Origin: Escherichia coli | GTDB lineage: Bacteria > Pseudomonadota > Gammaproteobacteria > Enterobacterales > Enterobacteriaceae | DNA length: 64,000 bases | Direction: 5' to 3' (one strand) | NCBI RefSeq assembly: GCF_016903815.1 | Contig: NZ_CP069973.1 | Part shown: piece after piece, positions 1 to 64,000 of the stretch | Layout: the number at the start of each line of letters is the position of its first letter | Numbering within the stretch: the stretch's first letter is position 1 | Position numbers and translations under genes: made by a program | The notes under the pieces: generated by a model | Database searches by the model: none | Told to the model about the DNA's origin: nothing | The model's input: the letters and a program-made list of their open reading frames with translations, nothing else

Positions 1-40
1 ATTATCAAAGCCACTCTGTAGGGAATGGCTTTTGTAATAA

Positions 41-379
41 CTACTGTTCGCTTAGCTTCTGCTTCAGCAAGTAACCTTCGAGCATCCAGATTTTGTTTAC
101 AGCATTTTGCCGGGCAATCTTCCGACCAATTTCTGCATCAAAGTTTTCCGGGCTTGCACAGGCGCTTTCACCGGTGACGGTGAAGCCATTTTGTAGAGTC
201 AATACACAAAATGTCAGCAGAGCCAAACTGTCGTGATAGTCATCGCCAGTTGCAATAGCTCCATCAGCAGCAGTGAAGTACGTTTCCGCAAGAATAATGC
301 TTTCGATATGGTCTGGCGTAACGCGCTGGGCGGTTTTGCCTTTCTCAACGATTTCTTTTTCGATTTGCTGGTCGTTCAT
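41..379 (-). CDS. Conserved phage protein, probably Gp49 (N15 gp49-like) family
   Basis: 112-aa ORF downstream of the lysis cassette on the late strand. The motif LTFCVLTLQNGFTVTGESACASPENFDAEIGRKIARQNA matches my memory of the Gp49 family; not verified by search. Confidence 0.55.
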   Translation of the reverse strand: MNDQQIEKEIVEKGKTAQRVTPDHIESIILAETYFTAADGAIATGDDYHDSLALLTFCVLTLQNGFTVTGESACASPENFDAEIGRKIARQNAVNKIWMLEGYLLKQKLSEQ

Positions 380-758
380 AATTATGACCCTGTAGAGTGG
401 TTGCTTGATTAAGATGTCTTTCCATCAGTCCGCCACCACAAAGAATCTTTTTTGCCATAAGGCAGGAGGTTCATCTTTCAGTGGCTGCCAGTGTTATTTC
501 CCCCACTTACTGGCTTGGGTTGCTTCGTGGTACTGCCGTAACTGGTTGCCTAGAACAAATTCCGGTTTCATTATCAAGCCCACCCGTAGATAGGCTTTGT
601 AATGAACTGGCTCTTATCTCAACGCAGCCCCTTACCGCGCGCCAGATGCTCAATATCAAGCATCAGCAATGAGATGTTTAATCTGGATTCACTCCAGAAG
701 TGATCACCACCCTGTCTACAGAGCCAGATGTGAAGGATGATGAGTAAAATTATCGCTA

Positions 759-1226
759 TCATCGAAGGCATTGCGTCCTGATGTATTCCTGAAGCGTTCT
801 CAGTGCTGTTTGGTCGCGGATAATTCCGCCCCGGACACCGAGAACGTTTCGTCCAGCAACTGGAGAGAGTTCGACGGTGGCATCATTGCCCATGCCGGAG
901 GCGCTGGAGGTTTCGGCTGAGGATGGCATATGGCATTTTCCTTTGACGAACACCCGACCACCATTATCAAGCTTGCGCCGAAGAGCATCATTTTCAGCTT
1001 TCGCATCAGCTAACTCCTTCGTGTATTTAGCATCGAGTGCATCAGCAGAACGCTGGCGCTGCTGCATGTGAGTAATGGTGGCGGTCGCCTGCTTCAGCTC
1101 ACTGACTTTTTTATCTCGCTGCTCTTTGTAGGTCATGGCGTTATCACGGTAATGATTAACCGCCCATGACAGGCAGACGATGATGCAGATAACCAGAGCG
1201 GAGATAATCGCGGTGACTCTGCTCAT
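759..1226 (-). CDS. Rz: i-spanin Rz
   Basis: 155 aa with an N-terminal TM anchor ([18 protein letters not shown]) followed by a coiled-coil region. The N-terminal part is close to lambda Rz as recalled. 4-nt overlap with the R stop. Confidence 0.93.
800..1006 (-). CDS. Rz1: o-spanin Rz1, embedded in an alternative frame of Rz
   Basis: 68-aa ORF wholly inside Rz. Has a lipobox (LIMVVGC) and a proline-rich mature part ([16 protein letters not shown]), as in lambda Rz1. Confidence 0.85.
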
Positions 1227-1699
1227 ACATCAATCTCTCTGACCGTTCCGCCTGCTTCTTTGAATTTTGCAATTAGGCTGTCAGCCTTATGCTCGAACTG
1301 ACCATAACCAGCGCCCGGCAGTGAAGCCCAGATATTGCTGCAACGGTCAATTGCCTGACGAATATCACCGCGGTCAATCATCGGTAAAGCGCCACGCTCC
1401 TTAATCTGCTGCAGTGCCACAGCGTCCTGGCTTTTCGGAGAGAAGTCTTTCAGGCCAAGCTGCTTGCGGTAGGCATCCCACCAACGGGAAAGAAGCTGGT
1501 AGCGCCCGGCGGCTGTTGATTTGAGTTTGGGGTTTAGCGTGACAAGTTTGCGAGGGTGATCGGAGTAATCAGTAAATAGCTCTCCGCCTACAATGACGTC
1601 ATAACCATGATTTCTGGTTTTCTGCCGTCCGTTATCAGTTCCCTCTGACCACGCCAGCATATCGAGGAACGCCTTACGTTGATTATTGATTTCCACCAT
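1223..1699 (-). CDS. R: Endolysin R (lambda-type lytic transglycosylase)
   Basis: 158 aa, [39 protein letters not shown]... matches lambda R essentially along its full length from memory. Confidence 0.96.
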
Positions 1700-2006
1700 C
1701 TTCTACTCCGGCTTTTTTAGCAGCGAAGCGTTTGATAAGCGAACCAATCGAGTCAGTACCGATGTAGCCGATGAACACGCTCGTTATATAAGCGAGATTG
1801 CTACTTAGTCCGGCGAAGTCGAGAAGGTCACGAATGAACCAGGCGATAATGGCGCACATCGTTGCGTCGATTACTGTTTTTGTAAACGCACCGCCATTGT
1901 ATCTGCCGCGAAGGTACGCCATTGCAAACGCAAGGATTGCCCCGATGCCTTGTTCCTTTGCCGCGAGAATGGCGGCTAACAGGTCATGTTTTTCTGGCAT
2001 CTTCAT
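1683..2006 (-). CDS. S: Holin S with dual-start motif (S107/S105)
   Basis: 107 aa starting [22 protein letters not shown]..., i.e. the lambda S sequence with Met1-Lys2-Met3. Three hydrophobic segments. Overlaps the R start. Confidence 0.96.
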
Positions 2007-2123
2007 GTCTTACCCCCAATAAGGGGATTTGCTCTATTTAATTAGGAATAAGGTCGGTTACTGATAGAACAAATCCAGGCTACTGTGTTTAGTAATCAGA
2101 TTTGTTCGTGACCGATATGCACG

Positions 2124-2161
2124 GGCAAAACGGCAGGAGGTTGTTAGCGCGACCTCCTGCC
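2124..2161 (-). terminator. tR' late-leader terminator (end of the 6S-type PR' transcript)
   Basis: On the minus strand, GGCAGGAGGTCGCGCTAACAACCTCCTGCC is followed by GTTTTGCCCG. This is the same hairpin I recall for lambda tR', and it lies between Q and S. Confidence 0.8.
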
Positions 2162-2515
2162 ACCCGCTTTCACGAAGGTCATGCGTAGAAGGCCGCAGCA
2201 TAACTATCACTGATGAATTCAGGATAGCCAGTGGCTACGGCTCAGTTTGGGTTGTGGCGGCCGGAATCGAACCGGCTTCCATCGGTGCGCTGCCGATTGC
2301 AGTACGCGCGGCGGTCAGCTACATGACTAGTATTTTCACTGTCGCCTATCTGCTAGCTCGCCATTGAGCTTCACCACAACGATAAGAGCACTGCGCGGCA
2401 CCTTTCACCAATTCCGCGAGGTCTGCGGGTTCAATGCTCTTACCTGTTGTGCAAACAAAAAAAGCCACCATTGCAACTTAAGAGTCACTAACGGCAGCTT
2501 ATCTTCTAATTATGG

Positions 2516-3034
2516 CTAAATGGATAATTGCATGTCAAGGCTTTTAACAGCAACATGCTTAACTTTCTCAACACGTTTACGCATTTTGAAAGCATTTTGC
2601 ATTGGCTGGTACAAAACAAATAACGACGCTTTCAGGATGTCGTCAATTTCGTTTCTACAGGTTGCCAGTGAAGGTTTTCTCCATCCCTCACCACCACGTC
2701 CACACATCTTGCGTGGCTTTGCAGTCGCGTGATAGTAGGATGCAATTGCTCGCTTAGATGAACCATGAGCGTAGTAGCTGAGGAGGATGCCAAATGCTTT
2801 CTTGTCAATGCACATGACGGAATCGACGACCTGAGAAATCAACATTCCATCATCATCATTACACATTGGCCTTGTCATAACTCTTCCCGGCTCTACGCTC
2901 TCCATGAACTTCGCTATTACGCTGCTCATGCGCTTTTCCAGACGACCTGAATAAACCCATGCGCCCCACAGTTCAAGCCAGCCATTCAGCCACTCGTGCT
3001 GCTCTTTGGTGAGGTTTAGTTCTCTTATGCTCAT
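2516..3034 (-). CDS. Q: Late-gene antiterminator Q (non-lambda allele, Phage_antitermQ family)
   Basis: 172 aa in the Q position, last gene of the nin operon and upstream of tR'/S. The motif WGAW...RPMCNDDDGMLI is shared with QuuD/Q82-type proteins as recalled. Confidence 0.8.
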   Translation of the reverse strand: MSIRELNLTKEQHEWLNGWLELWGAWVYSGRLEKRMSSVIAKFMESVEPGRVMTRPMCNDDDGMLISQVVDSVMCIDKKAFGILLSYYAHGSSKRAIASYYHATAKPRKMCGRGGEGWRKPSLATCRNEIDDILKASLFVLYQPMQNAFKMRKRVEKVKHVAVKSLDMQLSI

Positions 3035-3219
3035 CGTCTTCCCCTCTTGCCTTGTTTGACCATCAGGACGCCGTTAACTATTACGTGACGCTCGCCTTTG
3101 CTGTCTCGGTTGTACTTGAGCACTGTTCCTCTTGCGCAGGAAAGCATCCTTGCCACTTCGGTCTGATTTCCTCGTGTCTGGATAAGCAGTTCTGGTATCG
3201 TTTGAATTGTGGCGTTCAT
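3031..3219 (-). CDS. ninH: NinH (Fis-like small DNA-binding protein)
   Basis: 62 aa. TIPELLIQTRGNQTEVARMLSCARGTVLKY...IVNGVLMV parallels lambda NinH. ATGA coupling to Q. Confidence 0.85.
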   Translation of the reverse strand: MNATIQTIPELLIQTRGNQTEVARMLSCARGTVLKYNRDSKGERHVIVNGVLMVKQGKRGRR

Positions 3220-3578
3220 GCGTTCTCCAGTTCGGTGATTTTTATTCCAAGCCGTCCGCCTGGTACTTTCACACCACGAATTACGCGAATGTCATCGAAT
3301 TGCTCGTCGTCTTCCGCAAATCCGGCGTGGATAAGGGAGTCGAGTAAACCTTTCAGGATGTTATCGAGGTCGCGGCGGCGGGAGTCTGGAACGTCTGCGA
3401 TGACTTTGATGCGGAGTCGTGATTTGGTGAAAATGTCTAACTTGAGTTGGCGGATGATTTGCTGAACGTCTTTTCGGTATTTCTGGCCTTTATCGCTGAT
3501 GTAGTATTGGCTTCCCCGTCTTCGCCAGTAGGTGTTCAGCGACGGTGGGTATGGAAGCACAAACTGATATTCGTTCAT
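3216..3578 (-). CDS. rusA: Holliday-junction resolvase RusA
   Basis: 120 aa. LPYPPSLNTYWR...DLDNILKGLLDSL is typical of the RusA family. Sits in the nin region. Confidence 0.9.
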   Translation of the reverse strand: MNEYQFVLPYPPSLNTYWRRRGSQYYISDKGQKYRKDVQQIIRQLKLDIFTKSRLRIKVIADVPDSRRRDLDNILKGLLDSLIHAGFAEDDEQFDDIRVIRGVKVPGGRLGIKITELENA

Positions 3579-3865
3579 GGCTTAATCTTCCCCTCCTTCA
3601 GCAGTATCGCCTGCGTCCTGATTACGCCTTCGAGGTGGTAAAGTCTGGCGTCTTTGTTGTCGAGGTTATGGGTGCGTCGGTCGATTTCATCGTGACACGC
3701 GCTACAAGCCCATGCGCCGATCAGGTCGTCAGGCTTCATTCCCGTTCCGCAAATTCCAGCCATCCGGTAATGTGCCAGAACTGTAGTTTCAGGATTACCA
3801 TTGCATACGCCGTAAATACGTACCTGGCATTCTCTGCCGCGTGCTTCTTTGCGTAGATTAGCCAT
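3575..3865 (-). CDS. YbcO-like (DUF1364) Cys/His-rich putative nuclease
   Basis: 96 aa. ANLRKEARGRECQVRIYGVCNGNPETTVLAH...ACSACHDEIDRRTH closely parallels DLP12 YbcO as recalled. Confidence 0.75.
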   Translation of the reverse strand: MANLRKEARGRECQVRIYGVCNGNPETTVLAHYRMAGICGTGMKPDDLIGAWACSACHDEIDRRTHNLDNKDARLYHLEGVIRTQAILLKEGKIKP

Positions 3866-4587
3866 TAAGCAGCCTCCCCTGTTACTTTCAGCATTCCGTT
3901 ATCGAGCAGCTTTCTGGTCAGCCACTGTTGACCACGCCCGGTGATTTTTGTGGTGAACGATATCTGTATTCCGTGATTTGTGTTGACCGCTGTTTCTTTC
4001 ACTGCGAAATAGCCGCGATCCATATATTCCTGCATTGGCACATTGCGCCGGGAACCTGAAGCAATAAGGATTTTGTGATCGCGCATCCACGCAAACAGTT
4101 TGTTTGGACCAATACCAACAACCTTTGCATAGTTTCCAATCAAAATTCCACTGGCCTCGCCAACGCGATCGGCAAACTCAACTTTAGGTGCGGCAATTGC
4201 GAGCTGGTTTTCCAGTTGCATTTTCTGCTCAGCAAGGTCAGCAGCAAGGCGCAACGCTTCTGGTAGCGTTTTTGGGATATTAACCGCAGATTCTTCAAGC
4301 TCTCGCCAACGGTCAACAAGGCGAGCGGTGAATTCCGGCGACAACTGGGCAACAACGACAATACTGTCTCGCTTACCTTGTTCGCCTTCGAAGACGTAAT
4401 GCTCGTACTGAACATTGAACCCTAAGTTATTGATTCTTCCGGAAACCTCAATTTGAGGAAGCCGGATAACACCATTTTTAGCCAGCGTTTCGATGGTACG
4501 TTTCACATTGTCATGACGCTTACCAACCAACTCAGCAATTTCAATGCTTGTCATTTTGATGGCATTGCCATTCATTAACTCATTCAT
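3865..4587 (-). CDS. Phage antirepressor / regulatory protein (Rha N-domain + KilA-C/ANT C-domain)
   Basis: 240 aa. The N-terminus TSIEIAELVGKRHDNVKRTIETL is Rha-like. The C-terminus IGNYAKVVGIGPNKLFAWMRDHKILI...EYMDRGYF is KilAC/ANT-like. Confidence 0.75.
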   Translation of the reverse strand: MNELMNGNAIKMTSIEIAELVGKRHDNVKRTIETLAKNGVIRLPQIEVSGRINNLGFNVQYEHYVFEGEQGKRDSIVVVAQLSPEFTARLVDRWRELEESAVNIPKTLPEALRLAADLAEQKMQLENQLAIAAPKVEFADRVGEASGILIGNYAKVVGIGPNKLFAWMRDHKILIASGSRRNVPMQEYMDRGYFAVKETAVNTNHGIQISFTTKITGRGQQWLTRKLLDNGMLKVTGEAA

Positions 4588-4750
4588 CGTCTTCTTCCTC
4601 GTACATTGAGCTATTCGGATCGCTCATCAGTTCTGCGCAGCAGTGCTCACACACGTGAACTTCCAGCACATGCAGCTTCTGACCGCAGTTAGCGCACGTT
4701 AAAGCTCGCTCGACGCTTTCTTGTTCGTAACTTCGATTTGGGTCAATCAC
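4580..4750 (-). CDS. ninF: NinF
   Basis: [55 protein letters not shown] matches lambda NinF. The likely GTG start at 4750 forms GTGA coupling with the ninE stop. The ORF track extends it to 4792. Confidence 0.8.
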
Positions 4751-4929
4751 CTTGTATTCCTCGCACGATTTCTTAGCCACCGGATATCCCACAGGTGAGC
4801 AGTGTAATTGAAGGTTTTTACGTCAGATTCTTTTGGGATTGGCTTGCGTTTATTTCTGGAGCGTTTCGTTGGAAGGTATTTGCAGTTTTCGCAGATGATG
4901 TCAGTGAAACTTCGTCGCTGTCGCCTCAT
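4747..4929 (-). CDS. ninE: NinE
   Basis: From the internal Met, [53 protein letters not shown] matches 60-aa lambda NinE. ATGA overlap with the methyltransferase stop. Confidence 0.85.
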
Positions 4930-5453
4930 GCCGCCCTCCTGACGCCCTGCCCGATCGCCATCAATGCCGCTTTGGATACGGTAGTAAACATCCGTCGAGG
5001 ACTGATGAACGGTCGCCAAATCAGCAGCATGGAACCTTTGCTGTTTCCCTTCTTCTCCAGCCCTGTCGATGGTTCGATAAAATTAATCCGTCCATCAGTA
5101 ATGATGCGAACTTCGTCAATACTCTCCAGAGCCTTGCTGAACCATCCGACAGACATATCCTCTGGCACAAGCATAACTACCGTCTGTCGCTGTTGTATGC
5201 ACTGCTCAGCGGCTTTTTCCACCCACGGCCTGATATTGCTGTACGGCGGGTTATTCCAGATTGCACCGTGGCTTACCCACTCAGAATTGAGCGCGTCGTC
5301 GGCCTCAGTCAGCCAGTGAGCGCACAGAGCATTTTTGTCGCTCGCTGCCGAATCCAGCCAGAATCCAAACTCAATATCCAGTGCATCAAAAAGCCAAAGC
5401 GGCGTTTGCCAGCAGTCCTTGTCGTGTGCTGGCGTATTTGATTTGATAGTCAT
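4926..5453 (-). CDS. Phage N6-adenine DNA methyltransferase (Dam-like, NPPY motif)
   Basis: 175 aa from the Met at 5453, which is ATGA-coupled to the ninB stop. Has [13 protein letters not shown] and IWNNPPYS motifs typical of phage N6A methylases. Confidence 0.8.
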
Positions 5454-5890
5454 GCAGCCCGATCTCCCCATCTCGCTTTCCACTCCAGAGCCAGTCTCGC
5501 TTCGTCTGACCACTTAACGCCACGCTCTGTACCGAATGCCTGTATAAGCTCTAATAGCTCCGCAAATTCGCCTACACGCATCCTGCTGGTTGACTGGCCT
5601 ATTACCACAAAGCCATTCCCGGCAAGGTTAGGAACAACATCCTGCTGCTTTAATGCTGCGGTAAACACACACTTCCAGCTTTCTGCATCCAGCCAGCGAC
5701 CATGCCATTCAACCTGACGAGAGACGTCACCTAAGCAGGCCCATAGCTTCCTGTTTTGGTCTAAGCTGCGGTTGCGTTCCTGAATGGTTACTACGATTGG
5801 TTTGGTTGGGTCTGGAAGGATTTGCTGTACTGCGTGAATAGCGTTTTGCTGATGTGCTGGAGATCGAATTTCAAAGGTTAGTTTTTTCAT
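5450..5890 (-). CDS. ninB: NinB (Orf) recombination mediator
   Basis: From MKKLTFEIRSPAHQQNAIHAVQQILPDPTKPIVVTIQERNRSLDQNRKLWA..., 146 aa matching lambda NinB as recalled. Confidence 0.92.
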   Translation of the reverse strand: MKKLTFEIRSPAHQQNAIHAVQQILPDPTKPIVVTIQERNRSLDQNRKLWACLGDVSRQVEWHGRWLDAESWKCVFTAALKQQDVVPNLAGNGFVVIGQSTSRMRVGEFAELLELIQAFGTERGVKWSDEARLALEWKARWGDRAA

Positions 5891-5963
5891 GACTTCCCTC
5901 TCCCCCAAATAAAAAGGCCTGCGATTACCAGCAGGCCTGTTATTAGCTCAGTGATGTAGATGA

Positions 5964-6233
5964 TCATTGCTTCATCTCCCTTTCCATTTCATCAATGTCA
6001 ACGTCATCAGGAAGATGGGAGCAATACGCCGCTATACCATGATGATTTATCTCATACCCTTTGAACGTTACCATCTGGTGCGTAATCTCAACTTCGTTCA
6101 GGAATCCGTCATCGCATAACTGCCTGGCTATTTTCGATTTGGTCTGGATTATTGGTAGTGCCTGTTCTTTCAAAGCGCATGATATTTGTGCATCCCATGC
6201 CTTTTCGAGAATGGCTAATTGTTTTTTATTCAT
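5964..6233 (-). CDS. Hypothetical phage protein (occupies the ren position)
   Basis: 89-aa ORF on the PR-operon strand, abutting the helicase stop. I recognise no family. Confidence 0.55.
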   Translation of the reverse strand: MNKKQLAILEKAWDAQISCALKEQALPIIQTKSKIARQLCDDGFLNEVEITHQMVTFKGYEINHHGIAAYCSHLPDDVDIDEMEREMKQ

Positions 6234-7669
6234 CAGAATCCTCCTTTCTTCTTGGACTGCGGTTCCTCGCGTTCACGGCGGCGCATTTCAGCAGACTGTT
6301 GGTCTGTGTCATAAATAGCGCCATTTGCCTGAATGCAATACACCGTGCCGGTATTGCCATGACGATTGAGGCGAAGGATTAGTTCGGTTTCACCAGGAGG
6401 AAAGCTGTCATCAAAAGCACCTTCACGATGGATCCCAACCCAATAATCGCAATCCTGTTCAATCTGCCCTGTATCTCGTGAGTCACTTGGTAATGGGCGT
6501 TTATTGGTTCGGCTTTCCAGTGCGCGGTTAAGCTGTGTCAGAAGCACAACAACGCAATCAAGCTCTTTGGCAAGGTTCTTCAGTCCTTTGGTGATCATGC
6601 CGTAAGCAAGGTCGTTGCGATCGGCCTTTTCAGCGGTCATTAGTGTCAGGTAATCGACCAGAATCATGCCAACACATCCTTTTTCTCGCTTGATTCGACG
6701 GCTTTCGCTGACGATTTGAGCCAGAGATAATCCCGGCGTGTCGTCGATGTAAAGCAGGTCGATTTCACTCAAGCGATTGGCTGTTTCGATCGCCCTGTTG
6801 AAGTCACCATCGTAATCACCCTGATAGCCGTCATCAGCGTCATTTGTCGCCGGAAGGTAAAAAATATTGGGGTTAACACCTGACTTTTGCCCTACCAGTT
6901 TTTCCAGTATCTGGTCACCTGGCATTTCAAGGCTGAACATCAGAGCGGGCTTTTTCTCATGCACTGCGCAGTTGATTGCCATCTGGCTGTATAGCGTCGT
7001 TTTCCCCATCTTAGGGCGAGCGCCAATGACAAACAAAGAGCCTTTCACCAGACCTTTCGGTGACAGCATCCTGTCCAGCGATGGGATCCCTGTGCTCATT
7101 CCTCGTTGTTCGCCTGACGGGTCAAAACGCTTCTCAAGGTCGCTAACCCAGTCTTCCATGACCTCACCAAATGAGCGAAGTCCGCGACGCGATCCGGTTT
7201 TTGCATGGTCTGTCAGTTGCGTGAAAATCGCCTGAATAGCTTCGTACTTCTGCGTTGCAGTCATTCCGTTGCGGGAATAGAGCAATTCCGTCGCTTCAGT
7301 CATGCGGTTGATGGCGTAGCGTTCCATTGCGGTTTCGCGAACCTGCATTGCATAGGCAACGATGTTTGCTGCGCTTGGCGTGTTCTTTGCGATCTCAGCG
7401 ATATAAGCAAAACCGCCAACAGACGCCGTTAACGATTTACGCTCCAGTTCATCGAAAAGCGTCAGGCCATCTACTGGCTTTTGCTCCCGGTGCATTCTGG
7501 TTATCTCTTCGAAAAGGATTTTGTGTGGTCGGCTGTAAAATGAATCAGGCTTCAGCATCGCCAGAACTTTCTGGACGCGCTCACTGCTGTCATCATCCAG
7601 AAGCAATCCACCAATCACCGCCTGCTCTGCCTCGATGCTATGGGGCGGCGCATAAAAATTATCGGTCAT
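6233..7669 (-). CDS. Replicative DNA helicase, DnaB family (P22 gene-12-like)
   Basis: PPHSIEAEQAVIGGLLLD N-terminus, Walker A GARPKMGKTT, and LVDYLTLM and LLTQLNR motifs. The start at 7669 is preferred because GAGGGTG lies 8 nt upstream; the ORF track starts at 7684. Confidence 0.9.
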   Translation of the reverse strand: MTDNFYAPPHSIEAEQAVIGGLLLDDDSSERVQKVLAMLKPDSFYSRPHKILFEEITRMHREQKPVDGLTLFDELERKSLTASVGGFAYIAEIAKNTPSAANIVAYAMQVRETAMERYAINRMTEATELLYSRNGMTATQKYEAIQAIFTQLTDHAKTGSRRGLRSFGEVMEDWVSDLEKRFDPSGEQRGMSTGIPSLDRMLSPKGLVKGSLFVIGARPKMGKTTLYSQMAINCAVHEKKPALMFSLEMPGDQILEKLVGQKSGVNPNIFYLPATNDADDGYQGDYDGDFNRAIETANRLSEIDLLYIDDTPGLSLAQIVSESRRIKREKGCVGMILVDYLTLMTAEKADRNDLAYGMITKGLKNLAKELDCVVVLLTQLNRALESRTNKRPLPSDSRDTGQIEQDCDYWVGIHREGAFDDSFPPGETELILRLNRHGNTGTVYCIQANGAIYDTDQQSAEMRRREREEPQSKKKGGF

Positions 7670-8558
7670 CGTGTTCACCCTCACGAACTTTCAGGTAGGT
7701 ATTGTCGTTAAGCAGGAAATCAAATCCCTTTTTGTGCCAGACGGTTCCGCGTTGATGGTTTGGGCGTTCTTCGAACATCCATCGGCAATTTTCGCCTACG
7801 TAGCTCAAATAATTTCTCCAGTCCTGCATCGTGAACCCATGTCCGTCAAGCTGGCGGGTTATCACTCCGGCTTTGCGCCAGAACGTTCGGATCTGGTTTT
7901 TACGCTTGTCATTCAGTGCGCGGATTCTTGGCGCTTCAGGAAGGATTTCGTGGTAAGCATCGACAACATCCTGACAGCTGACGGAAGGTTTTTTCTTGTC
8001 AGACTTTTTGTCTGCTGTGGCACTCTCTAATACGTCAGTATTAGAGATAATATTATTATATTCTTTATCTGTGGTAATTTGCTGGTAATCTGCTGGTACA
8101 GTATTGCTTGCAGGCATTGGTATTGCTGGCTTTGAGGTGGTAATTTGCTGGTAATCTGCTGGTACAAAACTTGACTGATAATCGTCATATTTCTCTACCG
8201 AGAAAACTGAGAATTTACCGTGTGAAACCCAGTCAATCATGCCGAGTTTTTTGAACTTTCTAAGCAGGTACTGAACGCGATCTGGTTTGAGTCCTGTTTC
8301 AAACGCCAGAGAGTTTCTACCGCCAAGTAGCTTCCCTCTGCCTACCAGAATTTCTCCTGCGTCAGTCATTACATACTCAGGCGTATGCTTTGCTTTGAGG
8401 ATTAAGTGAACCCACAGATGCGCTGCTTCTGCGTCCTTGTAAAACGGCACATCCATAATTTTACGGTGCAGCAAGGCATACCCCTTACCGCTGCTTTGAT
8501 GCGGTTGTTGTAGCCTTCTGGCCTCTCTGGCTTCGGCTAGATTAGATATGTTACTCAT
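7659..8558 (-). CDS. Replication initiator (lambda O functional analogue; wHTH N-terminus, conserved phage C-terminus)
   Basis: 299-aa ORF immediately upstream of, and overlapping, the helicase gene. It contains the iteron array and an AT-rich block internally. The protein repeat [10 protein letters not shown] x2 mirrors the DNA repeats. Confidence 0.75.
8071..8166. repeat. Phage origin of replication: iterons inside the initiator gene
   Basis: The exact 30-bp sequence GTGGTAATTTGCTGGTAATCTGCTGGTACA occurs at 8071-8100 and 8137-8166, each containing two TGCTGGTA units, with related TTGCTGGC between them. An AT-rich block (8029-8070) flanks the array. This is the lambda-ori-like layout. Confidence 0.75.
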
Positions 8559-8697
8559 GACCTTTCTCCTTCTGCATCAGCTTCACTTTTTCCAACTCAG
8601 CCCGAAATCGACCAGGCTGCTTGAAGCTGGACAGGAAGCGATCACGTAGTATGTGTTTGTGAATTTTGTCCTGGTAAGGACTGAGTTGTTTTGTCAT
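8551..8697 (-). CDS. Small ORF (48 aa) between cII and the initiator gene, P22 orf48-like position
   Basis: GGAGTAATT-ATG RBS. Translation [48 protein letters not shown]. The stop overlaps the initiator start (ATGAGTAA). Below the ORF-track cutoff. Confidence 0.5.
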
Positions 8698-8707
8698 AAT
8701 TACTCCT

Positions 8708-8785
8708 GTGGATTGATCCAGTAATGACCTCAGAACTCCATCTGGATTTGTTCAGAACGCTCGGTTGCCGCCGGGCGTTTTTTAT
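8708..8785 (+). ncRNA. oop: oop antisense RNA (antisense to the cII 3' end)
   Basis: GTGGATTGATCCAGTAATGACCTCAGAACTCCATCTGGATTTGTTCAGAACGCTCGGTTGCCGCCGGGCGTTTTTTAT is nearly the lambda oop sequence as recalled, including its terminator hairpin and U-run. Confidence 0.7.
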
Positions 8786-9023
8786 TGGTGAGAATCGAAG
8801 CAACTTGTCGTGCCAATCGAGCCATATCGTCGTCAACGACGCCCCATTCAAGAACAGCAAGCAGCATTGAGAACTTTGGAATCCAGTCCCTCTTCCACCT
8901 GCTGATCTGCGACTTATCAACTCCTACAGCTTCCGCTGTCTTCTCAGTTCCAAGCATTGCGATTTTGTTAAGCAACGCACTCTCGATTCGTAGAGCCTCG
9001 TTGCGTTTGTTTGCACGAACCAT
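8730..9023 (-). CDS. cII: Transcriptional activator cII
   Basis: From the internal Met, [61 protein letters not shown]... matches 97-aa lambda cII. Confidence 0.95.
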
Positions 9024-9102
9024 ATGTAAGTATTTCCTTAGATAACAATTGATTGAATGTATGCAAATAAATGCATACACCATAGGTGTGGTTTAATTTG
9101 AT

Positions 9103-9134
9103 GCCCTTTTTCAGGGCTGGGATGTGTAAGAGCG
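9103..9134 (-). promoter_or_regulatory. nutR (boxA + boxB)
   Basis: The minus strand reads CGCTCTTAC (boxA, 9126-9134) then AGCCCTGAAAAAGGGCA (boxB hairpin, 9103-9117), between cro and cII as in lambda. Confidence 0.85.
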
Positions 9135-9142
9135 GAAATGTC

Positions 9143-10495
<1,353 letters not shown>

Positions 10496-10544
10496 TCCCC
10501 ACCTCAATCTCGATAACCAAAAACAAACTATTTTTCATTTAAAA

Positions 10545-10612
10545 ACAATGGAGTTTGTTTTTCACGCCCCTTTTTACAATATTTCTTGTTTACAACATAC
10601 AATCTTTCTTGT
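10545..10612. promoter_or_regulatory. OL operators (434 type) with PL
   Basis: ACAATGGAGTTTGT (10545-10558), ACAATATTTCTTGT (10576-10589) and ACAATCTTTCTTGT (10599-10612), upstream of nutL and N. Confidence 0.8.
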
Positions 10613-10657
10613 AATTTTAAGCCATCAGCAGGACGCACTAACCACCATGAAGGTGAT

Positions 10658-10687
10658 GCTCTTAAAAATTAAGCCCTGAAGAAGGGC
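10658..10687 (+). promoter_or_regulatory. nutL (boxA + boxB)
   Basis: GCTCTTA (10658-10664), a spacer, then the GCCCTGAAGAAGGGC hairpin (10673-10687), as in lambda nutL. Confidence 0.85.
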
Positions 10688-10885
10688 AGCTTTCAAAGCA
10701 GAAGGCTTTGGGATTGGATGAATGAGCAGGCTGATGCTCGACCAATGTATAAACAGCGCTCATGGCAAGCAGTAACCAATCTGCGCCTCAAGACAGCGTC
10801 ACTGGTAGTGCGGGCGCTCTAACCAGTAAGCCGGGGTTCAGCGCCGGCCATCCAATCACCAAAGCTAACTGACAGGAGAATCCAG

Positions 10886-11218
10886 ATGGATGCACAAACA
10901 CGCCGCCGCGAACGTCGCGCAGAGAAACAGGCTCAATGGAAAGCAGCGAATCCCCTGTTGGTTGGGGTAAGCGCAAAACCAGTTAACCGCCCTATTCTCT
11001 CGCTGAATCGCAAACCGAAATCACGAGTAGAAAGCGCACTGAATCCGATAGACCTTACGGTGCTGGCTGAATACCACGAACAGATTGAAAGCAACCTGCA
11101 GCGTATTGAGCGCAAGAATCAGCGCACATGGTACAGCAAGCCACGCAGTGAAATGGGTGTGACTTGCTCAGGCCGCCAGAAGCAACGCGGAAAATCAATT
11201 CCAGCTTATTACGATTGA
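10886..11218 (+). CDS. N: Antiterminator N (lambda type)
   Basis: MDAQTRRRERRAEKQAQWKAANPLLVGVSAKPVNRPILSLNRKPKSRVESALNPIDLTVLAEYH... is lambda N with a divergent C-terminal ~25 aa. Confidence 0.95.
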   Translation: MDAQTRRRERRAEKQAQWKAANPLLVGVSAKPVNRPILSLNRKPKSRVESALNPIDLTVLAEYHEQIESNLQRIERKNQRTWYSKPRSEMGVTCSGRQKQRGKSIPAYYD

Positions 11219-11226
11219 GGTGATAT

Positions 11227-11478
11227 ATGGAATTTCATGAAAGTGCGATTTGTGATTTTCGCGCTAACGCAAATTCAGTAAAACCACAGCCAATTGCAGT
11301 TCTTTTTAAAACAATGGGAGCGTGGGCTGTTTTATGCTTCGCCGCTGATGACACTGACGCAAGAATGGCAATAGGCCAAGAGATGGAGATGGATCCGACA
11401 AACGATGAATTCATAATTTATGGCGCTCCATCTAATTACTTACTTGATACCTGCAACATTTACAACAAGGCTGCCTGA
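11227..11478 (+). CDS. Hypothetical early-left protein
   Basis: 83-aa ORF 8 nt after the N stop on the PL strand. I recognise no family. Confidence 0.5.
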   Translation: MEFHESAICDFRANANSVKPQPIAVLFKTMGAWAVLCFAADDTDARMAIGQEMEMDPTNDEFIIYGAPSNYLLDTCNIYNKAA

Positions 11479-11537
11479 TGGTGGTCTTTATTTTTTAGCC
11501 GTAAATAATTTCATGCTTATTACAATCAAGGTGATAT

Positions 11538-11903
11538 ATGGAAGAACAAGCAAACAAGATTCTCGTAGAACTACTGCAAAAAGCCAGCAATGGAATAGAC
11601 GCGGCTGTTTCATTTAGCCAGGCACAGATTCCTGATGTCATCCATCAGCTTTTGATGTGGCACGCCGTATCATCAGCTGGAATTCAGGCTATCTGTGTAT
11701 TGGTGATTATAGCGTGTGTTTATCTGATGATTTTTGCATGGAATAAAGGAGATGATGCAGATATTGTTCTTTCATCACTACTTGTCACATCAGGAATAGC
11801 GATTATTTCTATTGTTGTTTTCTTCAATTATTTCGACTGGCTGAAAATTTGGCTTGCTCCAAAACTTTACCTTATCGAATATGCAGCATCATTGGTTAAG
11901 TAA
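11538..11903 (+). CDS. Hypothetical inner-membrane protein (2 TM), possible exclusion function
   Basis: 121 aa with two long hydrophobic segments (AGIQAICVLVIIACVYLMIFAW and LLVTSGIAIISIVVFFNYF). RBS AAGGTGATAT precedes the ATG. Confidence 0.6.
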   Translation: MEEQANKILVELLQKASNGIDAAVSFSQAQIPDVIHQLLMWHAVSSAGIQAICVLVIIACVYLMIFAWNKGDDADIVLSSLLVTSGIAIISIVVFFNYFDWLKIWLAPKLYLIEYAASLVK

Positions 11904-12052
11904 TTTCAGGACGCATAGCCGGCCTTTATTTTTGGCACAAACAACAGAATAAACACTGCACTGTGTATTCATTCCAACGAGTGGATACACGGAGCAATGT
12001 CGCTCGTAACTAAACAGGAGCCGACTTGTTCTGATTATTGGAAATCTTCTTT

Positions 12053-12079
12053 GCCCTCCAATGTGAGGGCAGTTTTTTT
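12053..12079 (+). terminator. Rho-independent terminator in the PL operon
   Basis: GCCCTC-CAATGT-GAGGGC hairpin followed by AGTTTTTTT. Confidence 0.75.
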
Positions 12080-12092
12080 GACGGAGTAAACG

Positions 12093-12341
12093 ATGATAAA
12101 AACTGATTACCCTGCAGAGCTTAAACAAAAAGTAATAACAGCAATTAAATGCTCTTTTATCTCATGTCGTACAGATGAAGAACGATATGTCGTTGAGTGT
12201 GCAATTGTCGAGTTTCTCACAGCGATGGAATTTACCGCTGCAGAATCAATAGATGTATTAAAGCAATCAGACGGAAATGATATTGAAACGGATGATGTTA
12301 TTGACCGACTAATAAAATCATTCGAAGAAGAAATAGAGTAG
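12093..12341 (+). CDS. Hypothetical strongly acidic small protein
   Basis: 82 aa with about 20 Asp/Glu against 9 Lys/Arg by my count. I recognise no family. Confidence 0.55.
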   Translation: MIKTDYPAELKQKVITAIKCSFISCRTDEERYVVECAIVEFLTAMEFTAAESIDVLKQSDGNDIETDDVIDRLIKSFEEEIE

Positions 12342-12424
12342 CCGCCTGAGCGCGGCTTTACCGCATACCAATAATGCTTCACGAGAGGCATTTTAGTTAT
12401 GCAATCAAATATAAGGAGTTACCC

Positions 12425-12559
12425 ATGATGCACTTTCAGCTCGCGGGTAGCGGCGTCATGTCCGCTTTCTACCCGCACGAATCTGAATTATCACGCCGAG
12501 TTAAACAATTAATCAGAGCAGCAAAGAAACAAATGGAGGCGTTATGCGCAATGAAATAG
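12425..12559 (+). CDS. cIII: cIII-like FtsH inhibitor
   Basis: 44 aa with RBS TAAGGAG. MMHFQLAGSGVMSAFYPHESELSRRVKQLIRAAKKQMEAL has the AG-x-G...ES-L-R amphipathic-helix pattern of the lambda/HK022 CIII family. Sits in the expected position before kil. Confidence 0.6.
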   Translation: MMHFQLAGSGVMSAFYPHESELSRRVKQLIRAAKKQMEALCAMK

Positions 12560-12696
12560 CCATCAATCACCAGATGCTTCGTGCTGCACAGAACAAAGCA
12601 GTAATAGCCAGATTTATTGGTGATTCCAAAATGTGGCTTGAAGCAAATAAAGCGATGAAATCAGCTATCAACCTTCCGTGGTATCGCAGGAAATGA
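12544..12696 (+). CDS. kil: Kil-like host division inhibitor
   Basis: 50 aa, below the ORF-track cutoff. AVIARFIGDSKMWLEANKAMKSAI parallels lambda Kil TIATFIGDEKMFREAVDAYKKWI. Overlaps the cIII end. Confidence 0.6.
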   Translation: MRNEIAINHQMLRAAQNKAVIARFIGDSKMWLEANKAMKSAINLPWYRRK

Positions 12697-12800
12697 GTTT
12701 TACAGATAACTGGTCAGACGAAGAATTCATTCGTCAGATGAACAAAATGCTCAATCAGCACAAAGAACAGGAGAAAGATGATGATTCTGACTCTGAATGA
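12693..12800 (+). CDS. Small acidic ORF (35 aa)
   Basis: ATGA-coupled to the kil stop. Translation MSFTDNWSDEEFIRQMNKMLNQHKEQEKDDDSDSE. Overlaps the next ORF's start. Confidence 0.35.
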   Translation: MSFTDNWSDEEFIRQMNKMLNQHKEQEKDDDSDSE

Positions 12801-13089
12801 TAAGCGTGAAATATCGCAAATAATCGCAAGTTTTACTGATGAAGATTACGAACGAATCAACAGTGAAGTTGATCGCCTCTGCAAACGTTGCGACCCAATA
12901 AGCGAAATGCTTCGCTCATATAAACCAGATGAACACACTAAGGACGCTATCGACTGGCTGGAAGATGATGACTGTAACTATCAGGAAAAAGCCGCTGAAT
13001 GGTTCTGGGATGCAATAACCGAAAGAGTTAAGGCTGAATATGCCTTCGCAATATTCAAACGCAGACATATTTATGGAGAAGCTGCATGA
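12778..13089 (+). CDS. Hypothetical protein upstream of recT
   Basis: 103-aa ORF with its stop overlapping the recT start (ATGA). No nuclease motif seen. Confidence 0.55.
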   Translation: MMILTLNDKREISQIIASFTDEDYERINSEVDRLCKRCDPISEMLRSYKPDEHTKDAIDWLEDDDCNYQEKAAEWFWDAITERVKAEYAFAIFKRRHIYGEAA

Positions 13090-13997
13090 GCAATATCGTT
13101 GAATTCGTTAAACAGCAAGAGCAGTTATTCTGCGGAGCATTGACTGAACAGACGGTGACATGGGCTAAGGAAAGCCAGTTTGCAATTCAGTATTTCCAGA
13201 AAAATGATTACCTGGCTAAAACGGCACTGGCAAATCCAACCAGCGCACAGAACGCCATCATCAATGTTGCGGCGATCGGCATCACCTTAAACCCGGCCAG
13301 CAAACTGGCTTATCTGGTTCCTCGCGACGGCATGGTGTGCCTTGATATCAGTTATATGGGATTGCTCCATATTGCAATGGAGTCTGGTGTTATCTCATGG
13401 GGTCAGGCAAAACTTGTTCATGCTAACGATACCTATGAGTCAAACGGGCTTGATAAAGCACCAACCCATAAATACAACGCCTTCGGTGATCGTGGTGATA
13501 TCGTTGGCGTTTACTGCACAGTTAAGACGCCAGCAGGTGATTATCTAACGGAAGAGATGAGTCTGGCTGAAATTGAGGCTGTAAGGAAAACAAGCAAGGC
13601 GGCATTCAGCGATAAAGGACCATGGGTAAATCACTGGAATGAGATGGCGCGAAAGACGGTCGTAAAGCGTGCAAGCAAGTTTTGGCCTAAGGCATCACGT
13701 CTTGATAGTGCTATTCACGTACTAAACGAAGAAGAAGGTGTGTGGACTGAACCAGTTATGCCGCACAAATCAGAGGAAGATATCCGCGAAGATGAACGGA
13801 AACGCCAGCAGGAAATAACGGATAAAGCACAACTTCTTTGTGATGAAATGGCTCAGGCTGAAAACATGGATGATTTGAAGCGATATTTTGCAGAAGCATA
13901 TCGCCTGACATCTGGAATGAAATTGCAGCAGAACGTACAAGCCATTTACGCAGAATGCAAAGCGAAACTGGAGGTTGCCAGTGAGCAAACTATATGA
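13086..13997 (+). CDS. recT: RecT-family single-strand annealing protein
   Basis: 303 aa. INVAAIGITLNPASKLAYLVPRDG...ISYMGLLHIAMESG and KGPWVNHWNEMARKTVVKR are typical RecT signatures. Confidence 0.88.
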   Translation: MSNIVEFVKQQEQLFCGALTEQTVTWAKESQFAIQYFQKNDYLAKTALANPTSAQNAIINVAAIGITLNPASKLAYLVPRDGMVCLDISYMGLLHIAMESGVISWGQAKLVHANDTYESNGLDKAPTHKYNAFGDRGDIVGVYCTVKTPAGDYLTEEMSLAEIEAVRKTSKAAFSDKGPWVNHWNEMARKTVVKRASKFWPKASRLDSAIHVLNEEEGVWTEPVMPHKSEEDIREDERKRQQEITDKAQLLCDEMAQAENMDDLKRYFAEAYRLTSGMKLQQNVQAIYAECKAKLEVASEQTI

Positions 13998-14463
13998 AAT
14001 TGCCAATGAATACGCAAAATTGATGGATTCAGATTTAGAACCAGAGATGATTGCTGACACAATAGAAGGCATGGAAGGAGAATTTACCGATAAAATAGAG
14101 CAACTTCTTGCCATTATTAAAAATGAATCTGGTTATGCTGAACGCCTCAAGGAAGAGGCAAAGTCACTGAATGAGCGAGCCGCAGTAATTCAAAATAAGA
14201 TTGAGAGCATCAAATCATATATAGCGTCATCGCTTGAAATGGTTGGCAAGAAAAAGATTCGAGCAGGTATTCACCAGGTAACAATCCGCAAACCGTCAGA
14301 AACTGTAGAAATCATCGACTCAAGCGCCCTTCCTCCTGAATACGTTGAGTTTGAAACGACAATTAAAGCCGACAAACTGGCAATCAAACACCAACTAAAA
14401 GCAGGAATAAATATCCCCGGCGCTCAACTCAAAGTTGGGAAACCTTCACTTCTTATCAAATAA
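13975..14463 (+). CDS. Siphovirus Gp157-family protein
   Basis: 162 aa, N-terminal coiled coil. SKLYEIANEYAKLMD...EGEFTDKIEQLLAIIKN matches my memory of PF05565-type proteins that follow recT. The start codon is uncertain (TTG 13975 or GTG 13981). Confidence 0.6.
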   Translation: MPVSKLYEIANEYAKLMDSDLEPEMIADTIEGMEGEFTDKIEQLLAIIKNESGYAERLKEEAKSLNERAAVIQNKIESIKSYIASSLEMVGKKKIRAGIHQVTIRKPSETVEIIDSSALPPEYVEFETTIKADKLAIKHQLKAGINIPGAQLKVGKPSLLIK

Positions 14464-14474
14464 CGGTATCGACT

Positions 14475-14789
14475 ATGAAAAAGACTCCATGGGAGAAATG
14501 GGAAGTCGATTTCTTGCGCGAGGTAGCGGCGACAATGCCAGTTGAAGTTATCGCTGAAAAACTGGAAAGGACTGAAAAAGCAGTAATGGCGAAAGCAACA
14601 AGGATTGGCGCTGACATTGTTAGCCGACTTCGTGGAAGACGATGGACAAGAGCCGAAGTATCACTTTTCGGTAAGTTCTCCGCAGAAGAAATAGCAATTG
14701 CAACCTGCCGCTCAATTTATTCAGTAAGAGCTATGCGATACAAGCTAAAAAAACTCGATGAAGAAAGAGCAGGCATACGAATAAATTAA
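14475..14789 (+). CDS. Hypothetical DNA-binding protein with two Myb/SANT-like repeats
   Basis: 104 aa. It has an internal repeat: W-x2-W-E-x2-FL...IAEKLERTEKAV and RRWTRAEVSLF...EIAIATCRSIYSV. Confidence 0.55.
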   Translation: MKKTPWEKWEVDFLREVAATMPVEVIAEKLERTEKAVMAKATRIGADIVSRLRGRRWTRAEVSLFGKFSAEEIAIATCRSIYSVRAMRYKLKKLDEERAGIRIN

Positions 14790-14805
14790 CATGGAGTAAT
14801 TAACA

Positions 14806-15087
14806 ATGAAGCTAAACATCGACCTTGGAAAATACGTTATTACCGGAACCAAACACGACCTGATTCTTAGTGAAAGAGGAATTATCAAAGAAGGCGAGAA
14901 TGCAGGGAAAGAAACACTAAGTCGTATCGGTTATTACAGCAAGTTTGAGCATCTGGTTAAAGAGTTATGCAACCGTGAAATCCTGTTATCTCAGGCGCAG
15001 ACACTACAGGATATTCAGCAGCATATCGAGACTTTAGGTGTATCACTTAGCACGGCTGTTGACCAGTTCGCGGAGAGTAAATCATGA
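14806..15087 (+). CDS. Hypothetical phage protein
   Basis: 93-aa ORF on the PL strand, ATGA-coupled to the next ORF. Confidence 0.5.
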
Positions 15088-15251
15088 GAGGACTTGCATA
15101 CAATCCCGGCATTCTTCCGGCAGAAATGATTATTCGCCAACGCGTAAAGCCAATGCCATCGAGAGAGGAATTGCTTAAGAGAAATTCTTTTCCATCAGTG
15201 AATCAAAACAAATATCTGAATTCGATGTGGCGCAAAGGAGGCAAGCAGTGA
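15084..15251 (+). CDS. Small hypothetical ORF (55 aa)
   Basis: ATGA coupling at both ends. Translation [55 protein letters not shown]. Below the ORF-track cutoff. Confidence 0.4.
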
Positions 15252-15502
15252 GTAATTCCGCACGACTACAGCTTGGTTTTTCACCGCTATCAAAAACTAT
15301 CATGCTGGCAAAAATGCGCGATGTTGAAGGTGGACGTATGCGCGTTGGCAATGATCCAGGTCGTGATGTTACCAATGAGGCTGCTCAATTGGTGTGGCGA
15401 CTGGTCATGGCTGAAGGTGGTGAGATCGCGTGGGAACTTGATGATGGTTCTCGCATGGTGTTGAAGGCAGAGAAGCAGGAGACAACCAGTGAGCAAGATT
15501 GA
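15248..15502 (+). CDS. Hypothetical phage protein
   Basis: GTG start preceded by AAAGGAGG. 84 aa. The track version starts at 15227. Confidence 0.5.
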
Positions 15503-16181
15503 CTATCAGGCACTGCGTGATGTGGCAGTGAAAGCCGGTAAAGATAAGTGGCAAGCTAAAAAAATAAACGGTGATTTTTTCGTTATTCGTCACGGTAGTT
15601 ATACAAGACAGCATGGCTACACATTGTATCAACCCATTGCGGAGATTGATTGTAAGTCAGTCCGGGATTTTGTTGCCAAGGCTAATCCGGCTACCGTGCT
15701 TGCGCTTCTTGATGAACTGGAAGCTCAAAGCAAACGCATTGCAGAGCTGGAGAAAAAAGCTGCACCAGATTCGTTTGGCATCATCGGTGAAAATATTCGA
15801 ACACAGGATAATCGAATAACGTCAGACCCTATGTTTTGTGTGTATCAAAAGCGCGAAATCGTTGTTGATGCTGATTATGACTATGACCGGATTGTCTGGG
15901 TTGATGAAGATGGTAATGAAGCCAATAAACGCCAAAGTCGTCGTCTCGAACTACTTCACGAAAACTTTCGAGAGCCACAAGAAAAATGGCGGCGCGTTGC
16001 TGTGAAAGATATTGATGAATTCGTTACCTGCTGTTTCACCGAACAGGGTTGTAAAGACTACCTGGCAGCCAATGGTCACAATCTTCGCTTGCCATTTATA
16101 TATGTAAAAAGCGGTTTCAGGAACGCTGAATATATCGGCATAAGAAACTGGCTTGCTGGCATTCGCATCAAAGGAGAGTGA
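15489..16181 (+). CDS. Ead/Ea22-like protein
   Basis: 230 aa. The central ANPATVLALLDELEAQSKRIAELEKK motif is characteristic of Ea22-like proteins of lambdoid phages. Confidence 0.6.
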   Translation: MSKIDYQALRDVAVKAGKDKWQAKKINGDFFVIRHGSYTRQHGYTLYQPIAEIDCKSVRDFVAKANPATVLALLDELEAQSKRIAELEKKAAPDSFGIIGENIRTQDNRITSDPMFCVYQKREIVVDADYDYDRIVWVDEDGNEANKRQSRRLELLHENFREPQEKWRRVAVKDIDEFVTCCFTEQGCKDYLAANGHNLRLPFIYVKSGFRNAEYIGIRNWLAGIRIKGE

Positions 16182-16182
16182 T

Positions 16183-16392
16183 ATGGCTATCGCTGCAAGT
16201 TACACCATGCATCTCTATTGTGATTGCCTCCAGTGTACAGATGGCAAATATAAGTCGCCAGACTTCGGTGAGTATATAGGTACGTCATGGGCTGGCTGTG
16301 CAAAAGAGGCGCGCAAGGATGGCTGGCGAATAAGCAAAGACAAAACGCGTGCTTTTGCGCCCGGGCATAAAGTTTTGAGGATTAACAAATGA
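16183..16392 (+). CDS. Hypothetical Cys-rich small protein
   Basis: 69 aa from the ATG preceded by AAGGAGAG. Contains HLYCDCLQCTDGKY. Confidence 0.5.
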   Translation: MAIAASYTMHLYCDCLQCTDGKYKSPDFGEYIGTSWAGCAKEARKDGWRISKDKTRAFAPGHKVLRINK

Positions 16393-17180
16393 CCACTTTA
16401 ACCGACAAAGAACTGATTAAAGAAATCAAAGAGCGCATAGGCAGCTTGGACGTTCGAGACAATATTGAGCGCCGTGCTTATGAAATTGCACTGGCATCGC
16501 TGGAAGCAGAGCCGATAGGTTTCCGTTGCAGGCGCAATGATAACCTTGGTGACTGGAGTTACGTATATCATCGAGAGCCAGATGATTTTGAGCGCAAACA
16601 TTTAGTGATAGAGGGCATTTACGCCTCCCCTCCAGCGCCAGTAGTACCGGAAGAAAAACCAATGCCTAATCCTCTTAGCATGTACGCGGTTGATGCTGTT
16701 GCCGCTATTGCAGAGGTGAGAGGCTGGAACGCCTGCCGCGCTGCCATGCTTCATAGTGCCGAACCTGCAAGTAATCATGAAGAGTTGCCGCTTGATTATC
16801 TCCAAGGTCAAAAAGATGGTCTTGAATGGGCTGCGCAGCTTGCAGAAGCAAATCACCCACAAACTGGCGACTGGCTTTACGATGACCCGCTGGAGCTGGC
16901 TAAAGCTATCAGAAAAGGTCCTGACATGCCCGAATTCGATGGACCAACTCCGGTGACTCCGGATAGTTGGATAAGCTGTAGTGATCGAATGCCGGAAGAC
17001 ACCAAAATGTTACTGGCATTTAGTCAAGGTCAAATAGTGGCAGCATATTGGAACTGGGTAGTGAGTCCAATTGATTACAAAAAATACAGAGCTTTCACAT
17101 ATTTATCAGGCAATATCTTGGATGACGTAACCCACTGGATGCCACTACCGGAACCGCCGCAGGAGGCTGACAATGGCTAA
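16389..17180 (+). CDS. DUF551-domain phage protein
   Basis: 263 aa. The C-terminal WISCSDRMPED...VTHWMPLPEPP is the DUF551 signature as recalled. Confidence 0.6.
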   Translation: MTTLTDKELIKEIKERIGSLDVRDNIERRAYEIALASLEAEPIGFRCRRNDNLGDWSYVYHREPDDFERKHLVIEGIYASPPAPVVPEEKPMPNPLSMYAVDAVAAIAEVRGWNACRAAMLHSAEPASNHEELPLDYLQGQKDGLEWAAQLAEANHPQTGDWLYDDPLELAKAIRKGPDMPEFDGPTPVTPDSWISCSDRMPEDTKMLLAFSQGQIVAAYWNWVVSPIDYKKYRAFTYLSGNILDDVTHWMPLPEPPQEADNG

Positions 17181-17457
17181 TCTGCAACTGGCAGTGAACG
17201 GCGAATACTTCGACCAGATGAAGCGGGGCGAGAAAACGGAAGAGTATCGCCTGTGTAATGACTACTGGAATAAGCGAATTATGTTCCGGGAGTATGACCG
17301 CCTGATTATCACAAAGGGATATCCGAAGCGCGACGATTCCAGTCGCAGAATTGATGTTCCGTATGGTGGATATGAAATCAAGACAATCATACATCCACAC
17401 TTCGGTGATAAACCGGTAAAGGTGTTCGCGATAAAGGTGAATATCGGCAATGAATAA
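17173..17457 (+). CDS. ASCH-domain-like protein
   Basis: 94 aa. LAVNGEYFDQMKRGEKTEEYRL resembles the ASCH/DUF3850 N-terminal signature. Confidence 0.55.
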   Translation: MANLQLAVNGEYFDQMKRGEKTEEYRLCNDYWNKRIMFREYDRLIITKGYPKRDDSSRRIDVPYGGYEIKTIIHPHFGDKPVKVFAIKVNIGNE

Positions 17458-17528
17458 CATCCTCGCACTCGCGGGGATTTCTTTTATCTGAACTCGCTAC
17501 GGCGGGTTTTGTTTTATGGAGATGATAA

Positions 17529-17696
17529 ATGCACTTCCGAGTCACTGGTGAATGGAATGGAGAGCCATTCGACAGGGTTATAGAAGCAGAGGACATCAAC
17601 GACTGCTATAACCACTGGATGATATGGGCGCAGATAGCGCATGCAGACGTAACCAATATTCGAATTGAAGAACTGAAAGAACACCAAGACGCCTGA
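17529..17696 (+). CDS. Small hypothetical ORF (55 aa)
   Basis: TGGAGATGATAA-ATG. Translation MHFRVTGEWNGEPFDRVIEAEDINDCYNHWMIWAQIAHADVTNIRIEELKEHQDA. Followed by a short GC hairpin and T6 (17690-17711). Confidence 0.45.
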   Translation: MHFRVTGEWNGEPFDRVIEAEDINDCYNHWMIWAQIAHADVTNIRIEELKEHQDA

Positions 17697-17753
17697 TGGC
17701 GGTTTTTTATTGCCTGATTTGCAGGTTCGATTCCCTATTCGGAGATAGCACTC

Positions 17754-17954
17754 ATGCAACACGAACTACAGCCTGATTCACTGGTTGATTTGAAATTCAT
17801 CATGGCCGATACTGGCTTTGGTAAAACCTTCATCTATGACCGGATTAAGTCCGGCGACCTTCCTAAAGCCAAAGTTATCCACGGACGAGCAAGATGGTTA
17901 TATCGTGACCATTGTGAATTTAAAAATAAGCTCTTAAGCCGCGCCAATGGGTAA
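17754..17954 (+). CDS. torI: Excisionase / recombination directionality factor TorI (AlpA/MerR-type wHTH)
   Basis: 66 aa, MQHELQPDSLVDLKFIMADTGFGKTFIYDRIKSGDLPKAKVIHGRARWLYRDHCEFKNKLLSRANG, which I recall as KplE1 TorI. It lies at the prophage end next to the argW core, as in KplE1. Confidence 0.85.
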   Translation: MQHELQPDSLVDLKFIMADTGFGKTFIYDRIKSGDLPKAKVIHGRARWLYRDHCEFKNKLLSRANG

Positions 17955-18027
17955 AATAGCGGGTAAAATATTTCTCACATCTAAAAAACACCATTCCAAT
18001 CAATCCCCTGCCGCTTCAAGTAGATGT

Positions 18028-18043
18028 CTGCAGGGGACACCAT
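18028..18043 (+). repeat. att core: attR of the lambdoid prophage and attL of the adjacent island (argW 3' end)
   Basis: CTGCAGGGGACACCAT equals the last 15 nt of tRNA-Arg(CCU) argW plus T. The preceding sequence is not tRNA-like, so this is a partial copy. Confidence 0.85.
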
Positions 18044-18206
18044 CCCGCTGTACACCAACGTCTACCATTGTCTATAAATCCCATGTAAACATATAAAAAT
18101 AAAGAGATTTTATTCTCATGACGTCCATTTCCGTCTATTGAAATCAAGTAAATCTATGGGGCATAATTAGGGGCATTGCTGGTTCGATTGTATATGTGCC
18201 CCCAAC

Positions 18207-19493
18207 ATGTCCAGAAATACCCTCAACAAATTAACAGACCGTCAGTGCAAAGCAGCTAAGCCACGAGACAAAACTTATAAATTGTCTGATGGTGGTGGTC
18301 TTTATCTTGAAGTATCCCAGACCGGGTCGAAGTATTGGCGAATGAAGTATCGCCGCCCATCAGATAAGAAAGAAGACAGACTTGCTTTTGGTGTATATCC
18401 AACCATTAGCTTACAAGACGCCAGAGAAAAACGAGACAACGCCAAAAAGTTGTTAGTCAAGGGGATAGATCCCAAAGCAGAGCAAAGAGCAGCAAAAGCA
18501 GAAGAAAAAGGCGCATTCACTTTTGAGACAATAGGACGTCAATGGGTTGAAAGCCACCAGATGTGGAACGAAGACCACCGAAAACGCGTACTTAGAAGCC
18601 TTGAAATGTATATTTTCCCTCACATTGGCACTTCGGATATTCGCAAACTGGAGGCGATGACAATTTTACCTTTGTTTAAGAAGGTAGATGACGCCGGGAA
18701 ACACGATACAGCCAACCGACTTAAACAACGAGTTAAGGACATCATACATAGCGCCCGTCTGAGCGGCATTAAGACAGAAATCATCACGAATGATCTCGAT
18801 GTCCGGTTAATGCAATATGAAACTAAGCATCATGCCGCACTACATCCCAGAGATTTACCAGACTTTTTCACTCGATTGGGCAGCTTTAAAGGTAATCCTC
18901 TTACCCGCCTTGCCATTGAGCTAACCATGTTGACATTTGTTCGTTCAAGCGAGTTAAGGTTTGCCCGTTGGAAAGAGTTTGACCTTGATCGGGCTGAGTG
19001 GATTATCCCTAAAAAAAGAGAGCCTATCGATGGTGTGAGGTTTTCCACCCGTGGCACAAAAACGGGAAAAGACGAACATATCGTGCTTCTTAGCCGTCAG
19101 GCTGTTTCTATTGTAAAGCAGTTGAGAGAACTAAGCGGAAGCTACGATGTTGTGTTTCCGAATGAAAGAAACACCAAAGGCGTGATGAGTGAAAACACGG
19201 TAAACAAGGCATTACGCTTAATGGGCTATAACACGCAAGAGGACGTAACTGGACATGGATTCCGTGCCACAGCCTGTAGTTCCCTGATGGAGTCCGGTTT
19301 GTGGCAGGAGGACGCAGTAGAGCGCCAGATGAGCCACAAAGAATATAAAGACGTTAAAAGAGCCTACAAGCACAAGGCTGATTACTTAGAAGAGCGCAAA
19401 CTAATGCTTCAATGGTGGGCAGATTATCTGGACGCCAATCGAGAAATACATATAAGCCCTTACGAGTTCGGAAGGAGAACACGCCGTGACTAA
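18207..19493 (+). CDS. int: Tyrosine integrase, P4/IntS type (DUF4102 arm-binding N-domain)
   Basis: 428 aa. The N-terminus LTDRQCKAAKPRDKTYKLSDGGGLYLEV..GSKYWRMKYR, the catalytic region with HGFRATA, and the C-terminus YLEERKLMLQWWADYLD are all typical of P4-family integrases. Confidence 0.92.
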   Translation: MSRNTLNKLTDRQCKAAKPRDKTYKLSDGGGLYLEVSQTGSKYWRMKYRRPSDKKEDRLAFGVYPTISLQDAREKRDNAKKLLVKGIDPKAEQRAAKAEEKGAFTFETIGRQWVESHQMWNEDHRKRVLRSLEMYIFPHIGTSDIRKLEAMTILPLFKKVDDAGKHDTANRLKQRVKDIIHSARLSGIKTEIITNDLDVRLMQYETKHHAALHPRDLPDFFTRLGSFKGNPLTRLAIELTMLTFVRSSELRFARWKEFDLDRAEWIIPKKREPIDGVRFSTRGTKTGKDEHIVLLSRQAVSIVKQLRELSGSYDVVFPNERNTKGVMSENTVNKALRLMGYNTQEDVTGHGFRATACSSLMESGLWQEDAVERQMSHKEYKDVKRAYKHKADYLEERKLMLQWWADYLDANREIHISPYEFGRRTRRD

Positions 19494-20241
19494 GATGACA
19501 GGACTAGATGCGTTTTATAACGAGTCAGAAGATAAAATCTGGTTTGGTAATCTGATCAGCGAACTGGCAAGACTAAACAATGAAAATGAAAGAATGATCG
19601 CTGCCGCTATCTTAAGTAACTACAGATTGAGCAAAGCTAAACCAGATACTTTAGGGGGGCTGGGCTTTTATCAGTTCGATTGGGTATCAGGTTTTACAAC
19701 TAATGACGACTTTGAAAAGCAGTGTGTGGAGTTTTTAGGTCTTCTGGCTATGGGGCATGAATACAGGGAGAGCCCGATACCGGGGGAAGAAGGGACTTTC
19801 AACGTTAGGAAAGGGGAAGACTTTTTATATCACGATGATGAGGATGATTGGTATGGGTCTTACGATTCGTTTTATTTCAAGCGCTCCGAGGTTGTGAACT
19901 TCTTCCCAGAACTGGATATGAATGTTCCAGATAACGAACCAGAAATTGGAGCACTGTCAAAAAAAGTAGAAAGAGAACAAAACTGGAGAGGAAAAGATAC
20001 GGCTTTAAAGATGATCGCCGGAATGGCGATTGCCTTATTTGAATCAAGCAAAGATTTCCATAGTGGAGGAAACCTTAGTATCAATAGGGTTAGTGCCCAA
20101 GTAATAGAAAACAACATAATATTCGGGAACGATGAAGACAGCGATACCCACCCAGATACATTTCGGAGATTGCTAACGAACGCTTTGGATAAGTACGCCC
20201 CCAAATTTAAGAAAAAAGCAACCAAAAAGCGTCCAAAATAA
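19486..20241 (+). CDS. Hypothetical protein overlapping the int stop; Lys-rich C-terminal tail
   Basis: 251-aa ORF (GTG 19486 or ATG 19495) ending KFKKKATKKRPK. I recognise no family. Confidence 0.6.
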   Translation: MTKMTGLDAFYNESEDKIWFGNLISELARLNNENERMIAAAILSNYRLSKAKPDTLGGLGFYQFDWVSGFTTNDDFEKQCVEFLGLLAMGHEYRESPIPGEEGTFNVRKGEDFLYHDDEDDWYGSYDSFYFKRSEVVNFFPELDMNVPDNEPEIGALSKKVEREQNWRGKDTALKMIAGMAIALFESSKDFHSGGNLSINRVSAQVIENNIIFGNDEDSDTHPDTFRRLLTNALDKYAPKFKKKATKKRPK

Positions 20242-20397
20242 AGGAAGGATGTTCCCAAATTGTGCGTTAGAACTAAAAAATAACGCCCAATTTGGGGTAA
20301 TTCTATTCCCAAAAATTTTTTCTCCAAATTCACAGAAAACTTAAAAAAACAATGATTTACTATCTCACATAGTCAAGCAACGTATTACGAGGTAGAT

Positions 20398-20589
20398 ATG
20401 AAAAAGTCGCTGATTCGGCTATCTGAGGTTTTGAAACGCACTGGCTATAGCAAGGCGTGGGTATATGCTCTGATGAGCCGAGGACAATTCCCCCAATCAG
20501 TCAAGATTGGTGCTCGCGCAATAGCTTTTATTGAAAGCGAGATCGATGACTGGATCGATCAACGTATAGCCGAATCGCGTAGTAACTAA
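20398..20589 (+). CDS. AlpA-family transcriptional regulator / excisionase
   Basis: 63 aa. LIRLSEVLKRTGYSKAWVYALMSRGQFPQSVKIGARAIAFIESEIDDWI is the AlpA (HTH_17) pattern. Confidence 0.85.
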   Translation: MKKSLIRLSEVLKRTGYSKAWVYALMSRGQFPQSVKIGARAIAFIESEIDDWIDQRIAESRSN

Positions 20590-20637
20590 AGAACAGAAAC
20601 AAACAGGATACAAACAATACGTTATTAGGTATTAAGA

Positions 20638-20829
20638 ATGCAGTTGAAACCTACCAATCAAAAGCTGAACGTAACCCATGTTGATTTTGAAACCTTCGCG
20701 GCACTGATTAGATCAGAGCCACAAAAGGTGAGCACCAGCACCTGGGTTTATGATGTGAAATCCACCAGCGGTGGAAAAGCTATCGGCATTGCCTCTGGCG
20801 ATGATTACTTAGTAATAGATCTGATTTAA
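20638..20829 (+). CDS. Hypothetical protein
   Basis: 63-aa ORF on the same strand as the island's regulatory genes. Confidence 0.45.
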   Translation: MQLKPTNQKLNVTHVDFETFAALIRSEPQKVSTSTWVYDVKSTSGGKAIGIASGDDYLVIDLI

Positions 20830-20910
20830 TCGCACAAAAATTGTAGAGTAATTTGGGGAGACAGGAAGTCTCCTCCATATTACATTTTGGTACAACAGTA
20901 AGGGAATAAA

Positions 20911-21105
20911 ATGATTAATTACCTGACCGCTAAAGACGCAGCAGAATATCTTGGCGTCTGTCTGTCACGCTTCTATCAGTTAAAGCGATATATCCGAAGC
21001 TTTCCTCCCTATATAAATCAGACCATCAATGGACGCAAGCGCCGGGTGTGGCTTGCCTCCAGCCTTGATCAATTTGCCGACAGATTTCTGGGGGGACGAA
21101 AATGA
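20911..21105 (+). CDS. Small HTH DNA-binding protein (excisionase-family fold)
   Basis: 64 aa. LTAKDAAEYLGVCLSRFYQLKR is HTH-like. ATGA-coupled to the next ORF. Confidence 0.6.
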   Translation: MINYLTAKDAAEYLGVCLSRFYQLKRYIRSFPPYINQTINGRKRRVWLASSLDQFADRFLGGRK

Positions 21106-21488
21106 GCACTCTTACACGCTCTCAGGTCGCCGCGAATATACGCGATATCCTACTAAGTGGCAGGAAGCTTACCCCAAAAGAGTTTGACGACATATTAAGG
21201 AAAGCCGGAAATCACGAACGTAGTCGCGTTTTAACGCTGTTACGCAACGATTGGGGAATTCCTGTTGAGCAGTTTAAAACAGAGGCGTATCACGTCACAG
21301 AACGCAATTTAGAAGCATACCACAGCGATAAAGACGAAACATTGAAGATCTGGAGGACGAACGCCAGATATGTAAAGACATTGCGTAAGGTAAACATAAC
21401 GTTGTCGTTGTTGCGTGGGCTGGTGGGTAAAGTGCCTGAAGACACGCTTAGAACTGTTTACAAGGGTATTGAAACCAAATACCTGTGA
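21102..21488 (+). CDS. Hypothetical protein
   Basis: 128-aa ORF translationally coupled to the HTH gene and followed by the hairpin AAAGCCGACT...AGTCGGCTTT (21499-21527). Confidence 0.55.
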   Translation: MSTLTRSQVAANIRDILLSGRKLTPKEFDDILRKAGNHERSRVLTLLRNDWGIPVEQFKTEAYHVTERNLEAYHSDKDETLKIWRTNARYVKTLRKVNITLSLLRGLVGKVPEDTLRTVYKGIETKYL

Positions 21489-21556
21489 TTGACAAAGCAG
21501 AAAGCCGACTTTGCGAGAGTCGGCTTTGAAGCAATTGAAATATATGAACTTTACAC

Positions 21557-22609
21557 ATGGAATTATACGATAAAGACGCGAGTCTATCCACAAAATCACA
21601 AGCCGTAATCAATCACATCAATGGTCGCACATTAGCTTATGTGAGATCAGTTACGCACAAACGTAATGAATTAAAGGCGGAGAATAAACGCCAATCATCA
21701 AAGGCTAACCACTGCATACCACCAGCTTGGACAAAGAAGAAATGGCGTACAATGAGGCGAGCTTTGTTTACTCTGGATGTCGAATCAACTAGTGGTATCC
21801 CCTACTCCTTTACCTTCAGACCCGTTAAGGGAACAACGCCAGAGAAATTCAACAAAGCGTTAAAGGCACTTACCAGATGGTTGACTTCGAAAGGCAATCA
21901 GTGGGTTTACGTCATGGAGTGGGCTCAACACCAGTCAGAGCCGCATGTACACGCAATAATTATGGTGAACGAAAGAAGCATTAATGGGCAAGCAGGCAAA
22001 ATTGTCAGCAAATGGGTAACACTGGCAAACAATGCAATCCCATCAAATGTTCCTCCCCAGTGGGATCTAGATTTGAAAGGTCAGCAATATTCAGAGCCTA
22101 CAAGGTGTATAGGTAAACAGATTGATTACATGGCAAAACCCGAAACTAAGTTAAATGACTTTAATAGAGAGGCGAGCAAGAGCCTATATGATTGGTCAGA
22201 TGCCAACGTTTGGGGTTATTCGAATGGCTGGGCGCGGCATGAGATAAAAAAAGAAACACTTTCTATCACTGGCTTTCATGCTGTAAGACGCATACTAAAA
22301 GCCATTCAGGCATCAAGGAAAGACAACTACAAAGTTAAGCGACAGATACAGCGTACATTGAAACGACAAGACATAAATCGCTCACCAATCACCCCGTTCC
22401 AAGCACCGTTAATTAGCAAACACGATTGGGATTTATCAGTGATAGCGGTCACCAAAGAGGCAGAGACAGAGCGCAGGGAGTTACTATCCTCACAGACAAT
22501 AAACTCGAACAAAGTACAAACCCACCCGCTGTTAAGGATGTTAAGAAAAGCACGAGTGAGAGCATCCAGAGCCAGAAGAGAAAGCGGAGGTTATGACCAT
22601 TACTACTAG
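21557..22609 (+). CDS. Putative rolling-circle replication initiator, HUH endonuclease (inovirus Gp2-like)
   Basis: 350 aa with three ordered motifs: ALFTLDV (res 69-75), WVYVMEW...PHVHAIIMV (HUH, res 129-137) and IDYMAKP (Y-x-x-K, res 189-195). The C-terminus is basic. Confidence 0.65.
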   Translation: MELYDKDASLSTKSQAVINHINGRTLAYVRSVTHKRNELKAENKRQSSKANHCIPPAWTKKKWRTMRRALFTLDVESTSGIPYSFTFRPVKGTTPEKFNKALKALTRWLTSKGNQWVYVMEWAQHQSEPHVHAIIMVNERSINGQAGKIVSKWVTLANNAIPSNVPPQWDLDLKGQQYSEPTRCIGKQIDYMAKPETKLNDFNREASKSLYDWSDANVWGYSNGWARHEIKKETLSITGFHAVRRILKAIQASRKDNYKVKRQIQRTLKRQDINRSPITPFQAPLISKHDWDLSVIAVTKEAETERRELLSSQTINSNKVQTHPLLRMLRKARVRASRARRESGGYDHYY

Positions 22610-23252
22610 TAGTGACAGATCGTGACAAGGCAGAGCAAAAAACGACCAATATAAGAGAAATATCCCTGCCCAATCGCCAAAAGCGCGGAGCGCGGAGCGC
22701 GGCAAGCGCCGCGAGAGGCGCAAGAAGGCGAACCTATCCATTGAAACGGTCAGAAGAGCGCATCGCGCTCGATGACCGAAGTCCCCACTAACACCGTTAA
22801 CGAAAGATCAAAGTCTTAGAAAAAAATGACGTTTCTTTGAAGGGCTTCCATCCGTAAAAATCAAATTTTGAGATAAAGTACTTATAGAAATTAATCACTC
22901 TATAAGAGTGAGTTGACGTGAGTTTGAAGTGAGCAACATATTAAAAATATATATAATAATCAAACATATAATAACAACTACTGAGCAAAAATCACCAGAA
23001 AACAACGTCAACGTAACGTCACTCTGTAAGCACTTTTTCAGTCACTTTTTGGGTTGAATACACGTATAAATCCCCAACCATGAAATTTGAGCGCGTAAGC
23101 ACGACTCTGAAAGGCTTTTTATCTTTTAACCATTTAATATACCTGAGGTATTGAAGAAGATTCTGAGACATATACTAGAACTTTACCGTGCACGACTAAC
23201 AACATAAACGTTATATTTATATATAAATCAATGAGATAAATACATCCCCATC

Positions 23253-23284
23253 CAAAAAACAAGCATAACGCAAAATTGCGTTAT
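23253..23284 (-). terminator. Rho-independent terminator of the two-gene cargo operon
   Basis: The minus strand reads ATAACGCAA-TT-TTGCGTTAT followed by GCTTGTTTTTT, about 125 nt after the gene B stop. Confidence 0.7.
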
Positions 23285-23407
23285 CAACTTAAAAGGTACG
23301 ATTGAATCTGACAGTCTGCTCTGAGCGAAATGTGGGCACGTTCACCATAAGTCTCCAGATTGAAACGAAATGATAGTGTTAAATGTTCGATAGTTACTTT
23401 TCTAAGC

Positions 23408-24400
23408 TCAACGTTCGTAATAGTAATCCGACACCTCAGTAAAATCTATTTCCTCCCTAGAAAGTAATGATTCCATCTCATCTAGTTTATCGATTTGAGG
23501 CAAAACACTTGTTGGTGAAATCACAACATTAAAGTCCTCATTATATCGGTGACCTACCCTTGTGAGCTCTTTACCTAATTGCAACAATATATAATCACGT
23601 AAAATAAGTTGATTCCGTCTAAATCGAATAAGACGATAGTAATGGAAGAAATCAGAACATTTTGATGAATCATAATTTCTACCATTCCACCCGGTTTTCC
23701 TCGTAGCTCGGAATAATGCTTGCTCTTGCGTATTTTTCCAAATGCTAAAATCAAAGTGACTTTTCGGGTTAGGATTTTCGTATGTTGCTTGAGGATAAAA
23801 ATTAGTAACACCAAATTGATGCTTGTCAATGATCTTTAAAGTCCGATTTTGTTCAGACAACATCCGCCTTAAGGACCTAGGAATTTCGAAACGCATTAGT
23901 TTGTTTTTATCCAAGATTCTTAATTCTCTTGGAAGCATCTCATGATCCCGTTCTAAATATCTTTCACACCGTTTCGGCACATACTGAAAATACACTGAAA
24001 AAAAACAAAATATATTATCAGAAACGAGAGGAGTAATATGTATTTTTTCTTGCTCAGGAACGTTTTGAACAAAATAGTATGCCGTTCCTTGCCAAATCAA
24101 CGATTGCGCTACTGCCTCCACCAATTCACGTATTGTTTCATCTACCGAGTATTTCCTATATCTAGCTTGTAAATTTCCAAACATTTTACGTATGAGTTCT
24201 TCGTCGTTAGTTTCGACTTGAAACAAATTGGTATCACCGTGATTTACAAAATTAAAAACTCTAGCAAAATCCTCATAAAACATCCTTTGATAGAAACCTG
24301 GTCGTTCATTCTTAGACTTGGTCAATAGTCTATCAACAAAACTTAATTGCTCAGGATCGACGCTATAACCGTAAAGGGGTATATTCTTGATAATTTTCAT
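23408..24400 (-). CDS. Cargo gene B: 330-aa soluble protein of unknown function
   Basis: Long AT-rich ORF, ATGA-overlapped with gene A. No TM segment and no catalytic or DNA-binding motif that I can recognise. Confidence 0.85.
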   Translation of the reverse strand: MKIIKNIPLYGYSVDPEQLSFVDRLLTKSKNERPGFYQRMFYEDFARVFNFVNHGDTNLFQVETNDEELIRKMFGNLQARYRKYSVDETIRELVEAVAQSLIWQGTAYYFVQNVPEQEKIHITPLVSDNIFCFFSVYFQYVPKRCERYLERDHEMLPRELRILDKNKLMRFEIPRSLRRMLSEQNRTLKIIDKHQFGVTNFYPQATYENPNPKSHFDFSIWKNTQEQALFRATRKTGWNGRNYDSSKCSDFFHYYRLIRFRRNQLILRDYILLQLGKELTRVGHRYNEDFNVVISPTSVLPQIDKLDEMESLLSREEIDFTEVSDYYYER

Positions 24401-26862
24401 TCAAAATCCTTATCGTATTCCACGCCAAAACGACGAGCCAACTCACTAACATGGTAATCGATCTTGAAGTCAATTTGCTCGAGTTGCGGGAAAATTTCGA
24501 GAGCACAAAAGAGATGCGATGCATCTGAATGGGAGTTTAAGAACTCTCTGACAACTTTGTTCGTATGAGATTTCCCTCGATTCATTCCCATTTGATCGCT
24601 AAAGCCATCATGTCTTGCGCGGCGCTCAAATTCCATTTTCCAGTTAAGACGAATCATATCTCTCGGTGATGCGCACAAGCTGAAATTGCGCGGATTTGAA
24701 AGAATCATCATTCTCTTCAAATACTGCTGTTTGTTGGGAACAGACTCGAGCCAAGACTTAAACCTATCAAGTACTGTTTTAGATAGTTTTGCATTATCGA
24801 AATAAGCACTGTAAAGGATAGCAAAACCTAGAACTGACATCAGATCGTTGATCGCGGATGAAAGGAGATGCAGTCGAAACTCGTTGTTTATATCGAGTTT
24901 CGGATCTACAAATTTGGTATCTGATGCCAGCAATGAGAGAACCATGAACATAGGGAATACCTTGCTCAGTTTATTTTCATCATTCTGTTCAAGCGCATGT
25001 ATACATTCCTCAGCCAACTCAAAATATATCTGTCCAAAATGATCCGGTAGTTCATCATCTTGCTCTTGTTCAATGATATGTCCCACAATTTCCACCCTAC
25101 CAAGAATAGCTATAGCTTCATCCTGTGTAACGACAAACTGTTTGAGCATTTCAGCAATATTAATTTCTGGTAATGCGTATAGCTTTTCAGAGTAGTGCTC
25201 GTACTTTCTGTATCTCTCCAAGAGCAGAGAAAGTTCATTAAACCAATGGGGAAACTTCAAATGATTATGTAGGCTAGCGAGAACGACTTGCGTTGCGGCT
25301 TCCGGCATCTTCATGTTTATCAGTGAGTTAACGAAATCTGGAACCATGTTTACGTGAAAATCGCATACTTCTGGCAGAATTTTAGAATATTGTTGTAATA
25401 ACTTCTGAACCGCCAACTGCTGGACGTACTTTGGTTTGGATAATCTCTGTCCTTCAATCTCTTTTTCGAATTCGATACGTTCTACGATAAAGGCCAACTC
25501 AACCTGCAGAAAAGCAGGCAAAGTGTGTAGAGAGGTCTCTGTCCAGATATCATCTTTAAAGAACTGCTCCAATTCTTTCTCAAAAGTAATCATGCGGCGT
25601 AACATTTCAAGGCAAAGATTGCTGCCTAATGCAGCCCATGCATCCGCAATTCCAACTTTTATCACCTTTTCCTCAAAATAATTAACGACATCAGACGGTG
25701 TAAAGGCTTTTTCAATGATCGTCTTCATTTTCCGAAGTTCACGTATACCAATATCGAACTGAAACTGTTGTGCATAAGTTAATATACGAGATGAGAATAG
25801 ACTGATGAGATCCAACCCGAGCTTGAAATCACCGGCTTTGAATGCAAGTTCAATATGGCCTACCAACCTATTGATAATTTCATTCTCTAACCAAAGATAA
25901 TTTGGTTCTTCTTCAACCGTTAATTGGCTCCTTGTTTTTAAAGCAATGGATGTTACACTGTCGCCAGCTAAGAACCATTGCTTATGTTTTATTCGTCTAG
26001 GGAACCAGTAACTTTGATAATCAATTCTGTGTTTCTGATTAAGGTAATGAAGAAGTAATGCCGAATAAACATTACTGAGAGCAGGTAAATTATCTCCGAG
26101 TCCTACTTTTTCACATATCAGGCGATCATCAATGTAGTTTAACTGCTCAAAGGCCAAATGTGCGGCTTTAGAGTGATGATTAGCTAAAGATACTGAATTC
26201 TTGGGATTAGACGCACCTTCGATGTGTCGTGCAATTCGTGGGAGTATTTCACTTCGGGCTAACTGATTTAGGTCAAAAAAATTGAATAATCTTTGACCTA
26301 ATGGGAACAGAGCTAAGGAACTAACAAGTGTCAGCAATGTTCCCATTGCATAAACGAAAAGACCGGGTTCAACCCCGAACAAGTGGAGAGCAGTTGCACT
26401 AAGACAAAACACCGCAGAAAGCACTAAAGTCCGCGAATACACATTACCTACCTGCTCGGTAGTAAGCATTTGTATAATATCTCGCCGAAGTCTGGTATAT
26501 CCTGTACTTAGAATGATACCTATTGTAGCAAAGTATATTGAAAATATAGCGGTAAGTATCTGTGCGTACAACCTAAGTTGATCAATATTAAATTTTTTTT
26601 CATCATAGCTAAGAGGATGAAGCAAAATCGTATTATTCCGAATATAATCTTCAACAAAACCCAGTGCAAATAACGTTAATATGACCCATAACAAATTTTT
26701 TAAACCTACCAACGCAAAAGACATAAAAACATGAGCGTTAGACTTAGCTTTAAAAACAGACGTACGATGTATGTATGACGCACGTTCTAAAATAAATCTA
26801 ACCCTCACAAGATCTGTTCTTAATTTCCAGAACCACTTTTGAGAAATAAGCCAAACCTTCAT
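24397..26862 (-). CDS. Cargo gene A: 821-aa membrane protein (4 predicted TM + ~630-aa helical cytoplasmic domain) of unknown function
   Basis: 2.46-kb ORF (ATG 26862; the track uses TTG 26874). Hydrophobic segments at about res 50-75, 107-127, 150-169 and 173-194, with a basic loop TRLRRD between TM2 and TM3. I recognise no domain. Confidence 0.85.
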   Translation of the reverse strand: MKVWLISQKWFWKLRTDLVRVRFILERASYIHRTSVFKAKSNAHVFMSFALVGLKNLLWVILTLFALGFVEDYIRNNTILLHPLSYDEKKFNIDQLRLYAQILTAIFSIYFATIGIILSTGYTRLRRDIIQMLTTEQVGNVYSRTLVLSAVFCLSATALHLFGVEPGLFVYAMGTLLTLVSSLALFPLGQRLFNFFDLNQLARSEILPRIARHIEGASNPKNSVSLANHHSKAAHLAFEQLNYIDDRLICEKVGLGDNLPALSNVYSALLLHYLNQKHRIDYQSYWFPRRIKHKQWFLAGDSVTSIALKTRSQLTVEEEPNYLWLENEIINRLVGHIELAFKAGDFKLGLDLISLFSSRILTYAQQFQFDIGIRELRKMKTIIEKAFTPSDVVNYFEEKVIKVGIADAWAALGSNLCLEMLRRMITFEKELEQFFKDDIWTETSLHTLPAFLQVELAFIVERIEFEKEIEGQRLSKPKYVQQLAVQKLLQQYSKILPEVCDFHVNMVPDFVNSLINMKMPEAATQVVLASLHNHLKFPHWFNELSLLLERYRKYEHYSEKLYALPEINIAEMLKQFVVTQDEAIAILGRVEIVGHIIEQEQDDELPDHFGQIYFELAEECIHALEQNDENKLSKVFPMFMVLSLLASDTKFVDPKLDINNEFRLHLLSSAINDLMSVLGFAILYSAYFDNAKLSKTVLDRFKSWLESVPNKQQYLKRMMILSNPRNFSLCASPRDMIRLNWKMEFERRARHDGFSDQMGMNRGKSHTNKVVREFLNSHSDASHLFCALEIFPQLEQIDFKIDYHVSELARRFGVEYDKDFE

Positions 26863-26973
26863 TATATCAATCAAGTGATACCTGCCTTCTCATCTCTACA
26901 TGCAACATAAAAATGCTTACTATGGTGGCAAACAAAATCAAGAATCATATGTTTGAACACTTTTTACGCACGA

Positions 26974-27002
26974 ATTATCCGGTGTAAGATACTTATAGTC
27001 AA
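26974..27002 (-). promoter_or_regulatory. Candidate sigma70 promoter of the cargo operon
   Basis: The minus strand reads TTGACT-N17-GATAAT, about 110 nt upstream of the gene A ATG. Confidence 0.4.
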
Positions 27003-27050
27003 ATGGCAGGGCTAATCTCATCTGTATTGAGCTATTAACAGCCATATGTA

Positions 27051-27082
27051 AGACTAAGAAACGCGCCCAGCAAAGGCGCGTT
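27051..27082 (-). terminator. Terminator after the 58-aa ORF
   Basis: The minus strand reads AACGCGCC-TTTGCTG-GGCGCGTT followed by TCTTAGTCTT. Confidence 0.55.
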
Positions 27083-27087
27083 CTGCA

Positions 27088-27264
27088 TCAGGTAAGTTTG
27101 CTGGGGTCTACGGTTTCCATCCAATCTGGAGCAATTCCCAAACGTTCCGCTATCTCTTCGTTGGTCATGTCTTCAGTTGAGAAATTAGCCAGAGAATCGT
27201 TAACTTCAGGATAGTCAGGGGAGAGTAACAGGTATTCCCGCAACGCTTTCAGATCTTTTTCCAT
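27088..27264 (-). CDS. Small acidic ORF (58 aa), divergent from the recombinase gene
   Basis: GGAGCGTTAAA-ATG RBS. Translation MEKDLKALREYLLLSPDYPEVNDSLANFSTEDMTNEEIAERLGIAPDWMETVDPSKLT. Has its own terminator. Below the ORF-track cutoff. Confidence 0.55.
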   Translation of the reverse strand: MEKDLKALREYLLLSPDYPEVNDSLANFSTEDMTNEEIAERLGIAPDWMETVDPSKLT

Positions 27265-27435
27265 TTTAACGCTCCTTGTTTATTGACAGTCGAACGATGG
27301 TGAAGATTCTTGCCATCTCAAGTACAGGCAAGAAAATCCACCAGAACACCAAATTATCTCATAAGGTTAAATCGGTGTCGGGCTATTTCTTTCGGCTAGG
27401 TGAGTGTACCGCCTTAACCACCGGCAATTATCATT

Positions 27436-27560
27436 GTCTCAATTGGGTATACCGTAATGACAAGGTGATACAAAGTCTCAATAGGGTTGTATAGGAACAT
27501 TTTGACTACACAAAATGCATTATGTATCATTTGCACTTATATTCACAACCCTATTGAGAC
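27436..27560. promoter_or_regulatory. res-like recombinase binding region overlapping the recombinase promoter
   Basis: Three copies of (T/A)GTCTCAAT(T/A)GGGT: 27436-27448 (+), 27475-27490 (+) and 27545-27560 (-). The last two form a perfect 16-bp inverted repeat. TTGACT-N17-TATCAT (27502-27530) lies between them. The total span of ~125 bp is similar to Tn3-type res. Confidence 0.55.
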
Positions 27561-27566
27561 AATGCA

Positions 27567-28193
27567 ATGAACGTTAGAATTTACTGCCGAGCATCAACTG
27601 AGGGGCAACACGCTGATCGAGCACTTACCAGCCTACGTGAATTTTCAAAATCAAAAGGCTGGCAGATTGCAGGAGAGTATATAGAAAATGCTAGCGGGGC
27701 GAAGCTTGAGCGCGTAGAGCTTATGCGGCTATTGTCTGAAGCCCAGTCCGGCGATCTGTTGCTAGTGGAAGCTATAGATCGTCTGAGTCGCCTAGAACAT
27801 AGCGCATGGGTCGAACTGAAAGATACGCTCAACCGAAAAGGGTTAATCATCGTATCAATGGATTTACCAACGAGCTGGCAGATGGTCGAGATGGCAGGCA
27901 ATGACCTAACCAGCGGCATCCTGAGAGCCGTAAATGCCATGTTGATTGATATCCTTGCCACAATGGCACGGCAGGATTACGAAACACGTCGTAAACGCCA
28001 ACAGCAAGGCATTGAGCGAGCTAAAAGCGAAGGAATATACATTGGCAGGGAGAAAAATCAGGAAGCCCGAGAGATCGTTAGAGAGATGTTGGAGCAAGGA
28101 GTAAAACCTGAACTCATCATGAAGGCAGCAGGAATCAGCCGAGCGACTTACTACCGTATAAAAAGTGAGCTGTCAGTCGTAAAATCAGAATAA
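27567..28193 (+). CDS. Small serine recombinase (resolvase/invertase family, C-terminal HTH)
   Basis: 208 aa. VRIYCRASTEGQ (catalytic Ser), LLVEAIDRLSR, and the C-terminal HTH AAGISRATYYRIK. Confidence 0.9.
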   Translation: MNVRIYCRASTEGQHADRALTSLREFSKSKGWQIAGEYIENASGAKLERVELMRLLSEAQSGDLLLVEAIDRLSRLEHSAWVELKDTLNRKGLIIVSMDLPTSWQMVEMAGNDLTSGILRAVNAMLIDILATMARQDYETRRKRQQQGIERAKSEGIYIGREKNQEAREIVREMLEQGVKPELIMKAAGISRATYYRIKSELSVVKSE

Positions 28194-28327
28194 CCTTTGA
28201 AAGGTCGTCAGGCTTGTTTCATCTGCTAAAAGCCAGCATTTCTGACCATAATACCTGGGGGCACCTACTGGGGCACCCACCAAAATCGAAAGACAAATAA
28301 GTTATAATTCAATCTGTTAGTTTACTT

Positions 28328-28350
28328 TTCGATTCCTGCAGGGGACACCA
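28328..28350 (+). repeat. Right-end att: 23-nt copy of the argW 3' end (pawZ-like tRNA-Arg pseudogene fragment)
   Basis: TTCGATTCCTGCAGGGGACACCA equals the T-loop through CCA of argW as recalled. There is no upstream tRNA body. Confidence 0.85.
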
Positions 28351-28790
28351 GATACCCTTCAAACCAAATCTACCTTCACCCCGTAAAAGATGGGTTTGGC
28401 GCACACTAGCCCTATATCTACTCATTTTTACTGCAACAGGTTGAAATCTCAGCACTGTCAGAAAGCGCTGATGACTAAACAGCCCTGGGCCGGGCGATGT
28501 AACCATCATACAGAATCCTGATAGCGAAATATGGCGTGACTCGATACTTCACTCTGCAATGCATTCCTTGATGAATTCGCAGGCCCGTGATACTCGGGAC
28601 AGGTCGCTGAATGACGACAATGTCCTGGAAATCAGCGAACCGCGTATCCGGAGTACATTTGAGCGACTGTACCAGAACATGAATGAGGCGTTTGGATTAG
28701 GTGATTATTAGTTGGGCTAAGCATTTTTGTATTATTATTTTCCGGTTGAGGGATATGGAGATATCGACAACAACCGGAAAAAGTTTACGT

Positions 28791-30038
28791 CTATATTGCT
28801 GAAGGTACAGGCGTTTCCATAACTATTTGCTCGCGTTTTTTACTCAGGAAGAAAATGCCAAATAGCAACATCAGGCAGACAATACCCGAAATTGCGAAGA
28901 AAACTGTCTGGTAGCCTGCGTGGTCAAAGAGTATCCCAGTCGGCGTTGAAAGCAGCACAATCCCAAGCGAACTGGCAATTTGAAAACCAATCAGAAAGAT
29001 CGTCGACGACAGGCGCTTATCAAAGTTTGCCACGCTGTATTTGAAGACGGATATGACACAAAGTGGAACCTCAATGGCATGTAACAGCTTCACTAATGAA
29101 ATAATCCAGGGGTTAACGAACAACGCGCAGGAAAGGATACGCAACGCCATAATCACAACACCGATAAGTAATGCATTTTTTGGCCCTACCCGATTCACAA
29201 AGAAAGGAATAATCGCCATGCACAGCGCTTCGAGTACCACCTGGAATGAGTTGAGATAACCATACAGGCGCGTTCCTACATCGTGTGATTCGAATAAACC
29301 TGCATAAAAGACAGGAAAGAGTTGTTGATCAAAAATGTTATAGAAAGACCACGTCCCCACAATAAATATGACGAAAACCCAGAAGTTTCGATCCTTGAAA
29401 ACTGCGATAAAATCCTCTTTTTTTACCCCTCCCGCATCCGCCGCTATGCACTGGTGATCCTTATCTTTAAAACGCATGTTGATCATCATAAATACAGCGC
29501 CAAATAGCGAGACCAACCAGAAGTTGATATGGGGACTGATACTAAAAAATATACCGGCAAAGAACGCGCCAATAGCATAGCCAAAAGATCCCCAGGCGCG
29601 CGCTGTTCCATATTCGAAATGAAAATTTCGCGCCATTTTTTCGGTGAAGCTGTCAAGCAAACCGCATCCCGCCAGATACCCCAGGCCAAAAAAGAGCGCC
29701 CCCAGAATTAGACCTACAGAAAAATTGCTTTGCAGTAACGGTTCATAAACGTAAATCATAAACGGTCCGGTCAAGACCAGAATGAAACTCATACACCAGA
29801 TGAGCGGTTTCTTCAGACCGAGTTTATCCTGAACGATGCCGTAGAACATCATAAATAGAATGCTGGTAAACTGGTTGACCGAATAAAGTGTACCTAATTC
29901 CGTCCCTGTTAATCCTAGATGTCCTTTCAGCCAAATAGCGTATAACGACCACCACAGCGACCAGGAAATAAAAAAGAGAAATGAGTAACTGGATGCAAAA
30001 CGATAGTACGCATTTCTGAATGGAATATTCAGTGCCAT
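28791..30038 (-). CDS. cscB: Sucrose:H+ symporter CscB (MFS, LacY-like)
   Basis: 415 aa, MALNIPFRNAYYRFASSYSFLFFISWSLWWSLYAIWLKG... recognised as CscB. Confidence 0.95.
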   Translation of the reverse strand: MALNIPFRNAYYRFASSYSFLFFISWSLWWSLYAIWLKGHLGLTGTELGTLYSVNQFTSILFMMFYGIVQDKLGLKKPLIWCMSFILVLTGPFMIYVYEPLLQSNFSVGLILGALFFGLGYLAGCGLLDSFTEKMARNFHFEYGTARAWGSFGYAIGAFFAGIFFSISPHINFWLVSLFGAVFMMINMRFKDKDHQCIAADAGGVKKEDFIAVFKDRNFWVFVIFIVGTWSFYNIFDQQLFPVFYAGLFESHDVGTRLYGYLNSFQVVLEALCMAIIPFFVNRVGPKNALLIGVVIMALRILSCALFVNPWIISLVKLLHAIEVPLCVISVFKYSVANFDKRLSSTIFLIGFQIASSLGIVLLSTPTGILFDHAGYQTVFFAISGIVCLMLLFGIFFLSKKREQIVMETPVPSAI

Positions 30039-30099
30039 AATTACCTGCCTGTCGTTAAAAAATTCATGTCCTATTTAGAGATAAGAGCGGCCTCGCCGT

Positions 30100-31023
30100 T
30101 TACTTCTCACCTTCCAGTTCTTGTCGACATGGCAGCGCTGTCATTGCCCCTTTCGCTGTTACTGCAAGCGCTCCGCAACGTTGAGCGAGATTGATAATTC
30201 GTCGCATTTCTCTCTCATCTGTAGATAATCCCGTAGAGGACAGACCTGTGAGTAACCCGGCAACGAACGCATCTCCCGCCCCAGTGCTATCGACACAATT
30301 CACAGACATTCCAGCAAAATGGTGAACTTGTCCTCGATAACAGACCACCACCCCTTCTGCACCTTTAGTCACCAACAGCATGGCGATCTCATACTCTTTT
30401 GCCAGCGCGCATATATCCCGATCGTTCTGTGTTTTTCCACTGATAAGTCGCCATTCTTCTTCCGAGAGCTTGACGACATCCGCCAGTTGTAGCGCCTGCC
30501 GCAAACACAAGCGGAACAAATGCTCGTCTTGCCATAGATCTTCACGAATATTGGGATCGAAGCTGACAAAACCTCCGGCATGCCGGATCGCCGTCATCGC
30601 AGTAAATGCGCTGGTACGCGAAGGCTCGGCAGACAACGCAATTGAACAGAGATGTAACCATTCGCCATGTCGCCAGCAGGGCAAGTCTGTCGTCTCTAAA
30701 AAAAGATCGGCACTGGGGCGGACCATAAACGTAAATGAACGTTCTCCTTGATCGTTCAGATCGACAAGCACCGTGGATGTCCGGTGCCATTCATCTTGCT
30801 TCAGATACGTGATATCGACACCCTCAGTTAGCAGCGTTCTTTGCATTAACGCACCAAAAGGATCATCACCGACCCGACCTATAAACCCACTTGTTCCGCC
30901 TAATCTGGCGATTCCCACCGCAACGTTAGCTGGCGCGCCGCCAGGACAAGGCAGTAGCCGCCCGTCTGATTCTGGCAAGAGATCTACGACCGCATCCCCT
31001 AAAACCCATACTTTGGCTGACAT
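30100..31023 (-). CDS. cscK: Fructokinase CscK (PfkB family)
   Basis: 307 aa. MSAKVWVLGDAVVDLLPE..., GGAPANVA and DSTGAGDAF motifs. Confidence 0.95.
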   Translation of the reverse strand: MSAKVWVLGDAVVDLLPESDGRLLPCPGGAPANVAVGIARLGGTSGFIGRVGDDPFGALMQRTLLTEGVDITYLKQDEWHRTSTVLVDLNDQGERSFTFMVRPSADLFLETTDLPCWRHGEWLHLCSIALSAEPSRTSAFTAMTAIRHAGGFVSFDPNIREDLWQDEHLFRLCLRQALQLADVVKLSEEEWRLISGKTQNDRDICALAKEYEIAMLLVTKGAEGVVVCYRGQVHHFAGMSVNCVDSTGAGDAFVAGLLTGLSSTGLSTDEREMRRIINLAQRCGALAVTAKGAMTALPCRQELEGEK

Positions 31024-31127
31024 TTTTTTCCCTTAAATTCATCTGACTTACGCATAGTGATAAACCTCTTTTTCGCAAAATCGTCATGGATTTACTAAAA
31101 CATGCATATTCGATCACAAAACGTCAT

Positions 31128-31205
31128 AGTTAACGTTAACATTTGTGATATTCATCGCATTTATGAAAGTAATGGACTTTATTTTTATAAAAGTTAACGT
31201 TAACA
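31128..31205. promoter_or_regulatory. Two identical palindromic operators (candidate CscR sites) in the cscKB/cscA divergent promoter region
   Basis: AGTTAACGTTAACA occurs at 31128-31141 and 31192-31205. The core GTTAACGTTAAC is a perfect 12-bp palindrome, as expected for a LacI-family operator. Confidence 0.6.
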
Positions 31206-31238
31206 ATTCACCAAATTTGCTTAACCAGGATGATAAAA

Positions 31239-32672
31239 ATGACGCAATCTCGATTACATGCGGCGCAAAACGCACTAGCAAAACTTCACGAGCGCCGAGG
31301 TAACACTTTCTATCCCCATTTTCACCTCGCGCCTCCTGCCGGGTGGATGAACGATCCAAACGGCCTGATCTGGTTTAACGATCGTTATCACGCGTTTTAT
31401 CAACATCACCCGATGAGCGAACACTGGGGGCCAATGCACTGGGGACATGCCACCAGCGACGATATGATCCACTGGCAGCATAAGCCTATTGCGCTAGCGC
31501 CAGGAGACGAGAATGACAAAGACGGGTGTTTTTCAGGTAGTGCTGTCGATGACAATGGTGTCCTCTCACTTATCTACACCGGACACGTCTGGCTCGATGG
31601 TGCAGGTAATGACGATGCAATTCGCGAAGTACAATGTCTGGCTACCAGTCGGGATGGTATTCATTTCGAGAAACAGGGTGTGATCCTCACTCCACCAGAA
31701 GGAATCATGCACTTCCGCGATCCTAAAGTGTGGCGTGAAGCCGACACATGGTGGATGGTTGTCGGGGCGAAAGATCCAGGCAACACGGGGCAGATCCTGC
31801 TTTATCGCGGCAGTTCATTGCGTGAATGGACCTTCGATCGCGTACTGGCCCACGCTGATGCGGGTGAAAGCTATATGTGGGAATGTCCGGACTTTTTCAG
31901 CCTTGGCGATCAGCATTATCTGATGTTTTCCCCGCAGGGAATGAATGCCGAGGGATACAGTTACCGAAATCGCTTTCAAAGTGGCGTAATACCCGGAATG
32001 TGGTCGCCAGGACGACTTTTTGCACAATCCGGGCATTTTACTGAACTTGATAACGGGCATGACTTTTATGCACCACAAAGCTTTTTAGCGAAGGATGGTC
32101 GGCGTATTGTTATCGGCTGGATGGATATGTGGGAATCGCCAATGCCCTCAAAACGTGAAGGCTGGGCAGGCTGCATGACGCTGGCGCGCGAGCTATCAGA
32201 GAGCAATGGCAAACTTCTACAACGCCCGGTACACGAAGCTGAGTCGTTACGCCAGCAGCATCAATCTATCTCTCCCCGCACAATCAGCAATAAATATGTT
32301 TTGCAGGAAAACGCGCAAGCAGTTGAGATTCAGTTGCAGTGGGCGCTGAAGAACAGTGATGCCGAACATTACGGATTACAGCTCGGCACTGGAATGCGGC
32401 TGTATATTGATAACCAATCTGAGCGACTTGTTTTGTGGCGGTATTACCCACACGAGAATTTAGATGGCTACCGTAGTATTCCCCTCCCGCAGGGTGACAT
32501 GCTCGCCCTAAGGATATTTATCGATACATCATCCGTGGAAGTATTTATTAACGACGGGGAGGCGGTGATGAGTAGCCGAATATATCCGCAGCCAGAAGAA
32601 CGGGAACTGTCGCTCTATGCCTCCCACGGAGTGGCTGTGCTGCAACATGGAGCACTCTGGCAACTGGGTTAA
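31239..32672 (+). CDS. cscA: Sucrose-6-phosphate hydrolase / invertase CscA (GH32)
   Basis: 477 aa from MTQSRLHAAQNALAKLHERRGN, with AGGA 8 nt upstream. Has WMNDPNG, FRDP and ECP GH32 motifs. Confidence 0.95.
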   Translation: MTQSRLHAAQNALAKLHERRGNTFYPHFHLAPPAGWMNDPNGLIWFNDRYHAFYQHHPMSEHWGPMHWGHATSDDMIHWQHKPIALAPGDENDKDGCFSGSAVDDNGVLSLIYTGHVWLDGAGNDDAIREVQCLATSRDGIHFEKQGVILTPPEGIMHFRDPKVWREADTWWMVVGAKDPGNTGQILLYRGSSLREWTFDRVLAHADAGESYMWECPDFFSLGDQHYLMFSPQGMNAEGYSYRNRFQSGVIPGMWSPGRLFAQSGHFTELDNGHDFYAPQSFLAKDGRRIVIGWMDMWESPMPSKREGWAGCMTLARELSESNGKLLQRPVHEAESLRQQHQSISPRTISNKYVLQENAQAVEIQLQWALKNSDAEHYGLQLGTGMRLYIDNQSERLVLWRYYPHENLDGYRSIPLPQGDMLALRIFIDTSSVEVFINDGEAVMSSRIYPQPEERELSLYASHGVAVLQHGALWQLG

Positions 32673-32679
32673 CATAATA

Positions 32680-33675
32680 TCAGGTGGAACAACGGATCAA
32701 CAGCGGGCAAGGGATCCGCGTCACTCTTCCCCCTTCACGATCTTCAATAATATGCAATGCAGCTTCCCGCCCGATAATGTCATGTGGAAGCTGAATTGTG
32801 GTCAGCGGCGGTAAAAACAGATGCCCGACGCCAACCAGATTATCAAAGCCCATTACGGCGACATCCTGCGGGATACGTACCCCCTTCGCCAGGAGAACCT
32901 GATAAGCGACAAAGGCTGCGCGATCGTTACCACATATCAGAACATCAAAATCTGGTTTGCCAGATTTGAAGTGGGCATTGAGTAAACTTGCGAGATCGGT
33001 GTAGTGATCATCACCTGTTGCCATGTGAAATTGTTTCACCTCAGCCAGATCTCGTCCAGCATCACGCCAGGCCTGCTCAAATCCCTGCCGACGATACCCT
33101 GTTGCCAACGCACTTTCCGGTAGCCAGAAGCATAACGGTTGACGATAGCCCGCCGCGAGCAAATGCTGTGTTGATTCATATTGTGCAGTGTAATCATCAG
33201 GGATATAACTGGGTAACGCTGGGTCATCCGCCACACAGTTCGCCAATACAATATTTTCACCATACAGAGACTCAGGCAGCGTGATATGTCGCAGCCCCAT
33301 TGTAGTATAGATAATGCCATCCGGACGGTGGGCAAGCAGCTGACGAGCAGCACGGGCAGCGTCATCTTCAGAAAAAATATTGATTAAAAAACTATTCCAG
33401 CCGAACTCGCTGGCGGTTTGCTCAATGGCAAGCAGAATATCAACAGAGAAAGGAGTGGTAGCAGTGTCCTGCGCCAGCACGGCGAGAGTCGACGGCTTAC
33501 GTCCTTGAGCGCGCATCTTACGGGCGGAAAGATCAGGAACATAATTCAGGGTCTGGATTGCCTGCAATACGCGGTCACGCGTTGCAGGACGCACAGATTC
33601 TGCATTATGCATCACCCGGGAGACTGTCATCATCGACACTCCCGCCAGGCGTGCGACATCCTTTAATGAAGCCAT
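32680..33675 (-). CDS. cscR: LacI-family repressor CscR
   Basis: 331 aa from the internal Met, MASLKDVARLAGVSMMTVSRVMHN... The 397-aa track ORF has a non-homologous N-terminal extension. Confidence 0.92.
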   Translation of the reverse strand: MASLKDVARLAGVSMMTVSRVMHNAESVRPATRDRVLQAIQTLNYVPDLSARKMRAQGRKPSTLAVLAQDTATTPFSVDILLAIEQTASEFGWNSFLINIFSEDDAARAARQLLAHRPDGIIYTTMGLRHITLPESLYGENIVLANCVADDPALPSYIPDDYTAQYESTQHLLAAGYRQPLCFWLPESALATGYRRQGFEQAWRDAGRDLAEVKQFHMATGDDHYTDLASLLNAHFKSGKPDFDVLICGNDRAAFVAYQVLLAKGVRIPQDVAVMGFDNLVGVGHLFLPPLTTIQLPHDIIGREAALHIIEDREGGRVTRIPCPLLIRCST

Positions 33676-33917
33676 ACCCAAGCCGTTTGCCGTAAAACGG
33701 GCACTGTAGCAGAAACAGACGTCACTGGCGAGATCCAACGATATTCTCGACGCCCTATCACCCGACACGGCAATACAATAAAAAATAACAATAATTCCCG
33801 GACAATTGTACCCAATTCCGCCTCTGTTCTCGCCAACGAGTAACCATGTAGGCAAGTAGGTAAAACATGCCAACTGGCATCGCCAACCTGGAGAAGAAAA
33901 TATAAATATGGATCATT

Positions 33918-34136
33918 GTGCTGCCGCTGTATCCCGACATCAGCCCGGAAATTATTGCGATTGCTATCGGTTCAGGTGCGATTGGCTGCACGATCGTTAC
34001 GGACTCGCTTTTCTGGCTGGTGAAGCAATATTGCGGCGCTACGCTCAATGAAACATTTAAATACTATACGACCGCGACATTTATCGCTTCAGTCGTCGCT
34101 CTGGCGGGCACATTCCTGCTGTCATTTATCATCTAA
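33918..34136 (+). pseudogene. dsdX: dsdX 3' remnant (D-serine transporter, GntP family), truncated by the csc islet
   Basis: [71 protein letters not shown] is the C-terminus of DsdX. There is no upstream remainder and no dsdC. Confidence 0.85.
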
Positions 34137-34153
34137 GCGCAAAGAGACGTACT

Positions 34154-35482
34154 ATGGAAAACGCTAAAATGAACTCGCTCATCGCCCAGTATCCGTTGGT
34201 AAAGGATCTGGTTGCTCTTCAAGAAACCACCTGGTTTAATCCTGGCACGACCTCATTGGCTGAAGGTTTACCTTATGTTGGCCTGACCGAACAGGATGTT
34301 CAGGACGCCCATGCGCGCTTATCCCGTTTTGCAGCCTATCTGGCAAAAGCATTTCCTGAAACTGCTGCTACTGGGGGGATTATTGAATCAGAACTGGTTG
34401 CCATTCCGGCTATGCAAAAACGGCTGGAAAAGGAATATCAACAACCGATCAGCGGGCAACTGCTACTGAAAAAAGATAGCCATTTGCCCATTTCCGGCTC
34501 CATAAAAGCACGCGGCGGGATTTATGAAGTCCTGGCACATGCAGAAAAACTGGCTCTGGAAGCGGGGTTGCTGACGCTTGAAGATGACTACAGCAAACTG
34601 CTTTCTCCGGAGTTTAAACAGTTCTTTAGCCAATACAGCATTGCTGTGGGCTCAACCGGAAATCTGGGGTTATCAATCGGCATTATGAGCGCCCGCATTG
34701 GCTTTAAGGTGACAGTACATATGTCTGCTGATGCCCGGGCATGGAAAAAAGCGAAACTGCGCAGCCATGGCGTTACGGTCGTGGAATATGAGCAAGATTA
34801 TGGTGTTGCAGTCGAGGAAGGACGTAAAGCAGCGCAGTCTGACCCGAACTGTTTCTTTATTGATGACGAGAATTCCCGCACGTTGTTCCTTGGGTATTCC
34901 GTCGCTGGCCAGCGTCTTAAAGCGCAATTTGCCGAGCAAAGTCGTATTGTCGATGCTGATAACCCTCTGTTTGTCTATCTGCCGTGTGGTGTTGGCGGTG
35001 GTCCTGGTGGCGTCGCATTCGGGCTTAAACTGGCATTTGGCGATCATGTTCACTGCTTTTTTGCCGAACCAACGCACTCCCCTTGTATGCTGTTAGGCGT
35101 CCATACAGGATTACACGATCAGATTTCTGTTCAGGATATTGGTATCGACAACCTTACCGCAGCGGATGGCCTTGCAGTTGGTCGCGCATCAGGCTTTGTC
35201 GGGCGGGCAATGGAGCGTCTACTGGATGGCTTCTATACCCTTAGCGATCAAACCATGTATGACATGCTTGGCTGGCTGGCGCAGGAAGAAGGCATTCGTC
35301 TTGAACCTTCGGCACTGGCGGGTATGGCCGGGCCTCAGCGCGTGTGCGCATCAGTAAGTTACCAACAGATGCACGGTTTCAGCGCAGAACAACTGCGTAA
35401 TGCCACTCATCTGGTGTGGGCGACGGGAGGTGGAATGGTGCCGGAAGAAGAGATGGAGCAATATCTGGCAAAAGGCCGCTAA
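34154..35482 (+). CDS. dsdA: D-serine ammonia-lyase (dehydratase)
   Basis: 442 aa, [22 protein letters not shown]...SGSIKARGG (PLP Lys motif). Confidence 0.97.
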
Positions 35483-35589
35483 TTACTTTTCAATTCAGCA
35501 TCGCCATCCTTTCCCTGGGTGAGCGATGCTGCCGATGGCGCAGACTTAAGGTCCCTGGTCTTACCTGCTATAACCCCCTCCTTTTATCA

Positions 35590-37128
35590 TCACCCAACGC
35601 CTTTCGCTGTAAACGGCGGTTTCGCAAACCAAACCAAAACTGTAAGTAAGATAAAAGCAATAGCCGCCATACGGAAAATCTCATTTGCAGAAATTGAAAG
35701 TGACTGCTGAGTTATTTCATTATTAATTTCATTAAGAACCCCTGAAAGCGAACCATAGTATTTATCCATAATTTGTGACGATGAATTAAACACGGGGTTA
35801 AATTGATCGATGGTTGCTGTCAACTGACTATGGTGTAACGATTCGCGTCGTCCCCACAGCGTCATTGTCAACGACGTACCAACTGATCCTGACAAGGTGC
35901 GAAAAAAATTACTCATACTCGAGGCATTGGCAAATTTATTATCTGGCAACCCTGAAAACGAAATCGTTGTTAAGGGTAAAAAGAAACAGGCAACGGCGAA
36001 TCCCTGGAAAAACTGTGGCAAAATGATGCCTGTAAAATCAATCGTTGGCATAAATGTCACAGAACGCCAGTAATAGCAAACCGCATACATTAAAAAACTA
36101 AATGTCACCAACAACCGCATATCAATTTTGTTGCCATAACGTCCTATCAAAGGTGATATTAATAGCGGCATGATGCCGATGGGCGCATAGGCAAGTCCGG
36201 CCCATATCGCATTATACCCCATCGTTTCCTGGAGTAACTGCGGCATAAGGACTATCGCCCCAGAGTAAAATAAATACGCGCATGTGATACTCACAATACC
36301 AATGGTGAAATTACGGGACTTAAACAAACTGAGATCAAGAATCGGGTTCTCTGAGGTCGACTCCCAAATGACTAAAGAAATCAGAGAAATAACTGACACT
36401 ACTGTTAGTATTATTATTGTACTCGAGTTGAACCAATCCAGGTCGCGCCCTTTATCAAGCATTATCTGCAAGCCACCAACACCGAGCACTAACAGGGTCA
36501 GTCCTGGTAGATTCATTTTGACCGGTGAAGTCTCAGTTTCTCTTCCTTTAAGTAAGGTTAAGCATAATGTCAGAACGATAATCCCCATAGGGACATTGAT
36601 TAAAAATATCCAACCCCAGCTAAAGTTATCACAAATATAACCGCCCAATATCGGCCCACATATCGGCGCGATAATCACGGTCATAGACCATAATGCCAGA
36701 GCAAATGTTCTTTTTTCTGGTGGATAATTCCTTAATAATAAACTCTGTGACAGTGGAATTAACGGCCCCGCCATTAACCCCTGAACGACTCTAAAAAATA
36801 TCAGCACATCAAGATTGGTCGATAGGCTACACATTAATGAAGATAGCGAAAAAAAGGTTACTGAAAGTAAAAATAATCTTAATTCGCCTATTCTTTGTGC
36901 CAACCTGCCGGTAACAGGGATCGCAATGGCATTTGCTACACCAAACGAAGTGATAACCCAGGTGCCTTCGTCTGTTGATGCTCCCAGAAAGCCAGATATT
37001 GTCGGTATTGCGACGTTAGAAATAGTGGAATCCAACATTTGCATAAACGTCGCTAATGACAATGCAATAGTGACGCACCATAACGTCCCACCGGTTAATG
37101 GTGCCGGAGTTGATTTAGTGATTGCCAT
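35590..37128 (-). CDS. emrY: Multidrug efflux MFS transporter EmrY (EmrB paralogue)
   Basis: 512 aa, 14-TM MFS, in K-12 order after emrK. Confidence 0.93.
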   Translation of the reverse strand: MAITKSTPAPLTGGTLWCVTIALSLATFMQMLDSTISNVAIPTISGFLGASTDEGTWVITSFGVANAIAIPVTGRLAQRIGELRLFLLSVTFFSLSSLMCSLSTNLDVLIFFRVVQGLMAGPLIPLSQSLLLRNYPPEKRTFALALWSMTVIIAPICGPILGGYICDNFSWGWIFLINVPMGIIVLTLCLTLLKGRETETSPVKMNLPGLTLLVLGVGGLQIMLDKGRDLDWFNSSTIIILTVVSVISLISLVIWESTSENPILDLSLFKSRNFTIGIVSITCAYLFYSGAIVLMPQLLQETMGYNAIWAGLAYAPIGIMPLLISPLIGRYGNKIDMRLLVTFSFLMYAVCYYWRSVTFMPTIDFTGIILPQFFQGFAVACFFLPLTTISFSGLPDNKFANASSMSNFFRTLSGSVGTSLTMTLWGRRESLHHSQLTATIDQFNPVFNSSSQIMDKYYGSLSGVLNEINNEITQQSLSISANEIFRMAAIAFILLTVLVWFAKPPFTAKGVG

Positions 37129-38291
37129 TAAAGTTGTCCATTATGCGAAATAATGTTGCTAATTTCTTTTTCTATCGGACTGGTATCGATAACTAAAGCC
37201 TTACTGGTATAAGCAGGCATGGACGTCACGGTTGAAGCCAGCTCAGGCATCTCGGCAATGTCTTCGTTCTTCGTATCAATAGTTGCTGTCATCGATAAAC
37301 CAATACGTAAGGGATGTTCCATGAGTTCTTTTGGATCAAGAGAAACTTCAACCGGTACACGCTGAACGATTTTGATCCAGTTCCCTGTCGCATTTTGTGC
37401 AGGTAATAAGGAGAACGCATTGCCGGTTCCCATATTGATCCCTGTCACCCGACCATGAAACACAACATTTTCACCATAAAGATCGCTGATAATATTGACC
37501 GATTGACCAATCCGTACATCCGTGAGTTGTGTTTCTTTAAAGTTGGCATTAACCCACATTTGACGTGCCGGTACGACAGCCATTAACGATTGTCCGGGAC
37601 TCACTGTTTCGCCGACCTGAACGCTTCTCTGGGCAATATAGCCGGTAACAGGACTCTTAATATCCGTACGTTTAAGCGCTAACCAGGCTTCTTTGGTTGC
37701 ATCCGCCGCTTCAACGACTTGTGGCTGACGGTTTAATGGTGTGTTCATTACTAAAGCTTTATTCGCTTTATAAGCCTGGATAGCGGCATTCAATGCCGCT
37801 TTGCTACTTATTAACGTATCTTTGGTATGCTCCAGCGTTTCTTTTGAAATAACCCCCTGCTTCGCTAAAGGTACACGACGGTTATAATCTTCTAAAGATT
37901 GTTGATACTGAATACGTGCTGAAGCGACTTCGGCACTGTATTGTTTATCCTGTAAGTACAGTTTATTCGTTTGCCGAACAATATTGGCCAGATTATTTTT
38001 AGCTTTATTGAGTGCGATAGTGGCATCAGTCTTATCCAGTGAGACTAAAATGTCACCCTGTCGAACGTAGTTCGTATCTTTATGATTAACGACAGTGACG
38101 CTGCCTGAAACTTGTGCAGAAATTGGATCTGCATTCCCCGTGACATAGGCATCATCTGTACTAATCATGTCTTCTAATTCCATTGACCAATAGGCATAGG
38201 CACCTGAAAACGCAATAAATAAAACTACCGCCAATAAAGAAAAGTATTTTCTTCTGTTAGAATGTTTTTTATTTGAATTAATCTGTTCCAC
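37128..38291 (-). CDS. emrK: Multidrug efflux membrane-fusion protein EmrK (EmrA paralogue)
   Basis: 387 aa with an N-terminal anchor and HlyD-family coiled coil. Divergent from evgA. Confidence 0.93.
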   Translation of the reverse strand: MEQINSNKKHSNRRKYFSLLAVVLFIAFSGAYAYWSMELEDMISTDDAYVTGNADPISAQVSGSVTVVNHKDTNYVRQGDILVSLDKTDATIALNKAKNNLANIVRQTNKLYLQDKQYSAEVASARIQYQQSLEDYNRRVPLAKQGVISKETLEHTKDTLISSKAALNAAIQAYKANKALVMNTPLNRQPQVVEAADATKEAWLALKRTDIKSPVTGYIAQRSVQVGETVSPGQSLMAVVPARQMWVNANFKETQLTDVRIGQSVNIISDLYGENVVFHGRVTGINMGTGNAFSLLPAQNATGNWIKIVQRVPVEVSLDPKELMEHPLRIGLSMTATIDTKNEDIAEMPELASTVTSMPAYTSKALVIDTSPIEKEISNIISHNGQL

Positions 38292-38464
38292 TATTATCTC
38301 TCATTTCGCATAGATGAAATTTATGAATTGAATGAAAAGAGTATTCATTCTTCATATCAAACACAGTGCATGTGTTGCACATTGTCCCAGGAACGTTGGA
38401 GGCCTAATTTAAATGAGGTGCAAAAAAAACAACAGAGGACTAAACCGTGGCTTTTGCAATACAA

Positions 38465-38482
38465 TTCTTACGCATGTAGGAT
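38465..38482. promoter_or_regulatory. Candidate EvgA box in the emrK-evgA intergenic region
   Basis: Imperfect inverted repeat TTCTTAC-GCAT-GTAGGAT, resembling the published TTCYTACA-type EvgA half-sites (from memory). Confidence 0.4.
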
Positions 38483-38706
38483 TAGTGAGAAGACTTATAG
38501 TACTAATGTGAAACTATAAATCATCGGTACAATCCCTGATTTTATTGTTGACATTTCATATATGCCGACTATTTATATGGTATACTTGTCGAATTATCTT
38601 AAAGGAAGCTCAAATTTTCTTATTTTTATTGAGAAAATGAGATGATGCCTTATGTCTGTATTACTACAGGGAGAAGGGAGATGCTTCATTGCAAAGGGAA
38701 TAATCT

Positions 38707-39321
38707 ATGAACGCAATAATTATTGATGACCATCCTCTTGCTATCGCAGCAATTCGTAATTTATTGATCAAAAACGATATTGAAATCTTAGCGGAGTTGA
38801 CTGAAGGGGGAAGTGCCGTTCAGCGGGTGGAAACACTTAAACCTGATATCGTCATCATTGATGTCGATATCCCCGGAGTTAACGGTATCCAGGTGTTAGA
38901 AACGCTGAGGAAGCGCCAATATAGCGGAATTATTATTATCGTCTCCGCTAAAAATGACCATTTTTACGGGAAACATTGTGCTGATGCTGGCGCTAATGGA
39001 TTCGTGAGTAAAAAAGAAGGCATGAACAATATCATTGCGGCTATTGAAGCTGCAAAAAATGGCTACTGCTATTTCCCCTTCTCTCTCAACCGGTTTGTTG
39101 GAAGTTTAACGTCCGACCAGCAAAAACTCGACTCCTTATCGAAACAAGAAATTAGTGTCATGCGATATATTCTTGATGGCAAGGATAATAATGACATTGC
39201 TGAAAAAATGTTCATCAGCAACAAAACTGTCAGCACTTATAAAAGTCGCCTGATGGAAAAATTAGAATGTAAATCACTGATGGATCTTTACACATTCGCA
39301 CAACGTAACAAAATCGGCTAA
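38707..39321 (+). CDS. evgA: Response regulator EvgA (NarL/FixJ family)
   Basis: 204 aa, MNAIIIDDHPLAIAAIRNLL..., with a LuxR-type HTH at the C-terminus. Confidence 0.97.
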   Translation: MNAIIIDDHPLAIAAIRNLLIKNDIEILAELTEGGSAVQRVETLKPDIVIIDVDIPGVNGIQVLETLRKRQYSGIIIIVSAKNDHFYGKHCADAGANGFVSKKEGMNNIIAAIEAAKNGYCYFPFSLNRFVGSLTSDQQKLDSLSKQEISVMRYILDGKDNNDIAEKMFISNKTVSTYKSRLMEKLECKSLMDLYTFAQRNKIG

Positions 39322-39325
39322 CCAC

Positions 39326-42300
39326 ATGAAGTTTTTACCCTATATTTTTCTTCTCTGTTGTGGTCTTTGGTCGACCATAAGTTTCGCAGACGAAGATTAC
39401 ATCGAATATCGTGGCATCAGTAGTAACAACCGTGTCACGCTTGATCCACTACGTCTGAGCAACAAGGAATTACGTTGGTTAGCGAGCAAAAAAAATCTTG
39501 TGATTGCAGTACACAAGTCCCAAACGGCTACTTTGTTGCATACCGATTCGCAGCAACGGGTTCGTGGTATTAATGCTGATTATTTAAATCTTTTAAAAAG
39601 AGCGTTAAATATTAAATTAACACTCCGGGAATACGCAGATCATCAAAAAGCAATGGACGCGCTTACAGAAGGGGAAGTCGATATAGTGTTATCACATTTA
39701 GTTGCTTCGCCGCCTCTTAATGATGACATTGCTGCAACCAAACCGCTGATAATTACCTTTCCGGCGCTGGTCACCACCCTTCACGATTCAATGAGCCCGC
39801 TTACCTCATCAAAACCAGTAAATATTGCTCGGGTAGCAAATTACCCTCCAGATGAGGTAATTCATCAATCATTTCCAAAAGCAACAATTATCTCTTTTAC
39901 AAATTTATATCAGGCATTAGCATCCGTCTCAGCCGGACAGAATGATTACTTTATTGGTAGTAACATTATTACCAGCAGTATGATTTCCCGCTATTTCACT
40001 CACTCCTTAAATGTAGTGAAATATTATAACTCGCCGCGTCAATATAACTTTTTCTTAACCAGAAAAGATTCAGTCGTTCTTAATGAAGTACTCAATCGAT
40101 TTGTTGATGCTTTAACAAATGAAGTTCGCTATGAAGTATCACAAAATTGGCTTGATACAGGAAACCTGGCCTTTCTGAACAAACCATTAGAACTCACTGA
40201 ACATGAAAAACAGTGGATTAAGCAGCATCCCGATTTAAAGGTGCTGGAAAATCCTTACTCGCCACCCTATTCTATGACAGATGAAACTGGCTCAGTTCGG
40301 GGCGTGATGGGTGATATTCTTAATATTATTACCTTGCAAACAGGTTTAAATTTTTCTCCGATCACCGTTTCACACAATATTCATGCGGGGACACAGCTTA
40401 ACCCCGGTGGATGGGATATATTGCCCGCCGCTATTTATAGTGAAGATAGAGAAAATAATGTTTTATTTGCTGAAGCCTTCATAACAACGCCTTACGTTTT
40501 TGTCATGCAAAAAGCGCCTGACAGTGAACAAACATTAAAAAAAGGAATGAAAGTTGCCATTCCCTATTATTATGAGCTTCATTCGCAATTAAAAGAGATG
40601 TATCCGGAGGTAGAGTGGATAAAAGTCGATAACGCCAGCGCTGCATTTCACAAGGTCAAGGAAGGCGAACTTGATGCTCTGGTCGCGACACAGTTAAATT
40701 CACGTTACATGATCGACCATTACTATCCTAATGAACTTTATCATTTTCTTATTCCCGGCGTTCCGAATGCATCGCTTTCGTTCGCTTTTCCTCGCGGAGA
40801 ACCGGAACTTAAGGATATTATTAATAAAGCACTGAATGCAATTCCCCCAAGCGAAGTTCTGCGCCTGACGGAAAAATGGATTAAAATGCCCAATGTGACC
40901 ATTGACACATGGGACCTCTATAGCGAGCAATTTTATATTGTCACGACATTATCCGTTTTATTAGTTGGCAGTAGCCTTTTATGGGGATTCTACCTGTTAC
41001 GCTCAGTTCGTCGTCGTAAAGTCATTCAGGGTGATTTAGAAAACCAAATATCATTCCGAAAAGCACTCTCGGATTCCTTACCGAATCCAACTTATGTTGT
41101 AAACTGGCAAGGTAATGTCATTAGTCATAATAGTGCTTTTGAACATTATTTCACTGCGGATTACTACAAAAATGCAATGTTACCATTAGAAAACAGTGAC
41201 TCACCCTTTAAAGATGTTTTTTCTAATGCGCATGAAGTTACAGCAGAAACGAAAGAAAATCGAACAATATACACACAGGTATTTGAAATTGATAATGGCA
41301 TCGAGAAAAGATGCATTAATCACTGGCATACATTATGCAATCTGCCAGCCAGCGATCATGCTGTTTATATTTGTGGTTGGCAAGATATTACCGAGACGCG
41401 TGATTTAATTCATGCACTCGAGGTAGAGAGAAATAAAGCGATCAATGCAACTGTCGCAAAAAGCCAGTTTCTGGCAACAATGAGTCACGAAATAAGAACA
41501 CCAATAAGCTCCATTATGGGCTTCCTGGAACTTCTGTCGGGTTCTGGTCTTAGCAAGGAGCAACGGGTGGAGGCGATTTCACTTGCCTACGCCACCGGAC
41601 AATCACTCCTCGGCTTAATTGGTGAAATCCTTGATGTCGACAAAATTGAATCGGGTAACTATCAACTTCAACCACAATGGGTCGATATCCCTACTTTAGT
41701 CCAGAACACTTGTCACTCTTTCGGTGCGATTGCTGCAAGCAAATCGATCGCATTAAGTTGCAGCAGTACGTTTCCTGAACATTACCTGGTTAAGATCGAC
41801 CCTCAGGCGTTTAAGCAGGTCTTATCTAATTTACTGAGCAATGCTCTCAAATTTACCACCGAGGGGGCAGTAAAAATTACGACCTCCCTGGGTGACATTG
41901 ATGACAACCACGCTGTTATCAAAATGACGATTATGGATTCTGGAAGTGGATTATCGCAGGAAGAACAACAACAACTGTTTAAACGCTATAGCCAAACAAG
42001 TGCAGGTCGTCAGCAAACAGGTTCTGGTTTAGGCTTAATGATCTGCAAAGAATTAATTAAAAACATGCTGGGTGATTTGTCATTAGAAAGTCATCCCGGC
42101 ATAGGAACGACATTTACGATCACAATCCCGGTAGAAATTACCCAACAAGTGGCGACTGTCGAGGCAAAAGCAGAACAACCTATGACACTCCCTGAAAAGT
42201 TGAGTATATTAATCGCGGATGATCATCCAACCAACAGGCTATTACTCAAACGCCAGCTAAACCTATTAGGATATGATGTTGATGAAGCCACTGATGGTGT

Positions 42301-42919
42301 GCAAGCGCTACACAAAGTCAGTATGCAACATTATGATCTGCTTATTACTGACGTTAATATGCCGAATATGGATGGTTTTGAGTTGACTCGCAAACTCCGT
42401 GAGCAAAATTCTTCCTTACCCATCTGGGGGCTTACAGCCAACGCACAGGCTAACGAACGTGAAAAAGGGTTAAATTGCGGCATGAACTTATGTTTGTTCA
42501 AACCGTTGACCCTGAATGTACTGAAAACACATTTAAGTCAGTTACACCAGGTTGCGCATATTGCACCTCAGTATCGCCACCTTGATATCGAGGCCCTGAA
42601 AAATAATACGGCGAAAGATCTACAACTGATGCAGGAGATTCTCATGACTTTCCAGCATGAAACGCATAAAGATCTACCCGCTGCGTTTCATGCGTTAGAA
42701 GCTGGCGATAACAGAACTTTCCATCAGTGTATTCATCGCATCCACGGTGCGGCTAACATCCTGAATTTGCAAAAGTTGATTAATCTTAGCCATCAGTTAG
42801 AAATAACGCCCGTTTCAGATGACAGCAAGCCTGAAATTCTTAAGTTGCTGAACTCTGTTAAAGAACACATTGCAGAGCTGGACCAGGAGATAGCTGTTTT
42901 CTGTCAACAAAATGACTAA
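39326..42919 (+). CDS. evgS: Hybrid sensor kinase EvgS (two periplasmic PBP domains, HK, receiver, HPt)
   Basis: 1197 aa with H-box SHEIRTPISSI, a receiver domain with DVNMPNMDG, and a C-terminal HPt. Confidence 0.97.
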   Translation: MKFLPYIFLLCCGLWSTISFADEDYIEYRGISSNNRVTLDPLRLSNKELRWLASKKNLVIAVHKSQTATLLHTDSQQRVRGINADYLNLLKRALNIKLTLREYADHQKAMDALTEGEVDIVLSHLVASPPLNDDIAATKPLIITFPALVTTLHDSMSPLTSSKPVNIARVANYPPDEVIHQSFPKATIISFTNLYQALASVSAGQNDYFIGSNIITSSMISRYFTHSLNVVKYYNSPRQYNFFLTRKDSVVLNEVLNRFVDALTNEVRYEVSQNWLDTGNLAFLNKPLELTEHEKQWIKQHPDLKVLENPYSPPYSMTDETGSVRGVMGDILNIITLQTGLNFSPITVSHNIHAGTQLNPGGWDILPAAIYSEDRENNVLFAEAFITTPYVFVMQKAPDSEQTLKKGMKVAIPYYYELHSQLKEMYPEVEWIKVDNASAAFHKVKEGELDALVATQLNSRYMIDHYYPNELYHFLIPGVPNASLSFAFPRGEPELKDIINKALNAIPPSEVLRLTEKWIKMPNVTIDTWDLYSEQFYIVTTLSVLLVGSSLLWGFYLLRSVRRRKVIQGDLENQISFRKALSDSLPNPTYVVNWQGNVISHNSAFEHYFTADYYKNAMLPLENSDSPFKDVFSNAHEVTAETKENRTIYTQVFEIDNGIEKRCINHWHTLCNLPASDHAVYICGWQDITETRDLIHALEVERNKAINATVAKSQFLATMSHEIRTPISSIMGFLELLSGSGLSKEQRVEAISLAYATGQSLLGLIGEILDVDKIESGNYQLQPQWVDIPTLVQNTCHSFGAIAASKSIALSCSSTFPEHYLVKIDPQAFKQVLSNLLSNALKFTTEGAVKITTSLGDIDDNHAVIKMTIMDSGSGLSQEEQQQLFKRYSQTSAGRQQTGSGLGLMICKELIKNMLGDLSLESHPGIGTTFTITIPVEITQQVATVEAKAEQPMTLPEKLSILIADDHPTNRLLLKRQLNLLGYDVDEATDGVQALHKVSMQHYDLLITDVNMPNMDGFELTRKLREQNSSLPIWGLTANAQANEREKGLNCGMNLCLFKPLTLNVLKTHLSQLHQVAHIAPQYRHLDIEALKNNTAKDLQLMQEILMTFQHETHKDLPAAFHALEAGDNRTFHQCIHRIHGAANILNLQKLINLSHQLEITPVSDDSKPEILKLLNSVKEHIAELDQEIAVFCQQND

Positions 42920-42974
42920 ATAGCGGCTCCCACAATATTCAAATGTGGGAGCTATTTACCAGCACATCTTACAT

Positions 42975-44120
42975 TTATGATGAGAACTCCTGGCGAATTT
43001 GTTCCCCATGCTGGTCGAGCGTTGCCGCTCCCGGCATAACATGCGGGTCCGCGCAGCCGCTGATTTTTATCGGATTACCTGGCATCATTATTCCCCCGGC
43101 TTCAATCAACATATTTCTCGCCTGAGTTTGTGGCAAATTAATGGCCTCAGCCACACTTAATAACGGCGCGACGGGCACACCAACTTCATGTATTTTGGCT
43201 AACCAAACTTCAGCTGCCTGCGTTTTTAACGTTCGCTCAATATATTGTTTAAGAATAGCCTGGTTTTGTACGCGTAAAATATTGCTGCTAAATCGGGGAT
43301 CATTAACCAGTTCCGTAAGCTCCAGTGCCTGGCATAACGCAGAAAAAAGCTTGTCATTACCACAACAAATAGTAATCGGCTTATCCTGAGTATCAAAAAC
43401 ATCAAAAGGTGCCATGTAGGGATGGCGATTTCCCAGGCGTTGTGGTGACTTCCCTGTCGCAATATATGCCATCAGACCATGCTCCAGAAAACTCAGCGTG
43501 GCATCAAACATCGCTATATCGACATGCGCCCCTCTCTGGCTCTTTTCGCGGCCATAAAGTGCACTCACTATTCCGCTGAATAAATAGACACCGCCACATA
43601 AATCCGCAAGAGAGGTACCCACGCGCACTGGCGGAGCATCAGAGTACCCTGTTTCCATCATTATCCCGCTCATTGCCTGAATGATGGTATCGTAGGCAGG
43701 AGCATCTTTTAGCGGGCCGGTATGCCCAAAACCTGACGATGAAGCATATATGAGACGCGGGTTGATTTCTTGTAGCGTTTCCCATGAAAACCCCAGTTTT
43801 TCCATTGTACCTGGGCGAAAATTCTCAGCTAATACATCCGCTTGTTTAAGCATATTTATAAATATGCTTTTATCGTGATCATTCTTTAAATCAAGAACCA
43901 CACTCTCTTTGCCATGATTAATAAAACTGTAATAGAGTGACTGTCCATCCACATAGGGACCAAATGTGCGGGTATCATCACCATGACCTGGCGGCTCAAC
44001 TTTAATTACCCTTGCGCCCATATTACAAAGAAGTTGAGTTCCGAAAGGCCCATTAAGGACATGCGTCATATCGATAACTAATAAGCCTTCAAACGGCCCT
44101 TTGCATTCATTATTGGTCAT
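42975..44120 (-). CDS. yfdE: Acetyl-CoA:oxalate CoA-transferase YfdE (family III CoA-transferase)
   Basis: 381 aa from MTNNECKGPFEGLLVIDMTHVLNGPFG. The track ORF is 13 codons longer. Confidence 0.92.
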   Translation of the reverse strand: MTNNECKGPFEGLLVIDMTHVLNGPFGTQLLCNMGARVIKVEPPGHGDDTRTFGPYVDGQSLYYSFINHGKESVVLDLKNDHDKSIFINMLKQADVLAENFRPGTMEKLGFSWETLQEINPRLIYASSSGFGHTGPLKDAPAYDTIIQAMSGIMMETGYSDAPPVRVGTSLADLCGGVYLFSGIVSALYGREKSQRGAHVDIAMFDATLSFLEHGLMAYIATGKSPQRLGNRHPYMAPFDVFDTQDKPITICCGNDKLFSALCQALELTELVNDPRFSSNILRVQNQAILKQYIERTLKTQAAEVWLAKIHEVGVPVAPLLSVAEAINLPQTQARNMLIEAGGIMMPGNPIKISGCADPHVMPGAATLDQHGEQIRQEFSS

Positions 44121-44193
44121 TTGCTTATACCTTGAAAAAAGCCGAAGGTGAAAAGACACTTCGGCATTTATGTAAAATCAATAACATGATTAA

Positions 44194-45138
44194 TTATGAA
44201 ACCAGTCGACTGACATAAATCCACAAGGGAGCCGTGACGACAAAACCCAGTACGCTCACAGCCAATGACGCTGTACCAGTGCGGGTGTAGACATTAAACC
44301 GACTGGCAATAATGATTCCGGAGAATGCCGGCGGTAATGCGCCTGCCAGTACCATCATCTGCAGATGTTCGCTGTTCAAATGACATGCCATACCCACGAG
44401 AAGCAGCGCCAGTGGCATCAGAATCAGCTTCAGGAAGGTGTTATAAGCAATTTCGGCACTGAACTCGAATTTATGTGCAGCCAGAGTCAACCCCGCAGCG
44501 AATACCGCCACCCCTGAGTTAGCCTTCGCAATCAGATTAAAGGTTGGGTCCCATGCTGCCGGAATTTTTACCCCAACCAACACCAGGATCGTTGCCAGAA
44601 CAGGTGCCCATACTACTGGCTCCTTTGCCGCAGAAATTAATGCGCTCAGATTACTATTCTTCTTACCATCTGCTCCTGAGGAAGGATTCAGCAAATACAG
44701 ACCAATAGGAATAGTAATTGCGTTAACAATAATAGAAATAATTGCTACAACTAAACCTGTTGATACGGAATCACCATAAATAGGATCGAGAACTGCAAAT
44801 CCCAGGAATCCGATGGTAGGTGAACCTGCAATTAATGCACATACTGCTGCTTCTGCATGAGTACGTTTAAAAAATTTGTAGCAACCAAACCAGGAGAAAA
44901 AGAAACATCCGACAATAACCACAAGTGATACAAGGGTCAGGCGAGTGTCCGCAAAAATCATTTCCCTGTTTGCCCGGGTAATAGAAACAAATAGGGCCGC
45001 AGGAAGAGCGTAGTTTAATACCAGTTTATTAAATGCCCGGGCTTGATCTTCTGAAAAAGTTTCTCGTCTGCCGCTAAAATAACCCAACAGCATGATTACG
45101 ATAATAGGCAATAAATCGCCAATAAAAAATGTTAGCAT
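44194..45138 (-). CDS. yfdV: AEC-family transporter YfdV
   Basis: 314-aa polytopic membrane protein in K-12 order. Confidence 0.9.
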
Positions 45139-45206
45139 AATAGTATTTCCGATAAGGGTCCCCTCACCATCGATAATGAGTTGGCAAGAGGAGACGATGT
45201 CAGTAT

Positions 45207-46901
45207 TTAATTACCAGCGACTTGTTTTGGGTTAAGTTTGGTAATATGGCCACTTTCAGTTCCTGCTGCAGGGTCGATGACCACATTAATAATGGTCGGT
45301 TTGCGCGACTGAATACCGGTGGTTAAAGCATGACGAAGTTCATCTGTCGTAGTGACGTTATAGCCAACGCCACGAAACGCATCCATTAATTTGTCATACC
45401 TTGCATGGTGCAATAGATCTGTTGGTGATGGTGCACCAGCGCCACTGAGATCAACACCGTCTCCTCTGTAGATGCCGCCATTATTAAAAATAACGATCGT
45501 CACCGGCAGGTTATATCGACAAATCGTTTCAATCTCCATCCCACTGAAACCAAAAGCACTATCACCTTCAATGGCGACAACCGGAGAACCAGAGGTCACG
45601 CTAGCACCGATGGCATAGCCCATACCGATGCCCATGACACCCCAGGTTCCACAATCCAGACGGCGACGTGGTTTATACATATCAATAATATTTCGTGCAT
45701 TATCCAGGGTATTTGCACCTTCATTAACTAAATAAATATCCTGGTTCTCGCGCAATACATCGCGCACAGCACTTAATGCATTAAAGTAATTTAATGGTTG
45801 AGTATCTGTACTTAATTTTTCATGCATTTTTTGTGCATTTTGCTGCTTGTGGATATTTAAAATATCGCGCCATACCAGTGGAGTCGTAAATGTGTTTTGT
45901 TTCAGTTCTGCCAGCATACCTTGCATACTGGATGCAATATCGCCAACGACTGGCACAGCAATGGGGCGGTTGCTGTCAATTTCCTGCGGTTCAATATCCA
46001 GTTGAATAAACTGTGTATCTGCCGCCCATCCTTTTTTACCGTGTGCCAGTAACCAATTCAGTCGTGCACCAACAAGCATGACAACGTCAGCATTTGCCAG
46101 GGCAAACGAACGCGCAGTTGCCGCAGAAAGTGGATGTGTATCTTCGAGGATCCCTTTCGCCATAGACATTGGCAGGAATGGAATCTGGGCACTTTCAATA
46201 AATTCACGAAGCTGTTCATCCGCTTGTGAATACGCCGCGCCTTTGCCAAGGATAACTAATGGTCGTTCAGCTTTTGCTAAAAGCGAAATTGCGCTAGCGA
46301 CTGACTTCGGGCATGGCAATAATGCTGGCGACGGATTTTCAACTTTTACAATCGTGGTTAACGCTTCGTCTTTTTCCATCGTCGCGGCCAGGACATTTGC
46401 AGGCAAATCAAGATAAACTCCGCCAGGGCGACCCGATACTGAGACCCGGATAGCGCGTGCCAATGCAATGCCAAGATCCTGCGGCTGATTAACGCGAAAT
46501 GCTGCTTTGGCATACGGTTTTGCCGCATTCATTTGGTCCAGCTCTTCATAATCACCTTGCTGTAGGTCGACGATCGCGCGGTCGCTGGAGCCGCTAATCA
46601 TGATCATCGGAAAACCATTTACCGTTGCGTTGGCCAATGCGGTCAAACCATTGAGGAATCCTGGCGCAGACACTGTCAGGCAGATCCCTGGTTTTTGGGT
46701 AAGAAAACCGCTTGCAGCAGCGGCATAGCCTGCCGACTGCTCATGACGAAAACCAATATAACGAATGCCTTCCGCCTGGGCATGGCGTGCCATATCCGTC
46801 ACAGGAATACCTACAACACCATAAATAGTGTCAATATTATTCTGTTTTAATGCTTCAACGATGATATGCATACCATCTGTCATTTGAAGTTGATCTGACA
46901 T
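45207..46901 (-). CDS. oxc: Oxalyl-CoA decarboxylase (ThDP-dependent)
   Basis: 564 aa with the ThDP motif [31 protein letters not shown]. Confidence 0.95.
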
Positions 46902-46954
46902 GATTAATAACCTCGAAATTTTTATAAATTGGGAGCCAGAAGCCCCCGTTAATA

Positions 46955-48205
46955 TCAGATGGCGTGGTTTTGCTTCATTGCAGCAATTTCATCGTCGCTA
47001 TAACCCAGCTCCTGCAATACAGCAGCGGTATGTTCACCTAATAGCGGCGCAGCTTTAATATCCGGCGTAAAGGCAGAGAATTTCATTGGACAACCAACTG
47101 TCAGATATTTTCCACGCAATGGTTGTTCCACTTCAACAACACTGCCACTTTGGCGCAAAGAGGGATCAAGTGAAATTTCTTTCATACTTAAAACCGGTGC
47201 ACAAGGAATATCAAACTGAGTCAAATAGGCCACCGCTTCATGTTTATCAATAGTGACAGTGTATTTTTCGATTTCAGCAAAAATATCGAAAATATGTGGC
47301 TGTCGGGCATGGGCTGTACTGTATGCCGGATCGGTAATCCAATCTGGTTTGCCGATGGCTTTACAGGTGTTTTCCCAGTTTTGCTCCTGAATAGTGAAAT
47401 AAATATAGGCGTTAGGATCGGTTTCCCAACCTTTACATTTCAGGATCCAGCCAGGCTGACCGCCACCACCCGCATTACCTCCGCGGGGAACTGCATCACC
47501 AAATGTGCCATTCGGATACTGCGGGTATTCTTCCAGATAACCCAATTTATCGAGACGCTGCTGGTCGCGTAATTTCACGCGGCAAAGGTTCAATACGGCA
47601 TCCTGCATTGACATGGTGACTCGTTGCCCACGCCCCGTTTTTTCGCGATGCAGCAAAGCAGCAAGTAAACCGATCAGTAAATGCATTCCGGTGTTGCTGT
47701 CACCCAACGCTGCAGCGCTTACCAGCGGCGGACCGTCCCAAAAACCCGTAGTGGATGCCGCACCACCCGCTGCCTGAGCAACGTTTTCATAGGCTTTTAC
47801 ATTCACATAAGGCGAACACTCATCAAACCCTTTGATCGAACCAAAAATCAGACGTGGATTGATTTCTTGAATATGCTCCCAGGTGAAGCCCATGTGATCA
47901 ATGGCCCCTGGATGAAAGTTCTCGACTAAGATATCAGCTTCGCGGATCAGCTTTTCCATTACCTCTTTGCCTTCCGCTGTTTTGGTATTTAATTCAATAG
48001 AACGTTTGTTACTGTTAAGCATGGTGAAGTAAAGCGCATCGATATCAGGAATATCTCGCAGCTGGTGACGCGTTACGTCACCAACGCCGGGACGTTCAAT
48101 TTTAATGACGTCAGCGCCAAACCAGGCCAGCATTTGAGTACAAGATGGGCCAGATTGCACACCGGTGAAATCGAGAACTTTAATTCCTTGAAGTGGAGTT
48201 GACAT
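46955..48205 (-). CDS. frc: Formyl-CoA:oxalate CoA-transferase
   Basis: 416 aa, [40 protein letters not shown]... Confidence 0.95.
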
Positions 48206-48716
48206 AGCAATACCTATTAGTTAATTAAATATGTGTTAATTTAGCGTTTATTTAAGACATAACGCCTCTATAAATAATCCGCAAAATATCGTCGTAGCTG
48301 CACTCGATATTTTTAAATTCCTGTATCAAGTACTGAAAATCATTTCATCGCTACTTCCAATTCCTTTCTGCATGGTAAGTAGTGAGGACGAAAAGAAGAA
48401 TATGATAAATATTGGTTCGCGGTAATCAGAGAGAGCCGCGACATTTGTGATGTTATTCTTACAACTGTAAGAAGCGCCGGTGATTTACAAGTAAGGGTAT
48501 GATTACGCTTTTTAAAGCGTACCATAAAACATAACATAATAAATGATTTGTGATGACACGGGATTATTGCGGTTTACTTTGAGGAAGATAAAATGCGAGT
48601 TTATAGAACCGCGAGCGCCAAATAATTTTATGACCACAATCTGTCGTATTGTGGTCATAAAAAATTGTCGGCTGGAGGGAGTTAAATCCTTTACCTCAAT
48701 ATACTGCCTGTCAGCA

Positions 48717-49349
48717 TTAGTTCACAAACAGTGCTTCGCTATCGACGATGATTCCATCTTCCGCACCTTTAAGCGCCAGGTTTGCCTCGTAGTATTGCTT
48801 TTTATCAAGCAGTTTCTGCGCATCAGCAAGTGCATTACGAGTCTGTTTGAGCGGCATCAGATATTGGTTTTTCATTACGCCAACACCGGCCAGGCGAAGC
48901 TCTTCCATTGCGCCCTTTTTATCCCCTTTCGCCATTTTTTCGTTGGCAATTTTTATCGCGGCTTCTTTTTCGGGTGTCGCTACATAACTCTCAGAAATTC
49001 CGATAGATGCATTAATGACAATATATTGGTCATCATTGACATTGGTTTTTTTACCTGGCTTAGCGAACTTTGCCCATTCGGTACTGTCATCTGACAACAA
49101 AGCTGAAGCTTCATTGGTCAGTTCTTTTGCCTTTTCCGGATCGCCATGAAACAGAGCCAGGCGCGCTACCTGCACGTCACGCATCGCATATAAACCTTGT
49201 TCAGAGATACGCTCTGCTGCTGCCGTTTTCTGGGTTTGCTGAACTTGCTGAGTTTGCTGTTGTGCCGCTACCGGTGCATTATCAGCCGCCCATACAGTTG
49301 AAGATGCCAGAATTGCTGTGACCATCGTAGCCATAATTAAACGTTTCAT
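48717..49349 (-). CDS. yfdX: Periplasmic YfdX-family protein
   Basis: 210 aa with a signal peptide ([21 protein letters not shown]), in K-12 order. Confidence 0.9.
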
Positions 49350-49644
49350 ACTTACCTCATTCTTTAACAGTTTTAGAAAACGCCGCCATCATATTGGGTG
49401 AGCATGAAATGAGAAATCAGAGAGCAACGGTCATTTTGAAAGGGTTATCTTACAGTTGTAGTTATTATCGCAAGAAGTATTTTAGTCTTACAATTGTAGG
49501 AATATGCTTCCTGTCGCAGAGAACTATTCTTATATACCACAAAGAGATGTCATTTATTATATCGATGTAAATACTGATTAATTAAATGTAAATACAGCCA
49601 TAACATCGTAGGTTCTCAGTGAGCCATTCTCAGGATAACTTTCT

Positions 49645-49920
49645 ATGAAAGTAAACTTAATGCTTTTTAGCTTATTTTTATTGGTCTCTATTATGGCATG
49701 CAATGTTTTTGCATTTTCCATTTCTGGTGGTGGAAGTGAGACGAGCTATAAAGAGACAGAAAAAACGTCAGTGATGACGACAACTCATTCTACAAAACTT
49801 CAGCCATCACAGGCGATTTTGTTTAAGATGAGAGAAGATGCGCCACCATTAAATCTCACAGAAGACATCACGCCCCCTTTTCCGACAAAGGCGAATTATC
49901 TTATTCATCCTGTGCGATAG
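49645..49920 (+). CDS. ypdI: Small exported protein/lipoprotein YpdI
   Basis: 91 aa with a signal sequence ending in Cys (LLVSIMAC). Confidence 0.8.
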   Translation: MKVNLMLFSLFLLVSIMACNVFAFSISGGGSETSYKETEKTSVMTTTHSTKLQPSQAILFKMREDAPPLNLTEDITPPFPTKANYLIHPVR

Positions 49921-49996
49921 CGTCTGTCACATGGCAGGTGAACAATCATATCTGTTGATGATGTGAGCACCTGCCCAAATGATCCATCCTGAACTA

Positions 49997-50239
49997 CTAC
50001 CGCCTGCCATACCCCACCATAAAGCGAATCATCAAGCCACAAGCCGGGGCAAGAAACATAAATATCCCCGTCACCAGTTCATTACCGCCTGTTAACCACA
50101 TGGTGAAGTAGTAAATGAGTGCAGCGAGGATCACCATGCCGAAGAAAGAAGAGACCGCCGAGACCACGTTCAGTACCTGACCGATGTATCCGCTTACGCA
50201 GACAATACACAGGGCGAGAAACATCCATAAATAAATCAT
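49997..50239 (-). CDS. yfdY: Small membrane protein YfdY (DUF2545)
   Basis: 80 aa with three hydrophobic segments, in K-12 order. Confidence 0.8.
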   Translation of the reverse strand: MIYLWMFLALCIVCVSGYIGQVLNVVSAVSSFFGMVILAALIYYFTMWLTGGNELVTGIFMFLAPACGLMIRFMVGYGRR

Positions 50240-50591
50240 AGCTCAACCTCCTGCCGCGCTAAAAAACCTGTAACTTCAGTCAATTTAATAGTAAGACAAT
50301 CCTTAACCTCTGGCAATTTTTGCTAAGCATCAATGAAAACAGCATGTTAAATGCAAGACTGTTGCGTACGGAAAAATATTTACTTTGCACGATTAATAAT
50401 CAGTAGCTGAAAGCAGTCAGCCAGTGATAAAGTACAGATACCGCATTCATGCTCCTCGTGGTTATGTCCTGACTAGTCTTTACACTCTTTACAGGAACCA
50501 TTGTCGTACATGATGGCCCAACCAATTGAGTGTACCGCTGTCGACATGGAATCTTCTGCGATACAACAATTCGTATCTACAGAAGGTAACT

Positions 50592-51512
50592 ATGTTTCCA
50601 AAATGCAAATTTTCCCGCGAGTTTCTGCATCCTCGCTACTGGCTCACATGGTTTGGGCTTGGTGTACTCTGGCTTTGGGTACAGCTTCCTTATCCTGTTC
50701 TCTGCTTTCTCGGCACGCGTATTGGCGCAATGGCGCGACCATTCCTGAAACGGCGTGAATCTATCGCCCGTAAAAACCTGGAACTTTGTTTCCCGCAGCA
50801 TTCTGCTGAAGAGCGCGAGAAGATGATCGCCGAAAACTTTCGTTCACTCGGCATGGCGCTGGTAGAAACCGGCATGGCGTGGTTCTGGCCCGACAGTCGC
50901 GTACGCAAATGGTTTGATGTTGAAGGGCTGGATAACCTTAAACGCGCACAAATGCAAAATCGCGGCGTAATGGTTGTCGGCGTCCATTTTATGTCGCTGG
51001 AACTGGGCGGCCGCGTGATGGGACTGTGTCAACCAATGATGGCTACCTATCGTCCACATAATAATCAGCTGATGGAATGGGTGCAGACCCGTGGGCGCAT
51101 GCGCTCTAACAAAGCGATGATCGGCAGAAATAATCTGCGCGGCATTGTTGGTGCACTGAAGAAAGGTGAAGCGGTATGGTTTGCTCCCGATCAGGATTAT
51201 GGTCGTAAAGGCAGCTCCTTCGCGCCGTTCTTTGCGGTGGAAAATGTCGCCACAACCAATGGTACGTATGTCCTTTCACGTCTCTCTGGCGCAGCCATGT
51301 TAACCGTAACGATGGTAAGAAAAGCGGATTACAGCGGATATCGTTTGTACATCACCCCAGAGATGGAAGGCTACCCGGCAGATGAAAATCAAGCCGCTGC
51401 CTATATGAACAAGATTATCGAAAAAGAGATCATGCGCGCACCGGAGCAGTACCTCTGGATCCACCGTCGCTTTAAAACGCGCCCGGTGGGAGAATCGTCG
51501 CTATACATTTAA
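50592..51512 (+). CDS. lpxP: Cold-induced lipid A palmitoleoyl acyltransferase LpxP
   Basis: 306 aa from MFPKCKFSREFLHPRYWLTWFGLGVLWL..., an LpxL paralogue. Confidence 0.93.
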   Translation: MFPKCKFSREFLHPRYWLTWFGLGVLWLWVQLPYPVLCFLGTRIGAMARPFLKRRESIARKNLELCFPQHSAEEREKMIAENFRSLGMALVETGMAWFWPDSRVRKWFDVEGLDNLKRAQMQNRGVMVVGVHFMSLELGGRVMGLCQPMMATYRPHNNQLMEWVQTRGRMRSNKAMIGRNNLRGIVGALKKGEAVWFAPDQDYGRKGSSFAPFFAVENVATTNGTYVLSRLSGAAMLTVTMVRKADYSGYRLYITPEMEGYPADENQAAAYMNKIIEKEIMRAPEQYLWIHRRFKTRPVGESSLYI

Positions 51513-51867
51513 CAAACTGCTCTAACTCTTTCCCTCCTCAAATCAGCCATAATAACCTCATGGTTTTTATGGCTTTTTTCTTAAGGTTTTTTCCTTCGCT
51601 GAATCTCTAATTATTACCGTCAGAAATTAAACTGTCGCCGATATGAGACACCTGTAAGTTACTAAAAGTAAATAAGAAAATGCCTCTTGTCTCGTTTCAG
51701 TTTTAGGCGTACATTAGCGCCGTCTGGAGCAGTTTAGCTCAGAATTCTGGGGTGATGCCCACGGTAAAATACAGGACTTTTAAGGTCGTTTTGCCCGGTG
51801 TCAACTCACTGTATCAGGTGTAATGAAGTCATTCAGGCGTAACAGTAATTACGCGGAGAGATGTAAA

Positions 51868-51939
51868 GTGAAATATTTCTTTATGGGCATTTCTTTTATG
51901 GTCATCGTTTGGGCCGGTACTTTTGCCCTGATGATCTAA
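51868..51939 (+). CDS. ypdK: 23-aa membrane peptide YpdK
   Basis: GTG start. KYFFMGISFMVIVWAGTFALMI matches K-12 YpdK as recalled. Followed by a terminator. Confidence 0.7.
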   Translation: MKYFFMGISFMVIVWAGTFALMI

Positions 51940-51956
51940 AAGCAAACTGTGCAATG

Positions 51957-51993
51957 AAAAACAGGAGCCATCAGGCTCCTGTTTGCATTTTTG
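51957..51993. terminator. Bidirectional terminator between ypdK and alaC
   Basis: ACAGGAGCC-ATCA-GGCTCCTGT hairpin flanked by AAAA upstream and TTGCATTTTT downstream. Confidence 0.6.
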
Positions 51994-52003
51994 AGGTCGG
52001 TGT

Positions 52004-53242
52004 TTATTCCGCGTTTTCGTGAATATGTTTGCTGCTGGCGGGTAGTAAACCATCGGCACGGAACATCGCTTTAATCCCACGAATCGCCTGACGAATACGG
52101 TCGCGGTTTTCAATCAGTGCAAAGCGAACATGCGTGTCGCCGTAGTCGCCAAAGCCAATCCCCGGAGAGACACAGACCTTCGCTTCGTTCAGCAGCTTCT
52201 TGGCAAATTCCAGCGAGCCCATGGCAGCATACGGTTCCGGGATTTTCGCCCAGACATACATCGAAGCCTTCGGCATTTCGACCATCCAGCCCGCTTCATG
52301 CAGCCCTTTTACCAGTACATCACGGCGGCGTTTGTACTGTTCAGCAATGTCGCGCACGCACTGCTGATCGCCCTCCAGCGCCGCAATCGCTGCCACCTGC
52401 AACGGCGTAAAGGTGCCGTAATCGTGATAGCTTTTAATACGTGCCAACGCGCTGACCAGCGTTTTGTTGCCAACCATAAAGCCGATACGCCAGCCCGCCA
52501 TGTTGTAACTTTTCGACAGGGTAAAGAACTCGACCGCCACGTCGCGTGCGCCCGGCACCTGCATGATTGACGGCGCTTTCCAGCCATCGTAGACGATATC
52601 GGCATAGGCCAGGTCATGGACCACCAGCACATCGTAGCGTTTTGCCAGCGCCACAACCTTCTCAAAGAATTCCAGTTCCACGCATTGCGCGGTTGGGTTC
52701 GACGGGAAGCCGAGGATCATCATCTTCGGTTTCGGATAACTTTCGCGAATGGCGCGTTCCAGTTCGTTGAAGAAATCGACACCTTCCACCAGCGGCACTG
52801 AGCGTACCTGCGCCCCGGCAATCACCGCGCCGTAAATATGAATCGGGTAGCTTGGATTAGGCACCAGTACAGTGTCACCATGATCCAGCGTCGCCAGCAT
52901 CAGATGCGCCAGTCCCTCTTTCGAACCAATGGTGACGATGGCTTCTGATTCCGGGTCGATCTCGACGTCGTAGCGATCCTGATACCAGCGGGAAATGGCG
53001 CGACGTAGCCGCGGAATGCCGCGTGACGTGGAGTAACCATGCGTGTCCGGGCGCTGGGCCACCGTACATAATTTTTCGACGATATGCGGCGGAGTCGCAC
53101 CGTCCGGGTTACCCATACTGAAATCGATAATATCTTCGCCGCGCCGACGCGCAGCCATTTTCAGTTCAGCGGTAATATTAAAAACGTAGGGCGGGAGACG
53201 ATCAATGCGCGTAAAGCGACGTTCAGGGCGAGTGTCAGCCAT
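52004..53242 (-). CDS. alaC: Glutamate-pyruvate aminotransferase AlaC
   Basis: 412 aa, class I aminotransferase with the [13 protein letters not shown]-Lys motif. Confidence 0.95.
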
Positions 53243-53618
53243 AATTTCCTCAGATTAACGTTAGCGCCCGGACCGTCCGAGCGACGCTGCCACGATGGTG
53301 GCTGTTTTGAAAATAGCCTGATTAATTTCTGTCTGTCCAGCGTTTTAGAACATTTTTATCAATGGCTTTAAATGAGGAACTCCACTTCAAAAACAGGAAA
53401 TTTATCTGCGCTAACAAGAAAATTACCACTCATTTTATTAACATTATAATTTCAATAAATTTACCAAGCAGATGTGCATTATCAAGAGATGCATTGCTAA
53501 TACACCATTTATCTTTCAATCCCCTTTTAAAATTGTGGTTTTTCCTCAAAAACGGCCTGCTGGTCATCAGCCTTCAGGTTACCTATCATAGAGGTTTAAT
53601 CCTTATTCAGAGTCACCC

Positions 53619-55316
53619 GTGCACGAAATATTCAACATGCTGCTGGCGGTCTTCGATCGGGCAGCGTTAATGCTTATCTGCCTGTTCTTTCTCATCCGTA
53701 TCCGCCTGTTTCGCGAACTGTTGCACAAGTCGGCGCACTCCCCAAAAGAGCTGCTCGCTGTTACCGCCATTTTCTCGCTGTTCGCCCTGTTCAGCACCTG
53801 GTCCGGCGTTCCCGTAGAAGGCTCGCTAGTGAACGTTCGTATTATCGCGGTGATGTCAGGCGGGATTCTGTTTGGCCCGTGGGTAGGCATCATTACCGGC
53901 GTGATTGCGGGTATTCACCGGTATTTAATTGATATCGGCGGCGTGACGGCGATCCCCTGCTTTATCACCAGCATTCTGGCGGGTTGTATATCGGGCTGGA
54001 TCAACCTGAAAATCCCCAAAGCACAGCGCTGGCGCGTCGGTATTCTCGGCGGCATGTTATGTGAAACGTTGACCATGATTCTGGTGATTGTCTGGGCACC
54101 AACTACCGCGTTGGGGATCGATATCGTCTCTAAAATCGGCATTCCGATGATCCTCGGTAGCGTCTGTATCGGCTTTATTGTGCTGCTGGTGCAAAGCGTT
54201 GAGGGCGAAAAAGAGGCCAGCGCCGCGCGGCAGGCCAAGCTGGCGCTGGATATCGCCAACAAAACGCTGCCGCTGTTTCGCCATGTCAATAGCGAGTCAT
54301 TACGCAAAGTTTGTGAAATTATCCGCGATGATATTCATGCCGATGCGGTGGCGATTACCAATACCGATCATGTGCTGGCCTATGTTGGCGTGGGTGAACA
54401 CAACTATCAGAATGGCGATGACTTCATTAGCCCGACTACCCGACAGGCGATGAATTACGGAAAAATCATCATTAAAAACAATGATGAAGCCCACCGCACA
54501 CCAGAGATTCATTCCATGCTGGTGATCCCATTGTGGGAGAAAGGCGTTGTGACCGGAACACTGAAAATTTACTACTGCCACGCGCATCAGATTACGTCAT
54601 CATTACAGGAAATGGCGGTCGGTCTGTCGCAAATCATCTCCACGCAACTGGAGGTTTCACGCGCCGAGCAGCTACGTGAAATGGCAAATAAGGCAGAGCT
54701 TCGCGCCCTGCAAAGCAAAATTAATCCCCATTTCCTGTTTAACGCTTTGAACGCTATTTCATCGTCAATCCGTCTGAATCCGGATACCGCTCGCCAGCTG
54801 ATCTTTAATCTGTCGCGTTATCTGCGCTATAACATTGAATTAAAAGACGATGAGCAAATCGATATCAAAAAAGAGCTGTATCAAATTAAAGACTATATTG
54901 CCATTGAGCAGGCCCGCTTTGGCGACAAGCTGACGGTTATCTATGATATTGATGAAGAGGTGAATTGCTGCATTCCCAGCCTGCTGATCCAGCCGCTGGT
55001 GGAGAACGCCATTGTCCACGGTATTCTGCCTTGCAAAGGTAAAGGCGTTGTCACCATCAGCGTTGCAGAGTGCGGTAATCGGGTACGCATTGCGGTGCGG
55101 GATACCGGGCACGGCATCGATCCAAAGGTGATTGAGCGGGTCGAAGCGAACGAAATGCCGGGCAATAAAATTGGCCTGCTGAATGTCCATCATCGCGTGA
55201 AGTTATTGTATGGCGAGGGGCTGCATATCCGCCGCCTGGAACCGGGGACGGAAATTGCGTTTTACATTCCTAACCAACGCACCCCAGTCGCCTCACAGGC
55301 TACGTTATTGCTTTGA
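53619..55316 (+). CDS. ypdA: LytS-family sensor histidine kinase YpdA
   Basis: 565 aa with an N-terminal 5TM-LytS domain, a GAF domain, and the His_kinase motif [11 protein letters not shown]. Confidence 0.93.
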
Positions 55317-55330
55317 GCCGGAGTGATATT

Positions 55331-56065
55331 GTGAAAGTCATCATTGTTGAAGACGAATTCCTGGCACAACAGGAACTGAGCTGGCTAATTAAAGAGCACA
55401 GCCAGATGGAGATTGTCGGCACCTTTGACGACGGTCTGGACGTGTTGAAGTTTTTGCAGCATAACCGCGTCGACGCCATTTTTCTGGATATCAATATTCC
55501 GTCGCTGGATGGCGTGTTGCTGGCGCAAAACATCAGCCAGTTCGCCCATAAACCGTTTATTGTGTTCATCACCGCGTGGAAAGAACATGCGGTAGAAGCA
55601 TTTGAACTGGAAGCGTTTGACTACATTCTCAAACCGTATCAGGAGTCACGCATTACCGGGATGCTGCAAAAACTGGAAGCAGCCTGGCAACAACAGCAGA
55701 CCAGCAGTACGCCTGCCGCGACGGTAACGCGTGAGAATGACACCATTAATCTGGTGAAAGATGAGCGAATCATTGTCACGCCAATTAACGATATCTATTA
55801 CGCCGAAGCGCACGAGAAAATGACCTTTGTCTATACGCGGCGTGAATCCTACGTAATGCCGATGAACATTACCGAGTTTTGCAGCAAGCTGCCGCCGTCG
55901 CATTTTTTCCGCTGCCATCGCTCATTTTGTGTCAATCTGAACAAAATCCGCGAGATCGAACCGTGGTTTAATAACACCTATATTCTGCGGCTGAAAGATC
56001 TGGATTTTGAAGTGCCGGTCAGCCGCAGCAAAGTTAAAGAATTCCGCCAGTTAATGCATCTTTAA
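55331..56065 (+). CDS. ypdB: LytTR-family response regulator YpdB
   Basis: 244 aa from the GTG start (VKVIIVEDEFLAQQEL...) with a LytTR C-domain. Confidence 0.93.
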   Translation: MKVIIVEDEFLAQQELSWLIKEHSQMEIVGTFDDGLDVLKFLQHNRVDAIFLDINIPSLDGVLLAQNISQFAHKPFIVFITAWKEHAVEAFELEAFDYILKPYQESRITGMLQKLEAAWQQQQTSSTPAATVTRENDTINLVKDERIIVTPINDIYYAEAHEKMTFVYTRRESYVMPMNITEFCSKLPPSHFFRCHRSFCVNLNKIREIEPWFNNTYILRLKDLDFEVPVSRSKVKEFRQLMHL

Positions 56066-56077
56066 TCGGGAACTTTC

Positions 56078-56935
56078 ATGAAAGCACCAGGCTTGCCCGC
56101 CGATCAACAATTTTTCGCCGATCTGTTCAGCGGCCTGGTGCTTAACCCGCAACTACTGGGGCGCGTCTGGTTTGCCAGCCAGCCTGCCTCATTGCCAGTG
56201 GGCAGTTTATGTATTGATTTTCCCCGTCTGGATATCGTGCTACGCGGCGAATACGGCAATCTGCTGGAAGCAAAGCAGCAACGTATGGTGGAAGGAGAAA
56301 TGCTGTTTATTCCGGCACGCGCGGCTAATTTACCGGTCAACAACAAACCGGTGATGCTGTTAAGCCTGGTGTTCGCTCCGACCTGGCTTGGGTTATCGTT
56401 TTACGATAGCCGCACCACGTCGTTGTTGCATCCTGCTCGCCAGATCCAGCTTCCCAGCCTGCAACGCGGTGAAGGTGAAGCGATGCTTACCGCCCTCACC
56501 CATCTTAGCCGTTCACCGCTGGAGCAGAATATCATTCAGCCACTGGTGTTAAGTTTGCTGCATCTTTGCCGCAACGTGGTGAATATGCCACCGGGCAATT
56601 CGCAGCCGCGCAGCGATTTTCTCTATCACAGCATTTGTAACTGGGTTCAGGATAATTATGCCCAGCCGCTCACCCGCGAGAGCGTGGCGCAGTTTTTTAA
56701 TATCACGCCCAATCATCTGTCAAAACTGTTTGCCCAACATGGGACGATGCGTTTTATCGAGTATGTTCGCTGGGTGCGAATGGCGAAGGCGAGGATGATT
56801 TTGCAGAAATATCATCTGTCGATTCATGAAGTGGCGCAGCGTTGCGGTTTTCCGGATAGCGATTATTTTTGTCGCGTCTTCCGGCGTCAGTTTGGTCTGA
56901 CGCCGGGAGAGTACAGCGCCCGCTTTCGGGGCTAA
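56078..56935 (+). CDS. ypdC: AraC-family transcriptional regulator YpdC
   Basis: 285 aa with a C-terminal double HTH (RFIEYVRWVRMAKARMIL...GFPDSDYFCRVFRRQFG). Confidence 0.9.
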   Translation: MKAPGLPADQQFFADLFSGLVLNPQLLGRVWFASQPASLPVGSLCIDFPRLDIVLRGEYGNLLEAKQQRMVEGEMLFIPARAANLPVNNKPVMLLSLVFAPTWLGLSFYDSRTTSLLHPARQIQLPSLQRGEGEAMLTALTHLSRSPLEQNIIQPLVLSLLHLCRNVVNMPPGNSQPRSDFLYHSICNWVQDNYAQPLTRESVAQFFNITPNHLSKLFAQHGTMRFIEYVRWVRMAKARMILQKYHLSIHEVAQRCGFPDSDYFCRVFRRQFGLTPGEYSARFRG

Positions 56936-56937
56936 CT

Positions 56938-59433
56938 TCAGAAGGTTAATTCCGTTTCCAGCAGCGTCAGGATGCTTTGCGCATCTTGCGCGGCGAACAG
57001 CGACTGGCGGAAGTTTTTATTCACCAGTTTACGCGCCAGCTGCGAGAAGACTTTCACATGATTCATCCCTTCGTTAGCGCCCAGTGTCAGCATGATCACC
57101 AGTTCGACTTCGCCCATTTCTGACTGCCAGTCAACCGGTTTCACCAGCCGGGCAATGCTGATACTGGAATGACGGATCCACTGAGATTTGGTGTGCGGGA
57201 TCGCTACGCCAAAACCAACGCCGGTGGTAACAATCTCTTCCCGCTGCCAGACATCCTCTTCCAGCTCGAACGGATGTTCAGTACGCCCGTTAACGCCGAG
57301 GTTGCCGCACAGAAACTGGATCGCCTGCTCTTTATTACTAACGGCCTGATCAACGAAGATATTCTCCAGCGCCAGCAGCGGGCGAACGTCTTCTTCCGGC
57401 GTAAAGGCGGTGAGTAACGCTTCAATTTCCTGCGCGCTGCGACATTCACACGCCTGACGTGCCAGTTCCCGACACGCCTCGCTATCCAGTTGACGAAGCT
57501 GGCTTTTCACCGCCGGAATGCGCGGGCTACTCATACTCAGCTCATCCAGGCCCAGCCCAAGCAGTAGCGGCAGATAACGGCTTTCACCGCCCAGTTCACC
57601 GCAAATTCCTACCCATTTGCCCCGCTGATGCGCAGTGGTAACTATTTGCTGCAACATGCGCAGGAACGATGGCGTAATCGGGTTATATAGCGGCGATACA
57701 CGCGGGTTATTACGATCGACCGCATACAGATACTGGGTCATATCGTTAGAACCGATACTGAAGAAATCGACCTCATCGCAGAAGTGATCGATGATGTAGC
57801 ACACCGATGGCACTTCCACCATGATACCCAGCGTAATCGTCTCTGCATGACGCAGGCCATCGCGCTTAAGCTCAACGATCGCTTTTTGGATCTCGCCCTT
57901 CACCCATAAGATCTGATCGAGGCTGTGGACCATCGGGATCATCAACTGGGCGTTGCCGAAACTGGCGGCGCGCAAAATAGCCCGCAGTTGAGTGCGGAAC
58001 AGGCCAGCAAATTCCGGGTAAATTCGTACCGCACGATAGCCGAGGAACGGGTTCTCTTCCTGGGGAATGTTGAGGTAAGGAATGCTTTTATCGCCGCCGA
58101 TGTCCATTGTGCGGAAGATAATCGGCTTGTCGCCCGCGGCCAGTAGCACCTGCTGGTAGGCTTCAAATTGCTCCTGCTCGTCCGGCGCGCTGTCGCGATC
58201 CATATAGAGCATTTCGGTACGGAACAGCCCGACGCCTTCCGCGCCGTTGGCAAACGCGCCAGGCGCTTCCAGAGCGGTGCCAATATTCGCCGCGATATCA
58301 ATACGCTTGTTATCACGGGAATAAGCCAGCTGCGCGGCAGCCTGCGCCTGTTGTTTTTGGCGTTTATCCGCCAGCGTCTGCGCGACCTGATAATAACCGC
58401 TCACCGCGTCATTCGGGTTAATCGCCAGCACGCCGCACTGGGCGTCAAGCACTGCCGGTTGCCCGGCATAACGGGCAATCGCATCCAGCGGCAGGCCGCT
58501 CAGTACCGGGATCGCCGAGGCGCGGGCCAGAATCAGGGTATGCGAGGTGCGCCCGGTTTTCTCCAGAATCATGCCCGCAAGATTTTTTAAATCGAGGCTC
58601 AAAAACTGGCTTGGGGTTAAATCTTCAGCCACCAGAATAGTCGGTTTTTCAAGCACCAGATTATTGCGCGGTTTTAGTTCCGGCCAGGTGATATGCAGTA
58701 ACTGTTCGCTGATATCGCGAATGTCGCTGACCCGCTCGCGCAGATAATCGCTGGCAGAAGCAGAAAGTTTGGCACAAACTTGCTCCATATTGCTGATGAT
58801 CGCCGCCCCCAGCCCCTGATGCTGTTCTGCCATCAGGTGACGGATATTGCCTGCAAATTCATCATCCTGAATCAGCGACAAATGGGCGCTGAGGATAGTT
58901 TTGCTTTCGCCGTCACGCTCACGCAGCTGCTGGTTCAGTTGCTCGGCAAGCGTTGCCAGGCTGTGCTCCAGCCGGGTGGAGTCTTGCGCACTGGCCGGGA
59001 TGGCCCGATAACTGTCGAGGCTGTCGCTCTGTAACAGGGTCAGCGTACCCACGCCGACGCCGCTTGCCAGCACATTGCCGTACAGTAAATCAGGATTCAG
59101 ACGGCTTAATGAACGCGGCAGCGGATGCGCCGTCAGTTCTGCCTGTGTTGGCTGGATGCTGTCGCTGTCGATAAAGCGCACCTGGATGTACTCTTCCAGC
59201 ACGCGCCGCGCCTGCTCTTCATCGCTGCCGCTAATGTTCAGGCTGCAACTGTCATTAAATAAAGTGCCGGTGCCAATCAGCGCCAGCGAACTTTTCGCAT
59301 CGGCCTTTGCGTTCTGGCGATGGTTAATAAAAGTGATTTCGCTTTGCCACTGGCTGCACTGTTCTTTAAGTTCCCACGCCGGACGAGCATGAATACCGTT
59401 AGGCAAAGGACAGAGAAATTGAATCGTTAACAT
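56938..59433 (-). CDS. fryA: PTS multiphosphoryl transfer protein FryA (HPr-EI-EIIA fusion)
   Basis: 831 aa with an EI-type PEP-utilising core (GGxTSHxxIxAR-like GRTSHTLILARA) and an EIIA-Fru-like C-terminus. Confidence 0.92.
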   Translation of the reverse strand: MLTIQFLCPLPNGIHARPAWELKEQCSQWQSEITFINHRQNAKADAKSSLALIGTGTLFNDSCSLNISGSDEEQARRVLEEYIQVRFIDSDSIQPTQAELTAHPLPRSLSRLNPDLLYGNVLASGVGVGTLTLLQSDSLDSYRAIPASAQDSTRLEHSLATLAEQLNQQLRERDGESKTILSAHLSLIQDDEFAGNIRHLMAEQHQGLGAAIISNMEQVCAKLSASASDYLRERVSDIRDISEQLLHITWPELKPRNNLVLEKPTILVAEDLTPSQFLSLDLKNLAGMILEKTGRTSHTLILARASAIPVLSGLPLDAIARYAGQPAVLDAQCGVLAINPNDAVSGYYQVAQTLADKRQKQQAQAAAQLAYSRDNKRIDIAANIGTALEAPGAFANGAEGVGLFRTEMLYMDRDSAPDEQEQFEAYQQVLLAAGDKPIIFRTMDIGGDKSIPYLNIPQEENPFLGYRAVRIYPEFAGLFRTQLRAILRAASFGNAQLMIPMVHSLDQILWVKGEIQKAIVELKRDGLRHAETITLGIMVEVPSVCYIIDHFCDEVDFFSIGSNDMTQYLYAVDRNNPRVSPLYNPITPSFLRMLQQIVTTAHQRGKWVGICGELGGESRYLPLLLGLGLDELSMSSPRIPAVKSQLRQLDSEACRELARQACECRSAQEIEALLTAFTPEEDVRPLLALENIFVDQAVSNKEQAIQFLCGNLGVNGRTEHPFELEEDVWQREEIVTTGVGFGVAIPHTKSQWIRHSSISIARLVKPVDWQSEMGEVELVIMLTLGANEGMNHVKVFSQLARKLVNKNFRQSLFAAQDAQSILTLLETELTF

Positions 59434-59457
59434 AACCGCTCCGGGTTAATCAGGAGA

Positions 59458-60495
59458 TCATCTGAAATCCGTCAGTTGAACAACCGTCTCACGCGTAAGA
59501 CGTTGAATAAGGGCAGATAAAAGTTGCTGCATCTGCAAAATGTCGCGGCAATCGGCAATCGATGCCGCACAATGTCCGTGGCGCGTCGCTGGCCCCATCA
59601 CCACCGTGGGTACGCCGGTGCCAGTTAAATGCACCGCTCCGCCATCTGTGCCGCCGTTGCTGAACATATCCGCCTGCAACGGTACGCCAATTTCTGCCGC
59701 CACGGTTTCAATCCACGCGGTAAGTTTTGGCGGCGCAATCAGCGACTTGTCGCTTAATACCAGCATCGGCCCGTTACCAATCTGGCGATGGTTAGCCGCG
59801 CCATAATCAAAGTTTTTCGCCCAGCAGGCGGTATCAAGCACAATGGCGACATCCGGCGACACCGCGCGGGTGGCAGTTTTCCCGCCGCGTAATCCCACCT
59901 CTTCGCTGGAACTTGCCACCAGCCACACTTCCGCAGGCAGTTCGGCGTCGTGCAGCTCACGCAGTAACGTCACCAGCAGATAGCAACCGAGGCGGTCATC
60001 AAAGGCTTTCCCCATCACTCGCTGGTGGGGTAGAACCTGAAAAGTTGTATCAAAGGTGACGCGATCGCCTGGACGAATTCCCGCCTGCATCACTTCGTCA
60101 TACGAGCGAGCGCCAATGTCCACGCGCATGGTGCTGACGTCATTTCCCTGCCGGTCGCCATCAAGCAGACCGGGAATTTTGCACTCTTCACGGGTGGTGA
60201 TGCGCACCGGCTGCAGCTGGCGGGCAGCCATGCGCACGTTACCAACTGGCAGCACATCAATCGCCCCTTCGCGGGAGATGCTGCGCACCATAAATCCCAC
60301 TTCATCCATATGCGCACAGATCATCACCTTCGGACCTGTCGATTCATTGAGGCGGATCAGCACCGATCCCAGACCATCAAATCGCACCTCCTTTTGCAGG
60401 CGATCCGCTTCTTCCAGCAGGATCTGCCGCACTTCCTGTTCCGAGGAGGCGATCGCATCTGCCTCGCTCAACGCTTTTAATAGCGATAAATCCAT
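59458..60495 (-). CDS. ypdE: M42-family aminopeptidase YpdE
   Basis: 345 aa in K-12 order. Metal-ligand motifs HMDEVG and SSEEVG. Confidence 0.9.
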
Positions 60496-61580
60496 TATGC
60501 CTCTCCCGTGAGCAACACTGTTTTCGGCATGGCGTAGAGCACTTCTGCGCCTTGCGGGGTGACCAGCACAACATCCTCGATGCGCACGCCCCCTTGCCCT
60601 GGCAAATAAATCCCCGGCTCCACGGTCAGTAACATGCCTGGCTGTAGCGTCGTGGTGTCCCGCGGTGAAAAACGCGGATCTTCATGGACTTCAATGCCGA
60701 TAGCATGACCGGTGTTATGACCGAAATAGTCGCCATAACCGGCTTCTGTAATCACCCGGCGCGCGGCGTCGTCAACCTGCTGGCAACGCACGCCGGGGCG
60801 AATCGCGGAGATTGCCGCGAGCTGTGCCTGCAAAACAATCTGATAGACGTCAAACAGCGGGTGAGATTCGGCGCTCACCCCTTCGCCATTCACCAGCAAG
60901 GTACGCGTCATATCAGAGCAGTAGCCCTGATACAGCGCACCGAAATCGAGAGTGACAAACTCGCCCGCTGCAACAATCTTGTCGCTGGCTTTGCCGTGCG
61001 GTAGCGCCCCACGCCAGCCGCTGGCGACAATGGTATCGAAAGAGGCTTTTTCTGCGCCCTGCTGGCGCATAAACCACTCCAGTTCAGCGGCTATCTCGCG
61101 CTCGCTCATCCCCGCCTGAATAAAGCGGCGAATATGCTCAGCACCGCGATCGGCAATCCCACAGGCGAGGCGGATTTTCTCCACCTCCTCTGGCGTTTTG
61201 ATTTGCCGCAGCACATCCGGCGTGGCGCTAACCAGTTTCGCATTGAGTTCAGACTGCCAGCGGTGCGCGGTTTCCCAACATACCTGCTGGCCTTCAAAAC
61301 CGAGCGTTTGCAACTGCTCATCGGCAATGATTTGATTGACGATAGTGGTAAGCGTGTTCGTCGCGTCAAGCAAATGCAGCTGGTAGCCTTGCGTGCGGGC
61401 TTCTACATCCGCGTAATAGCGCGAGTCCACCAGAATGTGCGCACTTTCACGGCTAATCAGCACATAGCCTGATCCGGTGGAGATCCCCAGATGCGGCTGT
61501 TTGTTCTGCCGTGAGGAGAGAAGCACCGCATCCAGTTGTTGCGCCTTAAGCCAGTCACGCAGCGAAGCGAGTAATGTCAT
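60495..61580 (-). CDS. ypdF: M24-family Xaa-Pro aminopeptidase YpdF
   Basis: 361 aa with a pita-bread fold signature ([13 protein letters not shown]). Confidence 0.9.
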
Positions 61581-61594
61581 CTGGATTTTCCTTC

Positions 61595-62842
61595 TTACAG
61601 GCTATCGATTAACAATTTGCCTTTACGGAACATCATCAGACGCAGGAACACCACCATCAGCGCAGTTATGACTGCCCCCAGCGCGATCCCCGCCATGTAG
61701 ACGCCGAGGTTAGTGACCAGCGGCCATGCCCAGATAGCGGACTCCGGGAACCATTGCACTGCGCCCAGCCAGACTGCAGCGGTTGAGCCGACAATCGCGC
61801 CGACCATATAGGACGGAATGGCGGTGATGGGGCTTTCCAGTGCAAACGGAATCGCACCTTCACTGATCCCCATAAAGGCCAGGAACATGGCGGTTTTACC
61901 CTGCGGATAAAGCTGAGCGTTGAACAGGCGTTTGCCGGTTAAACGGCGGTCGATAATGGTCGCCAGACCCAGACCAATCGGCGGAATAACGATAGCGATA
62001 GAACGTGCGGTGACCGGTAATACGTGGTCCGTGGTAAAGCTGAAGGCAACGAAACCAGCTGCTTTGTTGATCGGGCCACCAAGGTCGATTGCTGTCGCCG
62101 CGGCGATCCCCATCGCGTACATCAGCGCGCCCTTCTCACCTGCGGCAGTCAGCACGGTACGGATACCGCCGTTGATCCAGCCGCCAAAGGGGGTGATGAC
62201 GTAGTACATCGCCAGCATGACAAAAATGGCGGAAAGAATCGGTAGCAAAAAAGTGGTTTTGAACGCTAACAGGAAATCCGGTAACTGGATTTTCTGGTTC
62301 ATCCATTTCACAAGGTAACCAGCAACGATAGAAATAATCAGGGCACCAATGAAGGTGGACGGCACCGGCGAAGAGGTCGCCCATTGCATAGTGCTGGGAT
62401 CGAAGTTCAGCAGTTGCGTCGGCTGGGTAGACATCAAGCCGCCGATAAAACCAGCCGGGAACGCCAGTTTGCCACCGATAGAGTTCGCCACAAATGCAGC
62501 AAACATCGGAATGGCGAAACCAAACAACACGCCGCCGAAGGATTGCGACAGCCAGGCAAATTTCAGTAAGGAAAGGTCGAAACCGGAGAATTTCCCGCTA
62601 TTAAGAGCATCCATGATGCCGATATCAGCAGGAATTTTAAGCCAGCTATAAGCAATCAGCTGGCTGAAAGCGAGGATCACACCGCCCATAATTAAGGTCG
62701 GCACCATGCGTGAAATCCCTGACATCACATGCTGCGGGAGTTCACCCCAGAAGCTGCTTTTAGAGGCCTGCGGATTCTTAACTGCCGCTGCCGCACCGGA
62801 TGCGCCAGGCACAACGGTTGCACTGCGTTTTTTAATGGCCAT
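61595..62842 (-). CDS. fryC: PTS fructose-like EIIC component FryC
   Basis: 415-aa polytopic membrane protein in K-12 order. Confidence 0.9.
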
Positions 62843-62863
62843 AACAATTATCCCTGTCGAATA

Positions 62864-63190
62864 TTACTGTTGTTCAGAGGCAATCATCTCTTCGATTTCT
62901 TTGATGATGCCCGCAGCGTTTTTAATTGCGTCCTGCAAAGTGATTTCATAAACGTCGCGTGATTCGAAACGTTCGTTATCTTCCGGGGTAACCGCCACGG
63001 AGTGGATGATGATGGTCGCTTCGGCGATATCCTGCGCGGTCAGACGATTCTGGATACCGTCCGCACCCTGGGTTTCAATTTTCACTTCATAACCGGCTTC
63101 TACCGCCGCTTCTTCCAGCGCCTGAGCGGCCATAAAGGTGTGAGCCAGGCCCATTGGGCAGGCACATAAGGCAATCAGTTTCTTACTCAT
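62864..63190 (-). CDS. fryB: PTS fructose-like EIIB component FryB
   Basis: 108 aa from MSKKLIALCACPMGLAHTFMAAQALE (active-site Cys). Confidence 0.9.
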   Translation of the reverse strand: MSKKLIALCACPMGLAHTFMAAQALEEAAVEAGYEVKIETQGADGIQNRLTAQDIAEATIIIHSVAVTPEDNERFESRDVYEITLQDAIKNAAGIIKEIEEMIASEQQ

Positions 63191-63360
63191 CGTTAATTCC
63201 TCGTTCAGTGATAGTTGACGAGTGAAATTATGAACGTGCAAAACAAATCGCCGTTACCAGACAAATAATGCATTTACTGGAGAATTAATCCCGCTGCACG
63301 GAAGTGTGACGCAGGTCGGCCTTGTGAGGGGACACAAAGGAAAATTGAATTAACTGTATG

Positions 63361-63395
63361 ATTTAAAAGATTATCGGGAGAGTTACCTCCCGATA
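63361..63395 (-). terminator. Likely glk terminator
   Basis: The minus strand reads TATCGGGAG-GTAACT-CTCCCGATA followed by ATCTTTTAAAT. Confidence 0.5.
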
Positions 63396-63408
63396 TAACA
63401 GGAAGGAG

Positions 63409-64000
63409 TTACAGAATGTGGCCTAAGGTCTGGCGTAAATGTGCGCCGGAACCGAGAAGGCCCGGATTGTCATGGACAATGAGATACACCGGAATATCAT
63501 GGACATATTCTTTAAAGCGCCCTTTATCCTCAAATGCGGCACGGAAACCGGAGGCTTTGAAGAACTCAAGGAAACGTGGCACGATGCCACCTGCAATATA
63601 AACCCCACCGAAAGTTCCCAGCGTCAATGCAAGGTTGCCGCCAAAACGACCCATAATCACACAAAATAGCGACAACGCGCGGCGACAATCGGTGCAGCTG
63701 TCAGCCAGCGCGCGTTCAGTAATATCTTTTGGCTTGAGATTTTCTGGCAGGCGGTTGTCGGCTTTCACAATCGCGCGATACAAATTCACCAGCCCAGGAC
63801 CAGAAAGCACGCGCTCTGCCGAAACATGACCAATTTCTGCACGCAGTATTTCGAGGATAATGGCCTCTTCTTCACTATTCGGCGCAAAATCAACGTGACC
63901 GCCTTCGCCTGGCAAACTTACCCAACGCTTATCGACATGGACCAGATGCGCAACCCCAAGCCCCGTTCCGGCACCGTAAACCGCAATAGGCTTACCTTCG
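63409..64000 (-). CDS. glk: Glucokinase, C-terminal part (gene continues beyond the right edge)
   Basis: ...[55 protein letters not shown]...[10 protein letters not shown] matches the Glk C-terminus. Confidence 0.95.

Follow-up and report, generated by a model that had tools for sequence, protein, structure and literature searches.

Does the order torI, attachment core, int, found on the plus strand of a 64,000-nucleotide stretch of Escherichia coli DNA (contig NZ_CP069973.1; the window, below), represent a single recombination module or the place where two mobile elements meet? A sequence-only reading had seen in it the order of an excised KplE1-type circle, arising here because the attR of a prophage doubles as the attL of an island, and had proposed that TorI could couple island excision to prophage induction and that recombination between the outer sites could move both elements together. 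Our analysis indicates that the junction is very probably the middle site of a tandem array, formed by two independent site-specific integrations at the 3' end of the tRNA-Arg gene argW. The two elements look independent in their sequences, the array is ordinary tandem accretion, and the functional proposals, namely, control of the island by TorI and joint movement, are not supported by the sequence.

The coordinates and strands given by the sequence-only reading for torI, the core, and the integrase gene are exact (Table 1). The window is identical to the sequence of E. coli strain 2779, in which the gene order is argW-intS-HK620-like prophage-torI-core-10.3-kb island-core copy-csc genes; because of this order, the middle site is a hybrid composed of the phage attR arm, the common core, and the island attL arm. 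argW and intS lie outside the window, approximately 21 kb leftward in this identical genome, and neither a tRNA scan nor an Rfam scan of the window gave a match. The core, CTGCAGGGGACACCAT, exactly matches the 16-nt core published for KplE1 (PMC2951348), which stems from the 3' end of argW. Together with a second copy at 28336-28351 that has one mismatch (15/16), the window contains two core copies at ≤2 mismatches, versus 0.03 expected by chance. Three direct core copies, in argW and at the two positions in the window, therefore bound the two elements, and CTGCAGGGGACACCA is common to all three att sites.

Table 1. Features at and around the tandem junction (positions are those of the window)
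Feature	Position	Strand	Basis
Lambda-type N antiterminator, head of the early-left operon ending with torI	10886..11218	+	Pfam N36, E=1.6e-26
CII box TTGC-N5-TTGC of the CII-activated "phage integration" promoter	17710..17722	+	Sequence identical to HK620 GenBank features
argW T-arm look-alike, 16 nt (TTGCAGGTTCGATTCC) identical to argW	17719..17743	+	Nested-island junctions in L005
torI, RDF of HK620/KplE1-type prophage, 66 aa	17754..17954	+	ATG...TAA ORF, 100% identical to TorI
Two IntS arm-type sites GGGTAAAATA, 12-nt spacing, phage P arm	17949..17970	+	Identical to HK620-annotated attP repeat
16-nt core, hybrid att site (left, phage attR arm; right, island attL arm)	18028..18043	+	Published KplE1 core
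Four direct YGTCYAY repeats in two pairs (18059, 18069, 18122, 18132)	18059..18138	+	Candidate sites for the island's own RDF
Promoter-like site for island int, TTGAAA-18-CATAAT	18138..18167	+	-10 element overlaps arm repeat
Island integrase arm-type repeats GGGGCA at 18158 (+), 18170 (+), and 18197 (-)	18158..18202		Conserved in L005
Island tyrosine integrase, P4/CP4 type, 428 aa	18207..19493	+	Pfam Arm-DNA-bind_3, Phage_int_M, Phage_integrase
251-aa ORF overlapping the int stop codon	19486..20241	+	No Pfam, PHROGs, NCBIfam, or PADLOC match
AlpA-family winged-helix protein, candidate RDF/regulator of the island	20398..20589	+	Pfam Phage_AlpA, E=3.6e-18
Second small HTH_17 DNA-binding protein	20911..21105	+	Profile match
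Rolling-circle Rep/HUH-type protein	21557..22609	+	Pfam REP_ORF2-G2P, E=7.6e-7; phrog_30534, E=3e-151
Two low-GC cargo genes, 330 aa and 825 aa	23408..26874	-	GC 36-39%
Serine recombinase (resolvase/invertase family), island right end	27567..28193	+	Pfam Resolvase, E=2.2e-23
Two island integrase arm-type repeats GGGGCA, 12-nt spacing, island P arm	28258..28275	+	
Island attR, 23-nt copy of the argW 3' end TTCGATTCCTGCAGGGGACACCA (28328-28350), containing the second core copy	28328..28351	+	

The resemblance to a circular form is genuine. A synthetic torI-core-P' arm-intS junction matched 17 phage genomes, including HK620 and Sf6, at 100% coverage, and intS and torI do lie at opposite prophage ends in K-12. 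The prophage side of the junction is a complete module of this type. The torI product matches TorI (PDB 1Z4H) along its entire length with 100% identity and is likewise 100% identical to HK620 HkaC, Sf6 gp18, and Kapi1 Xis, and the IntS protein of the prophage is 99.2% identical to that of K-12. intS adjoins argW, and the intervening arm (TTTATCAGTTCG...) carries the IntS P' sites and five TorI sites (counted in 7/2 and K-12), the latter as described for this intS-proximal arm (PMC2951348). This arm is 39 kb away from the shared site, whose own phage arm contains no TorI pentamer. In the identical genome, the gene at 10886-11218 is annotated "antitermination protein N." A CII-activated promoter spans approximately 17709-17747 and reads torI, att, and int in turn; the HK620 GenBank features at the CII box sequence are named "cII protein" and "promoter: phage integration." The pL and CII-dependent transcripts would normally cross attP to express intS.

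The island side carries a different set of components. RefSeq annotation gives the same start, 18207, for the island integrase. The sequence-only reading had suggested comparing this protein with IntS, and alignment revealed no close similarity (32% identity, 407 aligned positions, E=3e-63). Neither island arm contains the IntS arm-type sites GGGTAAAA or GGATAAAA; five copies of GGGGCA are found there instead, out of 15 in the window (P about 6e-9). On the integrase side, the GGGGCA offsets from the core (115, 127, and 154) parallel those of the IntS sites (117, 128, and 139/154); the GGGGCA and GGGTAAAA repeats share the same layout and are unmixed between the elements. TorI-type pentamers (GTTCG/GATCG/GTCCG) number one on the island arm (0.73 expected) versus five on the P' arm of KplE1 and 7/2; the single copy, GTTCG at 18182, which is kept in the variant island, is at chance level by this count. 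In the position where KplE1 has its TorI sites, the island has the YGTCYAY repeats, a motif picked after inspection of the sequence, with 4 of the 21 plus-strand copies in the 64 kb falling within this 163-nt arm. They recur at the same offsets in the ~90%-identical variant L005 and are absent from the KplE1 arm, and their GTCCA/GTCTA portions partly resemble the TorI site GTCCG; we consider them candidate binding sites of an island RDF. The promoter-like site at 18138-18167 probably serves island int, and its layout is the same as that of the autoregulated PintS (PMC2951348). The candidate RDF, the island AlpA, belongs with TorI to phrog_66 and is 32% identical to it over 38 aa in the helix-turn-helix region, and the HTH_17 protein gave no alignment with TorI. 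Farther rightward, searches with the two cargo genes against Pfam, PADLOC, PHROGs, and NCBIfam were negative, and no iterons were found in the 800-nt ORF-poor stretch at 22610-23407. Our literature search turned up no account of this island at argW; variability of the argW-dsdCXA region is the subject of a 2006 paper by Moritz and Welch.

The point of strand exchange by the island integrase could be located with a natural nested insertion. In STEC 2013C-3342, an island 97% identical to this one has used the argW T-arm look-alike upstream of torI as a secondary attachment site, inserting between 17743 and 17744. This site keeps 16 nt of T-arm identity and has little identity at the crossover. 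Because the identity block between island and argW is 23 nt, a crossover in the T-loop (TTCGATT) was considered; it is excluded, since the 9 nt after TTCGATTCC stay with the parent on both junctions, which maps one strand-exchange point to GGGGA^CACCA, within the core that both elements use. This mapping comes from one event in 2 genomes.

Evidence that the middle site serves both elements comes from clone-mates. A single clone, whose members show 0 SNPs in their flanks (0 mismatches over ≥12 kb), displays four states of the locus: empty in 98210, island only in 98200, prophage only in 98192 (identical over 6.9 kb to the left and 20 kb to the right), and tandem in 2779 and 7/2. In 98200, the island is bounded by a 23-nt direct repeat whose partners are argW and the sequence at 28328-28350. 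Either element thus also occurs without the other, precisely joined at this same site, which is unoccupied in 98210, and the clone-mates differ only by the precise presence or absence of either element; the proposal that 18028-18043 is at once prophage attR and island attL holds. The sequence anatomy is established, as is the occurrence of every predicted end state in natural clone-mates. Excision out of an array is not the only possible origin of the four states; sister strains with and without the island could also have been infected by the phage repeatedly. Among 5426 genomes, the argW site was empty in 1415, carried only the prophage (torI-core-flank) in 372, and had an argW-island junction in 196; the tandem was present in 28, spread over at least five prophage/island contexts, and the two elements stood in reverse order in 4. 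Co-occurrence of prophage and island was not enriched: tandems made up 12.5% of island carriers, compared to a prophage frequency of 20.8% at island-free sites (odds ratio, 0.54, from counts that ignore clonal structure).

We propose the following course of events. One element is an ~39-kb HK620/Sf6-type lambdoid prophage, with intS adjoining argW at one end and torI as the gene nearest attR at the other; the second is the 10.3-kb island, with its P4-type integrase gene as the first gene after attL. Because both integrases would exchange strands within the same 15 to 16 nt of argW, a second arrival would land beside the first, and the outcome would be a hybrid site consisting of phage P arm, core, and island P' arm. 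The torI-core-int order would mimic a phage attP only because both elements keep the integrase gene tRNA-proximal and in the same orientation. The prophage module would comprise IntS, TorI, the GGGTAAAA arm sites, and the TorI sites on the intS-side arm, and the island module its own Int, the AlpA-type protein, the GGGGCA arm sites, and the YGTCYAY repeats; these pairings of proteins with repeats are inferred, and the island Int probably acts efficiently on the hybrid site. IntS and TorI would recombine the argW site with the middle site, resulting in loss of the prophage and restoring the perfect 23-nt island attL, so that an argW-TCCCGCTG junction is expected once the prophage is lost and the island kept. 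Island Int and AlpA would recombine the middle site with 28328-28351, by which the island would be lost and torI-core-flank left behind.

Two readings grant the elements a common fate. The membership of TorI and the island AlpA in one PHROG, their 32% identity over the helix-turn-helix region, the likeness of the island repeats GTCCA/GTCTA to the TorI site GTCCG, and the finding that low-identity AlpA-family proteins can replace TorI, i.e., the same protein as Kapi1 Xis, in Kapi1 excision (PMC11773190) would all fit a prophage TorI that partners the island integrase at the shared site as directionality factor, such that induction directly triggers island excision. We nonetheless regard this as very unlikely: the five mapped TorI sites are all on the intS-proximal arm and none is at the shared site, where the phage arm has no pentamer and the island arm only the number expected by chance; the island encodes an AlpA of its own; TorI also acts through contact with IntS (PMC3509656), to which the island Int is just 32% identical; heterologous integrases were unable to substitute in MP1; and the two elements do not co-occur above expectation. 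Movement of both as one unit, by recombination of the outer sites (the argW/intS arm with 28328-28351) into a single circle of ~49 kb, is extremely improbable. All three sites share the common sequence named above, empty-site clone-mates exist, and in Streptococcus phage integrases assist tandem excision and promote circularization of whole phage-ICE tandems (PMC13651849); by analogy with this and with the Kapi1 case, some prophage/island cross-talk may occur. However, the outer arms differ, with IntS and TorI sites on the left and GGGGCA on the right, so an excisive complex would need the cooperation of two 32%-identical integrases, and two separate excisions account for the empty site equally well. 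Moreover, a circle of ~49 kb would exceed the capacity of a P22-type head. Two independent integrations remain the reading that we favor.

Other readings start from the tandem position itself. Read-through from phage promoters into island int is a better candidate for coupling than TorI-driven excision, albeit an unlikely one. Upon induction, N-antiterminated pL transcripts would cross torI and the hybrid att site into island int, the 251-aa ORF, alpA, and rep, transcripts from the CII-dependent promoter that immediately precedes torI would have the same effect, and island recombination functions would be raised in the tandem state only. N and every ORF from it down to torI are on the plus strand, as are island int, alpA, and rep; the HK620 record places the CII-activated "phage integration" promoter, identical in sequence to 17709-17747, through hkaC/torI and attP into int; and no plus-strand terminator-like hairpin was found by a simple consensus scan of the interval from the torI stop codon to the ATG of int. 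In lambda, transcription from pL is classically known to run on into neighboring host genes, a phenomenon called "escape synthesis." On the other hand, the coupling is wholly inferential, rapid prophage excision would disconnect torI from the island, and the island int promoter is probably autoregulated, with excess Int lowering excision in KplE1 (PMC2951348). Less probable still is the broader proposition that tandem position alone may make the island phage-inducible via N-pL and CII transcripts and that TorI and AlpA might cross-act in one or both directions. The array might instead trap the island. Because the phage arm replaces the T-loop part TTCGATTC of the 23-nt block, the island attL in the array keeps 15/23 nt in common with argW, and island excision from the array may be impaired; it would then become efficient only after prophage exit. 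The island-only direct repeat measures 23 nt, compared to just 15 nt shared by the middle and right sites of the array, and the T-arm identity kept at the STEC secondary site suggests that the T-arm is important for recognition by the island Int. Yet the crossover point GGGGA^CACCA is still present in the hybrid site, weak core sites are usually offset by Int bound to the arms in lambda excision, and prophage-only 98192 is compatible with island loss out of the array; we find such trapping decidedly unlikely. Rejected candidates were an HK620-like phage satellite (P4-like or PICI), since the island has no hallmark genes, no match in the "phages" collection, and no co-occurrence enrichment, with no primase/helicase module or helper-packaging hijack genes in Pfam, PHROGs, or NCBIfam and a rolling-circle Rep instead, and lateral transduction by a P22-type prophage, whose late genes and terminase are on the minus strand and face argW. 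In P22, packaging follows the direction of the late genes, so it would move away from the island if P22-like.

Two independent integrations also agree with the known systems. The left element is a full member of the KplE1 (CPS-53)/HK620/Sf6/Kapi1 module, with identical TorI, core, and arm repeats and intS adjoining argW; in contrast to that module, the gene after the core is not intS but a 32%-identical paralogue that belongs to the second element, whose arm repeats are of another kind and which lacks a TorI-site cluster. The island resembles P4/CP4-57 tRNA islands in its three-domain Int (Arm-DNA-bind_3/Phage_int_M/Phage_integrase) adjoining the tRNA in the same orientation, the alpA gene downstream, the direct repeat of the tRNA 3' end (23 nt in the island-only strain), and the int promoter-like site overlapping arm repeats. 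Unlike these, it has no detectable P4 primase-helicase, sid, psu, or delta and carries a rolling-circle Rep, low-GC cargo, and a serine recombinase. In lambda and HK022, which have related heterobivalent integrases, arm sites and Xis are shared and core specificity differs; here, the core is common and the arm sites differ, the pairs being alike in that one class of binding site is shared and the other is not. As in ICE/CIME arrays and phage-ICE tandems (Sci Adv 2026, PMC13651849), two elements lie side by side with a hybrid att site between them, the core is present as three direct repeats, and each element also occurs alone. Unlike in the phage-ICE tandems, the partner here is a small nonconjugative island, and its distinct arm repeats argue against the cross-module excision by phage integrase seen in Streptococcus. 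The cross-talk between Kapi1 Xis and AlpA_1 and AlpA_5 of EcCIMP1 (ISME J 2025, PMC11773190) involves the same phage RDF, Kapi1 Xis being TorI, and an AlpA-family partner on an island with a P4-type integrase. There, however, the island AlpA aids phage excision, the reverse of what had been proposed from the sequence alone, and EcCIMP1 is flanked by proA and yagU, not in tandem with the phage. RDFs of V. cholerae islands are cited in the same paper as a further example of such cross-talk among elements residing in one genome.

If the two elements are independent, the locus is a clear example of how composite islands are built at tRNA hot spots, and it explains a gene order that can be mistaken for a single recombination module. 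With empty, island-only, prophage-only, and tandem clone-mates already available among clinical isolates, it also offers a natural test bed: modules that have the same crossover sequence and arm geometry but different arm specificity would allow a direct test of integrase/RDF cross-talk, and the same set of strains lets read-through from an induced prophage to a neighboring island be asked. Should position-driven induction prove true, induction of an HK620-like prophage would switch on excision of a neighbor that itself lacks a sensing circuit.

The order torI, core and integrase gene at the junction (see the table) was read from the sequence as the circular form of KplE1-type elements, and this is correct, since a synthetic torI-core-P' arm-intS junction matched with 100% coverage in 17 phage records (HK620, Sf6 and 15 others), and in K-12 torI and intS lie at opposite ends of the prophage. 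The same TorI protein is encoded in HK620 (as hkaC), Sf6 and Kapi1. Allowing up to two mismatches, the window holds two copies of the core, versus 0.03 expected by chance. The ORF equivalent to HK620 hkaB spans the core; if a real gene, it would be chimeric in the array, with its C-terminal part from island DNA.

A tRNA scan of the 64 kb found no tRNA. Positions 1-39600 match E. coli strain 2779 (NZ_CP103521.1) with 0 mismatches. In that genome, yfdC, argW and intS lead into a P22/HK620-like prophage of ~39 kb; then come torI, the core, the 10.3-kb island, 23 nt copied from the argW 3' end, a fragment of a DUF4942 gene, and finally the csc genes, dsdA, emrYK and evgAS. Strain 7/2 has the same layout. 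Because a phage P arm and an island P' arm flank one core, the middle site is a hybrid, as had been proposed. In ~1400 genomes the DUF4942 fragment forms the native flank of argW, and it resembles the remains of an older island. The csc regulon beside it is an already described variant, as cited in PMC3032704. In strain 2779, an IS2 lies in the prophage structural-gene region (locus L008, 6276-7504, left of the window); such a prophage may be able to excise, though virion formation might fail.

Features of the array and its three attachment sites
Feature	Position	Strand	Description
N	10886-11218	+	first gene of the operon ending in torI
CII-activated promoter	17709-17747		unchanged from HK620
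argW T-arm look-alike	17719-17743		16-nt copy TTGCAGGTTCGATTCC, uninterrupted; target of the STEC nested island
torI	17754-17954	+	66-aa ORF, 100% identical to TorI (PDB 1Z4H)
hkaB-equivalent ORF	17947-18096		49 aa
GGGTAAAATA repeats (2), phage P arm	17949, 17961		same sequence as the attP repeats of the HK620 annotation
Core CTGCAGGGGACACCAT	18028-18043		equals published 16-nt KplE1 core (PMC2951348)
GGGGCA repeats, island arms	18158, 18170, 18197(-), 28258, 28270		
Island tyrosine integrase	18207-19493	+	428 aa, arm-binding N-terminal domain
AlpA-family protein	20398-20589		candidate island RDF; same PHROG as TorI, 32% identity over 38 aa
Two cargo genes	23408-26874	-	330 and 825 aa; co-oriented, overlapping, 36-39% GC
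Second core copy	28336-28351		
DUF4942 gene fragment	28352-28790		183 nt, between island attR and cscB
csc sucrose regulon	28791-35482		replaces dsdC and most of dsdX beside argW
argW site			TTGCAGGTTCGATTCC TGCAGGGGACACCA then TTTATCAG; phage P' arm on right
Middle site	18028-18043		...AAGTAGATGTC TGCAGGGGACACCA then TCCCGCTG; phage P arm left, island P' arm right
Right site	28328-28351		TTTACTTTTCGATTCC TGCAGGGGACACCA then GATACCC; island P arm left, native flank right

Aligned with IntS, the island integrase is 32% identical. The island arms contain 5 of the 15 GGGGCA copies in the 64 kb (P ~6e-9), and these are retained in an island variant with ~90% identical arms; motif counts in both elements' arms found neither GGGTAAAATA in the island arms nor GGGGCA in the phage arms. 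Arm geometry is equal in the two modules, both in repeat distance from the core (115, 127 and 154 nt for the island versus 117, 128 and 139/154 nt for IntS) and in core-to-ATG distance (163 nt for the island int versus 160 nt for intS). The two modules look like diverged relatives in which the crossover sequence stayed the same and arm specificity changed.

In two related STEC genomes (L005, 12060-12110 and 22590-22620), a 97%-identical island sits within a lambdoid prophage; it lies 10 nt upstream of torI and separates torI from its upstream promoters. In HK620-type phages the T-arm look-alike lies 20 nt upstream of torI and overlaps with the CII box in the promoter annotated in HK620 as "phage integration". 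Both nested-island junctions switch parent at GGGGA^CACCA, so that this single insertion event maps one strand-exchange point inside the shared core; this speaks against a different core for the island integrase, and against its crossover in the T-loop. The strong T-arm identity of the STEC target suggests that the T-arm may aid recognition by this integrase; the hybrid site in the window has no T-arm part.

Among 5426 complete E. coli genomes, 1415 carry an empty argW-flank junction, 372 the prophage only (torI-core-flank), 196 argW-island and 28 the tandem (torI-core-island int), the last in at least five distinct prophage/island contexts; four show the reverse order (island right end-core-intS). 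One of these four, strain S163-2 (L004, 8334-15619), is a complex array with IS1: argW, intS, an O-antigen polymerase, IS1, the island right end, the core, a second intS and a different prophage. Therefore, IntS-type phages can also use the island attR, and arrays can exceed two elements. Prophage carriage was 12.5% among island carriers versus 20.8% among island-free sites (odds ratio 0.54, from raw genome counts with clonal relatives included), and co-occurrence was not enriched among the 5426 genomes. One clone contains all four states, and its members show 0 mismatches over 12 kb or more of flanking sequence: strain 98210 has the empty site; 98200 has the island alone, with 0 mismatches across the island also; 98192 has the prophage alone, matching exactly over 6868 nt to the left and 20 kb to the right; and 2779 and 7/2 have the tandem. 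These data indicate precise, recent gain or loss of both elements. The prophages of the clone-mates 7/2, 2779 and 98192 (L001, L007 and L009) have identical right ends and late regions and differ in repressor, CII and replication modules, which points to recombination or repeated lysogenisation inside a single clone.

The sequence-only reading also proposed that TorI could couple island excision to prophage induction. Five TorI sites (GTTCG, GATCG, GTCCG) are mapped on the arm between core and intS (PMC2951348), and we recounted them at offsets 8, 28, 71, 81 and 91 in both K-12 and 7/2. In the array, this arm belongs to the argW site, which is 39 kb away from the shared site. At the shared site, counts of the three pentamers gave none in the phage arm and one in the island arm (0.73 expected). 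TorI action at the shared site is unsupported by sequence. It may nevertheless occur, because in Kapi1 excision AlpA-family proteins of other islands can replace the identical TorI protein, whereas no heterologous integrase could substitute (PMC11773190). At the island-arm position matching the TorI-site region lie two pairs of YGTCYAY repeats (four copies), which the variant island retains and KplE1 lacks; because the motif was picked after inspecting the sequence, they are only candidate sites for the island's own recombination directionality factor (RDF). In Streptococcus, phage integrases help tandem circularisation (PMC13651849). We infer that read-through from phage promoters into island genes would be a more concrete candidate for coupling than TorI at the shared site: N and torI are the first and last genes of one plus-strand operon, the HK620 CII-activated promoter sequence is preserved, no terminator-like hairpin was found between torI and the island int, and island int, alpA and rep share one orientation.

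Besides int, the island encodes a 251-aa ORF, the AlpA-family protein, a second small HTH protein, a rolling-circle Rep, two cargo genes and a serine recombinase. Searches of Pfam, PADLOC, PHROGs and NCBIfam matched neither cargo gene, and the pair may represent a defence or accessory system not yet described. Functional coupling of prophage and island is speculative. The torI-core-int gene order is a by-product of common site use, and the array is a real tandem accretion in which a known phage recombination module and an uncharacterised island, whose integrase is P4-type, lie side by side at argW.

What the first reader, a model, noticed from the sequence alone, without database searches (positions are those of the whole stretch)
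18028..28350. 10.3-kb integrative element bounded by argW-core direct repeats, inserted in tandem with the lambdoid prophage
Seen in the sequence: CTGCAGGGGACACCA occurs at 18028-18042 and 28336-28350 in the same orientation. The right copy extends to 23 nt of argW identity (TTCGATTCCTGCAGGGGACACCA). A P4-type integrase starts 164 bp after the left core, close to my recollection of the argW-intS spacing in K-12 (~160 bp). The content is int, a 251-aa unknown, AlpA, two small HTH/unknown genes, an HUH Rep, the AT-rich cargo operon and a serine recombinase. I see no capsid, terminase or lysis genes. Inference: this is a small satellite- or IME-like element that shares the att site, and possibly excision or packaging functions, with the neighbouring prophage.
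Basis: partly seen in the sequence, partly recalled or inferred. Interest (0 to 1): 0.65.

Follow-up and report, generated by a model that had tools for sequence, protein, structure and literature searches.

The report
Small defence-carrying island at argW
This is a real, self-contained 10.3-kb mobile island that inserts into the E. coli tRNA gene argW with its own integrase. Here it sits behind an unrelated P22-like prophage that uses the same site. The island type is ordinary, but it carries an uncharacterised two-gene cargo, probably anti-phage, one protein of which is predicted to fold like a phage portal.

Summary
CTGCAGGGGACACCA occurs only at 18028-18042 and 28336-28350, and the right copy shares 23 nt with argW. 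Comparative genomics shows a discrete island. E. coli genomes exist with an empty argW-csc site, with the island alone at argW (about 200), with prophage then island (35) and with island then prophage (4). All breakpoints fall at the repeats.

The island has its own P4/IntS-family integrase (32% identical to the prophage's IntS). It also has AlpA, an HUH rolling-circle Rep, a conserved non-coding block (candidate origin) and a small serine resolvase with res-like repeats. Relatives occur at argW in E. albertii, Klebsiella and Citrobacter.

Between the origin block and the resolvase lies a variable cargo slot. Sister islands carry GAPS6 (validated anti-phage), a restriction-like gene, a ParA-family gene or an HNH gene there. 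This window carries an 825-aa membrane-anchored helical-repeat protein and a 330-aa protein with a predicted portal-like fold. This pair is a conserved, widely transferred module found next to defence genes on other mobile elements.

The satellite idea (dependence on the neighbouring prophage) is not supported. The island is a new member of a known kind. The cargo is the interesting part.

The parts
18028..18042 (+). Left att core. It is a hybrid site: the prophage attR arm (torI side) lies to its left and the island's int-proximal arm to its right. In island-only genomes this position is the 3' end of intact argW.
   Evidence: AR_0015 (L002) and KMi012 (L006) have the full argW here, followed by the same island sequence tcccgctgtacacc.
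18043..18206 (+). Int-proximal att arm and integrase upstream region. It contains a promoter-like site at 18138-18167.
   Evidence: The sequence is identical in island-only genomes. A promoter overlapping attL is inferred by analogy with KplE1 intS (PMC2951348).
18207..19493 (+). Tyrosine integrase, 428 aa, P4/IntS type (Arm-DNA-bind_3, Phage_int_M and Phage_integrase domains).
   Evidence: Pfam E 7e-29, 1e-18 and 8e-17. PHROG 1 integrase. 32% identity to the prophage IntS over residues 9-413. 428-aa orthologues in Klebsiella and a near-full-length match in Citrobacter.
19486..20241 (+). 251-aa backbone protein of unknown function. Its start overlaps the end of int. The region 19919-20344 differs between island variants.
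   Evidence: No Pfam, PHROG, PADLOC, NCBIfam or PDB match. Conserved position in Klebsiella, 246 aa. Variable patch shown.
20398..20589 (+). AlpA-family small DNA-binding protein, 63 aa. Predicted excision activator or recombination directionality factor.
   Evidence: Pfam Phage_AlpA E 3.6e-18. PHROG excisionase/transcriptional regulator. 100% identical in E. albertii and Citrobacter islands.
20638..20829 (+). 63-aa conserved backbone ORF of unknown function.
   Evidence: Conserved in Klebsiella, Citrobacter and E. albertii.
20911..21105 (+). 64-aa HTH_17 (MerR/excisionase-like) protein.
   Evidence: Pfam HTH_17 E 5.6e-5, below the gathering score. Weak TIGR01764 'excise' hit. RefSeq names it 'MerR family' or 'DNA-binding protein'.
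21102..21488 (+). 128-aa conserved backbone ORF of unknown function.
21557..22609 (+). HUH rolling-circle Rep, 350 aa.
   Evidence: Pfam REP_ORF2-G2P, E 7.6e-7 and 29.8 bits against a cutoff of 27.8. HVHAII and IDYMAK motifs, invariant in the family alignment. 24-29% identity to ORFs on 5-15 kb Klebsiella plasmids. No phage hits.
22610..23124 (.). Conserved non-coding block after rep. It has a GC-rich repeat, GTGAG iteron-like repeats, an AT-rich stretch and the hairpin CACTCT-ata-AGAGTG (22895-22911). It is a candidate replication origin or nick site.
   Evidence: Conserved to 23072-23124 in E. coli variants and partly in Klebsiella. Folds better than shuffles, z = -3.1. Sequence. The function is inferred.
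23125..27056 (.). Variable cargo slot. It is replaced by unrelated genes in sister islands.
   Evidence: Boundaries from blastn against L005, L014, L015, L016 and L023. Alternative cargoes: GapS6a/b, a 470-aa hypothetical, ParA-family, DpnII/MboI-like, HNH_2.
24397..26874 (-). Cargo gene 1, 825 aa (RefSeq aa from the ATG at 26862). It has four N-terminal hydrophobic segments followed by a large alpha-helical repeat domain.
23408..24400 (-). Cargo gene 2, 330 aa, with a predicted phage-portal-like fold. Its start overlaps the stop of gene 1 (ATGA).
27088..27264 (-). 58-aa ORF of unknown function, followed by a terminator-like hairpin (27083-27059). Diverged alleles are present in most variants.
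27432..27564 (.). Three copies of a TGTCTCAAT(A/T)GGGT motif (27432-27448 +, 27475-27490 +, 27545-27564 -) around a promoter-like site, ending 3 nt before the recombinase ATG. They are a candidate res or operator site.
   Evidence: The region is 94-99% conserved in all variants. The function is inferred from the layout of Tn3/gamma-delta res-tnpR (general knowledge).
27567..28193 (+). Small serine recombinase (resolvase/invertase family), 208 aa.
   Evidence: Pfam Resolvase E 2e-23. Full-length similarity to Bin3 (Tn552), gamma-delta and Tn3 resolvases. Catalytic-type N-terminus YCRASTEGQ.
28328..28350 (+). Right att repeat: 23 nt identical to the argW 3' end (TTCGATTCCTGCAGGGGACACCA). It marks the island/chromosome junction.
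   Evidence: Empty-site genomes align from exactly 28328 with tRNA-Arg annotated. KMi012 has a different right flank (dsdC) starting exactly after 28350.

Best explanation
Window 18043-28350 is one copy of a small integrative genomic island family of Enterobacteriaceae. The island targets the 3' end of tRNA-Arg(CCU) argW.

**Integration (shown).** The island carries 23 nt of argW identity in its attP, so insertion regenerates argW on the left and leaves a 23-nt repeat on the right. The island occurs alone, and its breakpoints are exact.

**Recombination proteins (inferred).** Recombination is catalysed by the island's own P4/IntS-family tyrosine integrase. AlpA acts as excision activator or directionality factor.

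**Tandem array (shown).** In this strain a P22-like prophage with its own IntS/TorI module occupies argW in front of the island. It uses the same 15-16-nt core. The site at 18028 is therefore a hybrid of the prophage's right arm and the island's left arm. The opposite order also exists in other genomes.

**Life after excision (inferred).** The circular form is replicated by the HUH Rep acting on the conserved non-coding block next to it. Multimers are resolved by the serine resolvase at the res-like repeats.

**Cargo (slot variability shown, function inferred).** The segment between the origin block and the resolvase is an exchangeable cargo slot that carries anti-phage or anti-MGE genes. Here the slot holds a conserved two-gene module: a membrane-anchored helical-repeat protein and a portal-fold protein. 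I predict this module is an uncharacterised defence system.

**Transfer between cells (unknown).** No relaxase, MPF or packaging genes are recognisable. My guess is passive transfer by generalised transduction, or conjugative mobilisation with Rep acting as relaxase. Horizontal spread itself is supported.
For: **Repeats and att anatomy**
-.

**Configurations with exact breakpoints**
- Empty argW-csc site in SE11, and most csc-positive genomes start at window 28328.
- Island alone between argW and csc in AR_0015, and between argW and dsdC in KMi012.
- Three different prophages upstream of the same island.
- Reverse order in E. albertii and in 4 E. coli genomes.
- Counts: 200 copies joined directly to argW, 35 prophage-then-island, 4 island-then-prophage.

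**Separate machineries**
- The prophage has its own intS next to argW.
- The island Int is 32% identical to IntS.

**Horizontal transfer**
- The island is 99.9% identical between AR_0015 and KMi012, while the adjacent mlaA-yfdC flank differs by 1.4%.
- The island's left 3.5 kb is 91.6% identical between E. coli and Klebsiella or Citrobacter, while the flank is 76-80% identical.
- The same backbone sits at argW in Klebsiella and Citrobacter.

**Backbone functions**
- Pfam, PHROG and PDB assignments.
- HUH and Y motifs are invariant.
- Conserved non-coding block and res-like repeats.

**Cargo slot**
- GAPS6 sits in the same slot of a 97-99% identical backbone. GAPS6 is validated as anti-phage (bioRxiv 10.1101/2023.03.28.534373).
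- Other cargoes.

**Cargo module elsewhere**
- It sits at the ends of mobile elements, in four of five places next to toxin-antitoxin or defence-type genes. Neighbours include RnlAB, RelE/MqsA, an Avs-like nSTAND3 with AbiGi, and HNH_2. In Hyphococcus it lies beside a large-serine-recombinase element.
- Natural fusion of the two proteins.

**Known hotspot**
- argW is catalogued as a defence hotspot.
Against: - No excised or circular (attP) junction was found in 5,426 complete E. coli genomes or in JGI metagenome contigs. Activity of Int and AlpA is therefore untested.
- In several genomes rep is interrupted by an IS element. About 330 genomes (O157:H7, O55:H7 and others) keep only a truncated relic. 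Many copies may be decaying.
- The Rep-origin and resolvase-res roles rest on layout and motifs only.
- The left att site in this tandem copy shares only 15-16 nt with the right one, not 23. This could reduce excision of this particular copy.
- The cargo has no hit in PADLOC 2023, Pfam or NCBIfam 2026. Its defence role is guilt by association.
- The portal-like fold comes from medium-confidence models.
Confidence: 0.75

Rival explanations
1. Phage satellite (PICI-, PICMI- or P4-like). The island would be induced by, and packaged into capsids of, the adjacent IntS/TorI P22-like prophage or a similar helper. The portal-fold protein would serve in capsid hijacking.
For: - Small size, int plus AlpA, and no structural genes by sequence.
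- Tandem position with a pac-type P22-like prophage that shares the core.
- A portal-like fold in the cargo.
- Precedent for excisionase crosstalk between an argW P22-like phage (Kapi1) and AlpA-type proteins of other elements (PMC11773190).
Against: - About 84% of copies have no adjacent prophage. Co-occurrence (about 16%) is below the share of all genomes that match the argW-intS query (about 38%).
- No DNA is shared with the prophage apart from the core.
- There is no primase-helicase, terS, rpp, ppi, sid, psu or delta homologue.
- The portal-fold gene lies in the exchangeable slot and is absent from sister islands. It occurs in unrelated elements with an obligatory membrane-protein partner and has no homologue in 50,697 phage genomes.
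- AlpA and TorI are only 32% identical over 38 residues.
Confidence: 0.1
2. Integrative mobilisable element. After excision, the HUH protein would act as a relaxase at an oriT in the conserved block, and the island would be transferred by a co-resident conjugative plasmid or ICE.
For: - HUH/Y endonuclease with a weak MobA/VirD2 relaxase-domain hit, E 0.0055.
- Conserved hairpin-containing block beside the gene.
- Spread across genera.
- General knowledge: rolling-circle Reps can double as relaxases.
- Many genomic islands are proposed to hitch on conjugative elements (bioRxiv 10.64898/2026.01.13.699239).
Against: - The relaxase hit is below Pfam's cutoff (17.4 against 24.6 bits). The best family match is a replication protein family.
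- The nearest relatives outside islands are on small plasmids that MOB-suite types as non-mobilisable.
- No coupling-protein or MPF gene is present.
- No copy is found on any plasmid among 554 matching E. coli records.
Confidence: 0.2
3. Fixed, no longer mobile remnant. The block would be an old insertion that is now inherited vertically and moved only by homologous recombination of flanking DNA. The repeats would be fossils.
For: - No attP junction was detected.
- IS insertions in rep and large truncations occur in many genomes.
- There is always one copy, always at argW.
Against: - All backbone ORFs are intact here, and they are conserved in length across genera.
- The repeats are perfect.
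- The island is far less diverged than its flanks, both within E. coli and between genera.
- The same island lies next to different right flanks (csc or dsdC), with the junction exactly at the repeat.
- A Klebsiella-type copy has a different downstream flank.
Confidence: 0.1

Closest known systems
KplE1 (CPS-53) / HK620 / Sf6 / CUS-3 IntS-TorI recombination module at argW
   Same: - Same target gene and the same 15-16-nt core, CTGCAGGGGACACCA(T).
- The integrase gene sits about 160 nt downstream of the tRNA in the same orientation.
- Both integrases belong to the Arm-DNA-bind_3 (P4/IntS) family.
   Different: - The island Int is only 32% identical to IntS.
- The directionality-factor candidate is an AlpA protein placed 0.9 kb downstream of int, not a TorI at the opposite end.
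- The island's identity with argW is 23 nt, not 16.
- The element is not a phage. The neighbouring prophage in the window is the true member of this group.
P4-integrase/AlpA islands such as CP4-57 and P4-like satellites
   Same: A tRNA-targeting P4-type integrase plus an AlpA-family regulator. That AlpA activates excision is general knowledge from CP4-57.
   Different: There is no P4 alpha primase-helicase and no sid, psu, delta, epsilon or cos. Replication instead relies on an HUH rolling-circle Rep.
Gram-negative PICIs (e.g. EcCICFT073, EcCIMP1) and Vibrio PICMIs
   Same: Size about 10 kb, int plus alpA, and no virion genes recognisable by sequence. They can carry defence cargo.
   Different: - No primase/rep of the PICI type and no packaging-redirection genes.
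- No association with a helper prophage.
- EcCIMP1 is a different element, 20 kb at tRNA-Thr with a primase.
'Integrase-only' or unclassified defence-carrying islands at E. coli hotspots (Hochhauser et al. 2023, PMC10121019); hotspot #11 dsdC-yfdC / tRNA-Arg(CCT)
   Same: - Same locus. It is listed as occupied in 973 of the genomes analysed, 376 of them with known defence systems.
- Same concept: a small integrase-bearing island with variable defence cargo and an unclear transfer route.
   Different: That survey did not dissect this family in its main text. Here the backbone (int, alpA, HUH rep, origin block, resolvase/res) and the exact cargo slot are defined.
SGI1/MGI-type integrative mobilisable islands (int, xis, rep, resolvase backbones)
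   Same: A tyrosine integrase, a small excisionase-type protein, a replication gene and a resolvase on an integrative island. This comparison rests on my recollection, not on a test here.
   Different: SGI1-type islands are larger, carry tra and mobilisation genes and oriT, integrate at trmE, and have unrelated Rep proteins. No such genes are present here.
Small rolling-circle plasmids of Klebsiella and Enterobacter with a related HUH Rep
   Same: Rep family (24-29% identity), including the HUH and Y motifs.
   Different: Those are free 5-15 kb plasmids. This Rep is only found inside argW islands, in Escherichia, Klebsiella and Citrobacter.
Tailed-phage and GTA portal proteins (compared with the 330-aa cargo protein)
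   Different: - No sequence similarity.
- It is shorter than most portals, at 330 aa.
- It is never found in a virion gene cluster and has no homologue in sequenced phages.
- It is always paired or fused with a membrane-anchored helical-repeat protein.

Membership tests
tRNA-integrating genomic island with tyrosine integrase | Direct repeats derived from the 3' end of the target tRNA gene at both ends | tested here: met
   A 15-nt exact repeat in the window. In island-only genomes the repeat is 23 nt against intact argW.
tRNA-integrating genomic island with tyrosine integrase | Intact integrase gene adjacent to the tRNA-proximal end | tested here: met
   428 aa with three integrase domains. 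It is full length against IntS and against orthologues.
tRNA-integrating genomic island with tyrosine integrase | Presence/absence polymorphism with breakpoints exactly at the repeats | tested here: met
   Empty site, island alone, and both tandem orders are all observed.
tRNA-integrating genomic island with tyrosine integrase | Demonstrable excision and integration | not testable with these tools
   Only indirect evidence is available. No attP junction was found in assemblies.
PICI (phage-inducible chromosomal island, Gram-negative type) | int plus alpA master regulator | tested here: met
PICI (phage-inducible chromosomal island, Gram-negative type) | Primase/replicase (pri-rep) module | tested here: not met
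   The only replication gene is an HUH Rep of the REP_ORF2-G2P type. No primase or helicase domain is present.
PICI (phage-inducible chromosomal island, Gram-negative type) | Packaging or capsid-interference genes (terS, rpp, ppi, cpm or a capsid module) | tested here: not met
   No Pfam or PHROG hit of that kind. The portal-fold protein is exchangeable cargo, not backbone.
PICI (phage-inducible chromosomal island, Gram-negative type) | Induction and transfer by a helper phage | not testable with these tools
   Co-occurrence with the adjacent prophage type is not enriched.
P4-like satellite | alpha primase-helicase, sid, psu, delta, cos | tested here: not met
   No matches in Pfam or PHROGs.
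Integrative mobilisable element (IME) | Relaxase and/or oriT recognised by a conjugative helper | tested here: inconclusive
   The HUH protein has a sub-threshold Relaxase hit, 17.4 against 24.6 bits. A candidate hairpin block exists. No known oriT could be tested.
KplE1/HK620/Sf6 IntS-TorI module | IntS-type integrase and TorI RDF at opposite prophage ends, with the 16-nt core | tested here: not met
   This holds for the island: Int is 32% identical to IntS, and AlpA is not TorI. The neighbouring prophage does meet the criteria.
Small serine recombinase (resolvase/invertase) | N-terminal catalytic domain with Ser nucleophile plus C-terminal HTH, about 180-210 aa | tested here: met
   Pfam Resolvase E 2e-23 and a sub-threshold HTH_7 hit. 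Full-length match to Bin3, gamma-delta and Tn3 resolvases. YCRASTEGQ motif.
HUH rolling-circle initiator | HUH metal-binding motif and catalytic Tyr motif | tested here: met
   EPHVHAII and IDYMAK, invariant in 5 family members. The Pfam REP_ORF2-G2P hit is above its cutoff.
Known anti-phage defence systems (PADLOC 2023, NCBIfam 2026) | Profile match of the cargo proteins | tested here: not met
   No hits for the 825-aa or the 330-aa protein.
Phage portal protein family | Portal fold | tested here: inconclusive
Phage portal protein family | Encoded in a head-morphogenesis cluster next to terminase; forms a dodecameric ring at a capsid vertex | tested here: not met
   The genomic context is never a virion cluster, and there is no homologue in phage genomes. 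The oligomeric state was not tested.

The most novel reading that the evidence does not exclude
The cargo operon (23408-26874, minus strand) may be a previously undescribed, widely transferred defence system. In this reading, a portal-fold protein works with, and in some bacteria is fused to, a membrane-anchored helical-repeat protein.

One possible mechanism is that the portal mimic captures or senses phage packaging or assembly proteins, such as terminase, scaffold or capsid. The membrane partner would then execute exclusion or abortive infection.

The argW island would be one of several vehicles that spread the system.
Probability: 0.35. Interest if true: 0.75.

Novelty: new member of a known kind. 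Interest (0 to 1): 0.5.

Why it matters
**The island.** It is a clean, small example of the 'integrase-bearing defence islands with unknown transfer route' that fill E. coli hotspots.
- It has exact ends.
- It has a defined backbone: int, alpA, HUH rep, origin block, resolvase/res.
- It has a single well-delimited cargo slot that already holds one validated system (GAPS6) in a sister copy.

These properties make it a practical scaffold for finding new defence genes. They also make it suitable for testing how such minimal islands move.

**The tandem arrays.** Arrays occur in both orders with IntS/TorI prophages. Some relics are fused into prophages. This shows how elements that compete for one att site recombine and hand cargo to one another.

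**The cargo.** The cargo in this window is uncharacterised. It is conserved at more than 50-60% identity across Proteobacteria, and its portal-like fold would be unusual for a cellular or defence protein.

Tried and rejected
- **Circular or tandem junction.** I built a synthetic attP junction (right end joined to left end). No full-length match was found in 5,426 E. coli genomes. There was no exact match in JGI metagenome contigs. This is uninformative rather than negative evidence.
- **RNA families.** An Rfam scan of 17500-28900 gave only chance-level hits.
- **Shared pac, cos or regulatory DNA.** None was found between the island and the prophage.
- **Second resolvase site.** The 15-nt near-repeat at 20077 and 27474 is at the frequency expected by chance (my estimate), so I dropped it.
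- **Literature.** Searches with RefSeq accessions of the island proteins found nothing. Searches for portal-like defence proteins found nothing relevant.
- **EcCIMP1.** This PICI, mobilised by the argW phage Kapi1, was checked as a possible match. It is a different element.
- **Reading the 10.3 kb as part of the prophage.** I rejected this because the block occurs without any prophage.

Full report
**1. Observation**

The 15-mer CTGCAGGGGACACCA occurs exactly twice in the 64-kb window, at 18028-18042 and 28336-28350, on the same strand. No further site appears even with two mismatches, against 0.06 expected by chance. Start-to-start spacing is 10,308 bp.

The window contains no tRNA gene. It is 100% identical to E. 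coli strain 2779 (NZ_CP103521.1), so I read argW from that record and from other genomes. The right copy is preceded by TTCGATTC, which gives 23 nt of identity with the argW 3' end. The left copy shares only the 15-mer, or 16 nt if the following T is counted. That 16-mer is the published KplE1 core CTGCAGGGGACACCAT.

The integrase ORF starts 164 nt after the left core. The cargo is AT-rich: 37.4% GC against 43-45% in the backbone and about 47% in the flanks.

**2. Context in this strain**

The order in the strain is as follows:
- yfdC, argW and intS;
- a P22-like prophage of about 39.5 kb (tailspike, ejection proteins, gp5-type coat, portal, terminase, lysis, Q, cI/cro, N, recT, and torI at 17754-17954);
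- the core at 18028;
- the 10.3-kb block;
- the 23-nt repeat;
- a DUF4942 gene fragment, cscB, cscK, cscA, cscR, dsdX' and dsdA.

The prophage therefore has its own IntS next to argW and TorI at its far end. This is the KplE1/HK620/Sf6 arrangement described in PMC2951348. Its early region is lambdoid, but its virion genes are P22-like.

**3. The block is a discrete element**

- **Empty site.** In SE11, and in most of the 2,699 genomes that share the csc flank, argW is followed directly by the sequence that starts at window 28351. Alignments begin exactly at 28328, with tRNA-Arg annotated there.
- **Island alone.** In AR_0015, intact argW is followed by the island, which is 100% identical over 10,293 nt, and then by csc.
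- **Same island, different right flank.** In KMi012 the island lies between argW and dsdC. The junction falls exactly after the repeat.
- **Different prophages in front of the same island.** These are a CPS-53-like prophage in ECSD228, another lambdoid prophage in Nord122, and the P22-like one here.
- **Reverse order.** The island is followed by an IntS prophage in E. albertii NBRC 107761 and in 4 E. coli genomes.

Among 5,426 complete E. coli genomes, counts are as follows:
- 220 carry at least 80% of the backbone, always as a single chromosomal copy.
- 200 have argW joined directly to the island's left end.
- 35 have the torI arm joined to the island's left end.
- 4 have the island's right end joined to the intS arm.

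About 38% of all genomes match the argW-intS query. The island is therefore not enriched next to such prophages.

**4. att anatomy**

- attB (SE11) reads …GGTTCGATTCCTGCAGGGGACACCA|gataccc.
- In island-only genomes, attL is argW followed by tcccgctgtac….
- attR is …gtttacttTTCGATTCCTGCAGGGGACACCA|gataccc.

The island's attP thus carries 23 nt of argW, and integration regenerates the tRNA gene.

In the window, the site at 18028 has the prophage's torI-side arm on its left (…caagtagatgt) and the island's int-side arm on its right. It is a hybrid created by two independent integrations into the same core. Because its left half is phage DNA, this copy's two att sites share 15-16 nt rather than 23 nt. 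I infer that this could lower the island's own excision efficiency in this strain.

A Klebsiella-type copy on a Logan contig has the right repeat …GGGGACAC|TTttgag, followed by a different downstream flank. This indicates an independent integration.

**5. Backbone**

- **Int (18207-19493).** It has Arm-DNA-bind_3, Phage_int_M and Phage_integrase domains. It aligns over residues 9-413 with the prophage IntS at 32% identity. The two are related but clearly distinct enzymes that converge on one core.
- **AlpA (20398-20589).** This is a strong Phage_AlpA match. It is only 32% identical to TorI over 38 residues.
- **Rep (21557-22609).** It matches REP_ORF2-G2P above the Pfam cutoff. Its HUH (EPHVHAII) and Tyr (IDYMAK) motifs are invariant in the family. 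It has no relatives in 50,697 phage genomes. It is 24-29% identical to ORFs of 5-15 kb Klebsiella and Enterobacter plasmids. Close relatives exist only in Escherichia, Klebsiella and Citrobacter.
- **Non-coding block (22610-23124).** It is conserved among variants. It contains a GC-rich repeat, GTGAG iteron-like repeats, an AT-rich stretch and a hairpin, and it folds better than shuffles, z = -3.1. I take it as the candidate origin. This is an inference.
- **Resolvase (27567-28193).** It is a small serine recombinase with full-length similarity to Bin3/Sin-type, gamma-delta and Tn3 resolvases. Three copies of a TGTCTCAAT(A/T)GGGT motif and a promoter-like site lie directly upstream. This is the usual res-tnpR layout (general knowledge). 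I infer multimer resolution and autoregulation.

The 251-, 63-, 64- and 128-aa ORFs are conserved in position but remain unassigned.

**6. Family and horizontal transfer**

Klebsiella pneumoniae has the same gene order at yfdC-argW: int 428, a 246-aa ORF, AlpA, 63-, 64- and 128-aa ORFs, Rep 347, cargo, a small minus-strand ORF and resolvase 208. Citrobacter sp. Awk 4 has the same order from int to Rep at its tRNA-Arg(CCU); the contig ends soon after Rep.

The left 3.5 kb is 91.6% identical between E. coli and these genera. The adjacent mlaA-yfdC flank is only 76-80% identical.

Within E. coli, the island differs by 0.09% between AR_0015 and KMi012, while the flank differs by 1.4%.

Both comparisons indicate horizontal movement. 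I found no direct trace of the excised form.

**7. Cargo slot**

Sensitive alignment places the variable segment at about 23125-27056. The same slot in sister islands holds the following:
- GapS6a/GapS6b in TB4019, on a 97-99% identical backbone. GAPS6 reduced plating of several phages by 2-4 orders of magnitude in bioRxiv 10.1101/2023.03.28.534373.
- A 470-aa hypothetical protein in JNE131328 and in the O157:H7 relic.
- A ParA-family protein.
- A DpnII/MboI-like protein plus a 232-aa ORF.
- In Klebsiella, an HNH_2 protein with two small ORFs.

The dsdC-yfdC/tRNA-Arg(CCT) locus is hotspot #11 in the supplementary table of PMC10121019. It is listed as occupied in 973 genomes, 376 of them with known defence systems. 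That paper also notes integrase-bearing defence islands whose means of transfer is unclear.

**8. The cargo in this window**

Two translationally coupled genes on the minus strand encode an 825-aa protein and a 330-aa protein. Neither matches Pfam, PADLOC (2023), PHROGs, NCBIfam (June 2026) or PDB sequences.

Both have hundreds of homologues at 52-74% identity, on shared contigs, in Enterobacterales, Vibrio, Nitrosomonas, Halomonas, Alteromonas and alphaproteobacteria, among others.

- **The 825-aa protein.** It has four N-terminal hydrophobic segments. It has a confidently modelled alpha-helical repeat domain that gives only generic structural hits.
- **Family size and fusion.** A profile search finds 611 cluster representatives, almost all 290-350 aa long. 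One 1,145-aa protein is a fusion of both families. This argues that the two proteins work together physically.

In five other genomes the pair sits at the edge of a mobile element.
- **Serratia:** between icd with an HNH_2 gene and a prophage integrase.
- **V. cholerae:** at a prophage end next to RnlAB.
- **Pectobacterium:** at the end of an Int/AlpA island next to RelE/MqsA.
- **Proteus:** between icd' repeats, next to an Mrr_cat-nSTAND3 protein and AbiGi.
- **Hyphococcus:** beside a large-serine-recombinase element.

My interpretation is that this is an uncharacterised defence or anti-MGE module. Any portal-mimic mechanism is speculation.

**9. Is it a satellite?**

Several points favour the idea: small size, int plus alpA, the tandem position, the portal-fold gene, and published excisionase crosstalk involving the argW phage Kapi1 (PMC11773190).

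The points against are stronger.
- Most copies have no adjacent prophage, and co-occurrence is not enriched.
- No DNA is shared with the prophage.
- There is no primase and no packaging or redirection gene.
- The portal-fold gene is exchangeable cargo.

I therefore rate the satellite reading at about 0.1. Conjugative mobilisation with Rep acting as relaxase remains open, at about 0.2. The Relaxase hit is sub-threshold, at 17.4 bits against a cutoff of 24.6.

**10. Decay and recombination with prophages**

- In several genomes rep is split by an IS element such as IS2 or ISEc23.
- About 330 genomes, including O157:H7 and O55:H7, retain only Rep' (the C-terminal 215 aa), a cargo gene and the resolvase. 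This relic is fused to a P22-like remnant at a tail-needle gene.
- In E. coli CP027593 a rep'-cargo-resolvase segment lies inside a lambdoid prophage, directly upstream of an identical torI.

Tandem residence at argW thus leads to chimeras that move island cargo into prophages.

**11. Verdict**

The 'satellite sharing functions with the prophage' part is not supported.

The island is a new, well-delimited member of a known kind: a tRNA-targeting, integrase-bearing defence island at a catalogued hotspot. Its cargo is uncharacterised and structurally unusual.

Noticed in passing
window 17716-17740: This is a third argW-derived fragment. TTGCAGGTTCGATTCC (16 nt identical to the argW T-arm) lies directly upstream of the torI start codon, then diverges (ctattcgg against tgcagggg). 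It may be a relic of an older att site inside the prophage's torI arm.
   Followed up: partly
L013 (E. coli CP027593) 10001-16031: A truncated island segment (Rep', a DpnII/MboI-like gene plus a 232-aa cargo ORF, and the resolvase) is embedded in a lambdoid prophage. It lies between the ea22/DUF551 region and a torI that is 100% identical to the one in the window. The junction reads …ttcgattcctgcagggg|agatagcactcATG. This is a prophage-island chimera.
   Followed up: partly
L005 (O157:H7 TW14359) 12690-16938; about 330 E. coli genomes: The O157:H7/O55:H7 lineage keeps only the C-terminal 215 codons of rep, a different 470-aa cargo gene, the small ORF and the resolvase. This relic is fused to a P22-like remnant at a tail-needle gene. 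PHROG 30534 is built from this Rep fragment. No right-hand core within 2 mismatches was found there.
   Followed up: partly
L006 6250-7478; hits H23, H27, H28, H95: Several genomes have an IS element inserted in the island. In KMi012 and FDAARGOS_1281 (IS2) and MRSN346638 (ISEc23) it lies in or near rep. For the ISSen4 and IS5 cases (H28, H23) the position within the island was not determined. This suggests decay, or selection against a functional Rep.
   Followed up: no
window 28559-28711: A 50-aa DUF4942 gene fragment lies between the island's right repeat and cscB. It is also present in empty-site genomes, so the csc flank itself looks like the remnant of an older argW-associated element.
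   Followed up: no
L008 9176-10404 (same strain, left of the window): The P22-like prophage carries an IS2 copy between the gp10-like head-completion gene and an HNH endonuclease gene. The prophage may therefore be defective in this strain.
   Followed up: no
window 19919-20344: The 3' part of the 251-aa ORF and the spacer before alpA form a second variable patch. They are not alignable in the JNE131328 and 'capsule mutant 3' islands, although both sides are 95-99% identical.
   Followed up: no
L009/L012 (Klebsiella) 11327-12766 against window 22797-23074: In Klebsiella islands the cargo genes sit immediately after rep, upstream of the conserved non-coding block. In E. coli they sit downstream of it. 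The backbone therefore has two insertion positions.
   Followed up: no
P0353 (1,145 aa, metagenomic representative): This is a natural fusion of the 825-aa family (residues 2-789, hhalign probability 99.8%) and the 330-aa family (residues 854-1139).
   Followed up: yes
L021 (Proteus mirabilis) 1-10405: The cargo pair, with a 147-aa ORF, is flanked by repeated icd 3' fragments. It lies in an array that also holds an Mrr_cat-nSTAND3 (Avs-like) gene and AbiGi, next to an e14-type prophage integrase. This is a tandem array of mini-islands at icd.
   Followed up: no
L023 (E. albertii NBRC 107761) 9292-9320: The island's 23-nt right repeat is followed by the intS-side prophage arm (tttatcagttcgc…). 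This is the reverse tandem order to the window. The same junction occurs in 4 complete E. coli genomes.
   Followed up: yes

Follow-up and report, generated by a model that had tools for sequence, protein, structure and literature searches.

What does a rolling-circle-type replication protein do on a chromosomal island that has an integrase of its own? The question is raised by a stretch of Escherichia coli DNA (64,000 nucleotides, hereafter the window) in which the sequence-only reading had placed an HUH-type Rep on an integrase-bearing island. This placement was borne out. As shown in Table 1, a 10.3-kb island is bounded by two copies of the 3′ end of tRNA-Arg (argW) and carries, in this order, a P4-type integrase, AlpA, orf128, rep, variable cargo, and a resolvase. 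The window has exactly two copies of the att 15-mer, where 0.01 would be expected. The left copy doubles as the right att of an upstream P22/HK620-like prophage, and in prophage-free genomes the island begins directly after the intact tRNA-Arg. With tRNA 3′-end repeats and an adjoining integrase, the element is a site-specific tRNA-integrating island.

Table 1. Features of the argW island, with positions counted along the 64,000-nucleotide window
Feature	Position	Strand	Remarks
attL core	18028..18042	+	copy of the tRNA-Arg (argW) 3′ end, CTGCAGGGGACACCA
P4-type tyrosine integrase, 428 aa	18207..19493	+	Pfam Arm-DNA-bind_3 7e-29, Phage_int_M 1e-18, Phage_integrase 8e-17
orf251	19486..20241	+	shares 8 nt with the end of the integrase gene; no match in Pfam, NCBIfam, or PADLOC
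AlpA-family regulator/excisionase, 63 aa	20398..20589	+	Pfam Phage_AlpA 4e-18; PHROG 'excisionase and transcriptional regulator'
orf63	20638..20829	+	conserved backbone, in all backbone variants; no family match
small HTH_17/excisionase-like DNA-binding protein (predicted), 64 aa	20911..21105	+	HTH_17 6e-5, under the gathering score; TIGR01764 'excise' 0.007
orf128	21102..21488	+	conserved partner immediately upstream of rep; no family match
hairpin	21501..21527		perfect 10-bp stem, 7-nt loop; between orf128 and rep
rep	21557..22609	+	intact ORF of 350 aa plus stop; single-tyrosine HUH rolling-circle initiator (predicted), without helicase domain
candidate double-strand origin (nick/recognition) block	22601..22627	+	ACTACTAGTAGTGACAGATCGTGACAA; overlaps the triple stop TAG TAG TGA of rep
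conserved non-coding tail of the rep module	22610..23120		first ~300 bp nearly invariant; G+C-rich hairpins, GCGCGGA repeat
variable cargo slot	23408..26874	-	two overlapping genes here: 330 aa, and 825 aa with hydrophobic N-terminal segments; neither with a Pfam, NCBIfam, PHROG, or PADLOC match
orf58	27088..27264	-	small conserved ORF adjoining the resolvase; annotated in all variants
res-like site (putative)	27432..27564		3 copies of GTCTCAATAGGGTTGT (2 direct, 1 inverted) in a 130-bp stretch ahead of the recombinase gene
small serine recombinase, resolvase/invertase type, 208 aa	27567..28193	+	Pfam Resolvase 2e-23
attR core	28336..28350	+	second copy of the argW 3′ end

The cargo slot of other variants holds a Sll1717 P-loop ATPase, a ParA-like protein, a GTPase, or an HNH protein matching PDC-M68A (9e-34), and most variant cargos have no match in PADLOC. 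In a paper on E. coli defence islands, the terms searched for brought up no mention of the argW island site. An ORF of ~250 aa occupies the orf251 position also in the Klebsiella-type island and in a distant locus (L011), with no detectable sequence similarity. No Rfam match was found in the island.

Is the rep ORF correctly delimited, and are its active-site residues in place? The N-terminus M[E/K]LYDKDA is kept in a 49%-identical Rep homologue of Citrobacter/Klebsiella. Thus, M1 is the true start, and the PGAP calls of 285 aa and 215 aa for the rep gene are start-site artefacts. The sequence-only reading had picked out four strings, FTLD (residues 71-74), WVYVMEW (116-122), PHVHAII (129-135), and YMAK (191-194), all of which were found at these positions. 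In an alignment of 20 relatives (17-26% identity, about 20%), the columns without variation are E121, P129, H130, H132, W153, Q177, Y191, and K194. Since H130/H132, Y191, and K194 are invariant there, far beyond chance, the HUH and Y-x-x-K assignments are real. On the other hand, FTLD had been taken for motif I wrongly. It ends a helix (residues 60-72), and the conserved motif I lies at residues 84-88 (FTFRP in the island Rep), where the near-invariant T86-L87 falls inside the pattern u-T-L-T. In the AlphaFold model of Rep, which has the HUH nuclease fold, the motif I segment forms strand 81-87, H130-V-H132 lies on strand 130-137, and Y191 lies on helix 185-192. The C-terminal ~110 residues are basic and helical.

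To which HUH family does this Rep belong? It matches Pfam PF23343 (REP_ORF2-G2P), narrowly: the match (29.8 bits, E 7.6e-7) covers residues 85-143 only and lies 2 bits above the curated gathering threshold of 27.8 bits. The same family is matched by all 20 aligned relatives (best E 8e-11). Three of the 20 match the PHROG 'rolling circle DNA replication initiation', and two distant ones weakly match the pSAM2 RepSA model, which the island Rep does not. No match for Rep was found in NCBIfam or PADLOC, and PDB sequence searches gave no significant match. The sequence-only reading had pointed to the inovirus Gp2 family. As for the family itself, this failed, a search against PF11726 returning no match at E<=1. 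The link to inoviruses stood in part, as the true family, PF23343, includes the Rep of the inovirus Pf3. E. coli YfjJ is a member of PF11726 (E 1e-63); hhalign of Rep against YfjJ gave a probability of 12% over 31 columns, and common to both is only the segment W-V-x-E-[WY]...H-x-H. A literature search on the Rep protein accessions and on PF23343 found nothing.

Profile comparison (hhalign) joined the island Reps to the Pf3/mini-plasmid group with 99.5% probability (E 4.2e-23, 228 columns), and BLASTP against Pf3 ORF278 gave an E value of 9e-5. With tblastn, the island Rep had no match in the phage collection, where only a distant subgroup reaches Pf3 directly. The Pf3 Rep has been placed among rolling-circle plasmid Reps (Kazlauskas et al. 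2019, PMC6668415), and the Pf3/mini-plasmid Reps constitute the 'pVT736-1-like' HUH cluster of that study, Pfam PF23343. The nuclease domain of the island Rep (~230 residues) is homologous to that of the Pf3 Rep and of the Reps of the smallest proteobacterial plasmids (Xylella pXF1.3, Xanthomonas, and E. coli/Klebsiella plasmids of 1.3-1.5 kb). They have the same motif set (u-T-L-T, E...P-H-x-H, Q, and Y-x-x-K) and no helicase domain. However, the island Rep is only ~20-24% identical to them, has an extra N-terminal part of ~55 residues as well as the basic C-terminal region (~80-110 residues in this comparison), and its gene resides in an integrated 10-kb island instead of a free replicon.

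How small can a replicon of this lineage be? Among 80 metagenomic contigs with related Reps, 47 are circles of 1.2-1.9 kb with no second sizeable ORF. Their Reps are 45-50% identical to those of pXF1.3, of 1.4-1.5 kb E. coli/Klebsiella plasmids, and of Pf3. Since members of the lineage are the sole sizeable gene of such circles and are found in the ssDNA phage Pf3, a role as replication initiator is the natural reading. The explanation I favour, with moderate confidence, is that Rep would be the rolling-circle initiator of a Pf3 / pVT736-1-like HUH lineage and would form part of a plasmid-type replicon joined to a P4-type integrase/AlpA module.

The replicon also occurs as free circular plasmids. 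Two metagenomic circles, L121 and L122 (4.5-4.9 kb; Reps P0012 and P0040), have a Rep homologous to the island Rep over its full length, C-terminal region included, at 26% identity. An orf128 homologue (33% identity, E 5e-14) lies directly upstream of their rep gene. They also carry a homologous resolvase (E 1e-15), an HTH_17 protein, and a small cargo gene, and a small reverse-strand ORF adjoins the resolvase as in the island. In contrast to the island, they lack the integrase, AlpA, and the att sites. Because homologues of orf128, rep, and the resolvase gene are found together on these integrase-less circles, the island has the look of a fusion between a small plasmid replicon and an integration module. 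The product of orf128 is probably an accessory protein of the replicon, and the repeats upstream of the recombinase gene may constitute a res site, by likeness to the res sites of Tn3/gamma-delta. The hairpin ahead of rep may serve as a terminator or attenuator; it is not specific to one rep type, because it lies inside a segment which is 92% identical in the Citrobacter element.

Where would Rep nick the DNA? Within the candidate block at the rep stop codons lie a palindrome, ACTACTAGTAGT, and a pair of GTGACA repeats spaced by 11 bp. The sequence TAGTAGTGACAGATC at the rep stop agrees at 13 of 15 positions with TAGTAGTTACATATC, a motif conserved in Pf3-type replicons, in which a related TAGTAGT-containing block likewise adjoins rep on the rep strand. 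It is the best match to the sub-PWM in the island (16.1, with the next at 5.8), a score reached by 13 of 300 shuffles. The reduced pattern, picked after the sequences had been seen, is unique in the window. In L121, ATTAGTAGT lies 5 nt past the rep stop; in neither L121 nor L122 was the stop-codon site ranked first by the sub-PWM. The full 26-nt PWM of the Pf3-type origin (CCTTGATTAGTAGTTACATA(T/A)C) gave the island a score of 7.6, which is not significant against a shuffle 95th percentile of 10.1. Unlike the Pf3-type origin, the island candidate has no CTTGAT core and overlaps the rep stop rather than lying upstream of rep. The Klebsiella-type island carries the same block at its rep stop, and this is the sole similarity between the two downstream tails. 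Thus, the block is conserved between rep types which are only 49% identical.

The non-coding tail behind this block is conserved up to its end at about 23120, whichever cargo an E. coli or E. albertii island carries. As ssDNA it folds better than shuffled sequences (z = -3.5), and it is possibly a single-strand origin or a regulatory region. An ORF in the tail (22612-22791) was rejected as a gene; it is probably not coding, since a 7-bp repeat indel between variants would shift its frame.

These parts suggest a model. The replicon would consist of orf128, rep, the stop-codon block (~22601-22627), the structured tail, and the resolvase with its res-like site. Joined to the P4-type integrase/AlpA module, it would make up the 10.3-kb island at the argW 3′ end, with an exchangeable cargo slot. 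Int, with AlpA, would excise the island as a circle. Rep, with a metal site formed by H130, H132, and probably E121, would nick the + strand at the origin and become covalently attached via Y191. The circle would then be copied by host enzymes through the rolling-circle route, and the resolvase would turn multimers into monomers. Since Rep lacks a helicase domain, it would rely on a host helicase and a host polymerase. That the island replicates in this manner after excision, as the sequence-only reading had supposed, is plausible; that amplification would raise the dose of the cargo operon is pure conjecture.

Is the island a mobile element in nature? About 4% of complete E. coli genomes, many human clinical isolates among them, carry rep in full length. 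All 544 copies, of whatever length, are chromosomal. Only E. albertii and one Citrobacter came up in a genome scan at species level. A sister island type occupies the same argW site in Klebsiella and Citrobacter. The backbone DNA at argW is 92% identical between E. coli and Citrobacter/Klebsiella, with the rep cassette and the cargo swapped. Thus, the island has moved across genera. The synteny of integrase, ~250-aa ORF, HTH, and Rep is retained even in a relative at 22% identity.

The excised form was sought by the attP junction, ...TTTTCGATTCCTGCAGGGGACACCATCCCGC..., which was found in none of 5,426 complete E. coli genomes, nor in IMG/VR or the fetched loci. No excised, tandem, or episomal island copy was found in the same 5,426 genomes, and rep plus tail had no match among 72,556 plasmids. 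An island-length contig (L104) resembled an excised circle at first sight, yet it is collinear with the integrated form and has no terminal overlap. Matches in IMG/VR were rejected as evidence of packaging; they are prophage-adjacent chromosomal segments from isolate genomes. The sequence-only reading had tied amplification to helper induction, and no link between the island and a helper phage was found. The island has no LexA box, and Pfam, PHROG, and NCBIfam revealed no packaging-hijack or capsid-redirection genes (terS, capsid, sid/psu, ppi-like) in it, nor was a packaging signal recognisable. The upstream prophage varies between strains. Since the island also lies beside other prophages or none, the P22/HK620-like prophage is a mere co-tenant of argW.

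Is the island then a phage satellite? In this explanation, a helper triggers AlpA-dependent excision, and rolling-circle concatemers or ssDNA circles made by Rep are packaged in helper virions. PICMIs and VEIMEs have a tailed-phage helper and the plasmid pDolos a filamentous one; the helper of the island may be of either kind. Such a lifestyle would add to the favoured explanation of a plasmid-type replicon joined to an integration module and would not exclude it; I consider it unlikely. Known PICMIs are small satellites with an integrase-overlapping gene at the integrase stop and alpA, and they replicate into concatemers (PMC10803314). In several VEIME subgroups, a tyrosine integrase is accompanied by a serine recombinase (PMC9618062), as in the island. 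Like these elements (5-17 kb), the island has AlpA, a gene for replication, a tyrosine integrase gene whose stop is overlapped by another ORF, accessory cargo, and a few uncharacterised ORFs. It has the satellite-type trait of a small island with an integrase, an AlpA-type regulator, and its own replication module, which is an HUH Rep and not a primase/helicase.

The replication of PICMI/VEIME is described as rolling-circle-like. Furthermore, an inovirus is among the carriers of the Rep lineage, and the rolling-circle plasmid pDolos has been reported to be an inovirus satellite (bioRxiv 10.1101/2023.11.28.569023). The cargo slot, with an HNH protein in one variant, recalls P4-like defence hotspots. 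Against the satellite explanation stand the missing packaging-hijack genes, packaging signal, and LexA box, the IMG/VR search, in which neither an attP junction nor a concatemer was found, and the inconstancy of the adjoining prophage. The missing packaging-hijack genes would still be compatible with a PICMI-like lifestyle, because PICMIs also lack them. However, PICMIs have a primase instead of an HUH Rep and integrate beside fis in Vibrionaceae, and their helper dependence and concatemer packaging have been demonstrated. The dissimilarity of orf251 to its positional counterpart in L011 also speaks against a satellite. A wider proposal is doubtful: the islands may represent an unrecorded enterobacterial family of integrative rolling-circle elements, combining a Pf3-type replicon with a P4-type integrase/AlpA and exchangeable, maybe defensive, cargo, and acting as minimal phage satellites packaged by a tailed or filamentous helper.

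Alternatively, the rep module may be an inactive relic, and the island may move rarely, by integrase events or homologous recombination of its flanks. The lack of an episomal or tandem form in complete genomes fits this explanation. Decay does occur, since rep dN/dS reaches 0.54, IS66 and IS3 have inserted into the backbone of some strains, and about 300 genomes of the O157:H7 lineage retain only a 5′-truncated rep remnant. Chimeric Rad52-Rep and Int-Rep fusion proteins exist as well. However, none of the backbone variants examined from E. coli, E. albertii, and Citrobacter/Klebsiella has a broken rep: each keeps the whole 350-codon ORF and all its catalytic residues. Furthermore, dN/dS (0.18-0.54) is below 1 in all 15 pairwise comparisons. 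The stop-codon block is conserved although non-coding, and the architecture has been kept despite the exchange of the rep cassette and the cargo. I consider a relic quite improbable.

Could the HUH protein be mainly a relaxase? In that role, it would nick at an oriT once the island is excised, a co-resident conjugative plasmid or ICE would transfer the island, and the island would be an integrative mobilizable element. HUH relaxases and Reps share their chemistry, and Rep-like relaxases are used by some Firmicutes IMEs. The spread of the island across genera would suit a transferred element. The MobA/VirD2 relaxase domain (PF03432) does match the HUH region, weakly (E 0.0055, 17.4 bits); however, this match is under the cutoff of 24.6 bits and confined to the common HUH core, and Rep matches no MOB-family relaxase at family threshold. 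The nearest relatives replicate plasmids of 1.2-1.9 kb without a second sizeable gene and a phage genome, 21 of the 22 matching catalogued plasmids are typed non-mobilizable, and the island has no coupling-protein or mobilisation accessory genes. I consider a relaxase role very unlikely. An IS91/helitron-like transposase, suggested by matches of nine of the 20 relatives to the helitron HUH domain (Helitron_like_N), was rejected, as every copy examined lies at argW with tRNA-derived att repeats and an adjoining tyrosine integrase.

The basic finding is solid but unsurprising, because RefSeq already names the gene "rolling circle replication-associated protein" and integrated elements with rolling-circle initiators are already known. 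The pSAM2-type AICEs and rolling-circle ICEs follow the same concept, with integration at a tRNA site, a tyrosine integrase, and an HUH initiator used after excision. In contrast, pSAM2-type AICEs have another Rep family, another host phylum, and another architecture, and the island has no transfer genes. An active replicon would make the island a compact case, tractable by experiment, of a plasmid-type rolling-circle replicon turned integrative, with a cargo slot in which genes, some of them defence-like, are exchanged between genera. The Pf3-type Rep lineage ranges from Rep-only circles of 1.2 kb through plasmids of 4.5-5 kb to large phage-like genomes, and it occurs on chromosomal islands too. 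If the satellite explanation were true, the island would be an E. coli/Klebsiella counterpart of the marine PICMI/VEIME with a different replication mechanism.

A similar arrangement is found in the CP4-57 / CP4-6-type islands of E. coli (YfjJ/YagK, PF11726, once named 'Inovirus Gp2'), in which a P4-type integrase and AlpA are also followed by a small HUH-like protein. CP4-57 differs from the argW island in having the DUF3987 protein YfjI and no orf128 or resolvase, and the island Rep differs in its lack of a PF11726 match. YfjJ also matches PF23343 (29.9 bits), with the segment W-V-x-E-Y...H-Y-H.

It was confirmed that rep is a 350-aa ORF of the E. coli chromosome, to which the DNA of the window belongs, and an identical rep is present in many complete genomes. 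RefSeq names the product "rolling circle replication-associated protein" or "replication protein", with PGAP lengths of 350, 285, and 215 aa. This gene call was already known, as are integrated elements with rolling-circle initiators as such, and a description of the argW rep island family was not found in the searchable literature. The 350-codon frame is open in all backbone variants. Since the N-terminus M[E/K]LYDKDA is kept in a 49%-identical Citrobacter/Klebsiella homologue, M1 is the start of rep. Is this gene common in E. coli? Matches were found in 537 of 5,426 complete genomes, and in 220 of these the gene is full-length. Some 300 of the remaining rep-matching genomes, mostly O157:H7, have a 5′-truncated remnant, which starts within rep (from query position 3849; H63-H83 and L018-L021) and adjoins a P22-like 'tail needle knob' gene. 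Both a 215-aa 'replication protein' (P0002) and phrog_30534 derive from the O157:H7 remnant, and phrog_30534 therefore represents a truncated Rep. In the proteins P0007 and P0008, a Rad52/Rad22 domain or an integrase N-terminus is joined to the C-terminal part of Rep, which indicates that, in some strains, deletions or rearrangements have fused genes of the island with genes of the prophage.

The sequence-only reading had placed rep on an integrase-bearing island, and a P4-type integrase gene and argW-derived att repeats were indeed found around it. The repeat CTGCAGGGGACACCA is a 15-mer from the 3′ end of the tRNA-Arg gene argW and occurs in the window only at the two att sites. From left to right, the island has the P4-type integrase, orf251 (with an 8-nt overlap between its start and the integrase stop), AlpA, orf63, a gene for a small HTH protein, orf128, and rep. 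A conserved non-coding stretch of about 510 bp comes next, and then the variable cargo, orf58, and a serine recombinase. Upstream of the recombinase gene, three copies of the 16-nt GTCTCAATAGGGTTGT, two direct and one inverted, lie within 130 bp, an array that resembles a res site. In genomes that lack the P22/HK620-like prophage on its upstream side, the island directly abuts an intact tRNA-Arg. In the window, the prophage shares the argW site with the island in a tandem arrangement; thus, its right att is the left att of the island. Neither the integrase end of the prophage nor the intact tRNA falls within the window, in which ARAGORN found no tRNA.

Features of the island and its flanks in the window
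Feature	Coordinates	Strand	Remark
P22/HK620/Sf6-like prophage	1-18042		ends in torI
Left att repeat	18028-18042		CTGCAGGGGACACCA
rep	21557-22609	+	HUH-type protein
Mosaic breakpoint	21557-21579		against the sister element
Predicted origin	22607-22621		TAGTAGTGACAGATC
GCGCGGA heptamers	22683-22703		three tandem copies
Cargo	23408-26874	-	overlapping pair, 330 aa and 825 aa (several hydrophobic N-terminal segments)
GTCTCAATAGGGTTGT array	27432-27564		res-site-like
Right att repeat	28336-28350		CTGCAGGGGACACCA
Further variable segment of the argW-dsdA hotspot	28559-31023 and beyond		3′ of the island; DUF4942 gene fragment, csc sucrose-utilisation genes, then truncated dsdX, dsdA

The strings FTLD (residues 71-74), WVYVMEW (116-122), PHVHAII (129-135), and YMAK (191-194) are all where the sequence-only reading had located them. 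Close homologues of Rep are few, and a profile search run exhaustively over 1.84 billion representatives gave only 29 relatives at E ≤ 1e-3. In an alignment of 20 of these (17-26% identity), E121, P129, H130, H132, W153, Q177, Y191, and K194 are invariant, and T86/L87 are nearly so. Two of the three proposed motifs, the HUH and the Tyr motif, are thus real catalytic motifs, since their columns are invariant in the 20 relatives. The third, FTLD as motif I, was misplaced; it lies at a helix end, and the conserved u-T-L-T element is formed by residues 84-88. The suggested HMM search against Rep families gave one Pfam match above threshold, PF23343 REP_ORF2-G2P (29.8 bits, cutoff 27.8; residues 85-143), which is shared by all 20 aligned relatives. 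A relaxase match was sub-threshold, and the NCBIfam search gave no match. Among the aligned relatives, nine match Helitron_like_N, three the PHROG "rolling circle DNA replication initiation", and two RepSA of pSAM2.

A distant Rep subgroup gave 355 metagenomic matches, and the 80 listed are all on contigs of 1.1-4.7 kb. Of these 80, 47 are circles of 1.2-1.9 kb, as judged from exact terminal overlaps of the assembler k-mer length, with rep as the sole sizeable ORF. Tiny replicons of this kind, with a Pf3-type Rep as the only sizeable product, number in the hundreds (contigs L022-L101), and their source metagenomes are marine, wastewater, soil, and gut. The mini-circle Reps are 45-50% identical to Reps of catalogued mini-plasmids, namely Xylella pXF1.3 (1,286 bp; L119), a Xanthomonas citri plasmid, and 1.4-1.5 kb plasmids of E. 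coli (p4_050613; L120), Klebsiella, and Raoultella, and they share 45% identity with ORF278 of the filamentous phage Pf3. Kazlauskas et al. (2019, PMC6668415) assigned the Pf3 Rep to the "pVT736-1-like" cluster, a group of rolling-circle plasmid Reps that have no helicase domain. The island-type Rep profile matched the mini-circle/Pf3 group profile with 99.5% probability (E 4e-23, 228 columns), and the window Rep was aligned with Pf3 ORF278 at E 9e-5. I conclude with high confidence that Rep is an HUH rolling-circle initiator of the Pf3/pVT736-1-like lineage. The comparison with inovirus Gp2 proteins was therefore sound as to the lineage but not as to the family, since the Pfam search proposed for PF11726 gave no match to Rep; in E. 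coli YfjJ (PF11726), the likeness to Rep is confined to the HUH segment. Intermediate relatives are on phage-like IMG/VR contigs of 65-94 kb (L116 and L117), beside a 5′-3′ exonuclease, RecA, an SPFH protein, and a Rep3-type initiator. Thus, these elements each have two different replication initiators.

The closest full-length relatives outside enterobacteria, P0012 and P0040 (26% identity), are encoded by circular contigs of 4.5 and 4.9 kb without an integrase (L121 and L122). On both, an orf128 homologue lies directly upstream of rep (33% identity, E 5e-14), and a resolvase is homologous to the island resolvase (E 1e-15); a small cargo gene, a small reverse ORF, and an HTH_17 protein are also encoded. 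GTCAC/GTGAC repeat clusters lie downstream of rep and upstream of the HTH_17 gene. A more distant relative (22% identity) follows a P4-type integrase, an ORF of about 250 aa, and HTH_17. By this comparison, the island appears to be a plasmid replicon made integrative. Since the rep module is found on the island, free plasmids, and phage-like contigs, it is a portable replicon of several mobile-element kinds.

Where might Rep act? CTTGATTA is common to 43 of 46 mini-circles, 100-200 nt upstream of rep, and the origin-motif consensus of the mini-circles is CCTTGATTAGTAGTTACATA(T/A)C. This motif is also present in the Pf3 intergenic region upstream of ORF278, in pXF1.3, and in one E. coli mini-plasmid. 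CTTG|AT is the nick core of the phiX174/pC194 origin class. The full motif had no significant hit when scanned over the island. Its 3′ 15-mer agrees at 13 of 15 positions with TAGTAGTGACAGATC, which overlaps the triple stop TAG TAG TGA of rep. This site has the best sub-PWM score in the island (16.1, next 5.8), equalled in 13 of 300 shuffles, for a reduced pattern picked after the sequences had been inspected. At the corresponding offset, the Klebsiella-type island has TAGTAGTAAGAGATC, and apart from this stop-codon block of about 30 nt, the downstream tails of the two islands have no similarity. In L121, ATTAGTAGT occurs once, 5 nt past the rep stop. An origin at the rep stop codon is offered as a prediction only, because the pattern is post hoc, the CTTGAT core is absent from the island candidate, and the sub-PWM does not rank the stop-codon site first on L121 and L122. 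The 300 bp past the site are nearly invariant among variants and fold as ssDNA better than shuffled sequence (z = -3.5); a coding function of this tail was judged unlikely, because a 7-bp indel would break the frame. The GCGCGGA heptamer, inside an otherwise nearly invariant G+C-rich hairpin region, has two copies in all other variants examined.

The sister element of Citrobacter and Klebsiella (L003/L008) is 92% identical in DNA from attL through the first 22 nt of rep. Beyond this sharp breakpoint, its Rep is only 49% identical in protein, and the rep cassette has thus been exchanged; the cassette and its downstream site were swapped as one unit. The intact ORF, a dN/dS of 0.18-0.54, the conserved stop-codon block, and the cross-genus spread with cassette exchange are points for activity. 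The best explanation, predicted as rather probable, is that Rep is the replication initiator of the excised island. Other results speak against activity: an attP junction was not found in IMG/VR, the fetched loci, or the 5,426 complete E. coli genomes; non-chromosomal rep copies and plasmid matches were not seen. An 8,128-bp Logan contig (L104, SRR36072360) is a Klebsiella-type island exactly from attL to attR that breaks at both att sites and is not a circular assembly, a pattern that fits either a mixture of occupied and empty sites or excision in the sample.

It had also been proposed that rolling-circle replication during helper induction would raise the copy number and the cargo-operon dose. 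There is no pointer to a helper phage: no packaging genes or LexA box were found in the island, and the prophage next to it differs from strain to strain and is missing from some. Helper induction and the dose effect are both unsupported. A PICMI/VEIME-like phage satellite with a helper has a low probability, although the gene layout of the island resembles such satellites and a rolling-circle plasmid has been reported elsewhere as an inovirus satellite.

The content of the cargo slot differs between strains. Searches of Pfam, NCBIfam, PHROGs, and PADLOC gave no match for the window pair. Other strains have an Sll1717-type ATPase, a ParA-like protein, or a GTPase, and the sister element has a nucleotidyltransferase and an HNH protein with a match (E 9e-34) to PDC-M68A, a candidate defence family. 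Since defence-like or NTPase genes fill the same slot elsewhere, the window pair is a candidate for an unknown defence system. The serine recombinase may, in addition, have a part in cargo exchange, as is hinted by the variant L007, where an extra gene is flanked by a second but degenerate copy of the recombinase.

Follow-up and report, generated by a model that had tools for sequence, protein, structure and literature searches.

A horizontally mobile two-gene cassette in Escherichia coli, pairing a membrane protein with a predicted portal-fold partner, as a likely anti-phage system

What does a compact, AT-rich pair of genes do in the middle of an integrative element at argW? An earlier note, made from the letters of a 64,000-nucleotide stretch of Escherichia coli DNA (assembly GCF_016903815.1, contig NZ_CP069973.1; hereafter the window), had taken the two genes, here called A and B, for a candidate undescribed anti-phage system. 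Our analysis leads us to regard A-B as a likely, previously undescribed and horizontally mobile two-gene system directed against phages. The whole explanation, namely a membrane-anchored defence system that works with a portal mimic, is one we hold tentatively, as possible rather than probable.

The layout of the operon largely bears out the initial description. Both genes lie on the minus strand, and ORF analysis of the window confirms a 4-nt ATGA overlap at 24397-24400, through which gene B (23408-24400; a 330-aa soluble protein, WP_020233472) is translationally coupled to gene A (24397-26874). One correction concerns the start of A, which RefSeq places at ATG 26862 (WP_020233471, 821 aa). 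Judged from the sequence, TTG 26874 is the more likely start, giving 825 aa, since the resulting N-terminus, MIDIMKVW, fits the homologue consensus MIDxLK(I/V)W. The proposed promoter, TTGACT-N17-GATAAT at 26974..27002 (minus strand, approximately 100 nt upstream of A), is present and is the top-scoring promoter-like site of the region (10/12), but the number of such sites in the region is what chance would give (15 found, 14.6 expected); what is more, the site is not kept at other loci, where DNA homology begins approximately 40 nt upstream of A. Likewise, the hairpin and T-run after B exist (23255..23284, minus strand, approximately 125 nt past the stop of B), but the hairpin itself (23284..23265; 8 pairs, 3 of them G-C) is a weak terminator. 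On the other side, a strong minus-strand terminator at 27059..27083 (10-pair stem, 6 G-C) follows a 58-aa ORF (27088-27264, minus strand) that is not conserved beside A-B at other loci; this terminator insulates the operon from upstream transcription. The view of A-B as a self-contained unit is supported, and the claimed AT-richness holds as well: G+C content is 36-39% over 23-27 kb, while the flanking sequence has 43-51%.

The operon is carried by a 10.3-kb integrative element that has a copy of the argW 3' end on either side. Namely, the 3'-end core CTGCAGGGGACACCA occurs exactly twice where 0.01 copies are expected, and these att-like plus-strand copies, at 18028..18042 and 28336..28350, form the left and right boundaries of the carrier. 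The window contains no tRNA gene; positions 28328-28400 align to an annotated tRNA-Arg and the adjoining sequence in genomes that do not carry the island, in agreement with the original placement of the island at argW. Outside the A-B system, the carrier encodes a P4-type tyrosine integrase (18207..19493, plus strand), a HUH rolling-circle Rep (REP_ORF2-G2P-like; 21557..22609, plus strand), a serine resolvase/invertase (27567..28193, plus strand) preceded by res-like repeats at 27432-27564, and an AlpA-like HTH (HTH_17) protein. The suggestion of a satellite beside its helper prophage survives in part: the carrier and a prophage are indeed integrated in tandem at argW, but no packaging, capsid-redirecting or terminase-related gene was found in the carrier, and we do not class it as a phage satellite of the PICI or P4-like kind.

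Is the pair already known under another name? Neither A nor B has a sequence-level domain in PADLOC, Pfam, NCBIfam, PHROGs or PDB, and neither matches any family or model of PADLOC v2.0.0 at E<=1, including PDC, HEC, Rst_*, PD-T4/T7/Lambda, Bunzi and Olokun, while 54 divergent homologues of A give three single marginal PADLOC matches only (E ~1e-3). In particular, there is no KwaA, KwaB or DUF4868 match for A or B in PADLOC and Pfam at E<=1, nor a Kiwa/DUF4868 match among the 54 homologues, and for Zorya no match to PADLOC Zor* or to Pfam MotA_ExbB or OmpA. No DNA-binding or nuclease domain was detected in A-B, and neither protein contains a recognisable effector domain. No named system or housekeeping function, which the earlier note would have counted as a refutation, was matched. 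That said, the statement that the pair lacks recognisable domains is true of the sequences but not of the structures, in which B is predicted to have a portal fold and A an alpha-solenoid.

Read from its sequence, A is an inner-membrane protein with four predicted transmembrane helices, corresponding to hydrophobic segments 43-71, 98-121, 144-165 and 166-189. An amphipathic and basic helix precedes them, the N-terminus carrying 10 K/R and 2 D/E, and the TM2-TM3 loop is positively charged (YTRLRRD); these two features point to an N-in/C-in topology, as had been proposed. Past TM4, the protein is modelled as a cytoplasmic alpha-solenoid of approximately 630 aa with no enzyme fold. The periplasmic loops are short, with no obvious sensor of phage attachment. 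TM2 and its loop are the best-conserved part of A, even at an overall identity of approximately 20%, which suggests that the membrane domain is functional and not a passive anchor.

Protein B has no hydrophobic segment, just as first described, and its predicted structure is that of a trimmed phage portal protein with the wing, stem, clip and crown topology. Namely, the secondary-structure elements follow the canonical portal order, with a beta-rich wing, a long helix, a clip-like block (residues 197-244), a 39-residue helix and small C-terminal helices. The likeness to portal structures is structural only, with TM-scores of 0.3-0.38 at 5-15% sequence identity, and the mean pLDDT of the model is 70, the clip-like region being disordered. 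The clip-equivalent residues 197-226 have low confidence in the monomer model, yet it is this block, separating the two long helices, that is best conserved in B. With a pI of 8.2 the protein is basic, and the long helix begins with a conserved RLIRFRRNQ stretch. Searches of Pfam, PHROGs and PDB sequences gave no portal match for B, nor did widening the profile (A6, E<=10) produce one, and tblastn gave no match in 50,697 phage genomes. What is more, B never adjoins terminase or capsid genes, and such families are absent from its top neighbour families; it always follows A.

This partnership is obligate. B is the gene immediately following A in each of the 38 complete loci, which come from alpha-, beta-, gamma- and delta-proteobacteria, so that the co-occurrence by which the earlier note proposed to judge the pair is strict, and nearly everywhere the start of B overlaps or abuts the stop of A. 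The arrangement is conserved over distant taxa: on plasmids of Paenibacillus and Burkholderia, genes resembling A are followed by B-like partners (hhalign probability 97.8% and 96.8%), and in one lineage the two are naturally fused (P0334, probability 99.3%). The A superfamily comprises 940 representative clusters, from Proteobacteria to Firmicutes.

The cassette moves alone and is compositionally foreign in most of its hosts. DNA homology between loci is limited to the two ORFs, and the G+C content of the cassette, 35-52% in hosts of 37-71%, is below that of the flanks in 34 of 41 loci. Each of the ten contexts labelled with Pfam is an island, a prophage end or another mobile element, and five of them have defence domains within 10 kb (AbiEii and Lit; SIR2; TIR and AbiC; AAA_13 and KAP; SLFN helicase and Fic), while the contexts of the window and of loci L003 and L056 show integrases and hypothetical genes only and lack any known defence gene. 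Among the matches of the 150 nearest ORFs (two per side) are MADS, type I and IIG restriction enzymes, SngC, Upx, DRT reverse transcriptases, PycC, AbiL, GajB, PtuA and PDC-M60A; the next ring of neighbours adds type I and III methyltransferases, PD-Lambda-4, Dsr2 and PDC-M60B, and AbiE, Lit, SIR2, TIR and Shango are also found beside the cassette. The loci belong to defence islands or sit at the ends of prophages and islands; as for the enrichment near defence genes raised in the earlier note, the many strong PADLOC matches among the 293 nearest ORFs speak for it in a qualitative sense only.

How new is the system? No named system matches, but B, though not the pair, has already been put forward as a candidate: Table S10 of DefensePredictor (Science 2026) lists it as a 'predicted novel defense gene', a prediction only, without homology to known defence proteins and with log-odds of 7.16 on average (minimum 5.58, maximum 8.79) at a strict cutoff of 4. 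WP_020233472 appears only in this prediction table, the pair not being among the cloned transcription units, and gene A is absent among the table entries listed, down to log-odds of approximately 4.5. The overall validation rate of the predictor was 45%. Our reading of the literature brought up no name or characterisation for the A-B system, nor any tie between a portal fold and immunity.

How, then, could A and B act on a phage? That the system senses phages by portal mimicry and acts through the membrane is, like the defence function itself, what we infer from the features above. Through its solenoid, A would keep B on the cytoplasmic side of the inner membrane, where B would display portal-like surfaces; its best-conserved block is the clip-equivalent segment. 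Late in infection, phage proteins that dock on or co-assemble with the portal, the candidates being the large terminase, scaffold and capsid proteins, head-completion adaptors and portal subunits, would engage these surfaces. Either the packaging and assembly machinery would then be sequestered at the membrane, or a signal would travel through the solenoid to the conserved TM2-loop module, so that the membrane is perturbed and the infection aborts; with no recognisable effector domain in A or B, this output step is a conjecture. In the most specific version, which we regard as doubtful, B would be a membrane-tethered decoy portal that the phage packaging and head-assembly machinery mistakes for the portal vertex, and that diverts or jams the terminase or makes A collapse the membrane. 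Every tailed phage needs a portal, and such a decoy could therefore act broadly and be hard to escape. The integrated decoys of plant NLRs are an analogue of this strategy.

Could the same two proteins act at entry instead? Portal folds form rings that conduct DNA, and a ring of B at the membrane might conduct or clamp incoming phage DNA and so capture or block it, which would be superinfection exclusion or a Kiwa- or Zorya-like local defence, and not packaging interference. The anchoring of A, the tethering of B on the cytoplasmic side, the basic character of B with its RLIRFRRNQ stretch, and the frequent presence of the cassette as prophage or island cargo, like Sie-type genes, are all consistent with this. 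That said, ring formation by B is hypothetical, A-B is devoid of detectable DNA-binding and nuclease domains, and the short periplasmic loops of A offer no obvious attachment sensor, so that we consider entry-stage action unlikely.

One may also ask whether the pair protects its carrier rather than its host, with A as a membrane-active toxin and B as something like an antitoxin, stabilising the mobile elements that bear them or excluding rival elements, any effect on phages being incidental. The coupled genes are always on mobile or variable DNA, in fixed order and foreign in composition, and they often adjoin toxin-antitoxin modules (RelE/MqsA, HigBA, VapC, ParE). However, the two proteins, at 825 and 330 aa, are far above the sizes of classical toxin-antitoxin pairs, and the natural A-B fusion fits poorly with an antitoxin of faster turnover than the toxin. 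In addition, a Kaistia locus (L023) has a frameshifted B beside an intact A, a state that would kill the cell if the antitoxin role of B were essential. The machine-learning prediction and the defence-island context favour immunity as well, and we find addiction or competition between elements quite improbable.

A non-immune membrane function, such as transport, stress response or envelope maintenance, carried on islands by chance, is very unlikely. Some UniRef homologues bear the automatic labels 'DUF2254' or 'YagU-like membrane protein', DUF2254 (PF10011) is marginal in 2 of the 54 distant homologues of A (E 6.6e-4), with no Pfam match for the A protein of the window, and the high conservation of TM2 would suit such a role. 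Against it stand the foreign composition and the patchy spread of the cassette, found in 151 of 5,426 complete E. coli genomes (2.8%) and at 40 loci among 185,579 species representatives, neighbours that are defence and mobile-element genes and not metabolic operons, and a portal-fold partner without precedent in transport systems. Finally, a now functionless relic of a phage or GTA-like element, with B a decayed portal and A an unrelated phage membrane protein, agrees with the predicted fold of B and with some copies sitting at prophage ends, but is scarcely credible and largely refuted by strong conservation (53-74% identity over four proteobacterial classes, 940 clusters; both ORFs intact in 38 of 39 loci), by A and B always travelling together and alone, and by their near-absence from phage sequences, with no relative of either in the 50,697 phage genomes and the pair on only 3 of 2.9 million viral contigs.

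How does A-B, taken as a membrane-anchored defence pair, compare with known systems? Kiwa is a two-gene operon found in defence islands, with a 4-TM inner-membrane protein, KwaA, and a soluble cytoplasmic KwaB, and to our knowledge it has no enzymatic effector domain; A-B resembles it in all these respects, in architecture only. The differences are that A is approximately four times the size of KwaA, adding the 630-aa solenoid, and that B has a predicted portal fold, unreported for KwaB. Compared with the portals of tailed phages and GTAs (HK97, lambda B, 80alpha/SaPI1, RcGTA), B is smaller (330 aa as against 360-700), falls outside the Pfam and PHROG portal families, lies away from terminase and capsid genes, lacks phage relatives and is always paired with, and once fused to, a membrane protein. 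Avs4 (AVAST type 4) is an NLR-like sensor that recognises phage portals, its helical-repeat sensor domain wrapping the portal, and a structure of 'Avs4 bound to phage PhiV-1 portal' (PDB 8dgf) is among the Foldseek matches of B, at rank 40. The shared theme is a portal fold in immunity, here with the helical-repeat A as the obligate partner of the portal-fold B. Unlike Avs4, however, A is membrane-embedded and has no STAND ATPase, nuclease or other effector domain, and it is the cassette in the host, not the phage, that supplies the portal-fold protein.

RexAB of phage lambda, which combines a membrane channel, RexB, with a cytoplasmic sensor, RexA, is a conceptual parallel, being likewise a multi-TM protein with a soluble partner borne on a mobile element, and abortive infection by membrane depolarisation would be a plausible output of A-B. 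At the level of sequence and profiles, however, the two pairs are not similar, the proteins differ completely in size and fold, and the sensor and effector roles may be split differently. Closest in the proposed stage, head assembly and DNA packaging, are the systems by which satellites and prophages interfere with the packaging of a helper, namely the capsid and terminase interference of SaPI/PICI and the anti-terminase system reported for a Listeria prophage (bioRxiv 10.1101/2025.02.27.640495). These too sit on integrative elements beside prophages, but they use small terminase-like or capsid-remodelling proteins, with neither a portal fold nor a membrane anchor reported, whereas the A-B carrier has no packaging genes.

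If A-B is protective, it adds to the catalogued systems a widespread one without sequence relationship to any of them. If the portal reading is also true, it would be the first case of immunity that rests on a viral portal turned to host use, and would introduce a new principle, in which a host-encoded viral structural fold serves as bait or poison subunit at the membrane. The interfaces between portal, terminase and scaffold are conserved over tailed phages, and the mechanism would therefore be relevant to broad-range immunity; it would also bear on how portals assemble and terminases dock, and on the prediction of resistance in phage therapy. The E. coli carriers listed are mostly human isolates.

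The two genes form a compact, AT-rich unit on the minus strand, with a G+C content of 36-39% across 23-27 kb against 43-51% around it. RefSeq annotates both products as hypothetical (A, WP_020233471; B, WP_020233472) and starts gene A at an ATG (24397-26862, 821 aa). This start is probably four codons short, because the N-terminus read from a TTG at 26874 (24397-26874, 825 aa), MIDIMKVW, reproduces the homologue consensus MIDxLK(I/V)W. Gene B (23408-24400, 330 aa) overlaps gene A by the ATGA at 24397-24400, and the two are translationally coupled. Hydropathy analysis gives A four segments (residues 43-71, 98-121, 144-165 and 166-189) and B no hydrophobic segment, and the basic N-terminus and positive TM2-TM3 loop of A predict an N-in/C-in topology. 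The four-TM part of A includes a conserved TM2-loop module, and the protein also has a large cytoplasmic solenoid. In its reading of the ORFs, their overlap, the AT-richness, the topology of A and the non-hydrophobic B, the earlier note, which proposed a membrane sensor/effector pair acting against phage, was reproduced throughout. The promoter and terminator that it described are present as well: TTGACT-N17-GATAAT stands at 27002..26974 (minus strand), in a region where promoter-like sites occur at chance level (15 observed, 14.6 in shuffles), and the hairpin and T-run after B (23284..23255, minus strand) have a weak stem. A strong terminator at 27083..27059 (minus strand), 3' of an upstream 58-aa ORF, insulates the A-B operon. 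That ORF (27088-27264, minus strand) has a good Shine-Dalgarno sequence, and its acidic product matches phrog_35119 (E 4.5e-30); we rejected it as a third component, since it ends in a terminator of its own and does not accompany A-B elsewhere.

Neither protein gave a match beyond noise (E<=1) in PADLOC v2.0.0, Pfam-A, NCBIfam or PHROGs, or any match by sequence profile to PDB chains, so that the claim of no recognisable domain stands at the level of sequence and no named system emerged from these collections. Close homologues, from Gamma-, Alpha-, Beta- and Deltaproteobacteria, share 63-74% identity with A and 53-63% with B. What is more, an exhaustive profile search places A in a superfamily of 940 representative clusters at E<=1e-3 (288 at E<=1e-30), whose members are mostly full-length (820-900 aa) at about 20% identity, and in the divergent set W12, S284, W286, W324 and P606-D607-x-x-G610 are invariant. 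Among 54 divergent members no PADLOC or Pfam family was found, save that two touch DUF2254 (E 6.6e-4), the literature on which gave no useful clue; a further search with the divergent profile returned mostly the same close clade, with no informative names. No relative of A or B was found in 50,697 phage genomes.

It is the predicted structure of B that offers a lead. Namely, the top 50 Foldseek matches of the B model in the PDB are all portals, with E-values between 2e-4 and 1e-2 and a probability that reaches 1.00, at TM-scores of only 0.3-0.38, and the modelled elements follow portal order: a beta-rich wing (60-172), a long helix (175-196), a low-confidence segment (197-244), a 39-residue helix (245-283) and short C-terminal helices. 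The most conserved block of B, residues 210-261 (...NPNP..FDF..W...RATR.TGWNGR...SDFF..RLIRFRRNQ), falls within this low-confidence stretch, which stands where a portal has its clip. The similarity comes from a medium-confidence model, and no link to portals was found by sequence, a broadened profile included. Since the structural match comes with neither a sequence link nor phage relatives, we speak of a portal fold and not of membership in the portal family: B resembles portal proteins in fold and departs from them in sequence and genomic context.

How does such a pair relate to known defence systems? Kiwa and RexAB are alike in architecture, each joining a multi-TM protein to a soluble partner, and by sequence the A-B pair belongs to neither; it likewise falls outside Zorya by every sequence test, and outside all PADLOC models. 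We know of no catalogued defence system with a portal-fold component. The pair, a candidate defence system whose portal similarity is a modelled one, would be new as a kind of system; the portal fold, the strict partnership, a fusion, the superfamily and a machine-learning prediction all go beyond the earlier note. The prediction comes from DefensePredictor (Science 2026, PMC13092281), Table S10 of which includes B (WP_020233472.1), uncharacterised, under the label 'Predicted novel defense gene'. Its mean log-odds there is 7.16 (5.58 to 8.79), where the strict cutoff is 4, and neither HHblits nor Foldseek relates it to a known defence protein. B is absent from the tables that give the units cloned or validated in that study, and gene A has no entry among the Table S10 log-odds down to about 4.5. 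We found no mention of either accession in the main texts of papers, and no paper that brings 'portal-like' or 'portal fold' together with defence in bacteria. As B figures in DefensePredictor only as a prediction, the pair has been flagged by machine learning and never named or interpreted structurally.

We consider a defence role for the cassette probable. The C-terminus of A being cytoplasmic, B would be attached to A and act on the cytoplasmic side of the inner membrane. Held there, it may mimic a portal, such that phage proteins which bind to portals or assemble together with them would engage it late in infection; candidates are portal subunits, adaptors, large terminase and scaffold or capsid proteins. 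Packaging and assembly machinery might then be sequestered, or a signal might pass through the A solenoid to the TM module, perturbing the membrane and aborting infection. In a guard variant, drawn by analogy with Avs4, whose repeat domain holds a phage portal (8dgf is among the Foldseek matches of B), the solenoid would hold B until a genuine portal protein displaced it, activating A. Taken as a whole, this portal-mimic model is put forward tentatively, at somewhat less than even chances. The pair could also act by exclusion at the stage of phage entry, with a ring of B clamping DNA, which we think unlikely.

The partnership itself is strict. In 185,579 species-representative genomes we found 40 loci, and B lies immediately downstream of A wherever A is complete (38/38), its start overlapping or abutting the A stop at nearly all loci; the co-occurrence on which the earlier note had staked its proposal thus holds. 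The other two A genes are fragments that run off the end of their contigs, and one locus has a frameshift in B. Paenibacillus and Burkholderia plasmids carry distant A-like genes followed by B homologues of 298 and 278 aa (hhalign probability 97.8% and 96.8%). Finally, P0334, a metagenomic representative of the A superfamily (1,145 aa), joins an A-like part (residues 2-789) to a B-like domain (about 816-1145; hhalign probability 99.3%, E 2e-20) in one ORF; it is the only A-B fusion among 150 listed representatives, and may be a frameshift or assembly artefact. B is, then, an obligate partner of A, in one case apparently fused to it. That the pair is an addiction module, or serves competition between elements, is weakened by this fusion and by the frameshifted locus, in Kaistia nematophila (L023:12426-13457), where B is split into two ORFs beside an intact A, evidence that loss of B is non-lethal at least in that host; we regard this reading as quite unlikely.

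The cassette is mobile, and sits in defence islands or at prophage ends. Indeed, its ten Pfam-labelled contexts all lie in mobile or variable DNA: the argW island of the window; the integrase-icd slot of an enterobacterial lambdoid prophage; an element with a large serine recombinase in Hyphococcus; AbiEii and Lit in Vibrio fluvialis; an island with TA modules and SIR2 in Pectobacterium; TIR and AbiC in Enterobacter; AAA_13 and a KAP NTPase in Vibrio; a prophage-like island end in V. cholerae; SLFN helicase, Fic, MazG and Ymh in Halopseudomonas; and, in Tritonibacter scottomollicae (L058:1-13458), a position directly after prophage tail-fibre and lysis genes. In some hosts, such as Tritonibacter, it is clearly prophage cargo; loci L002 and L009 are further examples, two enterobacterial prophages that carry it between integrase and icd. 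Of 2.9 million viral contigs 3 have the cassette, each at a predicted prophage edge. PADLOC was run on pooled neighbouring ORFs. The two nearest on each side (n=150) include MADS (mad8 x6, mad3 x4), AriA, PDC-M60A, RT_UG29, PycC, AbiL, GajB, PtuA, a type IIG enzyme (E=0), SngC (1.7e-262), type I REases, Upx, NERD-UvrD and a type II methyl-directed REase, and the next ring (n=143) type I and III methyltransferases, PD-Lambda-4_A (5e-302), Dsr2, PDC-M60B, mad2, PDC-S05 and DinG. The apparent enrichment in defence genes is qualitative; a non-immune membrane function for a pair so placed appears very unlikely. That B is the real portal of a decayed phage is hardly credible, as morphogenesis genes are absent nearby, the 50,697 phage genomes gave no relative of B, and purifying conservation acts on it strongly.

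Across 41 loci (L002-L052) the cassette keeps a G+C content of 35-52% in hosts of 37-71%, and lies below its flanks in 34 of them (by 9 points on average), which suggests frequent recent transfer from a pool of moderate G+C and not long residence. DNA homology between cassettes covers the two ORFs and about 40 nt upstream only; flanking transposon-like repeats, considered as a vehicle, were not found, homology stopping at the ORFs.

In the window, ARAGORN finds no tRNA gene. The 15-nt core of the argW 3' end, CTGCAGGGGACACCA, occurs in exactly two copies, at 18028 and 28336 (0.01 expected by chance), and 28328-28400 aligns with an annotated tRNA-Arg and its flank in insert-free genomes. Between the copies lies a 10.3-kb element, integrated in tandem with a P22/lambda-like prophage that adjoins it by its torI end. 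The element carries a P4-type integrase, an HTH_17 (AlpA-like) protein, an HUH Rep (ORF2/G2P type), the A-B pair, the 58-aa ORF and a serine resolvase/invertase, and no packaging or capsid genes were found in it. From these contents and the argW copies it follows that 'argW island' was the right term, and that a satellite with a helper is unsupported. The C-terminal part of Rep (21557-22609, plus strand) matches phrog_30534 (E 3e-151), and about 25% of the island, A-B excluded, is common to an O157:H7 EDL933 prophage region at 93% identity.

Among 5,426 complete E. coli genomes, 151 carry the module, without exception on the chromosome, and 145 have the entire island; the 74%-identical variant at L002, considered as a second E. 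coli allele, is absent from complete E. coli genomes. IS1A lies inside the 3.9-kb module and ISEc23 inside the island in two E. coli matches (NZ_OZ501684.1 and NZ_CP018121.1; H2 and H30), and such interrupted copies are natural knock-outs, comparable with intact carriers. Directly upstream of the resolvase/invertase gene, a 16-17-nt motif (GTCTCAATAGGGTTGT / CATTGTCTCAATTGGGT) is present in three copies, inverted and direct (27432-27564), with promoter-like hexamers on both strands between the arms, and in a fourth at 20077-20091, 7.4 kb off within the island; the arrangement resembles a recombinase site of the res type with several subsites, or possibly a switch. Right of the island (28300-35500) follow a DUF4942 gene fragment, the csc genes for sucrose utilisation and a truncated dsdX pseudogene, then dsdA, which makes the argW-dsd region a composite left by several insertions in the past.
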